Below the pieces are notes generated by a model. It was not told where the DNA came from. It did not search any database and saw nothing but the letters and a program-made list of their open reading frames with translations. The position numbers and the translations under genes are program-made. From positions 748 to 64,747 of IMG/VR virus record IMGVR_UViG_3300032288_002935: a stretch of 64,000 nt of DNA; one strand, given 5' to 3'. Origin of the DNA: a virus (Duplodnaviria; Caudoviricetes). Each line of letters starts with the position of its first letter. Position 1 is the stretch's first letter. Of this stretch, positions 1 through 64,000 are shown in pieces.

Positions 1-2
1 CT

Positions 3-392
3 ACCGCATGTTGTCCTAAAAGAAGATTCATGGTGTATTTAGCTGAAGAAGCAAATATTGGTGAATTACTTAGAGATCATAACAAGCGACCAAGTTTTGA
101 TTGGTCTGAAACTTTTTGTACAATTGCAAACAACAAAATAAAAGTTTTTACAAATAATGAGTTTGATGTTGTTGATACTACATTGACTTATTACAGACAA
201 CCAAGAAGAATTGAAATCACAGGTGTGTCAGATCCATACACTGGACTTGTTTCTACAGCTAATGTAGAATGTGAGTTTAAAGATGATTTAGTAGAGTTAT
301 TTATAGATGAGTGTGTAAAAATTCTAGCTGGTGATCTTGAGGATGTAAACACAAGTCAAATTGCAGATAATTCAGTTGAAACTAATAATTAA
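3..392 (+). CDS. 5'-truncated crAss-like virion ring / head-tail adaptor protein (C-terminal part)
   Basis: The frame is open from position 3, so the gene begins before the window. The 'LTYYRQP...ECEF.DDLVE..IDE.V.I' pattern resembles crAss-like ring proteins. It is the first gene of the structural block. Confidence 0.6.
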   Translation, partial: TACCPKRRFMVYLAEEANIGELLRDHNKRPSFDWSETFCTIANNKIKVFTNNEFDVVDTTLTYYRQPRRIEITGVSDPYTGLVSTANVECEFKDDLVELFIDECVKILAGDLEDVNTSQIADNSVETNN

Positions 393-398
393 AAATAA

Positions 399-869
399 AT
401 GAATACTCCACAAAGAGGTCTGTTAAAAAGACCAACTCCACAAGCACAATCAACTGCATCTCAATCATACACAAAACCATCAGGTAATCATTGTGTAGAA
501 GAAACAACTGCTTGTATTTGTGAATTAATGAATGCATCTATTTCATTTCATAAATTACATTTAAAAGTATCAGGTGTTGGTGCACATGCTATACATGTTG
601 CATTAGGACCACTATATGAAGGTTTACCAGGTTTAATAGATGGTATAACAGAAGGTTATCAAGGAGCAGCAGAAAGAATTTTAGTTCTTACAGATTGTTG
701 CCCTAGAACTCTTAATTCTGTAGAAGAAGCTATTATCTACATTAGAGAAATCTATGATATGATTTGTTCATTACAAGACATTATGTGTTTCTCTGAAATT
801 TCAAATGAATTAGATGTAGTTAAGTCATTGTTAGCATCAACAAAGTACAAACTTTTATTTTTAAAATAA
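399..869 (+). CDS. Dps/ferritin-like four-helix bundle protein (DUF5856-like)
   Basis: HKLHL..SG...HAIHVALG.LYE.L..LID...E.YQG matches the Dps-type ferroxidase His/Asp/Glu spacing. The C-terminus ends KYKLLFLK. Confidence 0.75.
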   Translation: MNTPQRGLLKRPTPQAQSTASQSYTKPSGNHCVEETTACICELMNASISFHKLHLKVSGVGAHAIHVALGPLYEGLPGLIDGITEGYQGAAERILVLTDCCPRTLNSVEEAIIYIREIYDMICSLQDIMCFSEISNELDVVKSLLASTKYKLLFLK

Positions 870-924
870 ATAATCACAACTTTAGCAAAAAAAAATAAAT
901 AAATTACTTGCATTTGTAATTTTA

Positions 925-940
925 TTTACATATATTATTA
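925..940 (+). promoter_or_regulatory. Putative phage late-promoter motif (TTTACATATATTATTA)
   Basis: Lies in the 99-nt gap before the 537-aa gene. A related TATATTA core recurs in the gaps at 4266, 11195 and 18281. Confidence 0.4.
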
Positions 941-968
941 TACTGTTTATTAATTAAAAAAAAGAAAG

Positions 969-2582
969 ATGAGTTATTTCAATCATGCGTACCGCAAGTC
1001 ATTTGTTGGTACGAAAGCTACACAAGCTGGTTCAGGTACAGCTAAAGCAGTTAACAATGGTTTCTTAACGGATGCTGGTGTTCCTACTTCAGCATTAGCT
1101 GAAACTGCTGCTCCATACGCATTAGGTGTTGGAACTTATGGATTTTTTAATCCAGATACTTATGTATCAGTGAATGCTGCTTCTGCGGAAGTTATTGCAG
1201 GTAAACCTTTAGTTTTTGCTGCTGCATCATTGTTTACAAATGATAAAATTGGACCATTCCACGGAGGGTACAAAGAGTCAAACAAATCTAAAATGATCAA
1301 TCCAAGATTTGTGCACAAGTTTACTAAAATGACAGGTGCTGCTACTGAGCAATCTATTTGGCATTTAGGGAACACAAACTGGAATGCTGATGCAATTGCA
1401 ACTTTAGGTGCTCTTACAGGTGGTACTGGTTACACAAATGGTACTTATACTAATGTTGCATTAGTAAGTACAGTTGGTGCTGGTGCTTTAGCTACTGTAG
1501 TTGTAGCTGGGGGTATTGTAACAGGTATTACAATTACTGCTCCTGGTCAAGGTTATGCTGTTGGTACTGTTTTAACTTTACCTGCTTCTGTTCCTTATAC
1601 AGCTGGTACTCCTGCATCTACTTCGGTTGCTACAATTAAGTACAATGCTACTGGAAGTACAGTTTGTAAATTTGATTTTGTTTGTGGGGAAACTTACAAC
1701 TTACGTTTAGATTTATGGGGTTCTCCAGTTCTTCGTTTCTTAAACCATGATTTGTACAAAACTTTAGCTGCATCTACTGGATGTTGTCCTGATGGTACAA
1801 TCGTACCAGGTAATGTTGATTCAACTTTAGTTATGATCAATTGGGCTAACCAAATTGTAAATGATTTATGGTTACAACATTTCATCAGACCAATAGTTTA
1901 CACTCAAAATGGTCTTCCATTGTTTGCTACTGCTGCTGAAGCTGTTGCTGCTGGTTTCACTGCTGCTGCACCTGCTACTCCATCAATACCAGGTTCTGCG
2001 TCTATTTGGGCTAACTATGTATCTCCAGGATATATTGCTGGAACAACAGCTGGTTTACGTTTAGTTACTGCTTATGTAGAAACTAAATTTGGTAACTGTT
2101 CTTTCCAAAACTCTGATTTCTTTGAGAAAGAAGTAGTTCAAATGAATGTTTCATTAACAGATTTATCTGGTGAACCATGTGAATTCTCTGCATTATGTGC
2201 AAACAAAGAGTATGCTGGATTTACAGGTCAAGGATTTGGTGAGCAAGTTTTAAGAGATGTTATCTTGGATGAGTCTTACTTACAAAATCATTTCTCTGAT
2301 GATGTTCGTATCCGTGAGATTACTCAAGGAGATCAATACTTCACAGCAATTAACCGTAATGCATTATATACTCGTTATGTAATTCAACACAGTGTTCCTC
2401 GTTATAACAACCCTTCAGGTGTTTATGACAATGATCAATATGCATTGAATATTTATGTACCAGCTGCTACTGCAACTGCGTTTGAAGCATTCATGGCTGT
2501 TTGGTTAGGAGCTGCTGCTGTAGGTGGTGTAGTTTCTTTAGAAACTTATGGTCATACTGCGTATACTCCGGCTGCGCTTTAA
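969..2582 (+). CDS. Abundant virion structural protein (crAss-like auxiliary capsid/decoration-type protein) with an inserted GGTGYT beta-rich domain
   Basis: 537 aa, Ala/Gly/Thr-rich, with codon usage suggesting high expression (GCT, GGT, CGT, TTC). It has a promoter-like motif upstream and a strong terminator downstream. The position fits the crAss-like capsid block. Confidence 0.55.
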   Translation: MSYFNHAYRKSFVGTKATQAGSGTAKAVNNGFLTDAGVPTSALAETAAPYALGVGTYGFFNPDTYVSVNAASAEVIAGKPLVFAAASLFTNDKIGPFHGGYKESNKSKMINPRFVHKFTKMTGAATEQSIWHLGNTNWNADAIATLGALTGGTGYTNGTYTNVALVSTVGAGALATVVVAGGIVTGITITAPGQGYAVGTVLTLPASVPYTAGTPASTSVATIKYNATGSTVCKFDFVCGETYNLRLDLWGSPVLRFLNHDLYKTLAASTGCCPDGTIVPGNVDSTLVMINWANQIVNDLWLQHFIRPIVYTQNGLPLFATAAEAVAAGFTAAAPATPSIPGSASIWANYVSPGYIAGTTAGLRLVTAYVETKFGNCSFQNSDFFEKEVVQMNVSLTDLSGEPCEFSALCANKEYAGFTGQGFGEQVLRDVILDESYLQNHFSDDVRIREITQGDQYFTAINRNALYTRYVIQHSVPRYNNPSGVYDNDQYALNIYVPAATATAFEAFMAVWLGAAAVGGVVSLETYGHTAYTPAAL

Positions 2583-2602
2583 GATTATATAAATATCTTC
2601 CT

Positions 2603-2644
2603 AAAATGGAGAATGGAGGTTTTCTCTGTTCTCCATTTTTTTTT
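2603..2644 (+). terminator. Rho-independent terminator
   Basis: Stem ATGGAGAATGGAG / CTCTGTTCTCCAT (two G-U pairs), loop GTTTT, followed by a T run, directly after the 537-aa gene. Confidence 0.85.
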
Positions 2645-2656
2645 AAAACTAAAAAT

Positions 2657-3217
2657 ATGGCAACAAATTCTCTAAGTTTAAATATACCAAACATAATGAC
2701 AGACTGTATTCTTCGCATAGAAGATACAAGTGTTTATGAACCATTATTACCTTATGTTTGTCCAACAGTGCAAGTATTAGTTCCAGGATATAAAGATTGT
2801 GTAACTTTTAATGATACAACTCTTCCTAAAGTTGATAAAAATTTTGTATTCAATTTGACAGCATGTGATTTAAAAACACAAACTTCAAGTTGTGGAACTG
2901 AATTTGATTCATTGCCTGATGGAATATATGTAATTAAATATGCACTATCTCCTCATGACAGAATGTATGTTGAGTACAATCATTTAAGAGTAACAGCTTT
3001 AAGAAAGAAACTTAAAGATGAGTGGTGTAAATTAAAGTTAAGTGCATGTGAACCAATCCCTGAAACTCAAAATAAATTTTTATCTTTGATGCAAATAACA
3101 GGTTATATAGATGCTGCTCAAGCAAAAGCTGAATACTGTTTAGATTCAGAACAAGCAATGGTATTATATAACTATGCTAAAAAATTGTTAGATAATTATT
3201 CATGTAAACTTTGTTAA
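2657..3217 (+). CDS. crAss-like conserved tail/neck structural protein (186 aa; start corrected to ATG 2657)
   Basis: The track start at 2501 would run through the previous gene and the terminator. ATG 2657 follows an A-rich leader. Contains LPDGIY.IKY and a Cys-containing C-terminus (YSCKLC). Confidence 0.6.
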   Translation: MATNSLSLNIPNIMTDCILRIEDTSVYEPLLPYVCPTVQVLVPGYKDCVTFNDTTLPKVDKNFVFNLTACDLKTQTSSCGTEFDSLPDGIYVIKYALSPHDRMYVEYNHLRVTALRKKLKDEWCKLKLSACEPIPETQNKFLSLMQITGYIDAAQAKAEYCLDSEQAMVLYNYAKKLLDNYSCKLC

Positions 3218-3218
3218 G

Positions 3219-3359
3219 ATGGGAAGTCAAGTATGCGCAAATTGTGGAGTATGTACATGTACAGGTACTCAATTAGTTAAAGCAACAAATGGTAAATCAT
3301 GTTGTACTGCTTGTGTAAACGTAGTCAATCAGCAAATTGCTGAAGGACAAATAAAATGA
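3219..3359 (+). CDS. Small Cys-rich protein, 46 aa (not in the ORF track)
   Basis: Translates as MGSQVCANCGVCTCTGTQLVKATNGKSCCTACVNVVNQQIAEGQIK* (7 Cys). It fills the gap between the stop at 3217 and the start at 3364. Confidence 0.75.
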   Translation: MGSQVCANCGVCTCTGTQLVKATNGKSCCTACVNVVNQQIAEGQIK

Positions 3360-3363
3360 AATT

Positions 3364-4242
3364 ATGGATTTAGATTTGCTTAAAGGTTTTAGACCAAGGT
3401 TGTTATACTTTGATTTAGAAGATTATCCTACTATACCTCAATCAATTTCAGGTATTGGAGATAAAGAACATGCTGAAGAACGCTATCAGTTAGATTGTTG
3501 TTCAACTGGTGAAACTTTTAAAGTAAATGGTTTACCTGCAGTTTTTGTATTTAAAGGAAAAGCTGCAGTAAACAATCACCCTGATGATTTAATTGATGTT
3601 GTTCTTACATCTATAAAAGACAGTAGTGGTAATTTAATCACAGGTTGTTTAAAATTAGTTGATGCTGAATGTTATGAAGAATATGAAGAATTTGCTTGGG
3701 AAGATATATTTCTTGAAACAGAGTGTGTAAGCACTTGTCAAGAATGTTTACCTAAACCTGTTCCAGAACCATTCATTACAAATCATAAAACAATTTATCC
3801 TGATTTTAAAGTAAACAATGTTGATCCTTATGAAGCAGAACAAATATTCTGTGAATTTGGAAATGCAATGTATGAAAAAGTATTAGCATTAAAATATGGC
3901 GTACAATTCTGTTGTCCTACAGATCTAATGCAATCTACTATAGAACATGAGATTTTAAAAATGGATATTGCAGAAGATTTAAATGCTTGTAATAATTTAA
4001 CTTTTACCCCTGGTTCATGTAAAAAATATACTATTACTATACCAAGATTAAAAGAAGGATTTTTGTATTTCAAAGATTGTAATGATGTTATTAGAACAGT
4101 TGCAGTTCATTCATCAAGTCAAGACTATAACACTGTTGTATGTGGTATAACACAACAAACAGCATCATCAATTTACTTATTAACTCTTAATCCAAGTATG
4201 ATTGTACCTGTACAATTTGTTGAAGGTTTAGATTGCGAGTAA
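3364..4242 (+). CDS. Cys-rich virion (tail hub-like) protein
   Basis: 292 aa with CVSTCQECLP and 'YEKVLALKYGVQFCC' motifs, inside the structural operon. Confidence 0.5.
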   Translation: MDLDLLKGFRPRLLYFDLEDYPTIPQSISGIGDKEHAEERYQLDCCSTGETFKVNGLPAVFVFKGKAAVNNHPDDLIDVVLTSIKDSSGNLITGCLKLVDAECYEEYEEFAWEDIFLETECVSTCQECLPKPVPEPFITNHKTIYPDFKVNNVDPYEAEQIFCEFGNAMYEKVLALKYGVQFCCPTDLMQSTIEHEILKMDIAEDLNACNNLTFTPGSCKKYTITIPRLKEGFLYFKDCNDVIRTVAVHSSSQDYNTVVCGITQQTASSIYLLTLNPSMIVPVQFVEGLDCE

Positions 4243-4265
4243 GTTATTAGGAAAATTAATTAAAA

Positions 4266-4280
4266 TTTTGTATATTATTA
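4266..4280 (+). promoter_or_regulatory. Putative late-promoter motif (TTTTGTATATTATTA)
   Basis: Intergenic, ending 3 nt before ATG 4284. Same core as the other three copies. Confidence 0.45.
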
Positions 4281-4283
4281 GAT

Positions 4284-4793
4284 ATGGGAAAGCCGACAAA
4301 TACTAGAACTGCAGGATGCGCAACAACTACAAGTAACTGTGTTGTTTGGCAAGGTCCTGATTTATGCTGTATTGATCTTTGTCACGGAGATTCAATCAGT
4401 GAAGTAATAAATGAATTAGCAAAAAAGATTTGTAAGATTTTTGAATTGTTAAATATTCAATCTTATGATTTATCAGAATTAGCTGGAACATGTGGTCCAT
4501 CTAATTATATTGAGTTAATTCAATTATTAATTGATGAAATAGCTACATTAAAAAATAATACAAATACAGTTTCAACAAGTGCTTCAGGATGTCCTGATTG
4601 TGAATTAGCTGTTGCAACTTGTTTTCAATCTCAATATGGGGTTGTATTGTCAATGACAGATTATGTAGTTGCTATTGGAAAAAAACTTTGTGATCAACAA
4701 GTACAGATCCAAACACAAAATAATGCTATTGCTCAATTGACACAACAAATAGCAAATATGCAAGTACAAATAAACTTATTAATAGCAGGATAA
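4284..4793 (+). CDS. Cys-rich virion protein with C-terminal coiled coil (fibre-associated)
   Basis: N-terminal SNCVVWQGPDL.CI.LC.GD motif and a Gln-rich heptad C-terminus. Confidence 0.55.
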   Translation: MGKPTNTRTAGCATTTSNCVVWQGPDLCCIDLCHGDSISEVINELAKKICKIFELLNIQSYDLSELAGTCGPSNYIELIQLLIDEIATLKNNTNTVSTSASGCPDCELAVATCFQSQYGVVLSMTDYVVAIGKKLCDQQVQIQTQNNAIAQLTQQIANMQVQINLLIAG

Positions 4794-4794
4794 A

Positions 4795-5538
4795 ATGAAA
4801 AAGAAATGTTCTACTAATGCTATTTCAATTAGCACACCAGTTCCTACATGTCCAACTGTAACTCCAGTAGTTCCTGTAGTACCTGTTGGATGTTCTGATC
4901 CATTAACTTATTTTTTTAAATTAGTTGTTAATTATTCTATTAGTCAAAATGTAAAATTTGATGTAGCTTTTGATGATTTGTTAGCAGTAGGATTGATTAC
5001 TCCTACAGCTGATATAATTTGTTGCCCGGATTGTACAAATGCACCATTTTATGGTCTTATGAATGTTTCAAGGTTAAATGTTTTAGCTGGTATGTTAAAC
5101 TGGCAATCAACAGAACCTAATTTAATTACTCCTTGTTGTATAAATGTTGAAGCATCTGTTGAAAAATATAACAATTATATTACATACATGCTTAATGGAG
5201 ATACACCAACTAAAGAAATACCTGAGTGTTGTGATAATAATTTTACTTCATGTCTTAAATTATATGCAGATAACTTAGATTATTTAGCATTATTAAATGA
5301 TGGTATTGTTGAAGTAAATACATTAAACAATCAAAGTTCTTTGTGTAATTTATATAATTTGTTAGATACTTATGCTGATCAAATTACACTGACATCAACT
5401 GTATCTAATTTTATTTTAGATTTTTTACAGGGTGGGTTTGTAGTTCATTGTTGTGGTTGCAATATATTTATTGGTACAGTTAATGCATTTGAAGCTTATT
5501 TAAATACAAATATTTGTTTAGAATTAAATCCTTATTAG
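4795..5538 (+). CDS. Cys-rich hypothetical virion protein, paralog A
   Basis: 247 aa. Shares CCPDC, CC..E.S, CCD..F, GI.E...N..S.L..LY and VV.C.GC.I.I motifs with the next gene. Confidence 0.6.
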   Translation: MKKKCSTNAISISTPVPTCPTVTPVVPVVPVGCSDPLTYFFKLVVNYSISQNVKFDVAFDDLLAVGLITPTADIICCPDCTNAPFYGLMNVSRLNVLAGMLNWQSTEPNLITPCCINVEASVEKYNNYITYMLNGDTPTKEIPECCDNNFTSCLKLYADNLDYLALLNDGIVEVNTLNNQSSLCNLYNLLDTYADQITLTSTVSNFILDFLQGGFVVHCCGCNIFIGTVNAFEAYLNTNICLELNPY

Positions 5539-5541
5539 ATC

Positions 5542-6291
5542 ATGAGTTGTTCAAAATGCAAAACAAGCCAGTGTACATGTGAAACTTCTTTGTGTGTAAA
5601 TCCTTTAATCTATATGATTAAAGAAGCTTTTTCATTAGTTGGTACTGATGGTGATGCTGCTTCAATAAATGATGCAGAAAATATTTTAGTTGATATAACT
5701 AAAAATAATTCATATCCAGTTATACAAAATATTTATGATATACCATTAGCATTGGTTACAGTTTTAACTAATGGAATTTCACTTTCTAATAATGAAAATA
5801 TCTGTTGTCCTGATTGCACAAATGGATTATATGTTATTGGTAACAGAGCTATTATACAAGATATTATTGATAATGAAACACCTCCAAAATTATGTTGTGT
5901 TGAACATCAAAGTTCTTTATTATACTGGAACTCTTTTTTAATACAATGGGAAGAATCTTATAATACAACTAATGTTAAATGTTGCGATACTGATTTTTCT
6001 GAAGTAGTTAAATTATGGATAGCAAGTTCTAATTCAGCTTCTGCTAGTTTTAATTTGAGTAGAGTTATAGAACTTGGTATTTTTGAATCATCTTCATTTA
6101 ATGGAATGAGTGGTTTAGGTATTCTTTACAACTATATTAAAGCATTGCATCCAGATTTTACTGCTGCAGATTATTTAAATATTTTAGGAGTTATTACCAA
6201 CTTAGGTATTGTGGTTGAATGCAAAGGTTGCACAATTAAAATAGCTTCTGGTAATACATTCATGGAATTTTATTACAACAATTTACCTTAA
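5542..6291 (+). CDS. Cys-rich hypothetical virion protein, paralog B
   Basis: 249 aa with the same ordered motifs as 4795-5538. N-terminus MSCSKCKTSQCTC. Confidence 0.6.
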   Translation: MSCSKCKTSQCTCETSLCVNPLIYMIKEAFSLVGTDGDAASINDAENILVDITKNNSYPVIQNIYDIPLALVTVLTNGISLSNNENICCPDCTNGLYVIGNRAIIQDIIDNETPPKLCCVEHQSSLLYWNSFLIQWEESYNTTNVKCCDTDFSEVVKLWIASSNSASASFNLSRVIELGIFESSSFNGMSGLGILYNYIKALHPDFTAADYLNILGVITNLGIVVECKGCTIKIASGNTFMEFYYNNLP

Positions 6292-6316
6292 TTTATAACA
6301 TTAAAACTTTAACAAA

Positions 6317-7510
6317 ATGGGTTGTTCTTCTTGTCAACAAAATAATCATATAGTTCCTACAACTTCTGTAGATTCATTATGTGAATGCGCATGTGGTTGC
6401 GCAGAACCAGTATGTCCTACTCCACAACCATGTACTGAAATTACAGATGCAAAATGTATTATTTATACTAATGCAGAAATTAAATGTGGAACTGATGTAG
6501 TAGTAACACTAAATTCTACTCTTGCTACAGCTTTAAATCAAATTGTTAATTATTTCTGTCAACAGTTTGTAACACTAGATGTACCTGAAGATATAATTTA
6601 TGATGGAGATGTAATTGTTACTGCTGGTACATCAGTAGTTGATGCTTTTCAAACTGTAATTGATTTTATATTAAACTATCCTAATAGTTATGTTAGTGGT
6701 TCTGGTAATACTAATTTTTTACCTAAATGGACTCCTAATGGAACAACTTTAGGTAATAGTCAAATAAAAGATGATGGTACTACTGCTGGTATTGGTAGTT
6801 TTTTTGGTTCACCTATTTATAAATGGTCGGTTCTTTCAAATTTAGCCAATCTATTTATGAATCAAGAAATTAATTCATCTATTCCTATAGCTGCTTTATA
6901 TGGTATAGTTAGTGACAATACTGTTTTACCAAAAAATAATAATACAGCATGTGGTGTATATGGAATAGCAGATTCAAGTACAACTGAAAATATTGGAACA
7001 TTAGGTTCTGCAAGAGGTATTGATTCTTTAATTAATATTGGTGTTTATGGTGAAGCTTCTCCAAATTTAAATTCTACTTGTATTAAATCTATAGGAGGAA
7101 AATTTTTAGCAAAAGGAGGAGTTAATAATTATGCAGTTCAATTACTTGACGGTTCAGAAGGAATAGGAAAAATTTGGACTTGTATGACTGCAACAGGTGA
7201 AGGAAATTGGCAAACACCGGCTAGTATAAATTTACAAAAAGTAATAACTGCAACATATGCATTAACGGATGCAGATAATGATTATACTATTTTTATAAAT
7301 AATGGTGCAACTGCAATTACAATATCTTTAGGTGCAATTACAATTCCTAATTTTAATGTAGGTTTTATACAAGAAGGTTCAGCTGATGTAACCTTTGTTG
7401 GTGTAACTAATCCAGTAGGTCTTAAATTAAAAGGACAAGGATACCAAGCATTTATAGAAAGAAAACTTGCTACATCTACATATTATTTACTAGGCAACAC
7501 TAAAGTTTAA
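6317..7510 (+). CDS. Tail fibre-like protein with Cys-rich N-terminal anchor
   Basis: Cys-rich N-terminus, a 'GSGNTNFLPKWT...LGNSQIKDDG' fibre-type segment, GVYG.A beta-repeats and a C-terminal head-like domain. Confidence 0.6.
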   Translation: MGCSSCQQNNHIVPTTSVDSLCECACGCAEPVCPTPQPCTEITDAKCIIYTNAEIKCGTDVVVTLNSTLATALNQIVNYFCQQFVTLDVPEDIIYDGDVIVTAGTSVVDAFQTVIDFILNYPNSYVSGSGNTNFLPKWTPNGTTLGNSQIKDDGTTAGIGSFFGSPIYKWSVLSNLANLFMNQEINSSIPIAALYGIVSDNTVLPKNNNTACGVYGIADSSTTENIGTLGSARGIDSLINIGVYGEASPNLNSTCIKSIGGKFLAKGGVNNYAVQLLDGSEGIGKIWTCMTATGEGNWQTPASINLQKVITATYALTDADNDYTIFINNGATAITISLGAITIPNFNVGFIQEGSADVTFVGVTNPVGLKLKGQGYQAFIERKLATSTYYLLGNTKV

Positions 7511-7513
7511 TAT

Positions 7514-8176
7514 ATGAAAGATTTTAAAAAAAATATATACCGTATGCAAACTGATACTATAGTTGATCCCTGTTGTTCACTTCCTGATGTAACAATTGGT
7601 TCACAAATTTGGACAGCATGCAACTTAGATGTTAAAACATATACTGATGGAACACCAATTCCTGAAATTCCAGGTGGTACAGCATGGACATCAGCAACTA
7701 CAGGTGGATTTTGTTATTTAGGTGGCACAGCAGGTGAATGTACATTTGGATTAATATATAATTGGTATGCTGTTGCAGGAATTTATGATGCGGCTTCATT
7801 AGCAAATCCTGCATTAAGAAAACAACTTGCACCAACAGGTTATCATATTCCTACTCAAGCCGAGTATACAACATTAATGACAACTTTAGGAGGGCCTTCA
7901 GTAGCAGGTGGTCCTTTAAAACAAGTAGGTACAACATATTGGCAAGCTCCAAATACTGGTGCTACAAATTCAACAGGTTTTACTGCATTAGCAGGTGCAA
8001 TAAGAGATGGATCAGGAATTGGTCAATATAATTCAGGTATTGGTGGATGGTGGTTATCAAATGAGTATGACGCAGCTAATGGAGTAATATCGCAATTATT
8101 TCAAAATTCTGCATCAACATCAATGAGTGTTAAAATTAAAACAACGGGTTGTGCTATAAGATTAATAAAAGACTAA
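7514..8176 (+). CDS. FISUMP (Fibrobacter succinogenes major paralogous) domain protein
   Basis: Contains VTIGSQIW...NLDV, GLIYNWYAV, LAPTGYHIPT..EY, LGG...AGG.LK, PNTGATNSTGFTAL.G and a terminal IRLIKD. Confidence 0.85.
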   Translation: MKDFKKNIYRMQTDTIVDPCCSLPDVTIGSQIWTACNLDVKTYTDGTPIPEIPGGTAWTSATTGGFCYLGGTAGECTFGLIYNWYAVAGIYDAASLANPALRKQLAPTGYHIPTQAEYTTLMTTLGGPSVAGGPLKQVGTTYWQAPNTGATNSTGFTALAGAIRDGSGIGQYNSGIGGWWLSNEYDAANGVISQLFQNSASTSMSVKIKTTGCAIRLIKD

Positions 8177-8211
8177 AAAAATAAATATTAATTTTATTAA
8201 AAATTAATTCT

Positions 8212-8838
8212 ATGTGTATAGATTGTGGAAATAACAGTTGCTCTGGAAACTGCAATGTAATCCCGAAAGGTTTAAGAGGACCAAGAGGTTACAAAGGAGA
8301 TAAGGGTGATAAAGGAGAAAAAGGTGAAAGAGGTCTTACTGGTTCTCAAGGACCTCAAGGAATGCCTGGAGCTAATGGATTACAAGGTCCTCCAGGAGGT
8401 CCTGGAACATTAGGTCTTCCTGGTCCAATGGGTCCTCCGGGAAATCCTGGATTACCTGGTGCTAATGGTATTAATGGAACTAATGGATTACCTGGAGCAA
8501 AAGGTGATACAGGTGATACTGGACCAAAAGGAGATCAAGGTGATGATGGAAGTTCTGTTACAGCTACTGCAAATAGTGGTTTAGGTAGTTGTGGTGGATA
8601 TGATATTAAAACCATTAAATTTGATGGAACTCTTTTATCAAACAATCCTTTATACAATGGATGTAATGGAAAATCAGGTAGAGGTGTTGCAGTATTTGTA
8701 AGAGCAACTGCTCCTACTAATGCTACACTTGCTGCAGATTATGCAGGTATTAGAGGATTTACAGCACCTGATTATATTGTTGATGGTTCATATAATGCAT
8801 CACAACTAAGACCTGGAGATATTTGGATTAAACCTTAA
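8212..8838 (+). CDS. Collagen-like (Gly-X-Y) tail fibre protein
   Basis: A long uninterrupted G-X-Y run (about 30 triplets) follows a CxxC-rich N-terminus. C-terminus PGDIWIKP. Confidence 0.85.
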   Translation: MCIDCGNNSCSGNCNVIPKGLRGPRGYKGDKGDKGEKGERGLTGSQGPQGMPGANGLQGPPGGPGTLGLPGPMGPPGNPGLPGANGINGTNGLPGAKGDTGDTGPKGDQGDDGSSVTATANSGLGSCGGYDIKTIKFDGTLLSNNPLYNGCNGKSGRGVAVFVRATAPTNATLAADYAGIRGFTAPDYIVDGSYNASQLRPGDIWIKP

Positions 8839-8840
8839 TT

Positions 8841-9560
8841 ATGGCAGCAAAAAATTATAAAGTTTTTGATGGAACAAACTGGGTTTCTCCATGTGATCAA
8901 GAAGTAAGAATGCTTATGCCTGATGGTGTAACTTGGCGACTTATTGATCCTATAAATGAAGATGTAAAATACTTTGACGGTTCTTCATGGAAACCTATGA
9001 TTTGCGTAGATCCATCTCCGCCAATTGTTCCTATTACATGTTCCCAAGGTTCATTAAGCGGAAGTGGTGGTTCTGGAATATATTATATTCCAATGGTAGT
9101 TGGAGCTAATACTTGTAATCTTTCAATTACATTTAGTGTTCTTTCTGTACCAGATTCATTAACAATTTTAAGTTCTGATAAAAGTTTAATATTGGCACAA
9201 ACTGGTTATTTTGGTTCATCAGCAGTTCCAACACCTGGAGCATATACATTTGGACCTGGATTACCTAGACAAATATATCAATATTCACCAGGTTCACCTG
9301 GAAATTTTGTAGTTAATAATATAGCTCCGGTTGAAACAATAACTATTTTACCAAATCAATTTCCTATATCAAATATTAATCCTTTAAGCATCCCTAGTTC
9401 CATTAATCCTATTGATCCAACTCAAACTGTTAGAACTATAACATGGAATAAAGGAGTTACACCTGTAGATGTAAATGTATTAATTAGAGTTGTTGGACAC
9501 ATAAGTGTTGGAACTGGTTGGTCTATTCAAGCACTTACTTGTACTAATTGTCCATCTTAA
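8841..9560 (+). CDS. Putative fibre/receptor-binding accessory protein
   Basis: Two 'K.FDG..W' repeats at the N-terminus, then a beta-sandwich-like domain (F....VPD...I......TG). Confidence 0.5.
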   Translation: MAAKNYKVFDGTNWVSPCDQEVRMLMPDGVTWRLIDPINEDVKYFDGSSWKPMICVDPSPPIVPITCSQGSLSGSGGSGIYYIPMVVGANTCNLSITFSVLSVPDSLTILSSDKSLILAQTGYFGSSAVPTPGAYTFGPGLPRQIYQYSPGSPGNFVVNNIAPVETITILPNQFPISNINPLSIPSSINPIDPTQTVRTITWNKGVTPVDVNVLIRVVGHISVGTGWSIQALTCTNCPS

Positions 9561-9579
9561 TAAATAAAATTAAAATATC

Positions 9580-11052
9580 ATGAGTGAATGTAATAACTGT
9601 GAGGGAGAATCTCAAAATAAAAATTTAAAAGGACCAAGAGGTCGTAGAGGTGAAGTTGGTCCACAAGGACCTGTTGGTCCAGCAAGTGGTTCTGTAATAG
9701 GACCGCAAGGACCACAAGGTAATCCTGGTAATAATGGTCTTAATGGTGCTCCTGGATTATCTGCATATCAAGTTTGGCTTATGTTACCTGGTAATGCTGG
9801 TAAAACAGAAGCACAATTTATTACAGCTATAACAGGAGCAGCAGGTACTCCTCCTACTTTTGTTGTAGGAACCGTAACTGCTGGTCCAACTCCAGGTGTA
9901 ACTGCTGTAACTGTAGGAACAGTATGTACTTTAAATTTTGTTTTAGCACAAGGACCAACTGGACCATCTGGTGGACCTGGACCATTAGGACCGCAAGGAG
10001 CTCCTGGACCAAATACATTAGTATATAAAAGATTAGCAAGTTCTTCAGCAGCTGGTGCTTGGAATGATGATACAGGAAATTATGATACTGCTACATTGAT
10101 TAATATTTGTAAAACATCTTTGCTAGGTTATTCTGGAACTCCAGGTGCTGCTTTAAATGCGGATGATTGGAATCAAGGTATAATTGTAGATTCACTTATT
10201 CAAATTACATCAAGAGTTGATAGCACTAAATTTGGAATTTATAAAGTTGTATCAATAGTTGATAATTCAAGTTTTATGACTTACTCAGTTATTAAAATTG
10301 CAGCTAATGGTGTATCTTCTGTATTAAATGAAGAAGTAACAATTTCATATACAGTTCCTGGAGTTAATACAATTAATAACACAAGTCTTACAATTCCTGT
10401 AGGTGTTATTTGGCCTATTGGTACTCAAAATACTAAAGCCTTACCAAATGGTTTTTTATTATGTGATGGTTCACCATATGCAATTGCAACTTATCCAGAT
10501 TTATTTGCTGAGATAGGAACAACTTATTCACAACCTGGTGATCCACTTACAGTTTTTAGAGTACCTGATTTAATTGATACAATACCTTATGGTTGTGCAG
10601 ATGGGAATGTAGGAACACTTGTTGGTACTAATGTTTTAAGTGCGCCTGTAACAGGTTCGGCTACAGTTGCTTTAAGTGGTTCTGCTACAGTTAATATAGA
10701 TGCATCAAATTTACCTCTACATACACACGGTGTATCCGGACTTTCTGTTGGTGGTGGTGGAGAACATACGCATCAAGTACAAGGTAGAGAATCTGGAACA
10801 GATGTAAGTGAAGTAAATGGAGGTGCTAATATTAATAGAGGAAATACAAGTGTACTAAACAACGGAATGATTAATCAAAATGATGGTTCACATACTCACT
10901 CTATTAGTGGAAGTATTGATAATGCTGGTACTGCAGGTACAACGCAAGCATCAGGTTCTATTTCTGGAACCGGTTCTGGTTCAATTTCTGGAACAGCAAA
11001 TGGTGATAATAGACAAAAAGGATTATCTTTGCGTTTCATGATAAAATATTAA
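9580..11052 (+). CDS. Tail fibre with collagen segments, phage tail-collar domain and HxH metal-binding tip
   Basis: G-X-Y segments; a collar motif IPVGVIWP...PNGFLLCDGS.Y....YPDLFAEIGTTY...FRVPDL; LPLHTH/EHTH/SHTH motifs; C-terminal FMIKY. Confidence 0.85.
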   Translation: MSECNNCEGESQNKNLKGPRGRRGEVGPQGPVGPASGSVIGPQGPQGNPGNNGLNGAPGLSAYQVWLMLPGNAGKTEAQFITAITGAAGTPPTFVVGTVTAGPTPGVTAVTVGTVCTLNFVLAQGPTGPSGGPGPLGPQGAPGPNTLVYKRLASSSAAGAWNDDTGNYDTATLINICKTSLLGYSGTPGAALNADDWNQGIIVDSLIQITSRVDSTKFGIYKVVSIVDNSSFMTYSVIKIAANGVSSVLNEEVTISYTVPGVNTINNTSLTIPVGVIWPIGTQNTKALPNGFLLCDGSPYAIATYPDLFAEIGTTYSQPGDPLTVFRVPDLIDTIPYGCADGNVGTLVGTNVLSAPVTGSATVALSGSATVNIDASNLPLHTHGVSGLSVGGGGEHTHQVQGRESGTDVSEVNGGANINRGNTSVLNNGMINQNDGSHTHSISGSIDNAGTAGTTQASGSISGTGSGSISGTANGDNRQKGLSLRFMIKY

Positions 11053-11090
11053 TGATTGTCACAGAGAGGTTGGTTTATGTGGCTGACTAG

Positions 11091-11123
11091 AATTGGTCCT
11101 GGGAAAATCTAGGACCAATTTTT
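11091..11123 (+). terminator. Hairpin / terminator 1 after the fibre block
   Basis: Perfect 10-bp stem AATTGGTCCT / AGGACCAATT followed by TTT. Confidence 0.6.
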
Positions 11124-11136
11124 ACTCTTTGTATTT

Positions 11137-11166
11137 GAACCCTCTAGCAATAGGGGGTTTCTTTTT
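11137..11166 (+). terminator. Rho-independent terminator 2 with GCAA tetraloop
   Basis: GAACCCTCTA-GCAA-TAGGGGGTTT followed by CTTTTT. Confidence 0.8.
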
Positions 11167-11194
11167 GATTTTAAATTTGTATTTTTGACATTAA

Positions 11195-11207
11195 ATTAGT
11201 ATATTAT
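11195..11207 (+). promoter_or_regulatory. Putative late-promoter motif (ATTAGTATATTAT)
   Basis: Directly downstream of the double terminator and abutting ATG 11208, where transcription would need to restart. Confidence 0.5.
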
Positions 11208-11699
11208 ATGGAGGTGGATTTAAACAAGTCGCGGATTACAGAGAAGAAATCTAAGGTTATTAACTACAAGGAAGTTAAGGACTTTAATAAACTTCATTCT
11301 GGATATAATTTGACTAAAGCAGATATTATAAAAATAATGAGAGCATTTAATACAAATATGTTGGAGGAAACAATGAATAACATTTATGGTGTTATACTTC
11401 CTGAAAACATTGGTGCTCTTTTTATAAACAATGCAGGAAAGTCTAAAACAAAATCTGTGGACTATGCTAAATCAAAACAAACTAAAACTCTTGTGTATCA
11501 TAAGAATTGGGAAACTGATAACAATGTCATGAGAATAGTTTACATTAATAGAACAAAAAGAACCTTAGTAAAAAATGCAGGGTTGTTTACATTCAATCCT
11601 TTACAACAATTCAAAAGAAAAGCAAGTGCTTATTTTAGAAAGAATTGGGCTAAATGTTTAACAGTCAATTATAATTCAACAGTTGACATAAAAATATAA
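11208..11699 (+). CDS. IHF/HU-like DNA-binding protein (crAss-like)
   Basis: Basic 163-aa protein with a helix-helix followed by 'GVILPENIGALFI', as in the HU/IHF fold. It sits before the tail ring genes, as in crAss-like phages. Confidence 0.6.
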   Translation: MEVDLNKSRITEKKSKVINYKEVKDFNKLHSGYNLTKADIIKIMRAFNTNMLEETMNNIYGVILPENIGALFINNAGKSKTKSVDYAKSKQTKTLVYHKNWETDNNVMRIVYINRTKRTLVKNAGLFTFNPLQQFKRKASAYFRKNWAKCLTVNYNSTVDIKI

Positions 11700-11701
11700 T
11701 C

Positions 11702-12373
11702 ATGACTCCAATAAGCGAATCCATATCAAGAATAAGAAATACATTCAAAATTGTAACAGAGGATGCTTTCTTAACAGACAGATTTATCTATAGTTTGCTT
11801 CTAAAGAACTCAAAAGCTTTAATTAGAAGACAAGATGTAGAAAATAAATTAATGCAGTATGACTCATTATTTGAAACACTGCCTTTTGTTGAACTAATTG
11901 AGGTTGATAAAATAGAAGCTGATTGTGCTAGAATTAAAACTGGATGTAAAATCATGCGAACCAAAAACAAATTACCAAAAATTATGTCAGGTAGTTTAGG
12001 TCCTATATTTAGAACTGTAGCACCAATAGATGGTAGTGATGTATTTCAACAATGTCTTGCTGCAGTTTATGTTCCAATGACACTCTCTACTAATTTTAAA
12101 TATAACAAGACTCATTATTACTGGTATAAAAATGGTTACTTATATTTTCCAGATATTAAATGGGAAGCAGTTTCAATTGAGGCAATGTTTGAAGAACCAT
12201 TAGATGCTTTTTGTAATGAAAATAATACAGATTGTACAAGATACCAAGATAGAGATTTGACTTTACCTGATTATTTATTTACAGAAATGGAACAGTTGGT
12301 TCAACAAGAACTAATGACACTTGCTAAAATACCAGCCGACACTGGAGATAATTCACAAAACATACTAAGATAA
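11702..12373 (+). CDS. Tail ring / tail tubular protein
   Basis: Contains D..LTDRFIY, LPK, YYWYKNGYLYFP, 'A.FEEP' and a terminal D..DN motif typical of crAss-like ring proteins. Confidence 0.65.
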   Translation: MTPISESISRIRNTFKIVTEDAFLTDRFIYSLLLKNSKALIRRQDVENKLMQYDSLFETLPFVELIEVDKIEADCARIKTGCKIMRTKNKLPKIMSGSLGPIFRTVAPIDGSDVFQQCLAAVYVPMTLSTNFKYNKTHYYWYKNGYLYFPDIKWEAVSIEAMFEEPLDAFCNENNTDCTRYQDRDLTLPDYLFTEMEQLVQQELMTLAKIPADTGDNSQNILR

Positions 12374-12374
12374 G

Positions 12375-13322
12375 ATGCCAAATACATTTCTTAATTACAG
12401 AACTTATGATCAGTTATTGGCTGAGATCCAATCTGATTTTAAAAAGTATTACTTAGAAGATTTTATTAATCCTCAAGAGTTTATTAAAGTTGCTAAAAGA
12501 TGTAACTATGAATTAGGATTGAAAATTTTCAAGACTAAAGAAGTTGTATTGGATATTGAAAAAGGAAGAGCAAAGCTTCCTAATAATTTTAATGTTTTAA
12601 ATTTTACATTTCTGCTTTCACATCATTGTTCAGTTGAACCACTTATTGCTGGAACACATGTAGAAAATATTCCACTTGGTCCAGTTTATAATCCAAGAAC
12701 TTGGAACGATGCATTAAGTTGTACTCCACCTGCTGTTACTCCTACTCCAACAATTCATACATGTGGTGATTGTGGGACTAAGATTGATGCTTGTTCTTGT
12801 AAACCAATTGGAGATGTTCAATTAAACTGTAATGGTGAATTTTCAGTATTAGTTCAACGCTTTAAATTTCATACAAAAAAATGGTCAACACTTCATGCTT
12901 TGAGAATGATTAATAGTCCAGATGTAGTTGATTATGATTGTCCAAATAAAACCTGGCAAGCAGTTAACACGGCTTACATTAAAAATGGTTTTATTTATAC
13001 TTCATTTCAAACTGGAAAATTATATATTAACTACCAAGGGATGATGGAAGATGAAGATGGAAATCTTTTAGTTCCTGACCATGACATGTTAAATGAGTTT
13101 TATGAGTATGCAATTAAACAACGCATACTTGAAAATATGATAATGAATGGTGAAAATGTAAATCAAAGTCAAATTCAAATCATTGAACAAAGATTAAGAG
13201 CTGCTAGAAATAATGCTTATAGTCTTGTTAATACTCCTAACTTTAGTGAGTTAAGACGAATATGGGAGGTTAATAGAAAAGCTCAGTATCATAATTTTTA
13301 CAACATGTTTAAATCATATTAA
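12375..13322 (+). CDS. Tail ring / portal-proximal adaptor protein with Cys-rich insertion
   Basis: Contains 'GRAKLP.NF' and 'YIKNGFIYTSFQTGKLYINYQG...DEDGNLLVPD' motifs, and lies immediately upstream of the muzzle gene. Confidence 0.65.
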   Translation: MPNTFLNYRTYDQLLAEIQSDFKKYYLEDFINPQEFIKVAKRCNYELGLKIFKTKEVVLDIEKGRAKLPNNFNVLNFTFLLSHHCSVEPLIAGTHVENIPLGPVYNPRTWNDALSCTPPAVTPTPTIHTCGDCGTKIDACSCKPIGDVQLNCNGEFSVLVQRFKFHTKKWSTLHALRMINSPDVVDYDCPNKTWQAVNTAYIKNGFIYTSFQTGKLYINYQGMMEDEDGNLLVPDHDMLNEFYEYAIKQRILENMIMNGENVNQSQIQIIEQRLRAARNNAYSLVNTPNFSELRRIWEVNRKAQYHNFYNMFKSY

Positions 13323-13324
13323 TT

Positions 13325-16300
13325 ATGGCTAAGAAAAAAAGTGCAAATAATTCTATAAAGTCACAAAGCACATTTGATCAATCACTTGTTACAGATACAA
13401 GTGATTTTCATTTACCAGAAAGTTCTTGGACTTATGCAAGAAATGCAATTAATAATACTAGAAAAGGAGATATAGGAAAATTAAGTACAGAACCTGCAAA
13501 TCATTTATGTACTTATGCTCCATATAATATTATTGGAGCAATTCATATTGAAGCAGACAGATGGTTAATTTTTTCTACAAATAATTTTGATTCAGAGATT
13601 GGTATCTTTAAAGAAGATAATTGCTCTTACATCAAAGTTGTCAATGATAAATGTTTAAATTTTCATTCTGATTTTTTAATTAAAGGTATTACTAGACCAA
13701 CATTTGATTGTTCTTTTAATGCATACTGGGATGATGGTAGAAATGTATCAAGAGTATTAGATATTAATGCTGTTCCGTGGAAACAAACTTGTACTACAAC
13801 AGATGGTTGTACTACATGTGTAAATACAACTGAACTTGATTGTGATAAATTAAGATTAGAATCTTTTATAAAAACTCCTTGTATAAAACTTACTAGAGGA
13901 AATAGTGTAGGTAGTTTATTAAATGGTTCTTATCAAGTACAAATTGCTTATTTAGTAGACCAACAAAGAGTTACTGATTATTTTATACCATCTAATCCTT
14001 TAGCATTATTTGATCATACAAATGTAAATAGTTCAATTGATATTAATATTTCAAACTTAGATACAAATTTTGAAGAGTATGAACTTATTTTAATTTCTAC
14101 TATAAGTGAAAAAACTGTACCTAGAAAAATGGGAGTGTATAGTACAAGGCAAACTTTTATTTCACTTGATTATATTGATTTAACATTACCTGAAATAAAT
14201 TTATCTGATCTACCAGTTATAACTCCTGTACCAGATAAGTCTGATGCTATTTTTACTGTTGGTGATTATGCATTAAGAGTTGGTCCAACTAACAAGTTTG
14301 ATTTTAACTATCAACCTTTAGCAAATCAAATTGAAACTTTTTGGCAGTCTGTAGAATATAAAAATGAATACTATAAAAATGGTGGAACCAACATTGGTTA
14401 CATGCGTGATGAAGTATATGCATTTTTTATTAGATGGGTTTATAATACTGGAGATAAATCTGCAAGTTATCATATACCAGGAAAAGCTGCTGGTGATTTT
14501 TATTTAACTGATGATTCAGGAGCTAATGCAGGTATTATTAATGAGAATGCAATCTGCCCTTCTACAGTTAATGCAATTGAAACTCCTAGTTACACACCAA
14601 GAGTTTTTGAAGTTTATAATACAGCTAATATTACCTCTTATCCTAATACAGTTTTACCAGATGGCGGAGTTGTTTTAGCTGAAGGTAAAATGGGTTACTG
14701 GGAGTCTATAGAATTATATGATGACAATAATCCAATTGTATGGAATACTAATGATCCAAGTCATCCTGAATGGAATTTATGTGGTAAACCAATCAGACAT
14801 CATAAATTTCCTGATAACGTAATTGTTTCAGGAGGTACAACTAATTCTGTTACTAATCATTATAAAGATGGTGGTGATAAAATTAGAATCATGGGTGTTA
14901 GGTTTGATAATATTAAACCTCCAGTTGATAATGCAGGTAAGCCAATTCCAAATGTTGTTGGTTATGAAATACTAAGAGGAAATAGAACAGGAACTAAAAG
15001 TGTATTATACAAAGGTATAATCAATAATATGTTTCAATATACTGCTCCAAGTTTGGTAACAAGCAGAACTGCATTGTATCCTAATTATCCTTTTAATGAT
15101 TTAAGACCAGATCCATTTATTTCAATGAATTCTGTGGCTACAAGTTATGAACCTGCTTATGGTGGATTAATTAATTATACACCCAATAGTCAATACAGCA
15201 AAAAAGATTTTACATTTCATTCTCCAGACTGCATGTTTGCAAGACCATTTTTAGTAGATGATGAAGTAAAAATTTATGGAGCTGCTTGGGGAGATAGTAC
15301 TGGTTATTATGTAAAACCAAAAGAACATCCTAAACAAAAATTTATAACCGATGTAAGTTTTATAGTAGGTATTGTTGTAGGTTTTGGTCACGCTATTACA
15401 AAAATATTAGGTGCACGTGATGTAAAATATAACAGTTACCAATCAAAAAGTGAAGCTCCATTTGGAGGTGTAACTGTAGGTCTTGGAAATATTGGAGGTT
15501 CTGCAGCAAATGCTGGTTTATACGCAGCTCAACTTGGTCTTAATTCAACAACAGGATTGCAAGGTTTATTAGATGCATTCATTGGACAAAATATGGGATT
15601 TGGTTCATCAATTTTTAATACAAATCAAACAAATATAGCTGCATCAAATGCGTTAGCTGGAATACCAGGAACCGGTATTATTGGTGGAACAATTGAAATG
15701 ACATTTAAAGATCAAGATAGTTCTCCTGGTATTATTAGAGCAGCATTGCTTGCATTTGGAAATCCAATGTTTATAAGTTATATGGCTGAAGGTGCTGACA
15801 CTACATATAATTTAATTAAATCATTAGGTTCATGGAGAGAATTTGTTTTACAATATCAATCTTTATGTAAGTATGAAAACTTTGCAGCTCCTTATGCAAA
15901 TAATAGAAGACGTAGGGTTAATGATGCAAGATATTTAAATCCAGGTATTCAAGATTATCAAACAACTAAAGTTGTAAATAATATTTACAGAAATGAAACA
16001 GTAATGTTTGATACTGATGTAAATATAGAAGATATAACTGGTGCAATAGTTGATGAATCAAGACCACCTCTTGCTTCTACATTACCAAAAAATAAAGAGT
16101 TGGATACATACACAAGAAGGGCATCTTCTCATTATGTAGCTTTAAAAACAAAACTAAGAAATCAATATGGACAATTGCAATCTGTAAGACAGCTTATGGC
16201 TTCTACTTGCGTTAATCCAATTGCTTTATCAAATTCAGGAACTATCTTTGGTGGTGATATTTATATAGGTAAATATTCAGAAAAAAATACATTATTTTAT

Positions 16301-18250
16301 TTTGATCAGTGGTTAAATGGAGAACCTGATGGAGCTGTATTAAATTATACTCAACATAAAATGTTTGATTTTACAGCATTTTGGATGGATACTGATCCAT
16401 TTGATTTAATGGAATTTGTACAGAGTGTTCCTACAGCATTAAAAAATGCAGCGGAAGCAGGAGGAAGTGCAGTTGATACATTTTTTACATCTCTTGTTAC
16501 TCCATCAGATAAACATTGTTTTGATAGAAGAACTGATAATGGAATAGGTGAAGGTAAATTTTTATTAAAGAATGCATTTATGTATTTATTTAATTCAGGT
16601 GTAAGAGATTTCTTTGTTGAGTCTGAATTTAATATTGACATGCGTGACTGGAATGATGAAGATGCTAAAAAGCATTATCCAATTATGTCTGATTTAAGAA
16701 CCATGTTTAACTTCAATTTAATTAAAAATGATAATTTTTATAAAATAGATAGAAGTTTGTCTTGGTCATTTATGGCTAGTCAAAAAATACCTTGGGGTAT
16801 TATGCAAGGTAGAGATTATGATCCATTATTATCAGCATCTTGTTACACAAAGTATCCAAGAAGAATGTTATATTCTCTTCCGCAAGTTGCTTCTACAACT
16901 AATCTTTCATTAGCTAAAAAAGATAACTGGAGGGTATTTTTGCCAAGTAATTATGTTGATTATGCAAGTAATGTAACATCTGTAAAATCAATAGATAAAA
17001 CAGCAGCATTAATTTTATTTGAAAATCAATCTCCAGGAATGTTACCAGGTGTAGATGAAATGCAAACTAAATCAGGTGCAGCAGTTACAATTGGTGATGG
17101 TACTTTATTTGCTAGAAAGTTGCAACAGTTATCTAATTCTGAATTGTCATTTGAATATGGTTCATGTCAAAGTAGATTATCAGTTTTAAATACACCTGCT
17201 GGAGTATTCTGGATGAATTTAAATCAAGGTAAGATATTTTGTTACTCAGGTGGATTAAAAGAAATTTCTTTGAAAGGAAATAAGTTCTGGTTAAATATTT
17301 ACTTACCATATAAGTTACTTGAAGATGTACCTACTTTTTCTGTGTTGGATAATCCAGTTGCAGGAATAGGATGCCAAACTGTTTATGATAATGAGTATGG
17401 ATTGGTTTATTTCTGTAAAAAAGATTACAGGATTAAAAAAGATCTTCCTGTTACAGTTGAATACATTGGAGGTTCTAAATTTTTAATTAATGACATTTTA
17501 GTTACTAATGTAGGTGATCCACTTTATTTTGATAATTGTTCTTGGACATTAAGTTATGATCCAAAAATTGAACAGTTTGTTTCATTTCATGACTGGCATC
17601 CAGATTTAGCTTTAGGTGCTAAGAATACATTTCTTACAACTAAGGATAATAGTATTTGGAAACATAATGAAATATGTAGTAACTACTGTAACTACTATGG
17701 TAAGTCATATCCTTTTGAAATTGAGTTTCAATTAGATAATAAACTTGCAGTAGCAACAATGAGGAATGTTGAATTTTACATTGAAAGTTATGTTTATGAT
17801 ACAGCAAACTGTTATGATAGATTTCATGTTTTAGATCATGGTTTTGATGAAGCTGTTGTATATAACTCTGAACAAGTTTCAGGATTATTAAAATTACATA
17901 TAGCACCTAAAAATGATTTACCTTTGATGTTATCTTTCCCAAGTATTAAAACTAATTACATTGATATTCTTTTTTCTAAAGAAGAGCAACAATATAGATT
18001 TAATCAGTTCTGGGATGTAACAAAAGATAGAGGTGAATATAGTAATGCTGAAGAACTTATATGGAATACGGAAGACAATGGTTATATTCGCAATTTAAAT
18101 GCTGCAAATTTGAACTATAACAAGCAAGAGTTTCAAAGAAAAAAATTCAGACACTTCAATAACAGAGTGATTTTAAAAAGAACTGTAAATTCAAATGTTG
18201 AAATTTTAGTGAGTTTAGCTGCAAGTAATCAGCAATTATCTCACAGGTAA
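13325..18250 (+). CDS. Muzzle / tail stabilisation protein (P22 gp10-like, crAss-like)
   Basis: 1641 aa. Has an N-terminal 'YARNAIN', YMRDEVYAF.IRW, IRHHKFPD, IFGGDIYI, EYGSCQS..S...TP.G.FW, and WTLSY......FVSFHDW.P beta-propeller-type motifs. Confidence 0.75.
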   Translation: MAKKKSANNSIKSQSTFDQSLVTDTSDFHLPESSWTYARNAINNTRKGDIGKLSTEPANHLCTYAPYNIIGAIHIEADRWLIFSTNNFDSEIGIFKEDNCSYIKVVNDKCLNFHSDFLIKGITRPTFDCSFNAYWDDGRNVSRVLDINAVPWKQTCTTTDGCTTCVNTTELDCDKLRLESFIKTPCIKLTRGNSVGSLLNGSYQVQIAYLVDQQRVTDYFIPSNPLALFDHTNVNSSIDINISNLDTNFEEYELILISTISEKTVPRKMGVYSTRQTFISLDYIDLTLPEINLSDLPVITPVPDKSDAIFTVGDYALRVGPTNKFDFNYQPLANQIETFWQSVEYKNEYYKNGGTNIGYMRDEVYAFFIRWVYNTGDKSASYHIPGKAAGDFYLTDDSGANAGIINENAICPSTVNAIETPSYTPRVFEVYNTANITSYPNTVLPDGGVVLAEGKMGYWESIELYDDNNPIVWNTNDPSHPEWNLCGKPIRHHKFPDNVIVSGGTTNSVTNHYKDGGDKIRIMGVRFDNIKPPVDNAGKPIPNVVGYEILRGNRTGTKSVLYKGIINNMFQYTAPSLVTSRTALYPNYPFNDLRPDPFISMNSVATSYEPAYGGLINYTPNSQYSKKDFTFHSPDCMFARPFLVDDEVKIYGAAWGDSTGYYVKPKEHPKQKFITDVSFIVGIVVGFGHAITKILGARDVKYNSYQSKSEAPFGGVTVGLGNIGGSAANAGLYAAQLGLNSTTGLQGLLDAFIGQNMGFGSSIFNTNQTNIAASNALAGIPGTGIIGGTIEMTFKDQDSSPGIIRAALLAFGNPMFISYMAEGADTTYNLIKSLGSWREFVLQYQSLCKYENFAAPYANNRRRRVNDARYLNPGIQDYQTTKVVNNIYRNETVMFDTDVNIEDITGAIVDESRPPLASTLPKNKELDTYTRRASSHYVALKTKLRNQYGQLQSVRQLMASTCVNPIALSNSGTIFGGDIYIGKYSEKNTLFYFDQWLNGEPDGAVLNYTQHKMFDFTAFWMDTDPFDLMEFVQSVPTALKNAAEAGGSAVDTFFTSLVTPSDKHCFDRRTDNGIGEGKFLLKNAFMYLFNSGVRDFFVESEFNIDMRDWNDEDAKKHYPIMSDLRTMFNFNLIKNDNFYKIDRSLSWSFMASQKIPWGIMQGRDYDPLLSASCYTKYPRRMLYSLPQVASTTNLSLAKKDNWRVFLPSNYVDYASNVTSVKSIDKTAALILFENQSPGMLPGVDEMQTKSGAAVTIGDGTLFARKLQQLSNSELSFEYGSCQSRLSVLNTPAGVFWMNLNQGKIFCYSGGLKEISLKGNKFWLNIYLPYKLLEDVPTFSVLDNPVAGIGCQTVYDNEYGLVYFCKKDYRIKKDLPVTVEYIGGSKFLINDILVTNVGDPLYFDNCSWTLSYDPKIEQFVSFHDWHPDLALGAKNTFLTTKDNSIWKHNEICSNYCNYYGKSYPFEIEFQLDNKLAVATMRNVEFYIESYVYDTANCYDRFHVLDHGFDEAVVYNSEQVSGLLKLHIAPKNDLPLMLSFPSIKTNYIDILFSKEEQQYRFNQFWDVTKDRGEYSNAEELIWNTEDNGYIRNLNAANLNYNKQEFQRKKFRHFNNRVILKRTVNSNVEILVSLAASNQQLSHR

Positions 18251-18280
18251 ACATTTAATAGTTAAGATAAATAAATTATT

Positions 18281-18293
18281 TTTAGTATATTAC
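18281..18293 (+). promoter_or_regulatory. Putative late-promoter motif (TTTAGTATATTAC)
   Basis: Lies in the 61-nt gap before the cargo-protein block. Confidence 0.45.
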
Positions 18294-18311
18294 TTTATAA
18301 CATAGTATAAA

Positions 18312-21269
18312 ATGGAAAATCCACAAGCTCAAATGCCACAAGGCCAACCAGGTCAGGCTCCAGAACAAATGCAACAAGGACAACCTCAACAAGGTGGTCA
18401 AGATCAACAAATGCAACAAGTTATGCAATTTGTTCAACAAGCATTACAACAAGGTGCTCAACCTGCGGATGTAGCTGCTCAACTATTACAAAGTCAAGTT
18501 CCACCAGAACTTATTATGCAAGTATTTGTTCAAATGGGTATGCCTCAAGAGGAAGCTCAAAGAAATATTGAACAAGCTATGCAAAGTGGTGGACAACAAC
18601 CACAAGGTCCGGGTGAAGAAGGAATGGAAGGTCAAGCATCTAATTCGCAAGAAGAACAAATGGAAAGTTCTGAAGAAAATGAAGAAGAAGATGATGATGA
18701 AGAAAGGGCTCAACCTCAAATGGGATTTGGTGGTATCTTTAGTAATAACAGAAGAATTAAAAACAAAAAAAATACAGTTGTTAATAATTATTATGGTTAC
18801 AATCCTTATGGTGGTGGTAATGGTTATCCTCAATCTAGACCAGATAACGCTTATACAAATACAACACAAGGACAAGTTGATTTTCCATCATTGCAACCTG
18901 AATTTAATTCTAATGAACCTCCTGTTCCTTATGATCCGGCTGCTGAATTAAAAGAATACCAAAGAGGTATGGATGCAAATCAATCTGATGATTGGAATTT
19001 TGTTAGAAATGCACCATCTTCATCAAATGGAGTTTATGATGGATTTCCAAGATTTTCTGATGGTCAATTTGGTCCTAATGGTTATATGCCTCCTTATGGG
19101 TATAAAAATGGTGGAGCAATAAATTATTATGCTAACGGTGGTTCTGTTATAGATCAACTTAACGAAATGATTAAAAGCAATGTTGATCCAAGAGAAATAA
19201 TGAAACAAGTTCAGGCTGCTGCTCAACAAGGAGCAATAACTCCTGAAGAAGCTACAGCTATGATGGAATCATTGCAAAATATGAATACCGCTCAAGATCC
19301 ACAAGCTAATGATTTAACTATGACTGAAGGTTCAAAAGATCCTCAATTGTATGATGAAAGTATGGCTGCTCCAGATCAATCAATGGGAATTGCGGCACTT
19401 GGTGGTAAAATTAAAAGAAATTTAATAAGAGCGTATGGTGGTCCAGCGGTTGCTCCTGGTGCAGATTCTAAAAACTATGCTAAAGACAGAGCAACAATGT
19501 TTGTTAATTCTGTAAAAGGAGATATGTTTAAGGCATCTCTTGATGACGCATTTCCAAGTTTATCAGGTAAGTCTATGGCTTATGGAGGTCTTGTTAAAGC
19601 TGAAAAAGGTATAAACTTAAAAGAAGGTAAAGTAGATATTGATCCAAGTAAATATAATTCAGAAGAAGAATTTTTAGCAGATTTATGGAAATGGAATAGT
19701 AATCCAGAAAATGCTAAAAATTTAATTACGCCTGAACAAATTAAAGATAAGAAATGGGTAGCACCAAAAAACACAAGTTCATTTCAAAGACCTCAAACTT
19801 ACTTTGATTATCAACCAAAAATGGGTTGGAATAGAGCTAGTATGACTCCTGAAGAAAGAGCTTATGAACAAGAGTGGATTACTAACCATGGTTCTAGAAT
19901 GCCTAATTACGGTTATGGTCAACAAAATCCATTTGCAGTAAACCCTGTAGGATACGCTAATCCATTAGCAACAGGTCCTTATGCACAATTATATGCAGGA
20001 GCATCTCCATTTGCAAGAACTCTTGCAGGTATAGGATTAGGACAAAATTATTCTGATCCAAGAATTACTGGTAGTAATCTACCAGGTGGAATGGATGCAA
20101 TGCAATTTCTTGGAGCTATAGGAGGAGTTGATAAGTTAGCATCTGGTATGACTGGAAAAGTTGGTGATCAAACTTGGAGAATTAATTCTGCTGAAAAATT
20201 TAAAGAAGGTAGTATTTGGAAAGGTAATAGAAGAAAAGGTGTAAGATATAATGTTGATTGGGGTAATGCTGCTGCTATGAATCCTGCTACTGCTGCGCCT
20301 GGATATAATCCAACTGCAGCTGGTCCAGGTTTATCTGGTTACAATGCTGATGCAAATGGAAATGGTATTCCAGATTATTTAGAACTTTCAAGTTCACCTG
20401 CGGCATCTGTTAATAATGTTGTATCACCTGTTATTAATTCTACAACTAGCCCTGTTACAACAACTGCTAATACACCAGGTTCTTCGTTAAGTGTTGCTCA
20501 AGGAAAAGCTGGGTTTTTAAATCCAACTGGTAATTTTTCAGAAGAAGAATTAAGAATTCAAGATGAAATAAATAAACAAGTTGAAGAAAAAAATAAGGCT
20601 TTTGATAATTATCCAACAGATGAGAATTTGCCAAGTATGAAACCTCAGTCAAAAAGTTTATCTTATGGTGGAAGCATTGATCCTCAAGCATTACAAAATG
20701 CTATTCATTTAATTAACCGTGCATTTGGTGGTATGATACCTCAAGCTGCAAATGGATTAGAAGTTGGTGAAGATATGAAACCTGTTGGTTTTTCTACAGA
20801 TCCAAATAGTATGGTATGGAAAGATCCAAATAAAACTATGCCATCACTTGATAATCCAAATCCGCAGAATCAAAATCAAGGTCAGGTTGAAGCATCTAAT
20901 GCTAATAAATTTAAATTTAATAGTTTGTTTGGTGATCAAATGATGACATCAATGAATAAACTTACTAATTTTGCAAACAAGGTTAATAACTATAATCCAG
21001 AAAGAGAAGCTGCTGCTAATTCTGCATTGTTTAGACCAAGAGAAGAGTTTCAAACTATGTCACAAGGTTTATATGGACAACAAGGAGATAAGCTTGCAGA
21101 TCAAATAGGTAATCAAGTATTAAATCCTACAGGTATTGCTTATAATAATCAAAGTATTAACTATGGTGCATTTGGTGGTAGAATATATGAACTTGGTGGT
21201 GATTTTGATATAGACGATGATACAAGAAGACAATTAGAAGCTGCTGGATTTAAACTTACAAGAATATAA
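18312..21269 (+). CDS. Low-complexity virion cargo (ejection) protein with repeated xxGG motifs
   Basis: 985 aa, Q/P/N/G-rich, no Cys seen. Has an acidic tract, many [YFMA]xxGG motifs and a DANGNGIPD loop. It follows the muzzle gene, as crAss-like cargo genes do. Confidence 0.6.
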   Translation: MENPQAQMPQGQPGQAPEQMQQGQPQQGGQDQQMQQVMQFVQQALQQGAQPADVAAQLLQSQVPPELIMQVFVQMGMPQEEAQRNIEQAMQSGGQQPQGPGEEGMEGQASNSQEEQMESSEENEEEDDDEERAQPQMGFGGIFSNNRRIKNKKNTVVNNYYGYNPYGGGNGYPQSRPDNAYTNTTQGQVDFPSLQPEFNSNEPPVPYDPAAELKEYQRGMDANQSDDWNFVRNAPSSSNGVYDGFPRFSDGQFGPNGYMPPYGYKNGGAINYYANGGSVIDQLNEMIKSNVDPREIMKQVQAAAQQGAITPEEATAMMESLQNMNTAQDPQANDLTMTEGSKDPQLYDESMAAPDQSMGIAALGGKIKRNLIRAYGGPAVAPGADSKNYAKDRATMFVNSVKGDMFKASLDDAFPSLSGKSMAYGGLVKAEKGINLKEGKVDIDPSKYNSEEEFLADLWKWNSNPENAKNLITPEQIKDKKWVAPKNTSSFQRPQTYFDYQPKMGWNRASMTPEERAYEQEWITNHGSRMPNYGYGQQNPFAVNPVGYANPLATGPYAQLYAGASPFARTLAGIGLGQNYSDPRITGSNLPGGMDAMQFLGAIGGVDKLASGMTGKVGDQTWRINSAEKFKEGSIWKGNRRKGVRYNVDWGNAAAMNPATAAPGYNPTAAGPGLSGYNADANGNGIPDYLELSSSPAASVNNVVSPVINSTTSPVTTTANTPGSSLSVAQGKAGFLNPTGNFSEEELRIQDEINKQVEEKNKAFDNYPTDENLPSMKPQSKSLSYGGSIDPQALQNAIHLINRAFGGMIPQAANGLEVGEDMKPVGFSTDPNSMVWKDPNKTMPSLDNPNPQNQNQGQVEASNANKFKFNSLFGDQMMTSMNKLTNFANKVNNYNPEREAAANSALFRPREEFQTMSQGLYGQQGDKLADQIGNQVLNPTGIAYNNQSINYGAFGGRIYELGGDFDIDDDTRRQLEAAGFKLTRI

Positions 21270-21271
21270 TT

Positions 21272-23851
21272 ATGGCTAAGTATAAAATAACTGGAGTACC
21301 AAATCAATCTGTTCCTGATGTAAATGTAAATCATACTTTAGGTCCAGTTGATAGAGATGTAGCTAATGTTGAAGCTGAGAAAGGTGAAACAGTAGTTACT
21401 AATATGAGTAGAGGTCTTGATAACATCTATGAAATGTATGAGATTGGTGGGAAGAAACATACAGAGGGGGGAACTCCTCTGAATCTTCCAACTGATGGTG
21501 ACAAGGAAACTGATGGGACTTCTTTTATATTTAGTGACAACAAGAAGATGGTTGTAAAAGATCCTGCAATCTTGGAATACTTTGGGGTGGATCCCAAAAA
21601 GCCTAAGACTTATGCGGATATTTCTAAAACTTGGTTGGATGCTGTCAATAAATCTAAACAAATCATCAAGGATAATGTTTCTGATAAGATTAGTAAAAAA
21701 TCTGCTGAGATGTCTATGGACAACGCGGCATTTAAAATTGCGGCCTTAAAGCTGAAACAAGAAGCTCATAAAGGAATGAAAGACGGAGTGCCTAATGGTA
21801 TGACTCCATTCTTTGATAAATTGCAATTAGATCCATCTGAGATGTTTGCAATGAATCAAGATGACGCTGACAAAACTGATGAAGCAGTTAAGTCTGCTTT
21901 TGGTGGTAAAGTTAAAAAAGCTGATGGTGGACCGTTGGTTAATCCGTGGTTATATACTTATAATCAAGGTGATGATGCACAAATAATCGGTGGAGGTGTT
22001 AATGTTGAACATAAATCAGGATTACACGGTGGTGCTAATTTAGAATTACCATTTAATAATAGAAATGCTCAACGTAGTTCTTCACAAAATATTGGTTTTG
22101 GAAAAAGTTTTGAAACTAAAAATGGTGCTAAATTTAGAGGAGATGCTACAGTAAATAATTACATGAATCCTGAAGATGGTATGTTAAATCCTTCTGCTGC
22201 ATTATCATTTAACTATGAGCAACCAATTGGAGAAAATACTACTTTTGATTTAGGTATACAAAATAATATGTATCCTGGTAGTCCATTTAATCCTACAGCT
22301 CAAGCATCATTAAAATATAACTTTAGTGAAGGTGGAGAATTAAATAAATTTGCTCTTGGTGATGAAGTTAGTAAAGAAACTACTGCGCCTAAAGAAAATC
22401 CTTTGACTTGGGGTAGTGCAGATCCTAAATCTGTAAAACAATACAATTATATTGTTAATGTTTTAGCTAAAAATCCTAATTTCAAAAAAGCATTATTTGA
22501 GGAATACAAAAAAGTAGCTGCTGATGAAGGAAATTTTGGTTCTGGATATAATAAAGCATTTAAAATTGATCCTAAAAATAAAGACCTTGTTGTTAGAAAA
22601 ACTGAAGACGAGGTATTTAATGATTATTTAGATTTCCAAAAAAGAAATTTAATGTTGAAATCTCATGGCTATGAGGTTTCTAAAACAAATCAACCTGCTA
22701 CAAGTAGAAAATCTGTATCAAATAAAGATATTACAGAATGGTCAGCTAAACATGGAGTTCCATTGCCAAATATGGATAATGCAGCTGCTCAACAGTTATC
22801 TTTTATTGCATTTACTGAGTTAACAAAGAATAAAGATAAATATGATACTGAGTTAAAAGATGTAATGAAACCATTTGGTATTAACCCTTATGGTAAAAAA
22901 GATGAAAGAATTGCAGGTTCTAAAGAAGACACGGATATTTCACCTGCTGATGGTGCATATACAAATACTACTGCTGGAGAAATTAGTTGGTTTACTGAAC
23001 CTACACCGGAAGATGAGAAAAAAATTGAAGCTGTTCAATCAAAGTATACTCCTAAAGCTCCAAACTATTCACATCTTAATCCTGTTACACCACTACAAAA
23101 TCCTTATGGATTTAGAAGAGAAGACATAAACTCTTTACGAAGAGCTGTGCAATCAAGATGGGAGATTCCAGAATTACACCCTTATGCTAAGTCTGCTCAA
23201 TTTGTAACACCAGATAGAGCATATTATTCACCAGAAAGAGCAATTGCTGCTAGAAATGAGCAATTAAACATTATGATGAATTCTCAAAATGCTTTTGGTA
23301 ATGCTCAAGCGGCTGGTGCTACAGCTATGGCTTTAAGTGGTCAAGCTTATAGTGATGTTGCAAATACTATTAGTGATTATGCAGATAAAAATGTAGGTAT
23401 TTTTAATGCAGGCGAACAATATAATACTCAACTTGCAAATCAAAGAAATCAAATGGATGCGCAATTAGCTACAAGTATTTGGGATAAAGAAAATATTTTA
23501 AAACAAAGCCTTGCAAATTCTATTAGTGCAGCTAAAGATAAAATTACACAGTTATCTAATCAGGCATATACTAATGCTTCAAACATTTACAATCTTAATA
23601 CAATGACAGAAAACTTTAAGAAAGATCCTTTCACTGGATTAATTACTAAAGTTAATGACAAACCAATGACTCCTACAACTGACAATACAAAAGCTATTGG
23701 TGAAGAGTTTAATGAATTTGCTAAACAAGTTCCTACATTAACTCCAGAGTTACAATTTCAATTGTTTAAAGCTCACAAATCAGGTAAGTGGACAATTGAA
23801 AAAGATGACAATGTTACAAGACCAGATGAATTAAAAGATCCATATACTTAG
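21272..23851 (+). CDS. Virion cargo protein with N-terminal EAEKGE / GKKH..GG domain and an internal beta-barrel-like module
   Basis: 859 aa. N-terminal ANVEAEKGETV...GGKKHTEGG.P...FIFSD domain, then an amphipathic beta-strand segment and an N/Q/A-rich helical C-terminal region. Confidence 0.6.
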   Translation: MAKYKITGVPNQSVPDVNVNHTLGPVDRDVANVEAEKGETVVTNMSRGLDNIYEMYEIGGKKHTEGGTPLNLPTDGDKETDGTSFIFSDNKKMVVKDPAILEYFGVDPKKPKTYADISKTWLDAVNKSKQIIKDNVSDKISKKSAEMSMDNAAFKIAALKLKQEAHKGMKDGVPNGMTPFFDKLQLDPSEMFAMNQDDADKTDEAVKSAFGGKVKKADGGPLVNPWLYTYNQGDDAQIIGGGVNVEHKSGLHGGANLELPFNNRNAQRSSSQNIGFGKSFETKNGAKFRGDATVNNYMNPEDGMLNPSAALSFNYEQPIGENTTFDLGIQNNMYPGSPFNPTAQASLKYNFSEGGELNKFALGDEVSKETTAPKENPLTWGSADPKSVKQYNYIVNVLAKNPNFKKALFEEYKKVAADEGNFGSGYNKAFKIDPKNKDLVVRKTEDEVFNDYLDFQKRNLMLKSHGYEVSKTNQPATSRKSVSNKDITEWSAKHGVPLPNMDNAAAQQLSFIAFTELTKNKDKYDTELKDVMKPFGINPYGKKDERIAGSKEDTDISPADGAYTNTTAGEISWFTEPTPEDEKKIEAVQSKYTPKAPNYSHLNPVTPLQNPYGFRREDINSLRRAVQSRWEIPELHPYAKSAQFVTPDRAYYSPERAIAARNEQLNIMMNSQNAFGNAQAAGATAMALSGQAYSDVANTISDYADKNVGIFNAGEQYNTQLANQRNQMDAQLATSIWDKENILKQSLANSISAAKDKITQLSNQAYTNASNIYNLNTMTENFKKDPFTGLITKVNDKPMTPTTDNTKAIGEEFNEFAKQVPTLTPELQFQLFKAHKSGKWTIEKDDNVTRPDELKDPYT

Positions 23852-23904
23852 CAATAACTAATTTTTGTTTAGCATATAATTAATATATTTACAATAAAAA
23901 AACA

Positions 23905-25740
23905 ATGGCAACATATATACAAGGTCAAACGGATTATATTTCACAGATTCAGCCCACTGAACCTAATTTAGCTTTTGATGCTCAAGTTTTACAAACTAAG
24001 CAAACTAAGTATGATGCTAATCATAAGAAAGTAAGTGATCTATATGGTTCATTGCTTAATTCTGCAATGACAAGAACTGATAATATCCAGGCAAGAGATG
24101 AATTTTTTAAAATCATTAATGATGATATTAGAAAAATGGGAGGTTTGGATTTTTCATTAGATCAAAATGTACAAGCAGCATCTTCTGTATTCCAATCTAT
24201 TTATACTAACAATAATATTGTTAAAGACATGGTTTGGACTAAAAACTTTGATGCTGAAGTAAATAGATCTGAAGCGTTTAAATCTTGTATTGATCCAGAA
24301 AAATGTGGTGGTCAATGGTGGGAAGAAGGTGATAGATATTTACAATATAAAAGAGAAGAATTTAAAAATGCTTCTGCAGGTGATGCATTAAATATGGCTG
24401 ATCCTAAATATGTTCCATACACAAATGTAATGGACCTTGCTATAAAAAAAGCAAAAGAAGCAGGTTTAAATATTACTAAAGATTCATTTAGTCCTGATGG
24501 TCAATATATTATTACTACAAAAAATGGTGAACAATTACAATCTCCATTAACTGCTTTGTTTAATGAAACTATTGGTAAAGATCCAAAGGTTCAGGATATG
24601 TATAGAGTAAAATCATATACACAAAGAAAAGATTGGATTTCAAATAAAGTTGGTCTTGGTGAATACAAAGATGAAAATGAAGCAGCTGTTGGGTACTTTA
24701 GAGAAAGAAATGAAGCTGTTCAGAAAACTTTAGATAAACAAGCTGTTGCTCTTAATGTTGATTTAGGTTCATTGTCTGAAAAGTATGAACAATTACAAAC
24801 TCGATATAAAGCTGGTAAGTTTAAACAAGGAAGTGATGAATATGCACAAATGATGAACATTCCGCAATTAATGCAAAATGCAGCTGATGCAAAACAATAT
24901 ACAGATTTAATGATCAAAGCAAATCAAAATTCAAATAATCCAAGAGGATTAAGTATTATTGGAGATTATGCTGATGATCAAAATGCTGCAGATTTTTACA
25001 ATGCTGATATTAATAAAGCTGCAGAAACTCTTGCTTATAAAGATTCTGAAACTAAATTTAATGCTGATGAGTTTGCATTAAAACAAAAGGCTTATGAGTA
25101 TGATGTTTCTCTTGAAGGAATTAAACAGGCAAACAAAATGGCTTTAGAAAATTGGAAACTTGATAAAGGTATCTATAATGATAAGATTAATGGTTCATCT
25201 ACTGATCAAAACGCAACACCTACTAAAGTTCAAGCTTATACAACTGCAACAAATAAAGCGGAAGAGTTTGGTAAAAATTTAGAAGAATCTGCTTTTAATC
25301 TTTATAAAAAAGAACATCCTGAAAGCAAAGCTGTTTTATCTAATTGGTCAAGAAACTCAACAGATAAAGATGCTGCAGCAGCTTATGATAAAGCAATTGC
25401 TTCAGCAAAAGTTGAATATATTAAACTTAAAACAGATGCTAATGCTAAAGCACTTGCTATAGGTGAACCAATTAAATATACAGATGTTATTTCTGCAGTT
25501 AATATAAGTAAATCAGGATTATCTGAACAAGACTTTACGGCTTATTATACAAGAATTCTTGAAAAGGCTATAAAACCAATTTCCGAAGGAGGTATGGGCT
25601 TAGATAAATATACTGTAGATAAATATGTAAATGGTTCTACTGGTACTACAGATGATCCTATCTATTATCAATTAGAAAAACTTAGTCAGGATAGAGCTGC
25701 ATATAGAGCAAAACTTGAAGCAGATAAAAAGAAAAAATAA
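23905..25740 (+). CDS. Helical virion cargo/ejection protein
   Basis: 611 aa. N-terminal 'MATYIQG..DYI.QIQP..P...F..QVL..KQ.KYD' followed by coiled coils, within the cargo block. Confidence 0.55.
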   Translation: MATYIQGQTDYISQIQPTEPNLAFDAQVLQTKQTKYDANHKKVSDLYGSLLNSAMTRTDNIQARDEFFKIINDDIRKMGGLDFSLDQNVQAASSVFQSIYTNNNIVKDMVWTKNFDAEVNRSEAFKSCIDPEKCGGQWWEEGDRYLQYKREEFKNASAGDALNMADPKYVPYTNVMDLAIKKAKEAGLNITKDSFSPDGQYIITTKNGEQLQSPLTALFNETIGKDPKVQDMYRVKSYTQRKDWISNKVGLGEYKDENEAAVGYFRERNEAVQKTLDKQAVALNVDLGSLSEKYEQLQTRYKAGKFKQGSDEYAQMMNIPQLMQNAADAKQYTDLMIKANQNSNNPRGLSIIGDYADDQNAADFYNADINKAAETLAYKDSETKFNADEFALKQKAYEYDVSLEGIKQANKMALENWKLDKGIYNDKINGSSTDQNATPTKVQAYTTATNKAEEFGKNLEESAFNLYKKEHPESKAVLSNWSRNSTDKDAAAAYDKAIASAKVEYIKLKTDANAKALAIGEPIKYTDVISAVNISKSGLSEQDFTAYYTRILEKAIKPISEGGMGLDKYTVDKYVNGSTGTTDDPIYYQLEKLSQDRAAYRAKLEADKKKK

Positions 25741-25763
25741 GCAAATAAATAAACTTTTTAATT

Positions 25764-28100
25764 ATGGGATTAGATGTAAATAAATTAATGAAAAAAGCAG
25801 CAGATGATCTTGCTCAAAAAAAACCAGAGTTATTTGATAACAAAAAAGATGTTGCTGCAAGTCAATCTAATTTATCTGTTAAAAATGATACTATACAAGA
25901 CAAAGCTAAAACAGATGCATATATAAAAAATTCTGTATGGAATACTAAGTATCAGCCGGTTATTGATAAAGCTGGTTTTGATGGTGCTATTAATTATAGT
26001 AATTCATTACACATGATGAAAGCTGTGAATGGAAGATATGATAATATTTTAAATTCTAATGATGTTTCTGATGAAGCAAAACAAACCATTAAAACTTTAA
26101 AGAATTCTTCTATAGCTGCTATGGATGAAATGGTAAAGTTAACAACAGGTAAAGGTGATGTAAAATTATTTGAAAAATATAGAGGTAATGCTGACAAAGC
26201 AGAAGCTGTTTTAAAAGAACAACTTGGACCAAAAGCTGGAAAAAATTATGTTTATGATCCAGATAAAAAAATTATTACAGATAAGATTACTTTCAAAAAA
26301 AATCATCAAGGTGTAAATAAAGAAACTAGAGAAGAAGGTTATGATAGATACACTACTACAACTGGTGTTGGAAGTGGAGGTTCAAATCCAATGGCCGCTT
26401 ATTTACAAATGAAAGATTATACAGAAAGATCAATGGCTCAAGTAAGATCACAAACAAATCCTTTGGTTTCAGCTTGGACTAATAATGCTATAAATTTATT
26501 AAATTCAGATGATAAAGCTGCTGGTAGAATTGATCCAGATAATAGAACAAAAACACTTGCTTATGCTAAAGATGTATTAACTTTTGCAAGTAAATATGGT
26601 ACACAAACTGGAAAAAAAGGGTATGATGATGAAATTAAAGTCAAAGCTGCTAAACTTTTAAAAGGTTTAAATAATAAAGATTTAGATTTTGCTGAAACAC
26701 TTGATTATCTGAAAAAAAATACCAATGGTAAAACTAATTTTATAACCGACATTGTTAAAGATTTAGGTTATTATGGTTCTAATTATCTTTATAAAAGACA
26801 TAAAGCAACTTTTAATAATGATAAATATTATCAAGGTGCTGAAAAATATTGGGGTAAAACTGATCTAATTGATCAAGAAATTACAAATCATGAAACCTAT
26901 GTAAAAAATACTAAAGAAGATAAAAAACAAGCTAAAATAGAAGCTAGGATTGAGTATGGAGAAATTGTTGAAGAACCAACTGATTATACTCCAATGGTAT
27001 CTGAAACAGGTGATTTTTTATATAATCTTTTTGATAAAGTAGGACTTGTTAGCAAAGCTGATGATAAAAAACGCGCTCAATATGTGTCTAGTGTAAAAAA
27101 AGATACATTTAATGCTGCTATTTCTGATGATGGAGAAATTAGAAGTTATGAGCAATTTATTAAAAACTTAGGTCCTGAATATAAAATTCAATCTGGTTTA
27201 GCTGGAGATAGAAAAATTCAAACTAAACAAGATTATAGAGATGTTGTTTATAATGCAACTAAAGGTTTTTGGGATCCAAAAACAAATACTTTGTTTTATG
27301 AGGATGATGATTTTAATAAAGTTATGCGTAAAAACTATAATGAAATTGTTAAGACCTATAAAAGAAGGTTCAGCAAATTAAATGATCCTAAAAAAAGAGA
27401 AACTGACATGGGTTCAGGAGATACTGCAGATTTAGTTTTATCTCATGAATATGTAAACATGGAGTTAGATAAAAATAATAATATGATTCATTCTGGAGAT
27501 TATAAAGGTTCTAATGTTAATACAATTTTTAATATGATGAAAACTTCTGAAAATGGTATTAATAAACAAGATGTAACATTGATTCCACATAATAAAATTA
27601 TTATGTGGTCAAAAGCTTCAAAAGAAAAACTTAATGAGCTAAAAGCTTCTAATGAAGAAACTTTTAATAATTTTTTTAAAGATAAGGATTTAAGTGAAAT
27701 GAAAATGGTTTTTGATAGACACTCAAGTATTCCATATCATGCAACTTATACTTTTATAAATCAAAAAACTGGTAAAAAATTAGCTATGGTTGCACCAGCT
27801 AATTACATTGAAAAAAATAATGAAACCTTTTGGAAAAATACTACAATGACAGTTCCAGAAGCTAGATTTTTAAAAGCAGGTTCTGTATCTTTACCAGACA
27901 AAGATGGTTACTATAAAAATGCAGCTATTATTCAAAAAGATGGAATTAAAGTAGCTGTGTATAAATACTTAGATACAGATGGTGTTACTAAACAAGAAGA
28001 AATTCCAATTGGTGATGTACAAATTGAGGTAGCGCAGCAACAGTTTAAAGAGTATTTTGATAGACTGATAGCTATAGAAAAAGTTTACAACAAAAAATAA
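25764..28100 (+). CDS. Hypothetical virion-associated protein
   Basis: 778-aa K/D/N-rich ORF co-oriented and tightly packed in the cargo block. No motif recognised. Confidence 0.5.
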   Translation: MGLDVNKLMKKAADDLAQKKPELFDNKKDVAASQSNLSVKNDTIQDKAKTDAYIKNSVWNTKYQPVIDKAGFDGAINYSNSLHMMKAVNGRYDNILNSNDVSDEAKQTIKTLKNSSIAAMDEMVKLTTGKGDVKLFEKYRGNADKAEAVLKEQLGPKAGKNYVYDPDKKIITDKITFKKNHQGVNKETREEGYDRYTTTTGVGSGGSNPMAAYLQMKDYTERSMAQVRSQTNPLVSAWTNNAINLLNSDDKAAGRIDPDNRTKTLAYAKDVLTFASKYGTQTGKKGYDDEIKVKAAKLLKGLNNKDLDFAETLDYLKKNTNGKTNFITDIVKDLGYYGSNYLYKRHKATFNNDKYYQGAEKYWGKTDLIDQEITNHETYVKNTKEDKKQAKIEARIEYGEIVEEPTDYTPMVSETGDFLYNLFDKVGLVSKADDKKRAQYVSSVKKDTFNAAISDDGEIRSYEQFIKNLGPEYKIQSGLAGDRKIQTKQDYRDVVYNATKGFWDPKTNTLFYEDDDFNKVMRKNYNEIVKTYKRRFSKLNDPKKRETDMGSGDTADLVLSHEYVNMELDKNNNMIHSGDYKGSNVNTIFNMMKTSENGINKQDVTLIPHNKIIMWSKASKEKLNELKASNEETFNNFFKDKDLSEMKMVFDRHSSIPYHATYTFINQKTGKKLAMVAPANYIEKNNETFWKNTTMTVPEARFLKAGSVSLPDKDGYYKNAAIIQKDGIKVAVYKYLDTDGVTKQEEIPIGDVQIEVAQQQFKEYFDRLIAIEKVYNKK

Positions 28101-28110
28101 TTATTAGAAA

Positions 28111-31100
28111 ATGGAAAATAAAGATGTAAAACCAACTCGTTCTGAATTAATGAAAATGGCAGTGTCAGATGTCAACATTAAAAATCAAAAGAAATTAGAG
28201 GATCCATTTAATGCAGGTAGTAAAATTATTTCTGCAAAACAATTAGATGTTGATAGATTTGGTACTTATAATTCTCAAACTTATGGGAAGTTAGGCTTTG
28301 ATCCATTTAGAGATAATAATAAATTTTATAATGAAAATACACACTGGTCTGAAGATATTGGTAGAGCAACTAGAGGTATGTTTAAACTTGCAAAAGTAGG
28401 TTTTCAAGATACTTTTGGATTTGGTGTTACAGCTGATAAAGACAATTATAAAAACTTTGAAGATGTAATGAAAAATTACTCTTCAACGCGAGGAGGTTAT
28501 ACTCAATTTTGGGCTAATACAGAATTATCTTCAGGTTACACTGTTGGTATACTTGGTGCTATTGCACTTGAAGAAGTAGGTTTAGCATTAACTACAGGAG
28601 GTCTTGGTAATATTGGTTCTTCAGGTTTAGTGGGAGCACAACTTGGAAAAGCTATGAGAAATTTAGATAAGCTTAGTAGAAGTTCAAAATACATTGATAG
28701 AATTGCAGAACTTGGTCATACAGATGAAGCAGCTAAATTTTTTAGTTATAAAGGAATTGGTCAAAATTTAGCAAAACTTGGAGAAAAATTAAACCCTATA
28801 GGCGAAACTGCAAACTTTATTAGACAAACTAAACTTGATGAATTTTCAGATTTAAATTCATTACAAAAACTTTCTATTGGTGCAGGTGCATTAGCTAAAG
28901 ATGCTAGAAAGATTTACATGACTCACAGTGAATCTAAAATGGAAGCTGAAATGGCTAGGTCTGAATTTAAAGAAAATCAAATTCAAAAAGCCAGGCTTGC
29001 AAGTCCAGATGGAAAATTAACAGATGCAGATGCGTTAAGAATTGAAACAGATGCTTCTAATGTATATAACTCAACCTATATGGGTAACTTAGGTTTGATA
29101 TATGCTACTAATGCTTTGACATTTGATAATATGTTTAAAAGCATGCGTTATAGCAATAAAATGTTTTCAATACCAGGTAAACTTACTACAACTTTAGGAA
29201 AGGATGGTCTTCTTGTTAAAGCTGTAAAAGGATTTACTGTAAAAGGTGCATTTAAAACTGGTAAAAAAGCAGTAGTTGATTTTTCACTTAAAGAGTCATC
29301 TAAAAATGCTTTAGGTTATATTGTTAAAAATTATAAAGTAGCAGGAGCTAAATTATTAGAAAAAGGTTTAGCAAATTCTGTAGAAGGTATTCAAGAATTA
29401 GGTCAAGATGTAATTTCTAATTCGGTACAATCATTTTATGGTAGAAACCATACAGGTAAACAAGTTAGAGGAGGCTTTTTAGAAAAAATGTATCAAGCTG
29501 CATCAGATTTTTCATTGCAAGATGTAGGTGAAGGTGTATTAAATATGGCCACAAAAGTAGATGAAAATGGTAATCGTGTACTAAATCAAGAAGGTTTATC
29601 AACATTTGGTTCTGGATTTTTTATGGGTTCAATTGCTTCTCCATTTGGACTTGCTATTGGAGGATTACAAAATCAAATAGTTGGTGGAGGAATAAAATCT
29701 AAATACCAATATCTTACTAACAGGGCTGAATATGTTAAAAACCAAAAAACTAAATACAAAGAAGCTGCAGCTAAAGCAAAAATTCTTACTAAAATTTTTA
29801 ATGACAATTTAGGTGCGTATCTTGATCATACATCTAATCCTTTAGTTACTCAAACTGAATTACAAGAAGAAATTTTAGATGCTGCTGAAAAAGGAGATAA
29901 GAAAAAATTTGAAGATAAAAAGAATGATTCTTTCCAACAAGGTGTAAAAACAATGTTGAGAAATAACAGTGAAGGTATGTTTACTGATTTTCTTGATGAC
30001 ATGGCTAGTAACTATACTCCAGAGCAATTAAATCAAGCAATGGGTAGAACAGATATTACTTCTGAAAATGTTGCTTCTTACAAAGCTAAATTGCAAGCTA
30101 AATCCGCAACTATTAAAGAACTTAGAAAAGTTTATGATAGAGTTAATAATGAAGTTATTAATCCTGTTAGACAAAGTGATATTGATAGACTTGATGCATC
30201 TGATCCAGAACAAAGAAAAGAAAAATTAGATTTAATGATTTATAAAAAAGCTTGGGATAATCTTAAAGATGAGCTTTTATTTAATCATGGTAAAATTGCA
30301 AATAAAGCTCAAAGAATGATTGAGCTTGAAAAACAATTAAAAAAAGAAACTGATTTGGCTCCAACTGAAATTCAGGCTTTAATTTCTAAAGAAAGTTTGT
30401 CAAAAGAAATTAAAATATTAGAAACTCAGGTTGAAGCAAATAAAAATTTAAACTTAAAAGGCAGAGATGCCAAAGATGCAAAAGTTGCTGAACAAAAGTT
30501 TGAAGCTTTAAAGAAATATCAAACAGCTTTAGCTGCTATTGAAAAAGCAGAAAGTGCAAGTAAAACAAATATAAATGATATTGATGCAGCTTATTCAGAT
30601 TTATTTGAAGCGTATCATGAATTTAGAACTATTGATGAGGAGTATGGTAATTTTTATGGTACAATGGAACCAGAAGAAGTTAAACGTGCTATTAGTAGAA
30701 AATCATTTGATGCAATAGTTGATTATTTAGATTTAAAAGCAGAATCTCAAGCATTACAGAGTGTTGTAAATACTTTAGTTGATACAAGATCAGCAAGTAT
30801 GTGGGTTGAAAGAAATGCTGAAATGATGGCAAATCTTGATAAAAATAAAGAAACACATATTGCAAATCAATTAAAAGCTTTTCATCAACAAGCATCATCA
30901 AGTGAGATGCTTACAGAATTACAAGAGGCTGGATTATTTTTTGATTTAAATGAAATAGATGATTTAGTTGAAAAAGGTATTATGCCTTCTCAGATTTATA
31001 ACATTGAAACAAATAAACCTGCTTCTAAAGAAGAGTACCAAAAAGCTCAAGATTTAATTTCTTCATTTTACAAAAACCTTACAGGTAAATCAATTACTCA

Positions 31101-34100
31101 AAACAAAGCAGTTCAATCTAAAACAAGTTTAAGATATGAATCTGACAAAAGAATGGTTGAAGACTTGATGACTCAATATGGAATTGAGTTAGACAAGGAG
31201 ATGGATTTATCTGATCCGGCTCAATTAACCAAACTGATTAAAAAACTTAAAGCTAGTAAGTATTTAACATACATTGATAAAGAGATACTTGATGTTGTTT
31301 CAGATTCTACACCAAAAATTAAATTTACTACTTCTGGAGAGTTTCCAATAGAGATAAGTGAAGATGGTGTAATTACAATTGATTTAAGATATGCAGGACA
31401 TGACTACAAAAATGCTTCTGTAAATTTTGAAACACTTATTTTATCTGCTTTAACACAGGCTAAATTAACTGACAATTTAGAAAATAACAAAGCTTTAAAA
31501 ACAGAGGTTGATGTTTTGATGAACCAGGCAAAAGAAGCTTTTGCTAAAAAGTATCCAAACACTGATGTAGAAAAAATTTCTATGTTAAACAACACAGCTG
31601 AATTTTTATCTGAGTCTTTAAATAATGCATCATTTCAAAAATTCTTAGGAGGTATAAATGATACTGTTTCCGGTACTAAAAAATCTTTATGGACATCTTT
31701 GATGGCTAAGATTATGAAAGCATTTGGACAAACATTTGATAAATCTGTATTACAAAGAGCTGTTAGTTTAGCTAACATGGCTTTAGATGAAAATGTAGTA
31801 GATTCTATTGATGAAAAGAATGATGCTACAGAAACTACCGAAACAGAAGAAGAACCTGAACCGGTTAGTTCTGTAGAAAAGCATGGCTATAAACTTATGG
31901 AAGTTGTTCCAGGTGTATGGCAAGTTACAGGTAAAGGTGAAGTAAAAGCATTTGATACTAAAGAAGAAGCTGAAGCTTACTTTAATGAGAAAGCCGTGCC
32001 TCCAACTAAAACTGTAAAACAAACAGTTAAAGAAAAAGTTACAAGAACTGTTACATTAGGTAACACTGACTTTATTAAGAATGCTTTTGAAAGACCTGAT
32101 ATTTTTGGTGAATTTTTACATCCTGAAGTAGTTTCTAAAAACAAACAACTAGTTGATGATTGGACTCAAAAAATTGTTGCTCTTGGTACTGAATTAGATG
32201 CCGCAGGTATAACTGATTGGAATTATGGAAATGTTCGTGTTGATATTGATGGTAGATTAGTAATTGATGTTACAGCTGAAGTAAATGGTAAGCAAGTTAA
32301 GTTTTTAATGTATAAATCTACTGGAACTGGTTCCACTGCTTTATCTCTTGGCGAATGGGTTCCATTAATTGCAATTGGTACACATCCTGATGGAAAAGAA
32401 TGGTTTGTAAAAGCTTATCATGAAGGTCAAGATCCAAAGTTTAACAAGTACGGAAGTCAAACATTTGCTTCTATAGATCAAGATCTTAAAAACAAAGAGA
32501 AAGAATTATTCAAAGGTAAAAAATCAACTCAGGAAATTGAAGAAGAAGTTGAAAGAGAAATTGATGTAGAAGTACCAGCTGATACAGAAGAAACTCCAGA
32601 AGAAGTTAATCAAAGAATTCTTGATGAAGAAAATGAATTAAAGAATGAAATTAATTCAAGAAGAGAATTGCTTAAAAGAATTAATGAGCAAATCAGTTCT
32701 ACATCTAAAATGAATCTTAGAAAGCGAATTAAACTTGGTAATCAAAAGAAAGATATTTTGCTTGAGATTAAATCTTTACAAGAGAAGTTAGATTTTACTT
32801 ATGGTGCATCATCTGTTATTTCTCCTGCTGGTTCAACTGAAACGCCTGGTCAAGTTCCAGTGCAAAATGAACCGGAATATGATTTAAATGACAATGTAAT
32901 TATTACTCAGAATACTCCATTTTTATTACTGCCTTATAAATTACAAGAAGATTTATTGGAACAACATAGAATGGATGTAGGTGCAACTGCTGTAGGTGCA
33001 ATTAGATTTAAATACAAAGACTTAATTAAAGAGTTAGAGTCTTTGAACATGGCTATGAGTCAAGCTCAAGATGATGAGTTAGATGCATTAGATGAGAAAT
33101 TTGGTGAGGTTTATGATAAACTTACAAGTCAGGTTGGTCCTAATGTAAACATTAATCTTAATGAACAAGGTAAGATAGAAGTTAGTACTGTTAAGAAGGA
33201 CACAGACGCAACTGCTGATGAAATTGGTGCTATAGAATCTAAGATGGCTAATGATATTAGTTACATGAGAACTATTATTGAATACAATAAATCTCTTGAA
33301 AGTAATGAGCCAGATACTACAGTAGATACAACTTATCCTCAAGATACTCCTGTACTTACTACAGAGGAAGAACTAGAGAGAGCTAAACGTATCAAGCAAG
33401 AAGTTATTGATAAAGCAAAAGAAACAGTAAGAGCTAGACGTTTAGCAAGACAAAAATCTTTTGTTCCTATTACTGTAGATGAAAGAGAATCTGTAGTTGA
33501 TTTGTTGAAAAAGACATTTAAAGATGACTTTGATATACTGACTAAATCTGAATTGGATTACTTGGTAGATAGCATGTTGAGTGATAGTAAATCTTTCCAA
33601 TTTAAAATCCCTGATGCTATTGCTTTCTTGAATAAAAAGAAATTGGATTTAGAGGCGCGTTCACAGTTTGATTTTATAAATGAGCAATTCAGTGAAGAGT
33701 TATCTAAACTGCGTGCAGAAGAACGTGCAGAAGCTATCAAAGGTTATCAGAAAGATATATTTGAAGAAATGGTTGATAACCGTTTTGATTATAACTATGA
33801 CTTTATTGAAAGTGGTGTAAAAAGCAAGAAAATTTTTAGTGTTACCTACAATGGTAAAACTCATAAATTTACTTTATCTCCTAAAGAGTTCAGAGCACTT
33901 GCTTTATACAATAATGATATTTTCAAAAAAGCAGACAGCAAAGAAAATTTGTTAATTCAAATTCATACTGTTTTAAGAAATGTAAAGTATTATGCTAACA
34001 GCTATAAAAAGGAATTAAAGTTTGAAGGTACTCCTCAAGAGGTTGAAGACCAACTTATTGAAATGTATTTCATGTTAGGTAAAAAAGGTGTATTGTTGCC

Positions 34101-35499
34101 GTCTGTAGTAAGAGCAATAAACTATGCGTTGTACAATGCTAAAGTGAAATTGACAATAGTTGAAAGCAATGCATTAACTGGTCAAGCATATAGCATTGAA
34201 GCAAGAGAAAGTGTTGCAAAAAAAGAACAACCTAAAACAAAGTTGGCTGTATCAAAAGAAATACTTTCAAATTTTGTTCATGAAAGTGGATCTATATCAA
34301 GTGAGTTATGGCAAGAAGCTTTAATTGCTGAATGGTTTTTTAACCCTGAACACAGACTTCATCCTGATTTTGTAACTAATGATATAGCCAGAGGTAAATC
34401 TGAAAAAATTGCTTATAAGAGTTTTTTATCAAATAAATCTGATGTTACCACTGCTTCTGAATTAGCTGATCAAGCTGGTCAAGATTTTCAAGATAGATTA
34501 CAAAATGCTGATATATCTTTAGTAGAAGCCGTGTCAAGACTATTTGGTGAATACACTACTATTAGTGATATGGTAAACGGTATTGCTGAAAGAATTGCAG
34601 GTCAACAAGAAGATCTTGATGCAGATTTTAATCAACAATTAGAAGATGAAAAAAAGTATAAAGAATTTTTAGCTTCAGCTTTAGCCGAAGAAGAAAATGA
34701 CAGACAAAAAGAATACATGAATTCTTTGGAATACAAAATTGAAACTGGTAATCTGGATACTGAAAATTTAGATTATAATTCTTTAACTGAATACCAAAAG
34801 TTTTTGTATGACAGAGCTGTAGAAGCAGGATGGTATCCTTCAAAAGAAAATCCATCTGAAAAGAAACCTGAACAAAAACCTATTGATTTATTTGAGGAGG
34901 GTTTAAATGAAATGGCTGCTAAACAAACTTCAATTGATAAAGAAGAAATAGCTGTTCGTACTGAGTTGAGGGAAATAAAAGATTCTTTTGATAAACAGAA
35001 AGCACTGTTGGCTAAAATTAGTGATATAAACAATGATGCTAACTTAAAGATGTTTATTGCAATTTACAAAATTATAAATGATGAGCCTGCATTAAATGTT
35101 TTTAATGAACAACAAAGAAATATTTTAAATGACAGATTAAGTAAAAGACTTAAACAAGGTGCATTTATTGGACAATCTGTTTCACTTAATGACAAAATAT
35201 TCCAGATAGTTTCTTATGATGTAAACAATCAAACTGTGGAGATTGCTGACATTAAAACAGGTGAGATGGAAATCATCCCTTTTACAGATTTTGCAAATAT
35301 CAAAGATGTTCATGAAGTAGGTCAAGAGATAACAAATTCAAAATTAAACACTGAAGTAAAAGACCAAGAAATAGAAATAATTAAAGATGCCTATAAGGAT
35401 ATTTTTAGTAATTTTACAGCTAATGTTTCTGAATATGAAACTATTGAAGATGCTGATTTAAAATCAAAAATAATTGAACAATTAACAAAATGTAAATGA
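28111..35499 (+). CDS. Giant virion protein 1 (RNAP-associated ejection protein) with hydrophobic helices and a degenerate zincin-like domain
   Basis: 2462 aa. Gly-rich hydrophobic segments (GYTVGILGAIALEEVGLALTTGGLG; FGSGFFMGSIASPFGLAIGGL), 'EGIQELGQ', and EFLSESLNNASFQKFL. The only Cys seen is at the penultimate position. Confidence 0.7.
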   Translation: MENKDVKPTRSELMKMAVSDVNIKNQKKLEDPFNAGSKIISAKQLDVDRFGTYNSQTYGKLGFDPFRDNNKFYNENTHWSEDIGRATRGMFKLAKVGFQDTFGFGVTADKDNYKNFEDVMKNYSSTRGGYTQFWANTELSSGYTVGILGAIALEEVGLALTTGGLGNIGSSGLVGAQLGKAMRNLDKLSRSSKYIDRIAELGHTDEAAKFFSYKGIGQNLAKLGEKLNPIGETANFIRQTKLDEFSDLNSLQKLSIGAGALAKDARKIYMTHSESKMEAEMARSEFKENQIQKARLASPDGKLTDADALRIETDASNVYNSTYMGNLGLIYATNALTFDNMFKSMRYSNKMFSIPGKLTTTLGKDGLLVKAVKGFTVKGAFKTGKKAVVDFSLKESSKNALGYIVKNYKVAGAKLLEKGLANSVEGIQELGQDVISNSVQSFYGRNHTGKQVRGGFLEKMYQAASDFSLQDVGEGVLNMATKVDENGNRVLNQEGLSTFGSGFFMGSIASPFGLAIGGLQNQIVGGGIKSKYQYLTNRAEYVKNQKTKYKEAAAKAKILTKIFNDNLGAYLDHTSNPLVTQTELQEEILDAAEKGDKKKFEDKKNDSFQQGVKTMLRNNSEGMFTDFLDDMASNYTPEQLNQAMGRTDITSENVASYKAKLQAKSATIKELRKVYDRVNNEVINPVRQSDIDRLDASDPEQRKEKLDLMIYKKAWDNLKDELLFNHGKIANKAQRMIELEKQLKKETDLAPTEIQALISKESLSKEIKILETQVEANKNLNLKGRDAKDAKVAEQKFEALKKYQTALAAIEKAESASKTNINDIDAAYSDLFEAYHEFRTIDEEYGNFYGTMEPEEVKRAISRKSFDAIVDYLDLKAESQALQSVVNTLVDTRSASMWVERNAEMMANLDKNKETHIANQLKAFHQQASSSEMLTELQEAGLFFDLNEIDDLVEKGIMPSQIYNIETNKPASKEEYQKAQDLISSFYKNLTGKSITQNKAVQSKTSLRYESDKRMVEDLMTQYGIELDKEMDLSDPAQLTKLIKKLKASKYLTYIDKEILDVVSDSTPKIKFTTSGEFPIEISEDGVITIDLRYAGHDYKNASVNFETLILSALTQAKLTDNLENNKALKTEVDVLMNQAKEAFAKKYPNTDVEKISMLNNTAEFLSESLNNASFQKFLGGINDTVSGTKKSLWTSLMAKIMKAFGQTFDKSVLQRAVSLANMALDENVVDSIDEKNDATETTETEEEPEPVSSVEKHGYKLMEVVPGVWQVTGKGEVKAFDTKEEAEAYFNEKAVPPTKTVKQTVKEKVTRTVTLGNTDFIKNAFERPDIFGEFLHPEVVSKNKQLVDDWTQKIVALGTELDAAGITDWNYGNVRVDIDGRLVIDVTAEVNGKQVKFLMYKSTGTGSTALSLGEWVPLIAIGTHPDGKEWFVKAYHEGQDPKFNKYGSQTFASIDQDLKNKEKELFKGKKSTQEIEEEVEREIDVEVPADTEETPEEVNQRILDEENELKNEINSRRELLKRINEQISSTSKMNLRKRIKLGNQKKDILLEIKSLQEKLDFTYGASSVISPAGSTETPGQVPVQNEPEYDLNDNVIITQNTPFLLLPYKLQEDLLEQHRMDVGATAVGAIRFKYKDLIKELESLNMAMSQAQDDELDALDEKFGEVYDKLTSQVGPNVNINLNEQGKIEVSTVKKDTDATADEIGAIESKMANDISYMRTIIEYNKSLESNEPDTTVDTTYPQDTPVLTTEEELERAKRIKQEVIDKAKETVRARRLARQKSFVPITVDERESVVDLLKKTFKDDFDILTKSELDYLVDSMLSDSKSFQFKIPDAIAFLNKKKLDLEARSQFDFINEQFSEELSKLRAEERAEAIKGYQKDIFEEMVDNRFDYNYDFIESGVKSKKIFSVTYNGKTHKFTLSPKEFRALALYNNDIFKKADSKENLLIQIHTVLRNVKYYANSYKKELKFEGTPQEVEDQLIEMYFMLGKKGVLLPSVVRAINYALYNAKVKLTIVESNALTGQAYSIEARESVAKKEQPKTKLAVSKEILSNFVHESGSISSELWQEALIAEWFFNPEHRLHPDFVTNDIARGKSEKIAYKSFLSNKSDVTTASELADQAGQDFQDRLQNADISLVEAVSRLFGEYTTISDMVNGIAERIAGQQEDLDADFNQQLEDEKKYKEFLASALAEEENDRQKEYMNSLEYKIETGNLDTENLDYNSLTEYQKFLYDRAVEAGWYPSKENPSEKKPEQKPIDLFEEGLNEMAAKQTSIDKEEIAVRTELREIKDSFDKQKALLAKISDINNDANLKMFIAIYKIINDEPALNVFNEQQRNILNDRLSKRLKQGAFIGQSVSLNDKIFQIVSYDVNNQTVEIADIKTGEMEIIPFTDFANIKDVHEVGQEITNSKLNTEVKDQEIEIIKDAYKDIFSNFTANVSEYETIEDADLKSKIIEQLTKCK

Positions 35500-35500
35500 T

Positions 35501-38500
35501 ATGAATATTTGTATTACTCCGGAGTCAATAAAGCTTTTTAGTGCTTATTTTAAAAAAGAAATTCCAAATCATTTTACAAATGAAATCTCTGCAAATGCCT
35601 TATTAAACAAACTGTTTGATAAGGCAATTTCTGATTTTAAGAACATGGGTTTAACCGAAGAGAGAACGCGTGAATTAATATTACAACATCTTTCTGTTGC
35701 ACCTCAAATTATTAAAAAATACATTGGTGAAAATCCATCTGCTAATAACCCAAAATTATTAGACAGTGTAAATCTATTAAGTGGAATAATTTATGATGCT
35801 TCTCAATCAGATAACAAAAGTGATTTTCAAAATGCAATTAATAGTCTTGGACAAATTATTGGTAAATCAACTTTGGTTATTCCAGCTGCTCCAGTGGGTA
35901 ATGATTTTAATGCAGTTTCTTTTGAACTACTTAAAACAGCTAATCAGGAAATGATTTATGAACCAGGTGTTGGCTATAGAAACAACATAACTGATCCTGA
36001 AAAACAATTTGAATTTGAAGTACAAAGAGCAATCATTGCTTCTGGTAATGCGGATAATTTACAATTAAAACTTGTACAACAAAGTGAGTTAAAAAATATT
36101 AATCAGATTAACAATACAAATAAGGATACTAATCCTGACACTTATGTTTTGGTTCCGGTTGACTCTTCAGGTAAAATTGTAAGATTTGTTGATGGAAAAG
36201 TTAATGAGGATGGCTCAACTCCTGTTTTTGTTCTTAGACAAACAATGAAAGAATTTGATTATCTGCTTAAAGAAAAAAGCGATATTTATATTTCTCAAGG
36301 AATGTCACCAGCACAAGCTTTTGCTAAAGCAAGACAAGAGATTCAAGGACATCTTGAGTTTATTGCTAATTTAAAAAAGGATCATGCAGCAGGCAAAACT
36401 GTAAACTTTTCTATTAGTCTTGCAAACAGTTTGATGGGATTAGTTGTAGAAAAATTGGATAGAAAAACAAGTATGCGTTCTATAACCAATATTGATGAAG
36501 TTCCAATTCATATTAAAAGAAAAGGTACACAAACTATAGCTGTAATGCATGTTCCTTTATCTGGTAGACAAGTTTTACCAAATGAAAAACCCATGTATGA
36601 AAATTCAATGATGGATGTTACGGATGAGGAGTTAGACATTCTTACAAAATTGATCACTGAACCTAAATTAAAAAAATCAGGAATAAAAAGAAAGACTGGT
36701 GAATCTTATATGTCTGATATGCGATTTGAAGAAAGACAAAATGCAGTTTACTTTTTTCATAGAAATGCAGAAGAATTTATTTTTTATCAGAAAAAAGAAT
36801 TTGATAAGTTGACTAAAAAAACAAAACAGTCATATTTTATTAGAATTAAAAATGAAGTAATTGAAGCTACTGCAGAAAATGCTGAACAAATTAAACAGGC
36901 TTTAAAAACTTATTTTACAACAAGATCAAGTGAGTTATATGCATATTCTACTGATTTTACAAATGTTACTCCAAAAGAATCTTTTGAAAAGACTACTGAT
37001 GTAGGTCAAGTTTTTTATGGAGAAGATGGAAGAGTTTATATAACTACTGGACCAAAAAGAAATTTAAATATTCTTAATGAAACAGATGTGGAGTCAATGA
37101 TTAATGTGCCTACTTCTGTTGTTGATGGTGTGGTTACTCTTGTATCTAAATCTATAAGAAACCATATTATTGATAACACTAAAACTACAATTATTACAAA
37201 TGGTAATAATGAGTTGAGAGGGTACTCTTCATACTTAGCTTTAGGTTATACTGCTGAAGATGCATCTGAAGCTATGATTGACGATAGTGTTGAACCATTA
37301 TTTAGAACACTGGCCGAAACTAACTTGGAAACTGAGCCAACAGAAAAACAAAAAGAAGATGCAATGACATGGTTTAAAAACCATCCATTGTTTAAAGTGT
37401 TAAGTCTTAATGAAACTTTAAGAAATAAAATTCATGAAAAAGGTCCTAGTTTTGTTGCTGAGTTTGTAAATAGCTCAATCAATTTGTATTTAGGTTCTAA
37501 CAACACGGATATATACCATGAAGCTTTCCATGCTTTTACTCAATCTATTTTAACTTCACAGGAAAGAAAAGCAATGTATTCTGAGATAGCTAAAACTCCT
37601 GGTACATTTAAAGTAACAGTGCTTGGAAAAGCTAAGACTGTTAAATTTTCTGAAGCCAATGAGCTTGAGATAGAAGAATACTTGGCTGAAAAATTCAGAG
37701 AGTATTCAATGAATCGCGGTAAGTCAAAATTATCTGTAAGAATAAAACAGTTTTTTGATAAAGTATTAAATATGCTTCAGGGTATGTTTGGTAAAAACAT
37801 GACATACAATGAAGCAATTGCTCTTAATAAATCAGCAGGTGTTGTAAACAACATGTTTAATGCTTTGTATGAAGGAAATATTGATATTAGCAAATTCAAT
37901 CCTGAAGCAACAAAAACTGCTTTGTATAAATCAACAGAGATTAATTTTCCAGATGTAGATTTTTCAATTGAACAAATAAGTGTTTTAATGGAATCTATGC
38001 AATCACTTATGAGTGATTTTATTAATCTTGGTATTAATGGTTCAAGCAATAGAAAAGTAAATACACTTGTTGTAAATTTATTATTAGAATCTTCACAGGT
38101 AAAAGTTGATTCTAAAAGACACAAGAAAATTTTTGAGGAAATTGACAAGTTAAATAAAAGCCATGGTGTAGTTAATGGCTATGGTGCATTTGCAATTGCT
38201 AAAAATCCTAAAATTTTAGAACTTGCTCTTACTTATGTTAAAAACAGATTGGAGCAACAAAAGAAATTAATGAAGCCTCTTTCTAAAGATGATGATGGTT
38301 TTGCATTAGACACATTGACTAAAGCTTTAAAAGCATTTGGAGATGTAACTGAACCTAAATTATACTTAGATGAAGCTGAGAATTCAAACTTAATAAGTTT
38401 GTATTTAAATAACTACAGTAATATTAATGTTCAACAAGAAACATTAGATTATTTTGATAGCCTGGATGATGTAGAAAGAGGTATTAAATTTACATTTGGA

Positions 38501-41500
38501 TTAACAGGTACTGAACAATCATTGGCTGAAGTAACTGATGAGCAAACTAGAGAAATGCTTAGTACTATTCATGCACATGCAAACAATGGTAAAGGTGCTA
38601 TATTAGTGAATTCATTAGGTATTAAAAAAGTACAACCATTTATTCAGATGCTTGCTAAAACAAGTAAGATATTACGCAACACTACTGATAGAGTAGAGAT
38701 GTATAATAAATTAATGGCTGCTGCTAAAACTGATTATGAGATTGCTCAAATTGTAAACAAACTTGGTAACATTAATAATCCTGAAATTACAACTGAGGAA
38801 CAAAAAGCTTGGTTGAATTTTTGGCAGGTAATGAATAAAACAGATTTGTTCTTAAGAGAATTTATTATTGAGAAAGTTGTTGATACAGATAGAAAAACTA
38901 AAGAGAAAACAGCAACTTTAGAAGCAAGATCAGGTAGATCTAAATCTGCAGAAAGCAGAGTTGGAAAAGACTGGGCTGACAATTTTGTGTTTGTTTCTCA
39001 CAATAGCCCTTACTTTAGTGAAACTAAAGATGGTGAAGCTTATTTAAAGTTTGATAAAGATTCTCAAAAATATGATCTGGTAGAAGATTATGAAGAAAAA
39101 GGATTTGGATTGATTTCAGGAACTGAAGATAGTCCTGAGTTCATTACAAGTTTAGATGAAAGAATTAATAAAACTGATGTTTATACAGGTAAATTATTCA
39201 AAGCATCTGCTAATCCTTTTGAGTTTTTAAATCATATTGGTATTGACTTAGTTCAAGATCCGGTTGTATTAGATATTTTACTTAATGGTCATGCTGGTTT
39301 AGATATTCAAACTGGTATTGTTGACAACATCATGAAATCATTAATGAATAGACAAACGGCTGTTAATGAAAATAATAAAAAAGTAACTGAACTTTCTCAA
39401 TTATTCAGTGACTTTGAATACATAAATGCAAATGGAGAAAAAGTTAAACAAGAAGGTTTAAATGGTTGGTTCAATCAATTGCAGAAATTACAATACATGT
39501 TCTCTGATGAAAACTCAAGTTCAATGGGTAAAAATGCTGAAGGAGAAAACCAAAGTGAAAAGTCATATAACTCTTCATTGAGTATGATGGTTACTGCTTT
39601 GAATGATGCTAAACACTATGATGAAATTTTAGAAGGTTCTGGATTAGAAATTTTTAATGTTAAAACAAATCCATTTGCAGCGGCTTCTCCTTGGTTAGTA
39701 AACATGTTTAATTTGGAATCTCCAAATGCTGCTGTTAGAGGTACAAGGAATAAGAACTTTAAGATAACAGTTGAAAGTTTATCAGGTTCTAAAATTATTT
39801 ATCAGAGTGAGGATAAAGGTGTATCTACACTTGGTCTTGATGAGAAAGCTAAATTTTTAAGTGACTTTCATTTAACGCTAGAAGGTAAACAAGAAATTTT
39901 AAGAACAGCTGACAAATCTACATCTTTAACTGCACATGCTCCGGTAAACAAGAATGGAAGAATTATTAAAAATGAATTAGAAGTCACTAAAGAAGATATA
40001 AATAAAATATTTTCTCCTGAATATGATGCAAATAAAAATTCTACAATTTTATATGATCAGTTTTTTAGACACATTGAAGCGGAACTTGTAAGAATTTCTA
40101 GAATGAATGACATTACTGAAGATTTAGAATCTGAAGGTGAGATTGTTTTTGATGCAGCTTATTTAAAAAGAGGCCGTGACTTTTACATGTTTGCAAATAT
40201 TCTTACCCCAGCTACAAAAAAAGCATTATTAGAACTTAAAATTTCAGACTCTCAATCTGCAGACATTAATAACACTAGAGTTCTTAATAAACTTATCAGT
40301 GCTGAATTTAAAAAGGTAATTGACAAAGAAATAAAAGCTTATTTTGAAAAAAGAAGTGATGGTTTATTTAACAGAAAAAATAAATCTTTAGTCATTGCTG
40401 GTTCTGCTCTTAAAACTTTTCAAAAAAATTCTGAAGAGGAAGAAGATGTTACAAGAAAAAGAATGTTTAGAACATTTACTATAAACAACTTTATTCAAAA
40501 TGCAAATTTTGCTACATTGTTTATTGGTGATGCAGCTATACATGATGTAAGAGGAGAAGGTTATCATAAACGTATTGCAGGTTTAATTTCAACTGGTAAA
40601 ATATTTGCTAATGATTCTGCATTCTTAGCACATGTAAACAACCCAAACTTTAATGCTTTTGGTTTTGCTGAGAAACATAACAATGCTATTACAGGTAGAA
40701 CTTATAACGGTTATATTAACTCTGCTGTTATTAAAGAAAAGAAATCAGTATCCGCATACTTGCAACAATACTCAGAACTAATTGATGCAAAAGATTATGG
40801 TGCTGAAAATAAAATGAAAGAAGCAGATGGTGCTGGTTGGATTTCATTTGACATGTACAGAATTTTAAATTTAGCATGTGGTGAGTGGAGTGACCAACAA
40901 GAAACTTTGTATAACAAAATGCTTGCAGGTGAAAAAATTTCTGAAGAAGATGCTAAGATTACTTTTCCAGTTAGAAAGTTTCAATACTATGGACAGGTAA
41001 ATAATAAAGATGCTACTTACAATTTACAGATGATGGCTTTTCATAAGTATTCTTTAATGCCATTGATACCATCATTGATAAAAGGAACACCTTTACAAGA
41101 TCTTCATGAAAGTATGTTAAAACAAGGAGTGGATTATGTTACTATGGAATCTGGTTCTAAACTTTCTTCAATTTCTAAAGTTGAAATGAAAGATGGAAAA
41201 GTTGTTTCAAAATTTGATGACTTTTATGATGATGAAAGAAAAACAAATGACATTGAGTTTACTGTAAATCAAATACACTCAAAGTATTTAAAAAATCAAA
41301 TTTATTTAGCTCCTGGTTATAAAAATCATATTACTTTACCTACTCAAAAAAGAAAGATGATTGCTCTTGGTTTGTTCAATGATGAGCAAATACCAACAGA
41401 TTTTAAACCAAATCTTTCTAAAGATGAAAGAAAAATTAAATGGGAGTCACTTAAAACTGATTCTAAGAAAAGAGCAGCTTCTAAGAATTATGACTGGTAT

Positions 41501-44500
41501 AAAAGATATGAGGTAGTTATTTCTAAAATACAGGCACATCTTAAACAAGAACTTATTGATGACTTAGGTTTAAGTTATGGAGCAGATGGTTCATTAAGCG
41601 GTAGTCCTGAAAAACTTGTTGCTTATTTAGAGAAGCAAATGAAAAGCAATGACATGTTAGCTGATGATATTGAATACATCACCAGTGTGTCTGTAAATGC
41701 TGAAACATTAGATTTTTCATTATCAATGTATAGTGAAAAAATTGAAGCAATTTTAATGACTCTTGCTGATAAAAAATTAAGAGCATTAAATGTTAATGGT
41801 GAAGCTTTGGTACAAGTACCAGGAACTATGTTTGAAAATAAGAAAAGAGCTGAAGAATTTGCAAAAATTGAAAAACCTACGCTTAAAGATATTCATGAGT
41901 ATGGTTCAAATGGATTATCTTTCTACCATGTAACTGATAAAAATGGTGATCCTGTTTTAACTAAAGACACTAACAGTTGGATTGTTAAAAGCATGGAAGT
42001 TAAAATTTCTTTGCAGGGAGATTTTAAAAAATTACTTTATTTGAAGCATCCTGATGGTAAAAAAATTGCTGTTTATAGTAAAGATGCTGAAGGCAAAAAC
42101 ATTTTAGATTATGATGAATCTCTTGCAAGATTAAATGAATCTATTAAGAACACTGAATGGAAAACTAAATACAGTAAATTTTTAGAAATTGCGGGGGATC
42201 GTATTCCATCTCAGGGACCAAATGCATTGGAGTCAATTACTGTTGCAGAATTCTTACCTGAATGGGCTGGTCCAATTATTATATTACCAGCGGAGATTGT
42301 TGCTAAAGCAGGATCAGATTATGATATTGATAAATTGTTTACTCAGTTTCCAAACATTGTTAAGATTGGAAATAAGATTGAATTGCAACAATACAGATCT
42401 GATGTTACAAAATCTTTAAAAGAACTGTATGCTGAGAAATCTTTTATTGTTGATGAGTTAAAAGATGTAAGAAGTGAAATAGATGCATTGTATGAACAAA
42501 GAACTAATTTCTTTGAAGCAAGTGATGACATTGCTACAGAAGTTAAAAATCAAATTAAGGAGCAATATAATTTAGATAAAGATTTATATAAAACTCGCAG
42601 TGAATTAACAGGATTTTTAAAAGCAGCTGAAAATGGATTATGGAAATTTAAAAACATTCCAATTAAGCAAAGAGCTAAATACATTGCTCAGTATGAAGAA
42701 CAAATGGATGCAGTAAATGAGCTAATTGATTTTCAAGAAGAGCAGCTTAAAAAAATATTATTTGAAGAACTTGGTGTAGAAAAAGCATCTGATTTCTTTA
42801 AATACAGTGATGATTTAATTAAATCACAAAAACAAAAGCAAACAGAACTGCAAAATGAATTAGAAGAAATTCAAAGAAAAATATATGGTAAGTCAATTAA
42901 AGGATTAGAAAATGAACTTTTAAGTTTATTTGCTGAGAAAATTTTAATGCCTGCAAGTATTAAAGATTTGATTACAACTAACTCTACAGATATTGCTTTA
43001 CCTGTAGCTCAACAATTAGAAGAAATTATTAGAAAAAGAGATTCTGAAACAAGATTTAATAAATATGACAGAATAACTGATGAGAATGGAGATGGTATTT
43101 CTCCAACTACACTTTTTGATTATGAGTATAACTTATTAAAACACCAGGAGAATTCTGTTGGTAAAGACTCACTTGGTATAGCAGCTGTAACAGCAACCTA
43201 TTATGCAATGTTCCAAACTTTTGGTGCTAAGTTAAATGCTGTATCTCAAAAAGAACAAACTGATTTTGATGAAGCTATGGTTGTTGTATCTAAAGTAGCA
43301 GATATTAATTATCAAGTTGAACAAATAAAAGAAGCTAATAAAGACAATATTACTCCTGAAATTCAAAAACAAATTTCTTCTTTGCTTAAATTGCTTCCAA
43401 GAGCTGATAAAATTGAAACAGCTAACAGCACTGTAAACAGATTTAAAAATTATACATTTAAGTTAAATCACAATAAACTTAAATCTGAGTTAGGTGAACA
43501 TATTGCTTTGGGTATTATTAACAACACTAAAGGTCAATCCATTTCAGATTTAATTTCTCAAATGATTAATGGTTATGTAGATGTTGCTAAAGATGCTTGG
43601 GTATTCAACATGCAAGGAAATAAACAAAACACTCCGACATTATTATTTATGATAATGGCAGGTGTTAGTTTAGAGAGTGCGGCTTATTTATCTTCTACGC
43701 CTTTGGTTATGGAATACAACCAGATTAAAAAAGAATTAAGTGGAGTTTATGCAAACTTAGGACTAGATCCTGAAATGAGTCCAATAGTTGAAACTCAAAG
43801 AATAAACAAAAAAGCTCAAGAAAAATTATTTGAAAATCATGAACAGGAGTTTAAAGCAAATGGATTAGAAACTTTTAATTACAACAGTATTGCTAATAAA
43901 AATGCAAGTGAGTTTACTGAATCTGAATTACTTGGTTTGGTTAAACAAAAAGCAATTGATATGCGTCAAATCCAGGCATTAGCTGAATACATACACATTG
44001 AAAAAATTGCAAGTGATGTTTCTAAATTCCAACAACTTACAAGATTTGATACAAATAAAATTGCTACAATTTCTGAGGCACAAAAAAGAAAAGAGGATAT
44101 TCTTGAATTTATTTCAAGAAAAACTTATGTTCCTCAATCATGGTTCTCTGCTGAAGGAATTGGTAATACACCTGTAGGACAATTTAATAATGATGAGTTT
44201 TTGGTTAATTTATTTGAAAGATATTTCAGTTTAAGAGATAACCCTGCATTGGTAAAAACATCATTAGACAAAGTTATTAAAGACAACAAACCAAAAACAG
44301 TTGTTGATGTGGTAATGAGAACAGATTTTAAAAATGATTTTATTTGGTTTTTATATCAAAATTCATTGTTTAAAAAGAATACTTATGATGGATACACATT
44401 TAAAGTTTTAAGTGATCCTAAAGCTGAATTCAGTATTAATGAAGAAACTAAAGTTGTTACATTTAGCAGCAATATTTTAGGAAATGATATTAATAATCCT

Positions 44501-47233
44501 AAGTTAGGATTAAGTCACATGATGCATAATTTTCCAACAGCTGATCAATATGTAAGATTTAAAATTGAGTTGAGCAAATTAGAAAATGAAGATGCTTATA
44601 AACTAAGAAAAGAATATTACTTCTTGGATAATGCAAAAAATAAAGTAACTGACTTGTGGTTAAAAAATAAAATTGCATTATACAAATCAAGAAATCAAAT
44701 AGCTTATTTCTATGGTCCAACCAGTGTAGGAAACATGTTTAAAAGATTTAAACAGGAGCATCCTGATTTGGCTAAGAAATATGCCATCATTAGAGATATG
44801 AAATTCAGCAATGATAAAAAAACATATAAATCTAATATGTATCTTCCTGATATTTCAGATGTTAATTTAAGAAAGCAATATAAAGAAAATCTTGCGGATC
44901 TTAAAAATGATATTGCTAGACCTGAAATAGCTGAGTTTTTTGGATTGTTTAACAATATTGCAATGATGCAAACTGGAGTTAATAGAAGATCGCAATATGA
45001 CCTTGGTAAAATCATTGACGCAGACCATCTGCATAATGTAATTGATAATGGAATTGGTATTGGTAAAATCATCAATGAATTAAATCAAATAAATGACAAT
45101 ATTGAAGCAGCTAGAATACATAATTTAAATAAAGACAATGCACCAATGATTCCTGATCTTCAGTTATTAGATCAGTTTAAAGAACTATTCATTGGTATGA
45201 TGGAATCTAGTTACAAAACAAGAGTAAGAGGATACAACTATGAAGTTCAAAATTTGAATTTTGGTAAACATAAAGAGCTTGGTGAAACAATTTCATCATT
45301 TAATAATGTGGTTGTTTTAAATTCACTTGTTGGTGCACCTAAAGATAGATTAGCATTAACAGCTTCATTATTTTTTGATGAAGATGGTGAATACACTCCT
45401 GAAGAATTTGCTGAATCAATTAAAGATGAAAAAATTGCAATCTTAAATAAAAAACTTGTTGCTCCTGCTGGAGAAGACCAAGCAAAATTAGATAAGTTGC
45501 TACTTGATTATTTAGGTATAAACAATTCTGGAAACTTTCCAATCTTAGAGTATAAATCTAAAACTGTAAAAGAAGGATTTTTATCTATTGCTGGTTTAGG
45601 ATTAAAATTAATGCCTGAACATTCTGTAAAAGATGAAGCAATGGCTAATGCTTCTACAGTTGCTATAGGTCAAGCTACTATTGTAAATCCTAATGCAATG
45701 TCTTCAAGTCAAAATTATGTAGATGAATTAACTGCAAAGTATCCAGGAAAACTTGCTGATTCAAAAACTAAATTTAAATCAACAGATAAAGTTTGGGTTT
45801 TTGGTAGTGGTGTATTTGCAAGCAGAATTAAAAATGTTACAGTTGAAGAGTTTGATATTGCATTAAATAAAACATTTGATACATATCATAAACCTGCTAT
45901 AAACAAAGCAATTAAAGCTGGTGTTAAAACATTTAATGTAGGTACTGCTTCAGGTATTGATAAAATGGCTTCAGACTATTTAGAATCTCAAGGTTATATT
46001 AAAGTTCCTATGTATGCTCCTATTGGTAAGTATTATGAAATGCGTAAAAGTGATTCATCATTTGAAGATTTAAACTATGATAACAATGCTGTTGTTGTAA
46101 ACAAAGATACTTTAGAGGCAGGTGATTTAATGAGTTTTTTATTTAATGACAATAAAGCAAACAACTGGTATACTAATTTAAGTGAAAAACAAAAATTTGA
46201 GAAAGGTGTTTCTGTTGTTTATGATAAAATTGTAAATCAGTTGAATAAAAATACTATGTATAAAATTCAATTTGGTAATAGACTAGTTGCTCAAAAAGGT
46301 CAAATTAAAATTGGTGACTCTCCATTGTCAGCTGCAATTGAGCAAGCTCTTTACAAAATGAGAAATGATATAATTAATCATAGACAATCTAAATCTGTAG
46401 CAGCACCAGTTGTTAATCAGCCGTTATCATTTGATATGGAGATTGGTTCATTTGTTAAATACCAAGGTTCAACTTATATCATTACTCAGTTTAATGATAA
46501 CGGAACAGTTCAGATTTATAATCCAACATTGGAAGGTGCTTCTGCAAAAATTCCTGTTGCTAAAAGAAATTTAGAAGTTTTGAGCAGCAAAGCTAAAATT
46601 GTAAATTACAAAGACACAGATTACATTGTTACACCAAAAGGAACAATTATTTCATTGACATCAAATAAAGCTATGAACTGGGCTGAAAATGATGGAAACC
46701 GTGTAGCAATTTTAGAAAAAGCTAAAGCAAGATCTAATCAATCATTTGCTAGTGTTAAAGTAATTGCTACAAGTATTCCGCAAAACAGAATATCTGGAAT
46801 TGAATCCATGGGTTCTACACAACAAGCTGCAGCAAATGTAAAACAAGTATTAGGAAGTTCTCCTCATTCTATTGATATGATAGATGCTGATTTTAGAACT
46901 AGAACTACAAGAAGTGTAGGTGAAATGCAAAAATATCAAGTTAAAGTTGGGGATATAGTAATTCAATCAGGAAAGTCTTCTAATGGTTTGATTAAAAATA
47001 TTTTTACAAAAATAACTGCTATACATCCTAAAGGAACTCCGGGTTATTTAGGAACATGGAATAAAGAAGGTTGGTCACAAGAAGGTATAACTGAAATAGA
47101 AAGATATAAAAATGGAGCTGCTGCAATTGAGTTCGAAGTAATTAGATATACTGGAACTATGCCAATAAAAGAATTCTTATCTTTACCTTTGGAGAAACAA
47201 ACAGTCATAATCGAACAACAATTAAAATGCTAA
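35501..47233 (+). CDS. Giant virion-packaged DNA-dependent RNA polymerase (single-chain double-psi beta-barrel, phi14:2 gp66-like) with zincin and accessory domains
   Basis: 3910 aa. Catalytic GSDYDIDK (DYDID at 42317-42331) is preceded by RIPSQG (42200). Also EADGAGWIS (40820), 'KRIAG', 'NGYVDVAKD', and the HExxH motif HEAFH (37517-37531) with a downstream EEYLAE. Confidence 0.9.
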   Translation: MNICITPESIKLFSAYFKKEIPNHFTNEISANALLNKLFDKAISDFKNMGLTEERTRELILQHLSVAPQIIKKYIGENPSANNPKLLDSVNLLSGIIYDASQSDNKSDFQNAINSLGQIIGKSTLVIPAAPVGNDFNAVSFELLKTANQEMIYEPGVGYRNNITDPEKQFEFEVQRAIIASGNADNLQLKLVQQSELKNINQINNTNKDTNPDTYVLVPVDSSGKIVRFVDGKVNEDGSTPVFVLRQTMKEFDYLLKEKSDIYISQGMSPAQAFAKARQEIQGHLEFIANLKKDHAAGKTVNFSISLANSLMGLVVEKLDRKTSMRSITNIDEVPIHIKRKGTQTIAVMHVPLSGRQVLPNEKPMYENSMMDVTDEELDILTKLITEPKLKKSGIKRKTGESYMSDMRFEERQNAVYFFHRNAEEFIFYQKKEFDKLTKKTKQSYFIRIKNEVIEATAENAEQIKQALKTYFTTRSSELYAYSTDFTNVTPKESFEKTTDVGQVFYGEDGRVYITTGPKRNLNILNETDVESMINVPTSVVDGVVTLVSKSIRNHIIDNTKTTIITNGNNELRGYSSYLALGYTAEDASEAMIDDSVEPLFRTLAETNLETEPTEKQKEDAMTWFKNHPLFKVLSLNETLRNKIHEKGPSFVAEFVNSSINLYLGSNNTDIYHEAFHAFTQSILTSQERKAMYSEIAKTPGTFKVTVLGKAKTVKFSEANELEIEEYLAEKFREYSMNRGKSKLSVRIKQFFDKVLNMLQGMFGKNMTYNEAIALNKSAGVVNNMFNALYEGNIDISKFNPEATKTALYKSTEINFPDVDFSIEQISVLMESMQSLMSDFINLGINGSSNRKVNTLVVNLLLESSQVKVDSKRHKKIFEEIDKLNKSHGVVNGYGAFAIAKNPKILELALTYVKNRLEQQKKLMKPLSKDDDGFALDTLTKALKAFGDVTEPKLYLDEAENSNLISLYLNNYSNINVQQETLDYFDSLDDVERGIKFTFGLTGTEQSLAEVTDEQTREMLSTIHAHANNGKGAILVNSLGIKKVQPFIQMLAKTSKILRNTTDRVEMYNKLMAAAKTDYEIAQIVNKLGNINNPEITTEEQKAWLNFWQVMNKTDLFLREFIIEKVVDTDRKTKEKTATLEARSGRSKSAESRVGKDWADNFVFVSHNSPYFSETKDGEAYLKFDKDSQKYDLVEDYEEKGFGLISGTEDSPEFITSLDERINKTDVYTGKLFKASANPFEFLNHIGIDLVQDPVVLDILLNGHAGLDIQTGIVDNIMKSLMNRQTAVNENNKKVTELSQLFSDFEYINANGEKVKQEGLNGWFNQLQKLQYMFSDENSSSMGKNAEGENQSEKSYNSSLSMMVTALNDAKHYDEILEGSGLEIFNVKTNPFAAASPWLVNMFNLESPNAAVRGTRNKNFKITVESLSGSKIIYQSEDKGVSTLGLDEKAKFLSDFHLTLEGKQEILRTADKSTSLTAHAPVNKNGRIIKNELEVTKEDINKIFSPEYDANKNSTILYDQFFRHIEAELVRISRMNDITEDLESEGEIVFDAAYLKRGRDFYMFANILTPATKKALLELKISDSQSADINNTRVLNKLISAEFKKVIDKEIKAYFEKRSDGLFNRKNKSLVIAGSALKTFQKNSEEEEDVTRKRMFRTFTINNFIQNANFATLFIGDAAIHDVRGEGYHKRIAGLISTGKIFANDSAFLAHVNNPNFNAFGFAEKHNNAITGRTYNGYINSAVIKEKKSVSAYLQQYSELIDAKDYGAENKMKEADGAGWISFDMYRILNLACGEWSDQQETLYNKMLAGEKISEEDAKITFPVRKFQYYGQVNNKDATYNLQMMAFHKYSLMPLIPSLIKGTPLQDLHESMLKQGVDYVTMESGSKLSSISKVEMKDGKVVSKFDDFYDDERKTNDIEFTVNQIHSKYLKNQIYLAPGYKNHITLPTQKRKMIALGLFNDEQIPTDFKPNLSKDERKIKWESLKTDSKKRAASKNYDWYKRYEVVISKIQAHLKQELIDDLGLSYGADGSLSGSPEKLVAYLEKQMKSNDMLADDIEYITSVSVNAETLDFSLSMYSEKIEAILMTLADKKLRALNVNGEALVQVPGTMFENKKRAEEFAKIEKPTLKDIHEYGSNGLSFYHVTDKNGDPVLTKDTNSWIVKSMEVKISLQGDFKKLLYLKHPDGKKIAVYSKDAEGKNILDYDESLARLNESIKNTEWKTKYSKFLEIAGDRIPSQGPNALESITVAEFLPEWAGPIIILPAEIVAKAGSDYDIDKLFTQFPNIVKIGNKIELQQYRSDVTKSLKELYAEKSFIVDELKDVRSEIDALYEQRTNFFEASDDIATEVKNQIKEQYNLDKDLYKTRSELTGFLKAAENGLWKFKNIPIKQRAKYIAQYEEQMDAVNELIDFQEEQLKKILFEELGVEKASDFFKYSDDLIKSQKQKQTELQNELEEIQRKIYGKSIKGLENELLSLFAEKILMPASIKDLITTNSTDIALPVAQQLEEIIRKRDSETRFNKYDRITDENGDGISPTTLFDYEYNLLKHQENSVGKDSLGIAAVTATYYAMFQTFGAKLNAVSQKEQTDFDEAMVVVSKVADINYQVEQIKEANKDNITPEIQKQISSLLKLLPRADKIETANSTVNRFKNYTFKLNHNKLKSELGEHIALGIINNTKGQSISDLISQMINGYVDVAKDAWVFNMQGNKQNTPTLLFMIMAGVSLESAAYLSSTPLVMEYNQIKKELSGVYANLGLDPEMSPIVETQRINKKAQEKLFENHEQEFKANGLETFNYNSIANKNASEFTESELLGLVKQKAIDMRQIQALAEYIHIEKIASDVSKFQQLTRFDTNKIATISEAQKRKEDILEFISRKTYVPQSWFSAEGIGNTPVGQFNNDEFLVNLFERYFSLRDNPALVKTSLDKVIKDNKPKTVVDVVMRTDFKNDFIWFLYQNSLFKKNTYDGYTFKVLSDPKAEFSINEETKVVTFSSNILGNDINNPKLGLSHMMHNFPTADQYVRFKIELSKLENEDAYKLRKEYYFLDNAKNKVTDLWLKNKIALYKSRNQIAYFYGPTSVGNMFKRFKQEHPDLAKKYAIIRDMKFSNDKKTYKSNMYLPDISDVNLRKQYKENLADLKNDIARPEIAEFFGLFNNIAMMQTGVNRRSQYDLGKIIDADHLHNVIDNGIGIGKIINELNQINDNIEAARIHNLNKDNAPMIPDLQLLDQFKELFIGMMESSYKTRVRGYNYEVQNLNFGKHKELGETISSFNNVVVLNSLVGAPKDRLALTASLFFDEDGEYTPEEFAESIKDEKIAILNKKLVAPAGEDQAKLDKLLLDYLGINNSGNFPILEYKSKTVKEGFLSIAGLGLKLMPEHSVKDEAMANASTVAIGQATIVNPNAMSSSQNYVDELTAKYPGKLADSKTKFKSTDKVWVFGSGVFASRIKNVTVEEFDIALNKTFDTYHKPAINKAIKAGVKTFNVGTASGIDKMASDYLESQGYIKVPMYAPIGKYYEMRKSDSSFEDLNYDNNAVVVNKDTLEAGDLMSFLFNDNKANNWYTNLSEKQKFEKGVSVVYDKIVNQLNKNTMYKIQFGNRLVAQKGQIKIGDSPLSAAIEQALYKMRNDIINHRQSKSVAAPVVNQPLSFDMEIGSFVKYQGSTYIITQFNDNGTVQIYNPTLEGASAKIPVAKRNLEVLSSKAKIVNYKDTDYIVTPKGTIISLTSNKAMNWAENDGNRVAILEKAKARSNQSFASVKVIATSIPQNRISGIESMGSTQQAAANVKQVLGSSPHSIDMIDADFRTRTTRSVGEMQKYQVKVGDIVIQSGKSSNGLIKNIFTKITAIHPKGTPGYLGTWNKEGWSQEGITEIERYKNGAAAIEFEVIRYTGTMPIKEFLSLPLEKQTVIIEQQLKC

Positions 47234-47237
47234 TAAT

Positions 47238-50200
47238 ATGTTTTGCGTAAACACTTCACATCCACAATTTAAAGCTCTGTTAGAACAAACAGAGCTTCAT
47301 CCTGATTTATTAAAAGCAGAAGTTAGTATCTGGATGGACCAAAATAATTCTGATTCTTTTCCTACAGTTGAGGAATTACAGTTAGCAAAAATTGCAGAAC
47401 AAGAAAGAACAATTGATCCGTTAGCAGAATGGTTAGATGAATTTGATTCATTTGAACCAGTATATGAAAATATACCTGAAGAGGGTTTGATTGACAATTT
47501 TTATAGTGATATTGCTGAATGGGAACATCCAACTGATAAAGATCAGACATCCGTGTTAGATGATTTCACATTATTTAATTTAATGAATAATCCATCTGTT
47601 CCAATTTCAAAAGAGAACAAAGCAAAACTTAAACTTCTTTCTAAAGTTGTAGGTGAAAAAGAAGCTTATAGAGATTACTTTGAACAGAATGAAGTAGTAA
47701 GACCAGGCAGTGTTGTATTAGATAAGTTAGATGAAAGATATACAGAACTTCCTGAAAATGTTTTTGAAGAAACAACTGAGGAAGATGCTTTATTAGAACA
47801 AGATTTAATCAAAGATATTGAAAACATTGTTAAAGCTGAGAATTCTAAAATTGCATTAGATAAAATTCAAAAACTATCTAATCAGTTAGGTATTGAGGCA
47901 GAAATAATTTCTTCAGAAGATTTAGAAAAAGATTTTGGTATTACACAAACAGGTGTAAAAGCATTTTTTAAAAATGGAAAAGTTTATTTGGTTGATGGTC
48001 TTTTTGATGAGAATGTAGTATTCCATGAATTTTGTCATCCAATTATTAAATCTATAGCAAAAGAAAATCCTGAGTTATTCTTATCATTATATGAAGAGGT
48101 TTTAAAAACTCCGGAAGGTCAAGAGTTATTTAAATTAATATCTACAAAGTCAACTGATTATGCAGTTAATTCTCCTGAATTTATGGAAGAGATAATTGTA
48201 AAATCATTAGATGAAAAAAATAGAATTAAAAAATCTACAATTCAAAACATACTCTTTCATATAAAACAATTTTTGAGAAAGATGCTTGGTAAGAAAATCA
48301 ATATATCTAAACTAGATGCTAATACACCTTTGATAGATTTATTGAATATGATTAATGAGGGAGGAGAATTTATTTTAGATAAAGATTTTCTTAATGCAAG
48401 TGATGCAATAATGTTTGATAGAGAATATCAAGATGCTGTAGATATTATTGCAAAGGACTCAGCTGTAGCAACACAATTGATTATCAATGACTACTACAAC
48501 ATGATTTCAACTCAACTTGGAAACCTTCTTAAAGATGAAAGTATCTACAAAAATTTAAAAGAAGATCTTACCACTGAAAATTTTGATGGAGAATTACAAG
48601 TTCTTAGAAAAATGTTAGATGCATTAACAACATCTGATAAAACTAAGATGGCAAATTTACCATTATCAACTGTTGAAAAACAAGATTTTGAATTATTCCA
48701 GGATAGATTAAATGCTTTTGTTAACACACTTGTACAAGGAGGGAAAGTAGTAGAAAAATTTGATAAAAAAATTAATGACCTTATTAATAATGGGGTTGAA
48801 ACAAATGATGACTTTGATGCATTATTTGCTTTAGAAACTTATGTAAATGATTGGAATAAATTTATAACTGCTCTTAAACAATCAAAAACAATTATACAAT
48901 CTAAAACTGGTTCTACACCAGAAGTAATGCTACCTGTTAGTTATTTAGATATTAATAATCCTATTGGTTTAAAAATTGCAAGTCTTGGTTCTCAAATTAA
49001 CTTGGTATCTGAAAAAATAAACAATTTAAAAATTAAATCAACTACTGATTTACTTTATAAAAACTTAGAAAAAAGATATGAAGGGATAAGCAATACTTAT
49101 CTTAAAGGCATGCAAGCTGCACAAGATGCAGGTGATTTAGCTCAGTATGATATAATGCATGAAGATTACTACGGTTTGACTTTAGAAGAGATGAACGAGA
49201 TGAATTTTTTAAAAACTCAGCCGTCTTCTGTTGAAAGAGATAACCGCTTAAATTTTTTAAATGATAAATATTTAGGAGGAAGAGAAGCTAAAAGAGATGC
49301 TATTGAAGCAACTTTAAAAAATCAATTGCAAGATTCCACATGGATGAATGGAATGTTTGAATCTTACATGAATAATCAAGATAAAATTGTAGGTAATTTT
49401 GCTGATTATGTAAATTCTTTTTTACAGGATGTAGCAGGTAATGTTAATGCAATTGAAGCTGATTTCTTGGAAGGCCTTAGACCATTACTTAAAGAAGCTG
49501 GATTTAATAATTCAATTTTTGGAGAAGCTAAATTAGGTAAAGCTATTCAACATACTAATGTTACTTATCAAAATGATAAAGATGGAAATGTTGTTGAATT
49601 TGAAGAGTATGCTTTCATTAGTAATTTCACTGGACATGAATATGAAAAAGCAAAACTTGAACAACTTGTAAGAAGAGCTAAAGAAAAATGGCAATCAACT
49701 GCAGATGATGCAGATTTTACGGCTTATATGCAAACTGAATTTGATTTAGAAGATTTTTTAATTGATTACATGCATCAAGCTAACATTCCTGAATACTATA
49801 AACCAGCCATGGTTTTTAGAACTCCTGTTGGAATGGAAGCAAAAAAAATGAGAGATGATATTTTTGAAGAGATGCGTCTTCAAAGAGCCAACTTTGATAA
49901 AGATCCAACAAGTTTAGCACCGGCAGATTCTATAAAAAAATTATGGTTTGAATATCAACAACTTCAAAGTCGCTATGATTTAAATGGAGATCTTAAAACA
50001 AATTCTTATGTTGATGCTAATGGTAATACAGTTATTACAAATGATTTAGCAATTGCTGAAGTGTTTCAAGAGTATGCTGAAAAAACAAAAGATTTTCATG
50101 AGTATGAGGAAATTCCAAATTTGTTTGATGATCAATTAGAAGCTTTTGAAAATTACTTAATCAATGTAGAGAATTTAACAAAAGGTTCAGTTGCTTATGA

Positions 50201-53200
50201 ACAAAAAAGAAATGACTGGATTAAATTTAATACATCTGTAGAAGTAGAGGAGGCTTATTTTGATAATAGAAAAGCTCTTATAGAAGAAAGGCAAAGAATT
50301 TTAGAAAATATGACCAGGGTTAATAATACTATTGCTGATCCTGCTGATTTATATGAAAAAATATATGCCATTTTAAGAAAAACAAAAGATGATACTGGTG
50401 ATTTTGATGGTAATCTTTTAACTAAAAATGAACAATCTACTATTACAGATTTACATGATCAGATTTTAGAAATTGAAGAACAGTTGTACACTGTACCTAC
50501 TATGGGTTTAACCAAAGAAGAATATAGACGTTTTAATGAACTAAGGGATTATTATGATTATTATAATAAACACCGCAACATTACAACTGAGCAAGAATAT
50601 AATAACTTAGAAGCAATGATGCGAGTAGGTTTGTTCAAATTTAAAATTACTCCTGCACAATTTAACAGATTGCAAGAATTAAATAAAGAATTAAGGTCAT
50701 CTGTTAGAAGTGAATCTACTGATGCATACATAAATACTTTTTTAGAACTGATTAAAAAAAATGATGAAGCATTTGAAATATTAAATAAAGCTGTTTATGA
50801 TTTAGATGGAACAACATTAGAAGATGATGATCCATTATTACATGAACACTTATCTAAAATTTTAGAAGATGTAAATCTATTGAATGTAATTTCAAAAAAG
50901 AATAAAGATTTTGAAGAATGGTTTGATAGAAATCATTATATGACTACTATACCATATAGAGATGAAGATGGGAATGTAGATGGTGAAATAGAAATATATA
51001 GAAAATCTGCAGCTTGGCAATTTACTAAGCCTTCAGATCCTAATATGTACAAAAAGAAACCAATGTATTCTAAAACAACTGGTGGATTAATTGGATTTTT
51101 AGAAGTGGATGGAGTGTTTAGAGTTCCAAACATTAATTTTAAAAAGAGAGTTGTTAAACCTGAATATCAAACTCCTTTGATTGAAAGAGATTACATTGAT
51201 GCTAGTGGTAATTTAGTATTAGCAACTGTTGATAACAGAGGTAGATTTTTACCTAGAGAAAATGCAAAGGATACAAAGTTTATTGATGCCAACTATAAAC
51301 AAATGTTTGCAACAAATAGAAAGTTATTCAACTTAATGCTTTACATTAAAAATCAATACCTGGACAATCAAAAAGGATTGGATGCTCCACAAAAAAAATA
51401 TTTATCTTATCCGAGTTTTAGAAGAGGAAGACTTGAAGGTTTTTCTACAGGTAAAGCTTTTATGAAAAGAACTATTGAAAATATAACAAGTATTTTTGGT
51501 TCAAGAGTTGATGATTTTGAGGAAGGTTTAAGAATGAGTGGTACTGATAATCAAGATGCATATAACACTTTAACAAGACCAATCTCAGGTAACTATAAGT
51601 TAGATAAAGACTTTGTTAGTTTGAATATTATAAAGTCTATGGGATTACAGTTGTATTCAATAGAACATTTTAAAGCACTTGCTAAAACAAATAGTTTTGC
51701 AAACATGCTTAAATCTTCTTTAGAACAATTTGGTTTATCACCAGCGGTTAATAGCTATAAAAACAAACTTAAAACTTTATTAAGATTTACTGAAAAAGGA
51801 GATACTGTTAGATCAAACAGGTTAAAACAAGTAACTTCTATTATAGACAAAAATTTTAAAGGTCGCCAGTTAGTTGCTGTAAATAGTAAAGCTGTTAGAT
51901 TTGCTAACTTATTCATAAGCAGATCATCAGCTCTTGCATCATTTAGTGCATTTGCTTTAAATATAACATCTTCTACTAAAAACTTTTTTGGAGGTTCAAT
52001 AATGATGTTAATAAAAGCAGCATCCGATCCTAAGATATTTAATGTTGCAAATCTTACTGCTGCACAAATCCCTGCATTAAAAGCAATGAAAAAGATTATC
52101 AGTTCGTCTTTTTCTAATAAACAAAAACCTGTTGAATTACAACTTGTTTATATTATGGATGCTGTTCCTGGTTTATATGAAAGAAGAGTTGGTGGTGCAG
52201 GAAGTAGAACACTTTCTAAATCTTTTAAATCGGGTGAGATGCTTACTGCTGACAGAAGAACTCTTCAAGATTCAACTGCTCTTTTACAGTTCTTTGCAAT
52301 TTTATTAAAAAACAAGTTTGAATTAAATGGTAAAAAAACACCATTGCATAAAGCTGTTGAGTTGGTTAATGGTAGAATTCAAACTAAAGCTGGAACACCT
52401 AAAGAATTTAGTATTAGTTATGATGCAGAAGGTAAAATAGTATTAGGCTCAGAAATTAAACGCATGATGAATATTCATCAAGGTATGTTAATTAAAACTA
52501 TTGGTCAAGCAAATAACTTTTCAAGACCTGAATTATTCAGATACACATTAGGAAGATTTGCCATGCACATGATGACATTTATTACAGGTATGTCACCAGA
52601 TAAATATCAAATGACTTTTAGTAAAAAAGGTTTTAAAAATCTATTAAAAGGAAGAGTAAATAAAAGAGTAAACATGTATACTCAAAGAGAAGAGATAGGT
52701 ACTTTTATTGCTGCTTTAGAATCTGTTAAAATTCTTTTACAATCAAGGTCATTTAAAAGACTACCTTATGTAAATCAAGTTGGTATTTTAGCTACAGTTG
52801 TTGGAATGGCTGTAAAAATAGCATTAGATGCTTTTATAAGAAAAGGTATAACATTCAATACAGATGATGATGATAAAGGTTTATCATTTAGTTATGATCC
52901 AGAAGATAAACATATATTTTCTAAATTGAATACAACAACCGGTGTACCAAAATTACCATTTGTTTCTCCTGGATATACTACAGCAGGTAATGTTAGATTT
53001 GATGCATCAGATTATTGGAAACTTCAAGGTTTAAGATTAGCACTTGGTGTTCAACAAGAGGTTGAAACATTTGATCCATTAAATTTATCAAACACATTGA
53101 TAGATTTAGCATCTTTAAAATCCCCCTTACAAGAAGGAGGATTATTAAAATTTGTGGATTTAATTGAATATACAACAGGTGAACCTGATACTTATGAAAA

Positions 53201-53342
53201 AGCAGCAGGTCCACTTACATGGCAGCAAAAATATGAAGATAAAAAGTATAATGTATTCTTTAAACTTTTAGGCATCAACGGTAAAGAAATATCACCTGCC
53301 TATGGTATTGAACAAGATTATAAAGGTATCAACAAGAAATAG
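47238..53342 (+). CDS. Giant virion protein 3 with zincin-like HExxH domain and C-terminal hydrophobic helices
   Basis: 2034 aa. N-terminal MFCVN...W...N...FP; HEFCH (48024-48038) with a later EEII; C-terminal hydrophobic helices (VGILATVVGMAVKIAL). Confidence 0.7.
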   Translation: MFCVNTSHPQFKALLEQTELHPDLLKAEVSIWMDQNNSDSFPTVEELQLAKIAEQERTIDPLAEWLDEFDSFEPVYENIPEEGLIDNFYSDIAEWEHPTDKDQTSVLDDFTLFNLMNNPSVPISKENKAKLKLLSKVVGEKEAYRDYFEQNEVVRPGSVVLDKLDERYTELPENVFEETTEEDALLEQDLIKDIENIVKAENSKIALDKIQKLSNQLGIEAEIISSEDLEKDFGITQTGVKAFFKNGKVYLVDGLFDENVVFHEFCHPIIKSIAKENPELFLSLYEEVLKTPEGQELFKLISTKSTDYAVNSPEFMEEIIVKSLDEKNRIKKSTIQNILFHIKQFLRKMLGKKINISKLDANTPLIDLLNMINEGGEFILDKDFLNASDAIMFDREYQDAVDIIAKDSAVATQLIINDYYNMISTQLGNLLKDESIYKNLKEDLTTENFDGELQVLRKMLDALTTSDKTKMANLPLSTVEKQDFELFQDRLNAFVNTLVQGGKVVEKFDKKINDLINNGVETNDDFDALFALETYVNDWNKFITALKQSKTIIQSKTGSTPEVMLPVSYLDINNPIGLKIASLGSQINLVSEKINNLKIKSTTDLLYKNLEKRYEGISNTYLKGMQAAQDAGDLAQYDIMHEDYYGLTLEEMNEMNFLKTQPSSVERDNRLNFLNDKYLGGREAKRDAIEATLKNQLQDSTWMNGMFESYMNNQDKIVGNFADYVNSFLQDVAGNVNAIEADFLEGLRPLLKEAGFNNSIFGEAKLGKAIQHTNVTYQNDKDGNVVEFEEYAFISNFTGHEYEKAKLEQLVRRAKEKWQSTADDADFTAYMQTEFDLEDFLIDYMHQANIPEYYKPAMVFRTPVGMEAKKMRDDIFEEMRLQRANFDKDPTSLAPADSIKKLWFEYQQLQSRYDLNGDLKTNSYVDANGNTVITNDLAIAEVFQEYAEKTKDFHEYEEIPNLFDDQLEAFENYLINVENLTKGSVAYEQKRNDWIKFNTSVEVEEAYFDNRKALIEERQRILENMTRVNNTIADPADLYEKIYAILRKTKDDTGDFDGNLLTKNEQSTITDLHDQILEIEEQLYTVPTMGLTKEEYRRFNELRDYYDYYNKHRNITTEQEYNNLEAMMRVGLFKFKITPAQFNRLQELNKELRSSVRSESTDAYINTFLELIKKNDEAFEILNKAVYDLDGTTLEDDDPLLHEHLSKILEDVNLLNVISKKNKDFEEWFDRNHYMTTIPYRDEDGNVDGEIEIYRKSAAWQFTKPSDPNMYKKKPMYSKTTGGLIGFLEVDGVFRVPNINFKKRVVKPEYQTPLIERDYIDASGNLVLATVDNRGRFLPRENAKDTKFIDANYKQMFATNRKLFNLMLYIKNQYLDNQKGLDAPQKKYLSYPSFRRGRLEGFSTGKAFMKRTIENITSIFGSRVDDFEEGLRMSGTDNQDAYNTLTRPISGNYKLDKDFVSLNIIKSMGLQLYSIEHFKALAKTNSFANMLKSSLEQFGLSPAVNSYKNKLKTLLRFTEKGDTVRSNRLKQVTSIIDKNFKGRQLVAVNSKAVRFANLFISRSSALASFSAFALNITSSTKNFFGGSIMMLIKAASDPKIFNVANLTAAQIPALKAMKKIISSSFSNKQKPVELQLVYIMDAVPGLYERRVGGAGSRTLSKSFKSGEMLTADRRTLQDSTALLQFFAILLKNKFELNGKKTPLHKAVELVNGRIQTKAGTPKEFSISYDAEGKIVLGSEIKRMMNIHQGMLIKTIGQANNFSRPELFRYTLGRFAMHMMTFITGMSPDKYQMTFSKKGFKNLLKGRVNKRVNMYTQREEIGTFIAALESVKILLQSRSFKRLPYVNQVGILATVVGMAVKIALDAFIRKGITFNTDDDDKGLSFSYDPEDKHIFSKLNTTTGVPKLPFVSPGYTTAGNVRFDASDYWKLQGLRLALGVQQEVETFDPLNLSNTLIDLASLKSPLQEGGLLKFVDLIEYTTGEPDTYEKAAGPLTWQQKYEDKKYNVFFKLLGINGKEISPAYGIEQDYKGINKK

Positions 53343-53889
53343 TTTCTACTGGTACTTCATAATCTTGAGTTAATTCTAAATATACTTTTTCACTTACACT
53401 GAGTATCTCATTTTCAAAATCTGGAGGTGAGATTAACTCAGTGTTTTTGATTTCTTCTTCAGGATGTTGTAGTAATTCAGCAACTTCCTTGTAGTAATAT
53501 TCAGGATTGATTCCAACCATTGCTTTTTCATCACTGCTTTTATGAATAAGAATCTTAGCAATTTTGGAAAGTTTGGAGTATTCTCCATTATAAATGCGCA
53601 TGTAATCTTTTTCAATTGGACTCAAATCAAAAATGATTATATCAAATTCTCCATCTGTAACAAAGAAATCATAGAACTTATTCTTTTGAATTTCTGCTAA
53701 CAGTTTAGGATAGTCTTTATCTTTGTTGTAATACAACATGATAAATGCGCAATCATTGCATAATTTTAAACCTTTAATACCAAGATAACAACCAATACTT
53801 TCTGGTCCTTTTGGTAAGTTTAACAGGGGTAATACAAAAAGTTTACTCTTTTGAGCATACTCTTTCATAGCTTCTAATCTTAATTTCAT
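53329..53889 (-). CDS. Conserved hypothetical phage protein (last gene of the minus-strand module)
   Basis: 186 aa with Y.QKSKLFVLPLL and G.YSKLS motifs. Its 3' end overlaps the + strand giant gene by 14 nt. Confidence 0.6.
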   Translation of the reverse strand: MKLRLEAMKEYAQKSKLFVLPLLNLPKGPESIGCYLGIKGLKLCNDCAFIMLYYNKDKDYPKLLAEIQKNKFYDFFVTDGEFDIIIFDLSPIEKDYMRIYNGEYSKLSKIAKILIHKSSDEKAMVGINPEYYYKEVAELLQHPEEEIKNTELISPPDFENEILSVSEKVYLELTQDYEVPVETISC

Positions 53890-53891
53890 AA

Positions 53892-54275
53892 TTACAATTT
53901 TAATATGTCTTTTAATTCAACTTTTTTAAATCCTTCAGGCTTAATAATTTTACCATCTTCTCTGATGACAGCTTCGCCATCTGGACCTAACTTTGACATA
54001 TTATTTTGATGAACTAAATCAAATGCTCTTTCAATATGATTTTGTAAACCGTGTTTGCAGATTGTTCCAAAAATAATGTAAAGTTGATCTGCTAATGCAT
54101 CAAGAACTTCTACTAAATCTTCTTCACCAGCTGCGACAATATATTCATCCAGTTCTTCTTTACCAAGATTATATCTTAATAATGATTCTTTTTTACTTAA
54201 CAAAGTCGGTCTTTCATTTTGAGTCTGTTTGAATTTGGTGTGAAAAAATTCCACCATTTTAATTTGCTTTTGCAT
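53892..54275 (-). CDS. MazG-like / PRA-PH family nucleoside triphosphate pyrophosphohydrolase
   Basis: V.FFH..F, EELDEY, EVLDALADQLYI..G, VHQNNMSKL and REDGKIIKP motifs. Confidence 0.9.
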   Translation of the reverse strand: MQKQIKMVEFFHTKFKQTQNERPTLLSKKESLLRYNLGKEELDEYIVAAGEEDLVEVLDALADQLYIIFGTICKHGLQNHIERAFDLVHQNNMSKLGPDGEAVIREDGKIIKPEGFKKVELKDILKL

Positions 54276-54298
54276 ATATGTTTTTTTTTAAGTTACAA

Positions 54299-54523
54299 TT
54301 ATAAACCTGCTTTGCTATAAAAATATTTAGCAACTTCAGGTATATGTTTTTTATAATAAGGTTGATTCTCTTTGCACCATTCTTTAATATCTTTTTTACA
54401 TATAAAAGGTTTAGTCCAACCATTTCCGCGCATTATGGTATCAAATGTTGGCTGAAGACTTTGTATAAAATCTTTTACAGTCCATCCTTCCCATATATGT
54501 TTGTTGTAATCTATTTTACCCAT
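54299..54523 (-). CDS. Hypothetical protein (74 aa; probable start MGKIDY at 54523)
   Basis: Contains HIWEGWTVKDFI...WCKENQPYYKK. The start overlaps the stop of the upstream gene. Confidence 0.6.
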   Translation of the reverse strand: MGKIDYNKHIWEGWTVKDFIQSLQPTFDTIMRGNGWTKPFICKKDIKEWCKENQPYYKKHIPEVAKYFYSKAGL

Positions 54524-54785
54524 AAGCTTTAATAAATCTGTTATATGCACCAACTATGTATCTGCTGGCCCATGTGTAATTCTTTTCTTCTAAAGCTGCT
54601 TCTAATGCAGTGTAGGCAAAGTAATTATTAGACACTAATGTATCATCACTTCTCCTGAACATAATAGTATTTGCATTGTTATCACCTTCTTTGTAGCAAC
54701 TATAGAAATAAAAGTCCTCTGTGATTATTGATAATCTGAACAGAGAACCTTTAATTGTTTTGGTTTTTGGAAGTTTTATAAGCAT
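54516..54785 (-). CDS. Hypothetical protein
   Basis: 89-aa ORF tiling with its neighbours on the minus strand. Confidence 0.6.
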   Translation of the reverse strand: MLIKLPKTKTIKGSLFRLSIITEDFYFYSCYKEGDNNANTIMFRRSDDTLVSNNYFAYTALEAALEEKNYTWASRYIVGAYNRFIKAYG

Positions 54786-54786
54786 C

Positions 54787-55005
54787 TTATATTTTTTTAT
54801 AACCTTTACTTAATGCTACATCTGATATTGTCAAATGTATTTGTTCAACAATCCATTCATTTGTTAATGCGTCATCTAATACTTCTTGAGCATCTTCATT
54901 ATCATGAACAACATAGGCATCTTTAACATCATTTACATGCCATAAGTTATCTACAAAGTATCCAGCTTTACGCAAAACCTCTTTTGCTTTTTCAATTTCA
55001 CTCAT
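54787..55005 (-). CDS. Hypothetical protein
   Basis: 72 aa (AKEVLRKAGYFVDNLWHVNDV), tiling with its neighbours. Confidence 0.65.
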   Translation of the reverse strand: MSEIEKAKEVLRKAGYFVDNLWHVNDVKDAYVVHDNEDAQEVLDDALTNEWIVEQIHLTISDVALSKGYKKI

Positions 55006-55165
55006 CTGCTTTTTCTTTTAGTTCTTCAGCACTAATTTTAAATTTTGATTGTTCATTGCTATCTGCATAATGAACTAAGTAGTAATCTTCATACTCTGAT
55101 ACTGAATCAATTACAACTTTTTGGTTATTAAAATAACCTTCTACAATTTTGATTTCTTTTTTCAT
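54998..55165 (-). CDS. Small hypothetical protein, 55 aa (not in the ORF track)
   Basis: Translates as MKKEIKIVEGYFNNQKVVIDSVSEYEDYYLVHYADSNEQSKFKISAEELKEKADE*. It fills the gap, and its stop overlaps the next start. Confidence 0.65.
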   Translation of the reverse strand: MKKEIKIVEGYFNNQKVVIDSVSEYEDYYLVHYADSNEQSKFKISAEELKEKADE

Positions 55166-55171
55166 AATTTT

Positions 55172-55495
55172 TTACCTTGAAGTTAAGCAATTTTGACAAA
55201 AGTTGTCCATTGTTTCATCATATTTATGACCACATTTTGGACAATTTTCTTGTATTCTTTCTGATATTAATTCAACATCTGATGGATCATATTCAGTATC
55301 ATCATCTTCATCATGTTCAGAAATAAAACCTGGTATATAACCACATCTGTCTAAAAGAGATTGAGGTGTTTCTTTGATTAAGCCGGTTGAATATAATTCA
55401 GAAATCATATTCTTTCCAAAACTTTCAATGTCTTCATGATCAGAAAAATACCAATCTAAAAATCTTGATTCTTTTACTCTAACTTTTTTAGCCAT
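55172..55495 (-). CDS. Hypothetical protein with C-terminal zinc ribbon
   Basis: C-terminal CPKCG...FCQNC. Confidence 0.65.
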   Translation of the reverse strand: MAKKVRVKESRFLDWYFSDHEDIESFGKNMISELYSTGLIKETPQSLLDRCGYIPGFISEHDEDDDTEYDPSDVELISERIQENCPKCGHKYDETMDNFCQNCLTSR

Positions 55496-55802
55496 TTTTT
55501 TCTTTATTTAAATATGTATATTTAGATATAAATTTAGACCAAGTTGAACCTAAAGTTGATCTTATAGTTTTATAAGTTTCTACATGATTTCTTACAAATT
55601 TTTTTTGTTGTGCTTTTGCTTCAATCCGAAACCCAACTTCTTTATATTCAGCTTTTTCTACATTTGGATAAACCAAATTCATTTCTCCACTTTCTTCAAG
55701 ATGTCTGTGTATATCTTTTTTCCATTTATCACCAGCAATCTCTAATTCAAAAATGTATTCTTTTTCATATACAATAGTATATTTTATTTCTATTTTACTC
55801 AT
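55488..55802 (-). CDS. Hypothetical protein
   Basis: 104-aa ORF with overlapping start/stop on both sides. Confidence 0.6.
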   Translation of the reverse strand: MSKIEIKYTIVYEKEYIFELEIAGDKWKKDIHRHLEESGEMNLVYPNVEKAEYKEVGFRIEAKAQQKKFVRNHVETYKTIRSTLGSTWSKFISKYTYLNKEKNG

Positions 55803-56008
55803 TCTGATAATTTGTTTATTTTGTACAACACTTCTTTTAAATCTTGAGCTGCTCTTTTAATTGCTGCTCTTTCTTTTACTCTATATGGCTCACAATCTCC
55901 AATCATTGCCGCAGCAATTCTATTTTTATAATCTAAAAACTTTGACTGGAACCTTTCTAATTCAGGTTCCAGTTCTCTAATTACATCCAAGTCTTTTTTA
56001 AACTTCAT
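55799..56008 (-). CDS. Hypothetical helical protein (69 aa; probable start MKFKKD at 56008)
   Basis: ATG 56008 overlaps the end of the upstream 57-aa ORF. Contains ERAAIKRAAQDLK. Confidence 0.55.
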   Translation of the reverse strand: MKFKKDLDVIRELEPELERFQSKFLDYKNRIAAAMIGDCEPYRVKERAAIKRAAQDLKEVLYKINKLSE

Positions 56009-56171
56009 TTTTATTTTTTTGTAAATCATGTACACATAATCTTGCTAGATATTGTGAGCATTTGTATTTAATTTGAATACGCTTTTCTAAAGCTTTAGGA
56101 ACAAGTGTAGAATAGTCTATGCTAGATTCTATTACAGCTTGAACAATTACTCTCCGTTTAGTTGAAATCAT
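55998..56171 (-). CDS. Small hypothetical protein, 57 aa (not in the ORF track)
   Basis: Translates as MISTKRRVIVQAVIESSIDYSTLVPKALEKRIQIKYKCSQYLARLCVHDLQKNKNEV*. It fills the gap downstream of the SPL-like gene. Confidence 0.55.
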   Translation of the reverse strand: MISTKRRVIVQAVIESSIDYSTLVPKALEKRIQIKYKCSQYLARLCVHDLQKNKNEV

Positions 56172-56181
56172 GCAGTTAAGA

Positions 56182-57060
56182 TTAAAAACAGTATCTAATA
56201 GTATTCCAGGGTATTATTTCATTATGCAATGCAGCAAACTGTTCAATGTATTCTTTTTTAATCTGGTGCTTGTATCTAATATTATTGCCTCCAAACTGAG
56301 ATACTTTTGCTTCTTGAATTTTTGGATTCCATAATAAGACTTCTCCTGGTAGATTATTGTCTACATTGTATTTGTGTTTATCTGCATTGTGTGTAAGAAA
56401 AATCACTTCAGATTTTACACCTTCTTTCCATCCAAAATGATATTTTGCTGCTTGTATATGCTTAAATAATTCTCTATAATCATCTAACCAATTCATACCT
56501 ACTATAACAGGACTAAAATTTAAGTGCACATCATAACCTGCATCTTGAAACTTTTTAACAGCATATATTCTATCTTTTATTGGACTTGTGTTAGGTTCAA
56601 GAATTTGTCTATACTCTTCCGGCATAAGGCTAAATCTTATTCTTACTTTACCTTGAGGGTTAAACTTTAATAAGTCTTCATTAAAATACTTAGTAGCAAA
56701 TGAACCCATTGCTCTTGGATGCATAGCAAAGAAATCAAATATTCTTTGCCACTCATGGTATTTAGCATGTAGTGCAAAATCTTCATTGCACGAAATATCA
56801 TATGTGATATATTCTTCATGGGTTTGATTAGGTTTTACTACATCTGCAAACCATACATGACTGTTTATTGCTGTAAGAATATCTCTAAAATTTGTTGCAA
56901 TAGATAAACCTGTAGGTTTATTTCTTTTCATATAGCAGTATGTACAATTGTACAAACAACCGTGACCAAAGGAAGGAGTAATAAAATCCGTACTCCTTCC
57001 ACTTGGTAATATACGCATACTTTTTCTATAAGTGTTTGTAATTAATTTATTCATTGTCAA
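56182..57060 (-). CDS. splB: Spore photoproduct lyase-like radical SAM protein
   Basis: GCLYNCTYCY (CxxxCxxC) preceded by S.DFITPSF, with 'SFATKY', 'RIRFSLMP', 'EPNTS.I..RI.A' and 'GY.VHLNFSPVI'. The start may be ATG 57054. Confidence 0.85.
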   Translation of the reverse strand: MTMNKLITNTYRKSMRILPSGRSTDFITPSFGHGCLYNCTYCYMKRNKPTGLSIATNFRDILTAINSHVWFADVVKPNQTHEEYITYDISCNEDFALHAKYHEWQRIFDFFAMHPRAMGSFATKYFNEDLLKFNPQGKVRIRFSLMPEEYRQILEPNTSPIKDRIYAVKKFQDAGYDVHLNFSPVIVGMNWLDDYRELFKHIQAAKYHFGWKEGVKSEVIFLTHNADKHKYNVDNNLPGEVLLWNPKIQEAKVSQFGGNNIRYKHQIKKEYIEQFAALHNEIIPWNTIRYCF

Positions 57061-57322
57061 TTAACCATTGTGCTAATTTGTGTCTTATTTCACTTGGACC
57101 TATGTATTCAAACACATCTTCAGGTTTTATAAGATGAGTACATAAAATTTTAGTAATGTCATTAACTTGACCTAAATATTTAATGATTTCATTTAATGGT
57201 ATTTCATCTAACATATCACAAATCTGAGATGGATTCATGTGTAACCTTAAATCTATCTCTTTATTTGCACGCGGTTCAATATTTGCAGAACTGGCAACTA
57301 CATCTATGATTATATCATTCAT
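57047..57322 (-). CDS. Hypothetical protein
   Basis: 91-aa ORF overlapping the start of the SPL-like gene. Confidence 0.6.
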   Translation of the reverse strand: MNDIIIDVVASSANIEPRANKEIDLRLHMNPSQICDMLDEIPLNEIIKYLGQVNDITKILCTHLIKPEDVFEYIGPSEIRHKLAQWLIDNE

Positions 57323-57327
57323 ATTAT

Positions 57328-57603
57328 TTAATATTCATCAAGATTTTCACTGTTGTGATAAATAATATCACCATCTGAATTATAAAGTTCTTGTGTTGCA
57401 CTTCCACCATTTTCATTTGGAAGCATAGGTTCTTCATATGCTTGATCAGGACCATCCTGAACAAAATAAACTCCTTCAATATTTATTAAATCATATACTT
57501 CATCAGAGTCTGATTCTTTAAGTCTTTTGATAACTTCATCTACTTTATCATCTGGAATATACATTCTTGTCCAGGTTGTTACTTTGTAATCTAAATGTGC
57601 CAT
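57328..57603 (-). CDS. Hypothetical acidic protein
   Basis: 91 aa, with 'DYKVTTW.R' and 'EPM.PNENGG.AT.ELY' motifs. Confidence 0.65.
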   Translation of the reverse strand: MAHLDYKVTTWTRMYIPDDKVDEVIKRLKESDSDEVYDLINIEGVYFVQDGPDQAYEEPMLPNENGGSATQELYNSDGDIIYHNSENLDEY

Positions 57604-57604
57604 T

Positions 57605-58912
57605 TTAATTAATTTTTAAATACTTGTTATTAGTAACTTCTACTTTGCATTTAGCTCTTGTAATAGCTGTATAAAACCATTTTGCTGCATCCCATACTGG
57701 CATAAGCCATCCTGCATCAATGTAAACATTGTCCCATTCTTGACCTTGAGCTTTATGACAACTAATTGCATAACCATAAGTGGAAATTGTTATATCTTTA
57801 TTAAAGAAATATCTAGTTTTACCATTACGCGGAGTGTATTCACTTACAAGTAGTCTGTATAAATTATCAGGAATTGAGTTATTTCCTTCTCTGATTGCAT
57901 CTACAATTTGTTTGCCGTGCATTGATGCTTCAACTAAATCTGGAATAAGTAATGTCATTTGTCCATCATGCCTGTATATTAACATTTTGTATTTTTTTAT
58001 TTTATCATCTCTGGTTTCTACACTGAGATCAAAGTCATGCATAAGCATTGCATTTTTTAGCTTATAAATCTCTCCGTTTGAATACATTGATGAGTTTGAT
58101 ACAGATACAATGATGTCACCTTCTTGCGCATAACCTGTAATAGTCTTGTTGCTGAACAAGTAAGCTCTGATCTTTTCATTGTATTGAACTCTTCTTTCAT
58201 TAGTTGATGTAAGAACTACATAATTACCATCTGCTTTTATGTCTTGTGCAAGACTTTTACTAAATTTTGGTACTGATGTAAGATCTGATTGCTCTGGTTG
58301 CTTAAATGATGCTTTTTTACAGGTCCTAATGTCTGTTGCAATCTTTAACAATGAACCATCATATCTTTTAACTTCAGTTAATTCATATCTGTTATGAGGT
58401 AAGAAGTTTTCAGGATAGCTTTGTTCCCAATTAAAAATCTTCGGATCATCTCCTACTGGTTCCAATTGGAAACTATCTCCCATGAATATAATCTTACATT
58501 TTTTTTCAATTGCTTGCTTCATTAATACCTCAAGGACATACTTATCAATCATTGAACATTCATCTACAATATAAGTACCTCTAACTTTAAGTGTTTTGTC
58601 TACAAAAAATGTATTCTTTTTGTCACCAGCTGAGAATAATGCTGAGTGAATGGTACTAAAAATTAATGCCGGATTGTCAATTTTTTCTTTTAATCTGTTT
58701 ACTGCTGCATTTGTTGGTGCAAGTAGCGAGGCTCTAGTAGCATTTGCTATGTTTTCTGCAATAGTTGTTTTACCACAACCTGAGTAGCCTGCAAGCAAGA
58801 AGAATGTATCTTCTGTTTGTAGGAATTTAAACACTTTGTTTAGTGCTTGTTTTTGGCCATCTGTAAAATCTATTGCCTTTTTTCTGGCATTGAATAAGTC
58901 ACTTAATGTCAT
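57605..58912 (-). CDS. dda: Dda/RecD-like SF1B DNA helicase (probable own start at ATG 58912, in frame with the upstream HNH)
   Basis: Walker A GYSGCGKTT, LAPTNAA, TIHS, IVDECSM, GDSFQLEPV, LTEVKR, YAISCHKAQGQEW and YTAITRA. Confidence 0.88.
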   Translation of the reverse strand: MTLSDLFNARKKAIDFTDGQKQALNKVFKFLQTEDTFFLLAGYSGCGKTTIAENIANATRASLLAPTNAAVNRLKEKIDNPALIFSTIHSALFSAGDKKNTFFVDKTLKVRGTYIVDECSMIDKYVLEVLMKQAIEKKCKIIFMGDSFQLEPVGDDPKIFNWEQSYPENFLPHNRYELTEVKRYDGSLLKIATDIRTCKKASFKQPEQSDLTSVPKFSKSLAQDIKADGNYVVLTSTNERRVQYNEKIRAYLFSNKTITGYAQEGDIIVSVSNSSMYSNGEIYKLKNAMLMHDFDLSVETRDDKIKKYKMLIYRHDGQMTLLIPDLVEASMHGKQIVDAIREGNNSIPDNLYRLLVSEYTPRNGKTRYFFNKDITISTYGYAISCHKAQGQEWDNVYIDAGWLMPVWDAAKWFYTAITRAKCKVEVTNNKYLKIN

Positions 58913-59389
58913 GTTTATTTTTTTTAAATAGTTTTGGTAAGCTTCAGCTGCATCTAATTCTTCTTTATACAATCCTAAGTATATTAATTTTCCGTTGTGC
59001 AAAATTTTTGATTCATAAAACTTTGCATTTTTGTTAAAAGACACACCTGTATATTTAGAAGAACCGTGTTTTTCTTTGCTGGTATTTTCTCTGTTTGTAA
59101 GTAACTGTAGATTACAGACTCTGTTGTCAGTTTTAATATTATTTATGTGATCTACCACAATTGACAATTTGTTTAGAGTGTGGTTTAAAAATGCTATTGC
59201 AATAAGCTGATGTACTTTTAGAGTTATCTTCTTTTTATTTAAAGATACATTTACTTTGTAATATCCATTTTTATGAAGACTTGGCTTTAATACAGTTATT
59301 TTATTGAAATAATTAGAGCGTATGTTACCCAATGTTGAAGCCTCATATTTTTCATATCCAGGTATAACTTTCCATATCTCTGTTTCCAT
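58913..59389 (-). mobile_element. NUMOD4-HNH-AP2 homing endonuclease coding region, fused in frame to the helicase
   Basis: EIWKVIPGYEKYEASTLGNIRS (NUMOD4); VHQLIA.AF...VVDHINNIKTDNRVCNLQ (HNH); SKYTGVSF...YLGLY..E.DAA.AY (AP2-like). No stop occurs before the helicase. Confidence 0.88.
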
Positions 59390-59404
59390 TTGCTTTGTGT
59401 TAGC

Positions 59405-59448
59405 GAGTGTGATGATAGTAACCGCATTGCTGCGATTACTACCCACTC
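59405..59448 (-). promoter_or_regulatory. GC-rich RNA hairpin with GCAA tetraloop upstream of the HNH gene
   Basis: Minus strand reads GAGTG-GGTAGTAATCGCA-GCAA-TGCGGTTACTATC-(ATCA)-CACTC. This gives a 13-bp stem with two G-U pairs plus a 5-bp basal stem, and no U-tail. Confidence 0.65.
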
Positions 59449-59453
59449 TTGAG

Positions 59454-61091
59454 TTATTGTTTATCTACTGTGAAGAACTCACTTGAGTCAAGCATTACAA
59501 TTACATGGTCTGTACCATCTATTGTATTTGTAACTGTTCTTTTATTATTATATCTATCTACAAGAATAGACATAACTTCTTCTCTTACATTATCAGGAAT
59601 AAGATTAGGTGCACTTGTGAATTTTTCGTCAGGATTTTCATCTGTGAACCATGGAACATCGTCTATTGATTCATCATCTGCACCATCATCCATTAAGTCA
59701 AATAGGTCTTCAGGGTTTGGAGCTGTAGAAGCAATTAATCCTTCATAAGGATCTTCTTCTTTTTCTACAACATCATGTTCTTCTTTGATGTTATCAATTT
59801 GCTCTTTGGACATAATTGCTTCTTCTATTCTTTCTTCAATAGTTTCAATTACTGCAGGCATTTCATCAAGATTATATTCACCTTCTAAATCAGATAAATC
59901 AATTAGTTCATCTTTCACAAATTCAGGAACACCTGCATGTTCTAATAATTCTACATCATCATCTTCAATGAATTCAGTTAAATCTTGCAACTCAACAAGT
60001 TCACCATAACTTACACTTTCATCTTGAATTGATTCTCTGATTTCTTCTAATCTTTCTTTCTTAGCATCAACTGCATCAAACAATGATGGTTCTTCTGGTT
60101 TGAATAATGTTTTTTCTTTTACCAGATTCTGTGCTTGAATAAGATTTTCTACTGATTCCATTTCATCTTTTTCGGATTCTACAGAATGACCTGCACACGG
60201 AGCAATTACACCTTTGGCTTCAAGTCTATCCCATTCAGCATCTTCTTCTGCATCAAGATCTATAACTTCAGATTCATCAACAGGTATCATGTCTAACTCA
60301 TCTGTTGCATAGACTTCTTCTACAGCTTCAAAGTCTAATTGATTAGCTTGTTCTTCATTAGCAATTTCTACTTTAGCAATGTTGTACATTACTTGAATGT
60401 AGTTATTGATTTTAATCTGTTGAGAATACCAACCTCTTGGTGGCTGATCAGATATACCATGCATCATGATTTTGTAAGCTTCCCAAAGAGTTCCTTTATC
60501 ATTGTAGTTAAATGATGGTTTATCATACTCTTTTCTAATCAAACTTGCTTGAGTAGGAGCTATGATTAATTTATCAAAATACAACAAGCCCATCAATTTT
60601 GCAAACTCTTTTCTTGATAGTTCAATTTCTCTGAACCTTTCTTTCATTTTTACAATTTGCTCAAAGTGTTCTTCAGCAGAAGCAATCATTGATTCAATGA
60701 TGTCAAGTGTTTCATCTAATGCAACTCCTGTATGTTTTCTATTCCAGGTAGCTTGAGTATCAGATGTAATGAATGGAACTTCATTATCATAAATAAAACC
60801 TCCAATTGAACATTTAAATCTTACCATTTTGTTGTAAGAGTTTGTCCAATAGAAAGTCATTGCCATATCAGGATCAGTTACTTTTTCAATTTTCATCAAA
60901 CCATAAGCAATATCTCCACTATGTTCTGATTTGTATTCCTCACTTAATATAGCAAACCCATGCTTTTCAAGCATATCTCTTGCAGTATCTATAACAACAC
61001 CGTGTGCAATTACAGTATATGATTTAGTTTCTTCTGGTAATTTTGTTTTTCTTAAATAATCTTCTGTCTGTGTTTTAACTGAACTTGTCAT
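59454..61091 (-). CDS. DUF932-like N-terminal domain with a long acidic C-terminal region
   Basis: LPEET.SYTVI.H, 'NSYNK..RF.C.IGG', RKHTG and 'TLWEAY' motifs, followed by roughly 300 very D/E-rich residues. Confidence 0.6.
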   Translation of the reverse strand: MTSSVKTQTEDYLRKTKLPEETKSYTVIAHGVVIDTARDMLEKHGFAILSEEYKSEHSGDIAYGLMKIEKVTDPDMAMTFYWTNSYNKMVRFKCSIGGFIYDNEVPFITSDTQATWNRKHTGVALDETLDIIESMIASAEEHFEQIVKMKERFREIELSRKEFAKLMGLLYFDKLIIAPTQASLIRKEYDKPSFNYNDKGTLWEAYKIMMHGISDQPPRGWYSQQIKINNYIQVMYNIAKVEIANEEQANQLDFEAVEEVYATDELDMIPVDESEVIDLDAEEDAEWDRLEAKGVIAPCAGHSVESEKDEMESVENLIQAQNLVKEKTLFKPEEPSLFDAVDAKKERLEEIRESIQDESVSYGELVELQDLTEFIEDDDVELLEHAGVPEFVKDELIDLSDLEGEYNLDEMPAVIETIEERIEEAIMSKEQIDNIKEEHDVVEKEEDPYEGLIASTAPNPEDLFDLMDDGADDESIDDVPWFTDENPDEKFTSAPNLIPDNVREEVMSILVDRYNNKRTVTNTIDGTDHVIVMLDSSEFFTVDKQ

Positions 61092-63064
61092 AATAATAAT
61101 TGGGTTTGTGTAGCAGGTTCAATCTTTGTGATTTCTTTTCTGATTTCTCTCAAGTAATAAAGAGTATCAATTTCATAATCATCAAATGATTTTTCTACAT
61201 ACTTATTCATAATTCTTTCTAAACTTTTTGATGCTTCAATCTTAATGACTTTATCATCTTTAACTTTTAAAATCTTACATCCTTTCTTGGACATATAATA
61301 TCTTAGTGTTTTCTGTACAGAACTGTTATCCAGTCTACCATCTGTGTAACAAGTAAGATTAAATTTCCAACCACCAATGGCTCTTGTACCACCACAATAA
61401 TCATAGATGTTATGATTTTCCTGCAATGTTTTTTCAGGATCTTGATTGTGTACAAAGTAATAGTAGTAAGCAATTCTTTTAATTCTGAAACTTTTGTTTT
61501 TATGAAGTGGTTTATCAACTTCAAATCTTCCTTTACTCTTTGTATTAAACAAAAAATATTTATCATCTTTTGTTCTTTTAATTAAGGGTTTTGGAAACTC
61601 TGTTGTAATTTTCTTAATTGCATCTTCTTTGGGAATTTCTTTACCAGCAAAAATACCTATGTAATTATTTACATCAGGAATAATAAGTTTTTCATAAACC
61701 TCAAATTCTAATTGGAGTTTTGTTAAGGCCTCCCACTTGTCACATATCTGATGATATAGTTCTTCATATTCTCGCGGAATAATAATCTCACCACCATCAG
61801 TATTTACCATTATTGGTCTTGCACCTGGTATGGACTCACACAACTCTTCTAACAACATGACTAATAACAACTGACCATTGCAAGTTATTCTCATGGTGAA
61901 TAGACTATCTTTAAGAAAAGAATTATCTTCATTGGACAAACCATAAGTAGAATTCAGCAAAATTTTGTATACATAATTTAATGGATCTTTTTTACTGTAT
62001 TTCTTTCTGTCTTCAAAGAAACTTTCATAGATTTCACAAAAGGCTTCCTTGTTTATATGACCAGGAGCCCAGTTGTTTCTAATTGAAAGATTAGGATAGA
62101 ATGATGTTACATCAAATGATTTGATAACGAAATTTTTATCAGAGGTATAGATGCCTTTTTTAGCACCGTGAATACCACCTAATGCAAATGATAATGTCAA
62201 TCCTTTGTAAGTCAATTCATGTTTGAATGAACCTTTTAGATTTTCTCCATCCAGTTTTAATTTCTTAAACTTGGACAATGTGGCTTTTAACTCAGGAGTT
62301 TTAAATTCTATATATGGCAGGATTGCCTCATTAAGATTTATAACTTTCCTGTAAGTCTTTTTCTTTTTAAGTTCATACTCAGGAATGTTTAACTTCTGAG
62401 ATAATAGCTTTAGGAAAATACTTTTAGCCAACTTTGGTTCAGAATGGTTTGTCAAATTCATCTTGAAATGTTTTGACAAATTTGTTCTAAGTAATATCTC
62501 AGCTTTGTTTCTAAAGAACAATTCCCTTGTAGATAAGCAGTCATTAATGCAATACTTCAGCAACATTAATATATCCTGTTCATTATGATTTTTGCTATGA
62601 TCAGTACTCATGTCTTCAACATTATGCCAATCCATGCTATACTGTAGCCATTTAAGACTACAGCGTTTAGCAGGATTATCATAGTTGTTTATAGCTAGAA
62701 TGTCACATTCTTTAAAAGGATTGTCTTTAGGATGATACAATGGAAACTCTTTTGAGTTAGCTCTCTTAATAACTTCTTGTGCTATCTGATATACATTATT
62801 AGCAATATCTCCACCATTATATCCAAAGTAATTAGTCTGGTATAAAAATCTGGATATTTGATTATCAAATTTTAAACCATTGTAAGAGATTAGTGTTGTT
62901 TTTTTATCAATACATTGTTGTAAAAATGCAACATATTCTTTGTATTGATTTCTATATGTACTTACCTCAAATGAAATAATTTCATCAGGGTTTTGTACAT
63001 TTATGAAGACAGCTAAAAAGCAATTTGCAACTGTTTCATAGTCATATACATATCCTTTAGCCAT
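61088..63064 (-). CDS. polB: Family B DNA polymerase (crAss-like) with 3'-5' exonuclease
   Basis: ExoI YDYET, ExoII SYNGLKFDN, ExoIII YCINDC, motif A SFDVTSFYPN, motif B YKILLNSTYG and motif C NTDG. Confidence 0.93.
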   Translation of the reverse strand: MAKGYVYDYETVANCFLAVFINVQNPDEIISFEVSTYRNQYKEYVAFLQQCIDKKTTLISYNGLKFDNQISRFLYQTNYFGYNGGDIANNVYQIAQEVIKRANSKEFPLYHPKDNPFKECDILAINNYDNPAKRCSLKWLQYSMDWHNVEDMSTDHSKNHNEQDILMLLKYCINDCLSTRELFFRNKAEILLRTNLSKHFKMNLTNHSEPKLAKSIFLKLLSQKLNIPEYELKKKKTYRKVINLNEAILPYIEFKTPELKATLSKFKKLKLDGENLKGSFKHELTYKGLTLSFALGGIHGAKKGIYTSDKNFVIKSFDVTSFYPNLSIRNNWAPGHINKEAFCEIYESFFEDRKKYSKKDPLNYVYKILLNSTYGLSNEDNSFLKDSLFTMRITCNGQLLLVMLLEELCESIPGARPIMVNTDGGEIIIPREYEELYHQICDKWEALTKLQLEFEVYEKLIIPDVNNYIGIFAGKEIPKEDAIKKITTEFPKPLIKRTKDDKYFLFNTKSKGRFEVDKPLHKNKSFRIKRIAYYYYFVHNQDPEKTLQENHNIYDYCGGTRAIGGWKFNLTCYTDGRLDNSSVQKTLRYYMSKKGCKILKVKDDKVIKIEASKSLERIMNKYVEKSFDDYEIDTLYYLREIRKEITKIEPATQTQLLL

Positions 63065-63075
63065 AGTATTTTATT

Positions 63076-63627
63076 TTAACAAGAAGCCCAACCTATAAAT
63101 CTATATAAGCCTGGTTTTTCTTTTTCAGATTTTTTATATGTAATCTTTGCGCAATTTTGATTACCAACAACTATGTCTTTTGTAATAATTACTGTAAGTG
63201 AAATTTCAGGATTTCTTTCTACAAATGCTCTTGCTTTTTTAATACATGCTGTTTGTGATATATCTTCTACAAAACATTTACCAGACCATTGATCAATAGC
63301 TTTATACATTGTTTTCCAACTACGCGTACCTTTCTGAACAATTGCTTCTACAGATGATTTGACTTTGTTTTTATTTTCAACAGGTTTTTCAATACAGTAC
63401 CCCCATGTTTCTCCTTTAGGACAGTTGTCTATAATATATTCATCTAATTCAGCAGGTAACATTTTTTTTAACATGTGGGTTACATCTCTACCAAAATATG
63501 TAACATTAAAATCACCAGAGTAACCTTCTTGATGTCCACTGTAATCTTCTGCATCATTTCTTACTTTGTCAAATGCATTTTCAATTTTTGTTCCTGTTGC
63601 TGTTGTTCTAACTAAGTTGGCTCCCAT
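63076..63627 (-). CDS. Conserved hypothetical phage protein
   Basis: 183 aa; N-terminal MGA...AF...A....GHQEGYSG and C-terminal G.Y.F.GWASC. Confidence 0.65.
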   Translation of the reverse strand: MGANLVRTTATGTKIENAFDKVRNDAEDYSGHQEGYSGDFNVTYFGRDVTHMLKKMLPAELDEYIIDNCPKGETWGYCIEKPVENKNKVKSSVEAIVQKGTRSWKTMYKAIDQWSGKCFVEDISQTACIKKARAFVERNPEISLTVIITKDIVVGNQNCAKITYKKSEKEKPGLYRFIGWASC

Positions 63628-64000
63628 GTTCTTTATCTTTTGTTATTATTATTTTCTGTGCTAATTGACTTGTTTCAGGATCATCTGAACCAAGCTTTTC
63701 ATATAGTGATACATAATCTTTACCACTAATATAATTACCATGCAATAATGCTGATAAGCAATCTTGAAAAGCAATTAATTTTTCTGCTTCAAAGCGAGCT
63801 GGTTTTTGTAACTCATAACCTTTTTTAAGTTTAGATGCTACAAGTTTTTCAAATATTGCATTGGCTTTAACAAAAGAGATTGCCTCATTTGTTTTTGTTC
63901 CTGTCAAAAGTGTTTGACCTCTTCTGCCGTATGCAAAATCAACTGTCCAGTTGTTTGTTAATGGTTGTTTTTTAAGAAATACATTGTATAGTTTATCAGA
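63608..64000 (-). CDS. WGR-domain protein, 5'-truncated by the window end
   Basis: The frame is open to 64000 and reads SDKLYNVFL...WTVDFAYGRRGQ...GTKT....A..IFEKLVASKLKKGY, the WGR-domain signature. Confidence 0.8.
   Translation of the reverse strand, partial: SDKLYNVFLKKQPLTNNWTVDFAYGRRGQTLLTGTKTNEAISFVKANAIFEKLVASKLKKGYELQKPARFEAEKLIAFQDCLSALLHGNYISGKDYVSLYEKLGSDDPETSQLAQKIIITKDKEHGSQLS

Follow-up and report, generated by a model that had tools for sequence, protein, structure and literature searches.

We found that a pair of cysteines marks the breaks between the giant genes of crAss-like phages, with one cysteine at the C-terminus of the upstream protein and one at the N-terminus of the downstream protein, in polypeptides that otherwise carry very few. 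This rule spans marine Cellulophaga phages to human-gut crAssphage and is not peculiar to the phage from which our analysis began. Furthermore, the pair follows the gene break and not a protein domain, as shown by breaks that have moved, by gene fusions, by an intron break and by additional link proteins. The explanation that we favor, with fair confidence, is that C-to-N interchain disulfides most likely turn the three giant proteins (P1, an RNAP and P3) into a pseudo-polyprotein that would be threaded as a single strand and reduced in the host.

Cysteine content of the giant proteins in the window

The DNA analyzed here (the window) is a stretch of 64,000 nucleotides whose three giant genes all lie on the plus strand. 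The first protein, P1 (28111-35499; 2,462 aa), has a single cysteine, residue 2461, in its C-terminal tail IIEQLTKCK (35470-35499 including the stop codon; TGT at 35491-35493). The RNAP (35501-47233; 3,910 aa) has cysteines at residues 4, 1793 and 3910. Its head reads MNIC (Cys 4, TGT at 35510-35512) and its tail IIEQQLKC (47207-47233 including the stop codon; Cys 3910, TGC at 47228-47230). P3 (47238-53342; 2,034 aa) begins with MFC (Cys 3, TGC at 47244-47246), and its other cysteine, residue 266, lies within a zincin-like HEFCH motif (residues 263-267; 48024-48038). A zincin-like motif, HEAFH, is also present in the N-terminal part of the RNAP (residues 673-677; 37517-37531).

The earlier note had estimated by eye that these proteins hold about six cysteines, four of them at termini that face each other, and that the outer ends are free of cysteine. 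An exact count agrees: there are 6 cysteines in 8,406 aa (0.07%), compared to 203 in 11,494 aa (1.8%) for the window's 26 other open reading frames that reach 150 aa or more, and four of the six sit at facing termini. The binomial probability of finding at least four of six cysteines within these 16 positions (at most 4 residues from the four facing termini) is 2e-10. Both the N-terminus of P1 and the C-terminus of P3 lack cysteine. The note had described the three as looking otherwise unrelated, and blastp detects no significant similarity among them (best E 0.077). Four proteins encoded just upstream (985, 859, 611 and 778 aa; 18312-28100, plus strand) contain 0, 0, 2 and 0 cysteines, respectively, and none of these is terminal. 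Given their position and the gene order of crAss001, they are likely further cargo outside the cysteine-linked chain.

The middle protein matches phi14:2 gp66 (E 1e-7) and a cr108_1 protein (E 5e-21) by tblastn, as well as proteins of Rudgehvirus and IAS, and is connected to relatives by transitive blastp links via the database proteins P0088-P0090. Its catalytic DxDxD motif, GSDYDIDKL (42311-42337), includes aspartates D2273, D2275 and D2277, which are invariant in 25 aligned relatives (GSDYDIDK, residues 2271-2278). Judged by these similarities, the protein is a Crassvirales-type virion RNAP of the two-barrel kind represented by phi14:2 gp66. Searches of the three giants against Pfam and PHROGs returned nothing usable, phmmer against PDB chains gave no direct match, and megablast against phage records gave no match.

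The gene order in the window fits that of Crassvirales, with a giant-gene block following the tail genes. The corresponding modules of phi14:2 (gp67/gp66/gp65) and crAss001 (gp47/gp50/gp49) share the homologous RNAP and this location, whereas the window differs in having larger proteins and a first gene break at another site, not homologous to theirs. Portions of PMC10172136 and of the preprint 10.1101/2020.03.07.982082 report that module proteins are detected in virions and are thought to be ejected, and a passage of the preprint describes phages in which all three are fused as one polyprotein. Together, the three giant genes would encode the transcription module that a crAss-like phage packages into its virion. 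In other lineages, the same module is one colinear array that is split into two, three or four genes with varying cut points.

Terminal cysteines in related phages

Both cysteines are present at all 19 junctions in 15 named genomes (phi14:2, crAss001, DAC17, IAS, cr108_1, p-crAssphage, crAss002, Rudgehvirus, cr8_1, cr50_1, cr10_1, cr1_1, cr113_1, cr7_1 and Flavobacterium phage FpV4), and counting the window phage as well brings the tally to 21/21 junctions from 16 genomes. At these junctions, the upstream cysteine lies 0-10 residues before the C-terminus and the downstream cysteine is at position 2-6. The outer termini of these 16 phages carry cysteine in 0/16 cases at the N-terminal end and in 0/15 at the C-terminal end. 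The trio of phi14:2 is the clearest example, since its 5,398 aa include exactly four cysteines, each at a facing terminus.

Database homologues follow the same rule. In the P1 family, 45 of 46 proteins have exactly one cysteine, 0-6 residues from the C-terminus, and the family total is 45 cysteines in 117,694 residues, none of them outside the final 10 residues. All 29 RNAP homologues have the C-terminal cysteine, and the N-terminal cysteine is found in 24/24 unfused full-length members; C3910 does not vary in an RNAP alignment (A1), and C4 is almost invariant there. The N-terminal cysteine of P3 is present in 58 of 61 homologues and is the sole cysteine in 47. The three that lack it are N-terminally truncated, as established by alignment for P0037 and judged for P0030 and P0052 from their start sites and lengths. 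An alignment of 51 P3 sequences (A2) shows that C3 is invariant, along with H263, E264 and H267. Inner cysteines in the database homologues amount to at most 0.02%. Finally, both cysteines occur at the same junction in 69/70, 50/51 and 52/52 IMG/VR loci. These tallies are not independent, given that the database proteins, two IMG/VR locus sets and some named genomes overlap in origin, and that P0062 and P0094 among the database proteins are the window's own. Conservation of the terminal cysteines in homologues, a test suggested by the earlier note, gave a strongly positive result.

There are few exceptions. One protein (P0123) has no cysteine at all, one locus (L076) has an upstream tail without cysteine and a head cysteine at residue 21, and another (L164) has an A10 run at the junction and no head cysteine. 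Some lineages have many inner cysteines (13 + 13 in cr7_1, 8 in p-crAssphage gp44 and 10 in IAS gp056). This tolerance weakens any argument that stray cysteines must be avoided.

The earlier note had also pointed to a shared IIEQxxKC tail. This holds for P1 and the RNAP of the window, but not as a general motif: the strict form occurs in 5 of 29 RNAP and 4 of 46 P1 homologues, and the tails of phi14:2, crAss001 and p-crAssphage have other sequences. A looser pattern (two hydrophobic residues, then E-x-x-x-K/N-C) is found in 16/29 RNAP and 23/46 P1 homologues. The IIEQxxKC tail is clade-specific.

Several kinds of rearrangement reveal that the cysteine pair tracks the break itself. In crAss001, the domain with the HEAFH motif belongs to gp47 (position 2157 of 2341) and precedes the break, whereas in the window RNAP (position 673) and in P0084 it follows the break. 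In one lineage (L003), P3 starts at a site homologous to residue ~120 of the window P3, and its head still carries a cysteine (MAVC). When P1 and the RNAP are fused (P0087-P0090), the junction cysteines are absent, and P0087 and P0089 retain a single cysteine in 4,856 and 4,153 aa, respectively. The FpV4 protein gp32, with one cysteine in 4,287 aa, is classed as such a fusion solely on how long it is and where its RNAP core lies. RNAP+P3 fusions were at first suspected at six loci whose frames are open at the 5' end. Three of these (L042, L045 and L068) are actually long P3 proteins cut by a short flank, and two (L062 and L064) are apparent fusions only. The shown fusion, L075, has no cysteine in 2,728 aa and is missing both cysteine-bearing end segments of its split relatives. 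Likewise, two interruptions of other kinds lack the pair: the group I intron that interrupts the catalytic motif in cr108_1, and an in-frame stop codon at L130. As a separate observation, FpV4 gp32 has a HEVIH motif near its end, which might mark a shifted second break.

Some loci encode extra link proteins of 180-368 aa with exactly two cysteines, the first at position 3-5 and the second forming the C-terminal residue. We considered whether these modules are a detached N-terminal domain of P3. An hhalign comparison placed the C-terminal end of the module on P3 residues 94-119 with an E-value that is not significant (0.11). A profile of P3 residues 1-135 scored 15.5 bits against the L037 module, a value reached by 0/500 shuffles, but 7.0 bits against L027 (5/500 shuffles) and 3.4 bits against L003 (22/500), and it gave no score against L030. 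These scores are suggestive only of a possible origin of the link modules from the P3 N-terminal domain. In a separate search, the named phages yielded no match to a profile built from the N-terminus of window-clade P3.

A proposed disulfide-linked chain and its alternatives

The giants are kept nearly free of cysteine, and one is retained wherever a terminus faces a neighboring protein. In the most likely mechanism, the C-terminal cysteine of one protein would form an interchain disulfide with the N-terminal cysteine of the following one when the particle reaches an oxidizing environment. The product, P1-S-S-RNAP-S-S-P3, would be a nearly linear chain with very short side stubs. It could thread the portal and tail N-to-C as one strand, and reduction in the host cytoplasm would cut it into its parts. 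The disulfide, the time of its formation, the heterotypic C-to-N pairing, one-strand threading and release by reduction are each inferred parts of this proposal. The earlier note had supposed that C-to-N docking fixes the stoichiometry and ejection order of the trio, and the chain may do so. The docking idea is backed by the comparative pattern of facing ends, moved breaks, fusions and two-ended links, and has lost the support of a general IIEQxxKC motif.

A broader version of this proposal is plausible, and we advance it tentatively. Terminal cysteines might act as "sticky ends" by which breaks in the giant array are repaired post-translationally. A protein with only a C-terminal cysteine would start a chain, a two-ended protein such as the RNAP or a small link module would extend it and one with only an N-terminal cysteine would end it. 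Host thiol reductases could then dismantle a thread of >0.6-0.9 MDa, and so time the activation of the RNAP.

Two general considerations weigh against a disulfide: virion assembly takes place in a cytoplasm that is reducing, and the gut habitat of these phages is anoxic. Complex prediction for the C-terminal 200 aa of the RNAP with the N-terminal 400 aa of P3, given a separate alignment for each partner, yielded a median score of 0.28, under the mark of 0.32, with the partner's own fold being uncertain, and so counts neither for nor against binding. The link is unnecessary for catalysis, since recombinant gp66 alone is active in DTT; in 10.1101/2020.03.07.982082, gp66 biochemistry was done throughout in DTT or TCEP. 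Extended Data Tables 2 and 3 of PMC10172136, which concern disulfides and mass-spectrometry coverage of reduced and non-reduced virions, may bear on the proposal.

The alternative that survives best, although we consider it unlikely, is that the terminal cysteines form disulfides that are not head-to-tail. Such bonds could produce P1-P1 or P3-P3 homodimers, RNAP rings or concatemers, or anchors that tether the cargo to portal or capsid-interior proteins until it is ejected. Within one phage of the window clade, the P1 and RNAP tails are alike, as are the RNAP and P3 heads. Sequence alone thus does not enforce 1-to-2-to-3 pairing, and homodimers, RNAP rings and P1-(RNAP)n-P3 chains are possible topologies. 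Single terminal cysteines without an obvious partner occur in other cargo-like proteins, namely p-crAssphage gp47, crAss002 gp30, Rudgehvirus g49, FpV4 gp30 and cr8_1 protein 20, and an estimate for crAss001 in PMC10172136 puts several copies in each virion. However, this arrangement leaves unexplained why cysteines are limited to facing ends, why both are lost together in fusions and why link proteins have one at each end. Moreover, where the array comprises only two genes, the phage has precisely one cysteine of the C-terminal kind and one of the N-terminal kind.

A metal shared by the facing cysteines, such as a Zn or Fe site that perhaps joins two chains via four cysteines, would produce the same pattern of paired cysteines at docking ends as the disulfide. 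A histidine is found five residues past the cysteine in 9 of 54 unique window-clade P3 heads. Nevertheless, comparison across lineages reveals no additional conserved ligand, a pair of thiolates by itself is a poor Zn site and, unlike a covalent link, a metal bridge would not outlast unfolding and threading. We therefore consider this reading improbable.

Far less credible is a cysteine switch, as in the pro-peptides of matrix metalloproteases, in which a terminal thiol would cap the zinc of a zincin-like domain and impose latency in the virion. The window trio does have two HExxH motifs, each within several hundred residues of a terminal cysteine. We rejected this candidate, because the trios of DAC17 and IAS have all terminal cysteines without any HExxH motif, and because P1+RNAP fusions retain the zincin-like domain with no cysteine nearby. 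The motif is also absent from crAss001 gp49 and gp50, and one zinc calls for one thiol rather than two.

There is next to no chance that the cysteine codons serve as a nucleic-acid or translational signal, such as T4 gene 60-like bypassing or a start-context element. The codons in the window do match as take-off and landing sites (TGT and TGT at the first junction, TGC and TGC at the second); they are 19 and 16 nt apart, and the stop codon adjoins the first codon or comes one codon later. However, P1 is encoded on the strand opposite the RNAP gene in crAss001, DAC17 and IAS and keeps its single C-terminal cysteine, which rules out translational hopping or another DNA signal as a general explanation. 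In addition, spacers of 72-170 nt separate the genes in Intestiviridae and one of 154 nt occurs in L052, an ATG of its own precedes the cysteine by 1-4 codons in every downstream gene, the two codons differ in L002 (TGC then TGT), and TGT/TGC usage varies. A split intein with trans-splicing was rejected, as only 0-10 residues follow the C-terminal cysteine and 1-5 precede the N-terminal one, and an asparagine before the head cysteine is not conserved.

Known systems and implications

The proposed disulfide-linked chain resembles AB toxins such as the clostridial neurotoxins and diphtheria toxin, in which two cysteines likewise flank a break in the chain. Toxin cargo crosses a narrow channel unfolded and tethered, and cytosolic reduction frees it. 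In the toxins, the break arises when a single gene product is nicked by proteolysis, whereas the crAss-like break lies between genes or, in fused relatives, is absent. Nicking of one precursor does not describe the phage proteins, as they are encoded by separate genes that each have their own ATG, and their fused relatives lack the cysteines. The phage system also differs in having two to four giant links and, as its proposed conduit, a portal and tail.

Phage N4 likewise ejects a giant virion RNAP and helpers (vRNAP gp50, gp51 and gp52) that are poor in cysteine, with 0 in 4,294 aa. The N4 proteins differ in lacking terminal cysteines, and their RNAP is of an unrelated type. Cysteine depletion is thus general in ejected proteins, and the terminal pairs are a crAss-like addition. 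Crassvirus particles do use intermolecular disulfides, as described for the tail hubs, rings and gp57 of crAss001 in PMC10172136. These bonds in the tail and portal vertex connect folded structural proteins that the maps reveal, rather than cargo ends, and that text describes the cargo proteins as unresolved in the crAss001 maps.

No prior description of the terminal-cysteine rule was found in the literature searched, and the word "cysteine" has 0 occurrences in the available text of PMC10172136, the preprint 10.1101/2020.03.07.982082 and PMC7886860. For the storage of ~0.7 MDa of RNAP-associated protein per copy in crassviruses and its ejection via a narrow tail, the rule points to a testable architecture, the disulfide-linked pseudo-polyprotein. 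If true, this architecture would explain the free interchange of fused and split gene layouts in the order, the near-absence of cysteine from the cargo, and how the parts could be delivered together and in order. The broader "sticky end" version, if it holds, would represent a general, evolvable route to split and rejoin giant proteins, and would place a redox switch at the first infection step of the most abundant human gut phages.

The rule is also useful for annotation. With it, genuine breaks between genes can be told apart from introns, recoded stops and errors that shift the frame. Furthermore, the rule marks true protein ends in giant genes that are hard to annotate, and in this way corrects the start of crAss002 gp33.

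Cysteine content of the three giant proteins

Three adjacent giant proteins, which we call P1, RNAP, and P3, are encoded on the + strand of the window (positions 28111-35499, 35501-47233, and 47238-53342). The window makes up most of its 64,747-nt source record, whose completeness IMG/VR estimates at 53%. Pfam, PHROGs, and PDB sequence searches with the three giants returned no matches, and no mutual relationship was detectable among them by blastp (best E 0.077). Residues ~1660-2285 of RNAP match, by tblastn, the virion RNA polymerase gp66 of Cellulophaga phage phi14:2 and the RNAP genes of several Crassvirales, and the catalytic GSDYDIDK motif is invariant across an alignment of 25 relatives. 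Upstream neighbours encode tail-fibre-like and virion proteins, and DNA polymerase and helicase genes lie downstream on the opposite strand. Because of these matches, the catalytic motif, and the neighbouring genes, we identify the giant gene block as a crAss-like phage's module for transcription and ejection. One module also carries two conserved HExxH (zincin-like) motifs: HEAFH at RNAP residues 673-677 (window 37517-37531) and HEFCH at P3 residues 263-267 (window 48024-48038). On the - strand (window 57605-59446), PHROG matches reveal a single ORF in which an N-terminal HNH endonuclease region (residues ~16-130) is joined to a Dda-like helicase (residues 190-611).

The three giants contain only six Cys in 8406 residues (0.07%), compared to 203 in 11,494 residues (1.8%) for the other window ORFs of at least 150 aa. 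P1 (2462 aa) has a single Cys at residue 2461, within the tail IIEQLTKCK. RNAP (3910 aa) has Cys at residues 4 (head MNIC), 1793, and 3910 (tail IIEQQLKC), and P3 (2034 aa) has Cys 3 (head MFC) and Cys 266, which falls within the HEFCH motif. Thus, four of the six lie at most 4 residues from termini that face each other in gene order (binomial P = 2e-10), and the outer ends (P1 N-terminus, P3 C-terminus) carry none. The earlier note had estimated about six Cys by manual scan, and a script count with direct reading matched every position, head, and tail that it gave. Its IIEQxxKC tail, by comparison, is a feature of the window's clade and not a general motif.

Terminal cysteines among relatives

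The pattern can be stated as a rule: a Cys is present at each protein end that faces a neighbour in gene order, and the outer ends lack one. Homologous gene blocks were read in 15 named phages, and both Cys are present at all 19 of their junctions. With the two junctions of the window, the tally is 21 of 21 in 16 genomes, and therefore the terminal Cys first noticed in this one genome are conserved in its homologues. At the outer ends, no Cys lies in the first 10 residues of the 16 N-termini or in the last 10 of the 15 readable C-termini. For example, the last residue of phi14:2 gp67 (1797 aa) is its only Cys, gp66 (2180 aa) carries just Cys 3 and Cys 2179, and the only Cys of gp65 (1421 aa) is residue 3. 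In crAss001, gp47 (2341 aa) has only Cys 2339, gp50 (2412 aa) has Cys 5, 1334, and 2404, and gp49 has only Cys 5; DAC17 and IAS virus share this layout.

Intestiviridae (p-crAssphage, crAss002, Rudgehvirus, and cr8_1) have two genes, the second being RNAP fused to a P3-like part. Here the first protein ends with Cys plus one residue and the second starts M-x(1-3)-C. Phage crAss002 fits this head pattern only if gp33 starts at MSC, 32 codons inside its annotated start. An in-frame ATG in this region (L008, the crAss002 record, 15088-15186) gives the head MSCTPSNPKL, which matches the family pattern, and the annotation probably sets the start 32 codons too far upstream. The first protein is long (3765-5443 aa) in Suoliviridae (cr50_1, cr10_1, cr1_1, cr113_1, and cr7_1), cr108_1, and Flavobacterium phage FpV4, and from its length and the position of the RNAP core we take it to be a P1+RNAP fusion. 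This protein ends in Cys, and the P3 that follows starts M-x(1-3)-C. Many inner Cys are present in some lineages, namely cr7_1, IAS, and p-crAssphage gp44.

We also surveyed database proteins, P3-centred loci, and RNAP-centred loci, samples of overlapping origin whose tallies are not independent. Among 61 P3 relatives (down to 22% identity), 58 carry a Cys among their first 9 residues, and 47 of them, at about 1900-3200 aa, have no other. The other three are N-terminally truncated, P0037 by alignment and P0030 and P0052 as judged from their length and start. RNAP relatives have Cys 0-4 residues from the end in 29/29 cases, and all 24 that are unfused and full length have one at position 4-5. 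In the P1 family, 45 of 46 relatives carry a single Cys, located 0-6 residues from the C-terminus (P0123 has none), and the family's 117,694 residues hold no Cys besides these. In the alignments, the columns of RNAP C3910 and P3 C3 are invariant.

Of 80 IMG/VR loci around P3 relatives, 7 were not assessable, 3 were fused or apparently fused, and 70 had split junctions, of which 69 (all except that of locus L076) have both Cys. The 77 loci centred on RNAP relatives show both Cys at 50/51 P1-RNAP junctions and at 52/52 junctions between RNAP and the next gene. The sole P1-RNAP exception, locus L164, has an A10 homopolymer exactly at the junction (around 270-290). The zero frame stops after KKNRC; shifted by one base, the reading frame runs on through the junction as a fusion and has no head Cys. 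The A10 run may reflect an assembly error or programmed slippage.

Cysteine pairs and the position of the gene break

The side of the gene break on which the HEAFH domain lies differs between lineages. It precedes the break in crAss001 (gp47 position 2157 of 2341), p-crAssphage, crAss002, and Rudgehvirus, and follows it in the window (RNAP position 673) and in homologue P0084. Similarly, in the lineage of L003, P0033, and P0034, P3 begins at a point equivalent to window P3 residue ~120, and the head is still M-x-x-C. In the P1+RNAP fusions P0087-P0090, the surroundings of the internal junction are free of Cys; P0087 (4856 aa) and P0089 (4153 aa) have one Cys each. FpV4 gp32 likewise has one Cys in 4287 aa, its status as a fusion being assigned only from length and RNAP core position. 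An RNAP+P3 fusion (L075) has no Cys in 2728 aa, and a short linker takes the place of about 40 C-terminal and 90 N-terminal residues found in its split relatives (tail YNSCKL, head MSKC). None of the sampled genomes encodes all three proteins as one fully fused polyprotein.

Other interruptions lack the pair. The RNAP gene of cr108_1 is cut between GSD and YDIDK by a group I intron (L019, MT774385, 17371-17689; RF00028, 80 bits, E 8e-21), with Cys on neither side; the record annotates the two RNAP halves as separate hypothetical proteins. Locus L130 has an in-frame stop within RNAP and no Cys pair there. Some lineages encode a small extra protein (180-368 aa) between RNAP and P3, and all four distinct examples have exactly two Cys, at position 3-5 and at the last residue. 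This protein may, tentatively, be a detached N-terminal domain of P3. The moved breaks, fusions, intron and stop breaks, and extra proteins all indicate that the Cys pair goes with the break.

A proposed disulfide-joined chain

As a sequence rule, the terminal Cys pattern is strongly supported, and C-to-N pairing would be its simplest account. Each C-terminal Cys would be joined to the head Cys of the protein that follows, giving a single chain whose links run as in the (sometimes fused) gene array. We infer everything beyond the sequence pattern, and the disulfide chain as a mechanism is unproven. Other topologies are possible, including starter-(extender)n-terminator chains, rings, and homodimers. 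In the window's clade, the P1 and RNAP tails are alike (hydrophobic-hydrophobic-E-Q-x-x-K-C), as are the RNAP and P3 heads (M-x-x-C-I/V-T/N), and therefore the 1->2->3 order is not obviously enforced by sequence.

Among 62 unique tails, Lys directly precedes the C-terminal Cys (-1) in 32 and directly follows it (+1) in 28, and an adjacent Lys favours a reactive thiolate. A metal bridge between the facing Cys is improbable, given that no further ligand is conserved beside them. A disulfide fits best because of this missing ligand, the flanking Lys, the near-terminal position of the Cys, and the intermolecular disulfides used elsewhere in crassvirus particles, as described in the crAss001 virion atlas (PMC10172136). 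HExxH is absent from DAC17 and IAS, which keep the terminal Cys, and fusions retain the zincin-like domain with no Cys near it; both observations disfavour a cysteine switch on these domains.

At each of the window's junctions the two Cys codons are identical, 16-19 nt apart, and beside the stop, and a gene 60-like translational hop was therefore tested. This reading fails because the P1 gene of crAss001, DAC17, and IAS virus is on the other strand from the RNAP gene, and kilobases away from its start, yet its product keeps its single C-terminal Cys; because intergenic gaps reach 72-170 nt in Intestiviridae; because each downstream gene has its own ATG; and because the Cys codons show synonymous variation. 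From these comparisons, the rule is not a nucleic-acid signal.

With stubs no longer than about 10 and 5 residues, a disulfide-joined junction would be nearly linear. The atlas argues that crAss001 cargo has to unfold at least in part to get through the tail constrictions and that cargo protein gp45 exits N-to-C, reports cargo as unresolved in virion maps, and describes a data set from non-reduced virions (PMC10172136). A linear disulfide-joined thread would pass the tail like the fused polyproteins of other lineages and come apart in the reducing cytoplasm. In the published phi14:2 gp66 work examined, DTT or TCEP was used throughout (10.1101/2020.03.07.982082).

The near lack of other Cys would suit proteins kept free of stray cross-links. 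The unrelated N4 ejection proteins gp50, gp51, and gp52 (L020) have no Cys in 4294 residues, terminal positions included. Cys depletion is therefore general, whereas the terminal pairs are a special feature. The closest known principle is found in AB toxins, where an interchain disulfide spans a nick.

No prior description of the rule was found in the literature searched. In the text searched, "cysteine" appears 0 times in the atlas (PMC10172136), the phi14:2 preprint (10.1101/2020.03.07.982082), and Yutin et al. 2021 (PMC7886860). "Disulfide" appears 0 times in the latter two and concerns only the tail and gp57 in the atlas.

Single Cys near one terminus also occur in smaller cargo-like proteins upstream of the giants (p-crAssphage L007 gp47, crAss002 L008 gp30, Rudgehvirus L012 g49, and FpV4 L011 gp30), and cr8_1 (L018) protein 20 has a near-terminal Cys plus four further inner Cys. 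In three Intestiviridae this Cys is in an R-C-G-G context or close to the C-terminal end, and in FpV4 gp30 and cr8_1 protein 20 it is at position 5 (MKKKC, MTKKC). No facing partner is obvious for these proteins. According to record annotations, several Crassvirales (L007, L012, L018, and L019) encode thioredoxin-like proteins close to the giants but on the other strand; any connection with cargo redox state is speculative. The upstream tail-fibre-like ORFs (window 2501-11052) are the opposite of the cargo genes in being Cys-rich (2.5-7%), and several (window 5542, 6317, 8212, and 9580) have a Cys cluster in the first 14 residues. These clusters may form disulfide- or metal-stabilised fibre-docking ends, by analogy with the disulfide-stabilised fibre hubs of crAss001.
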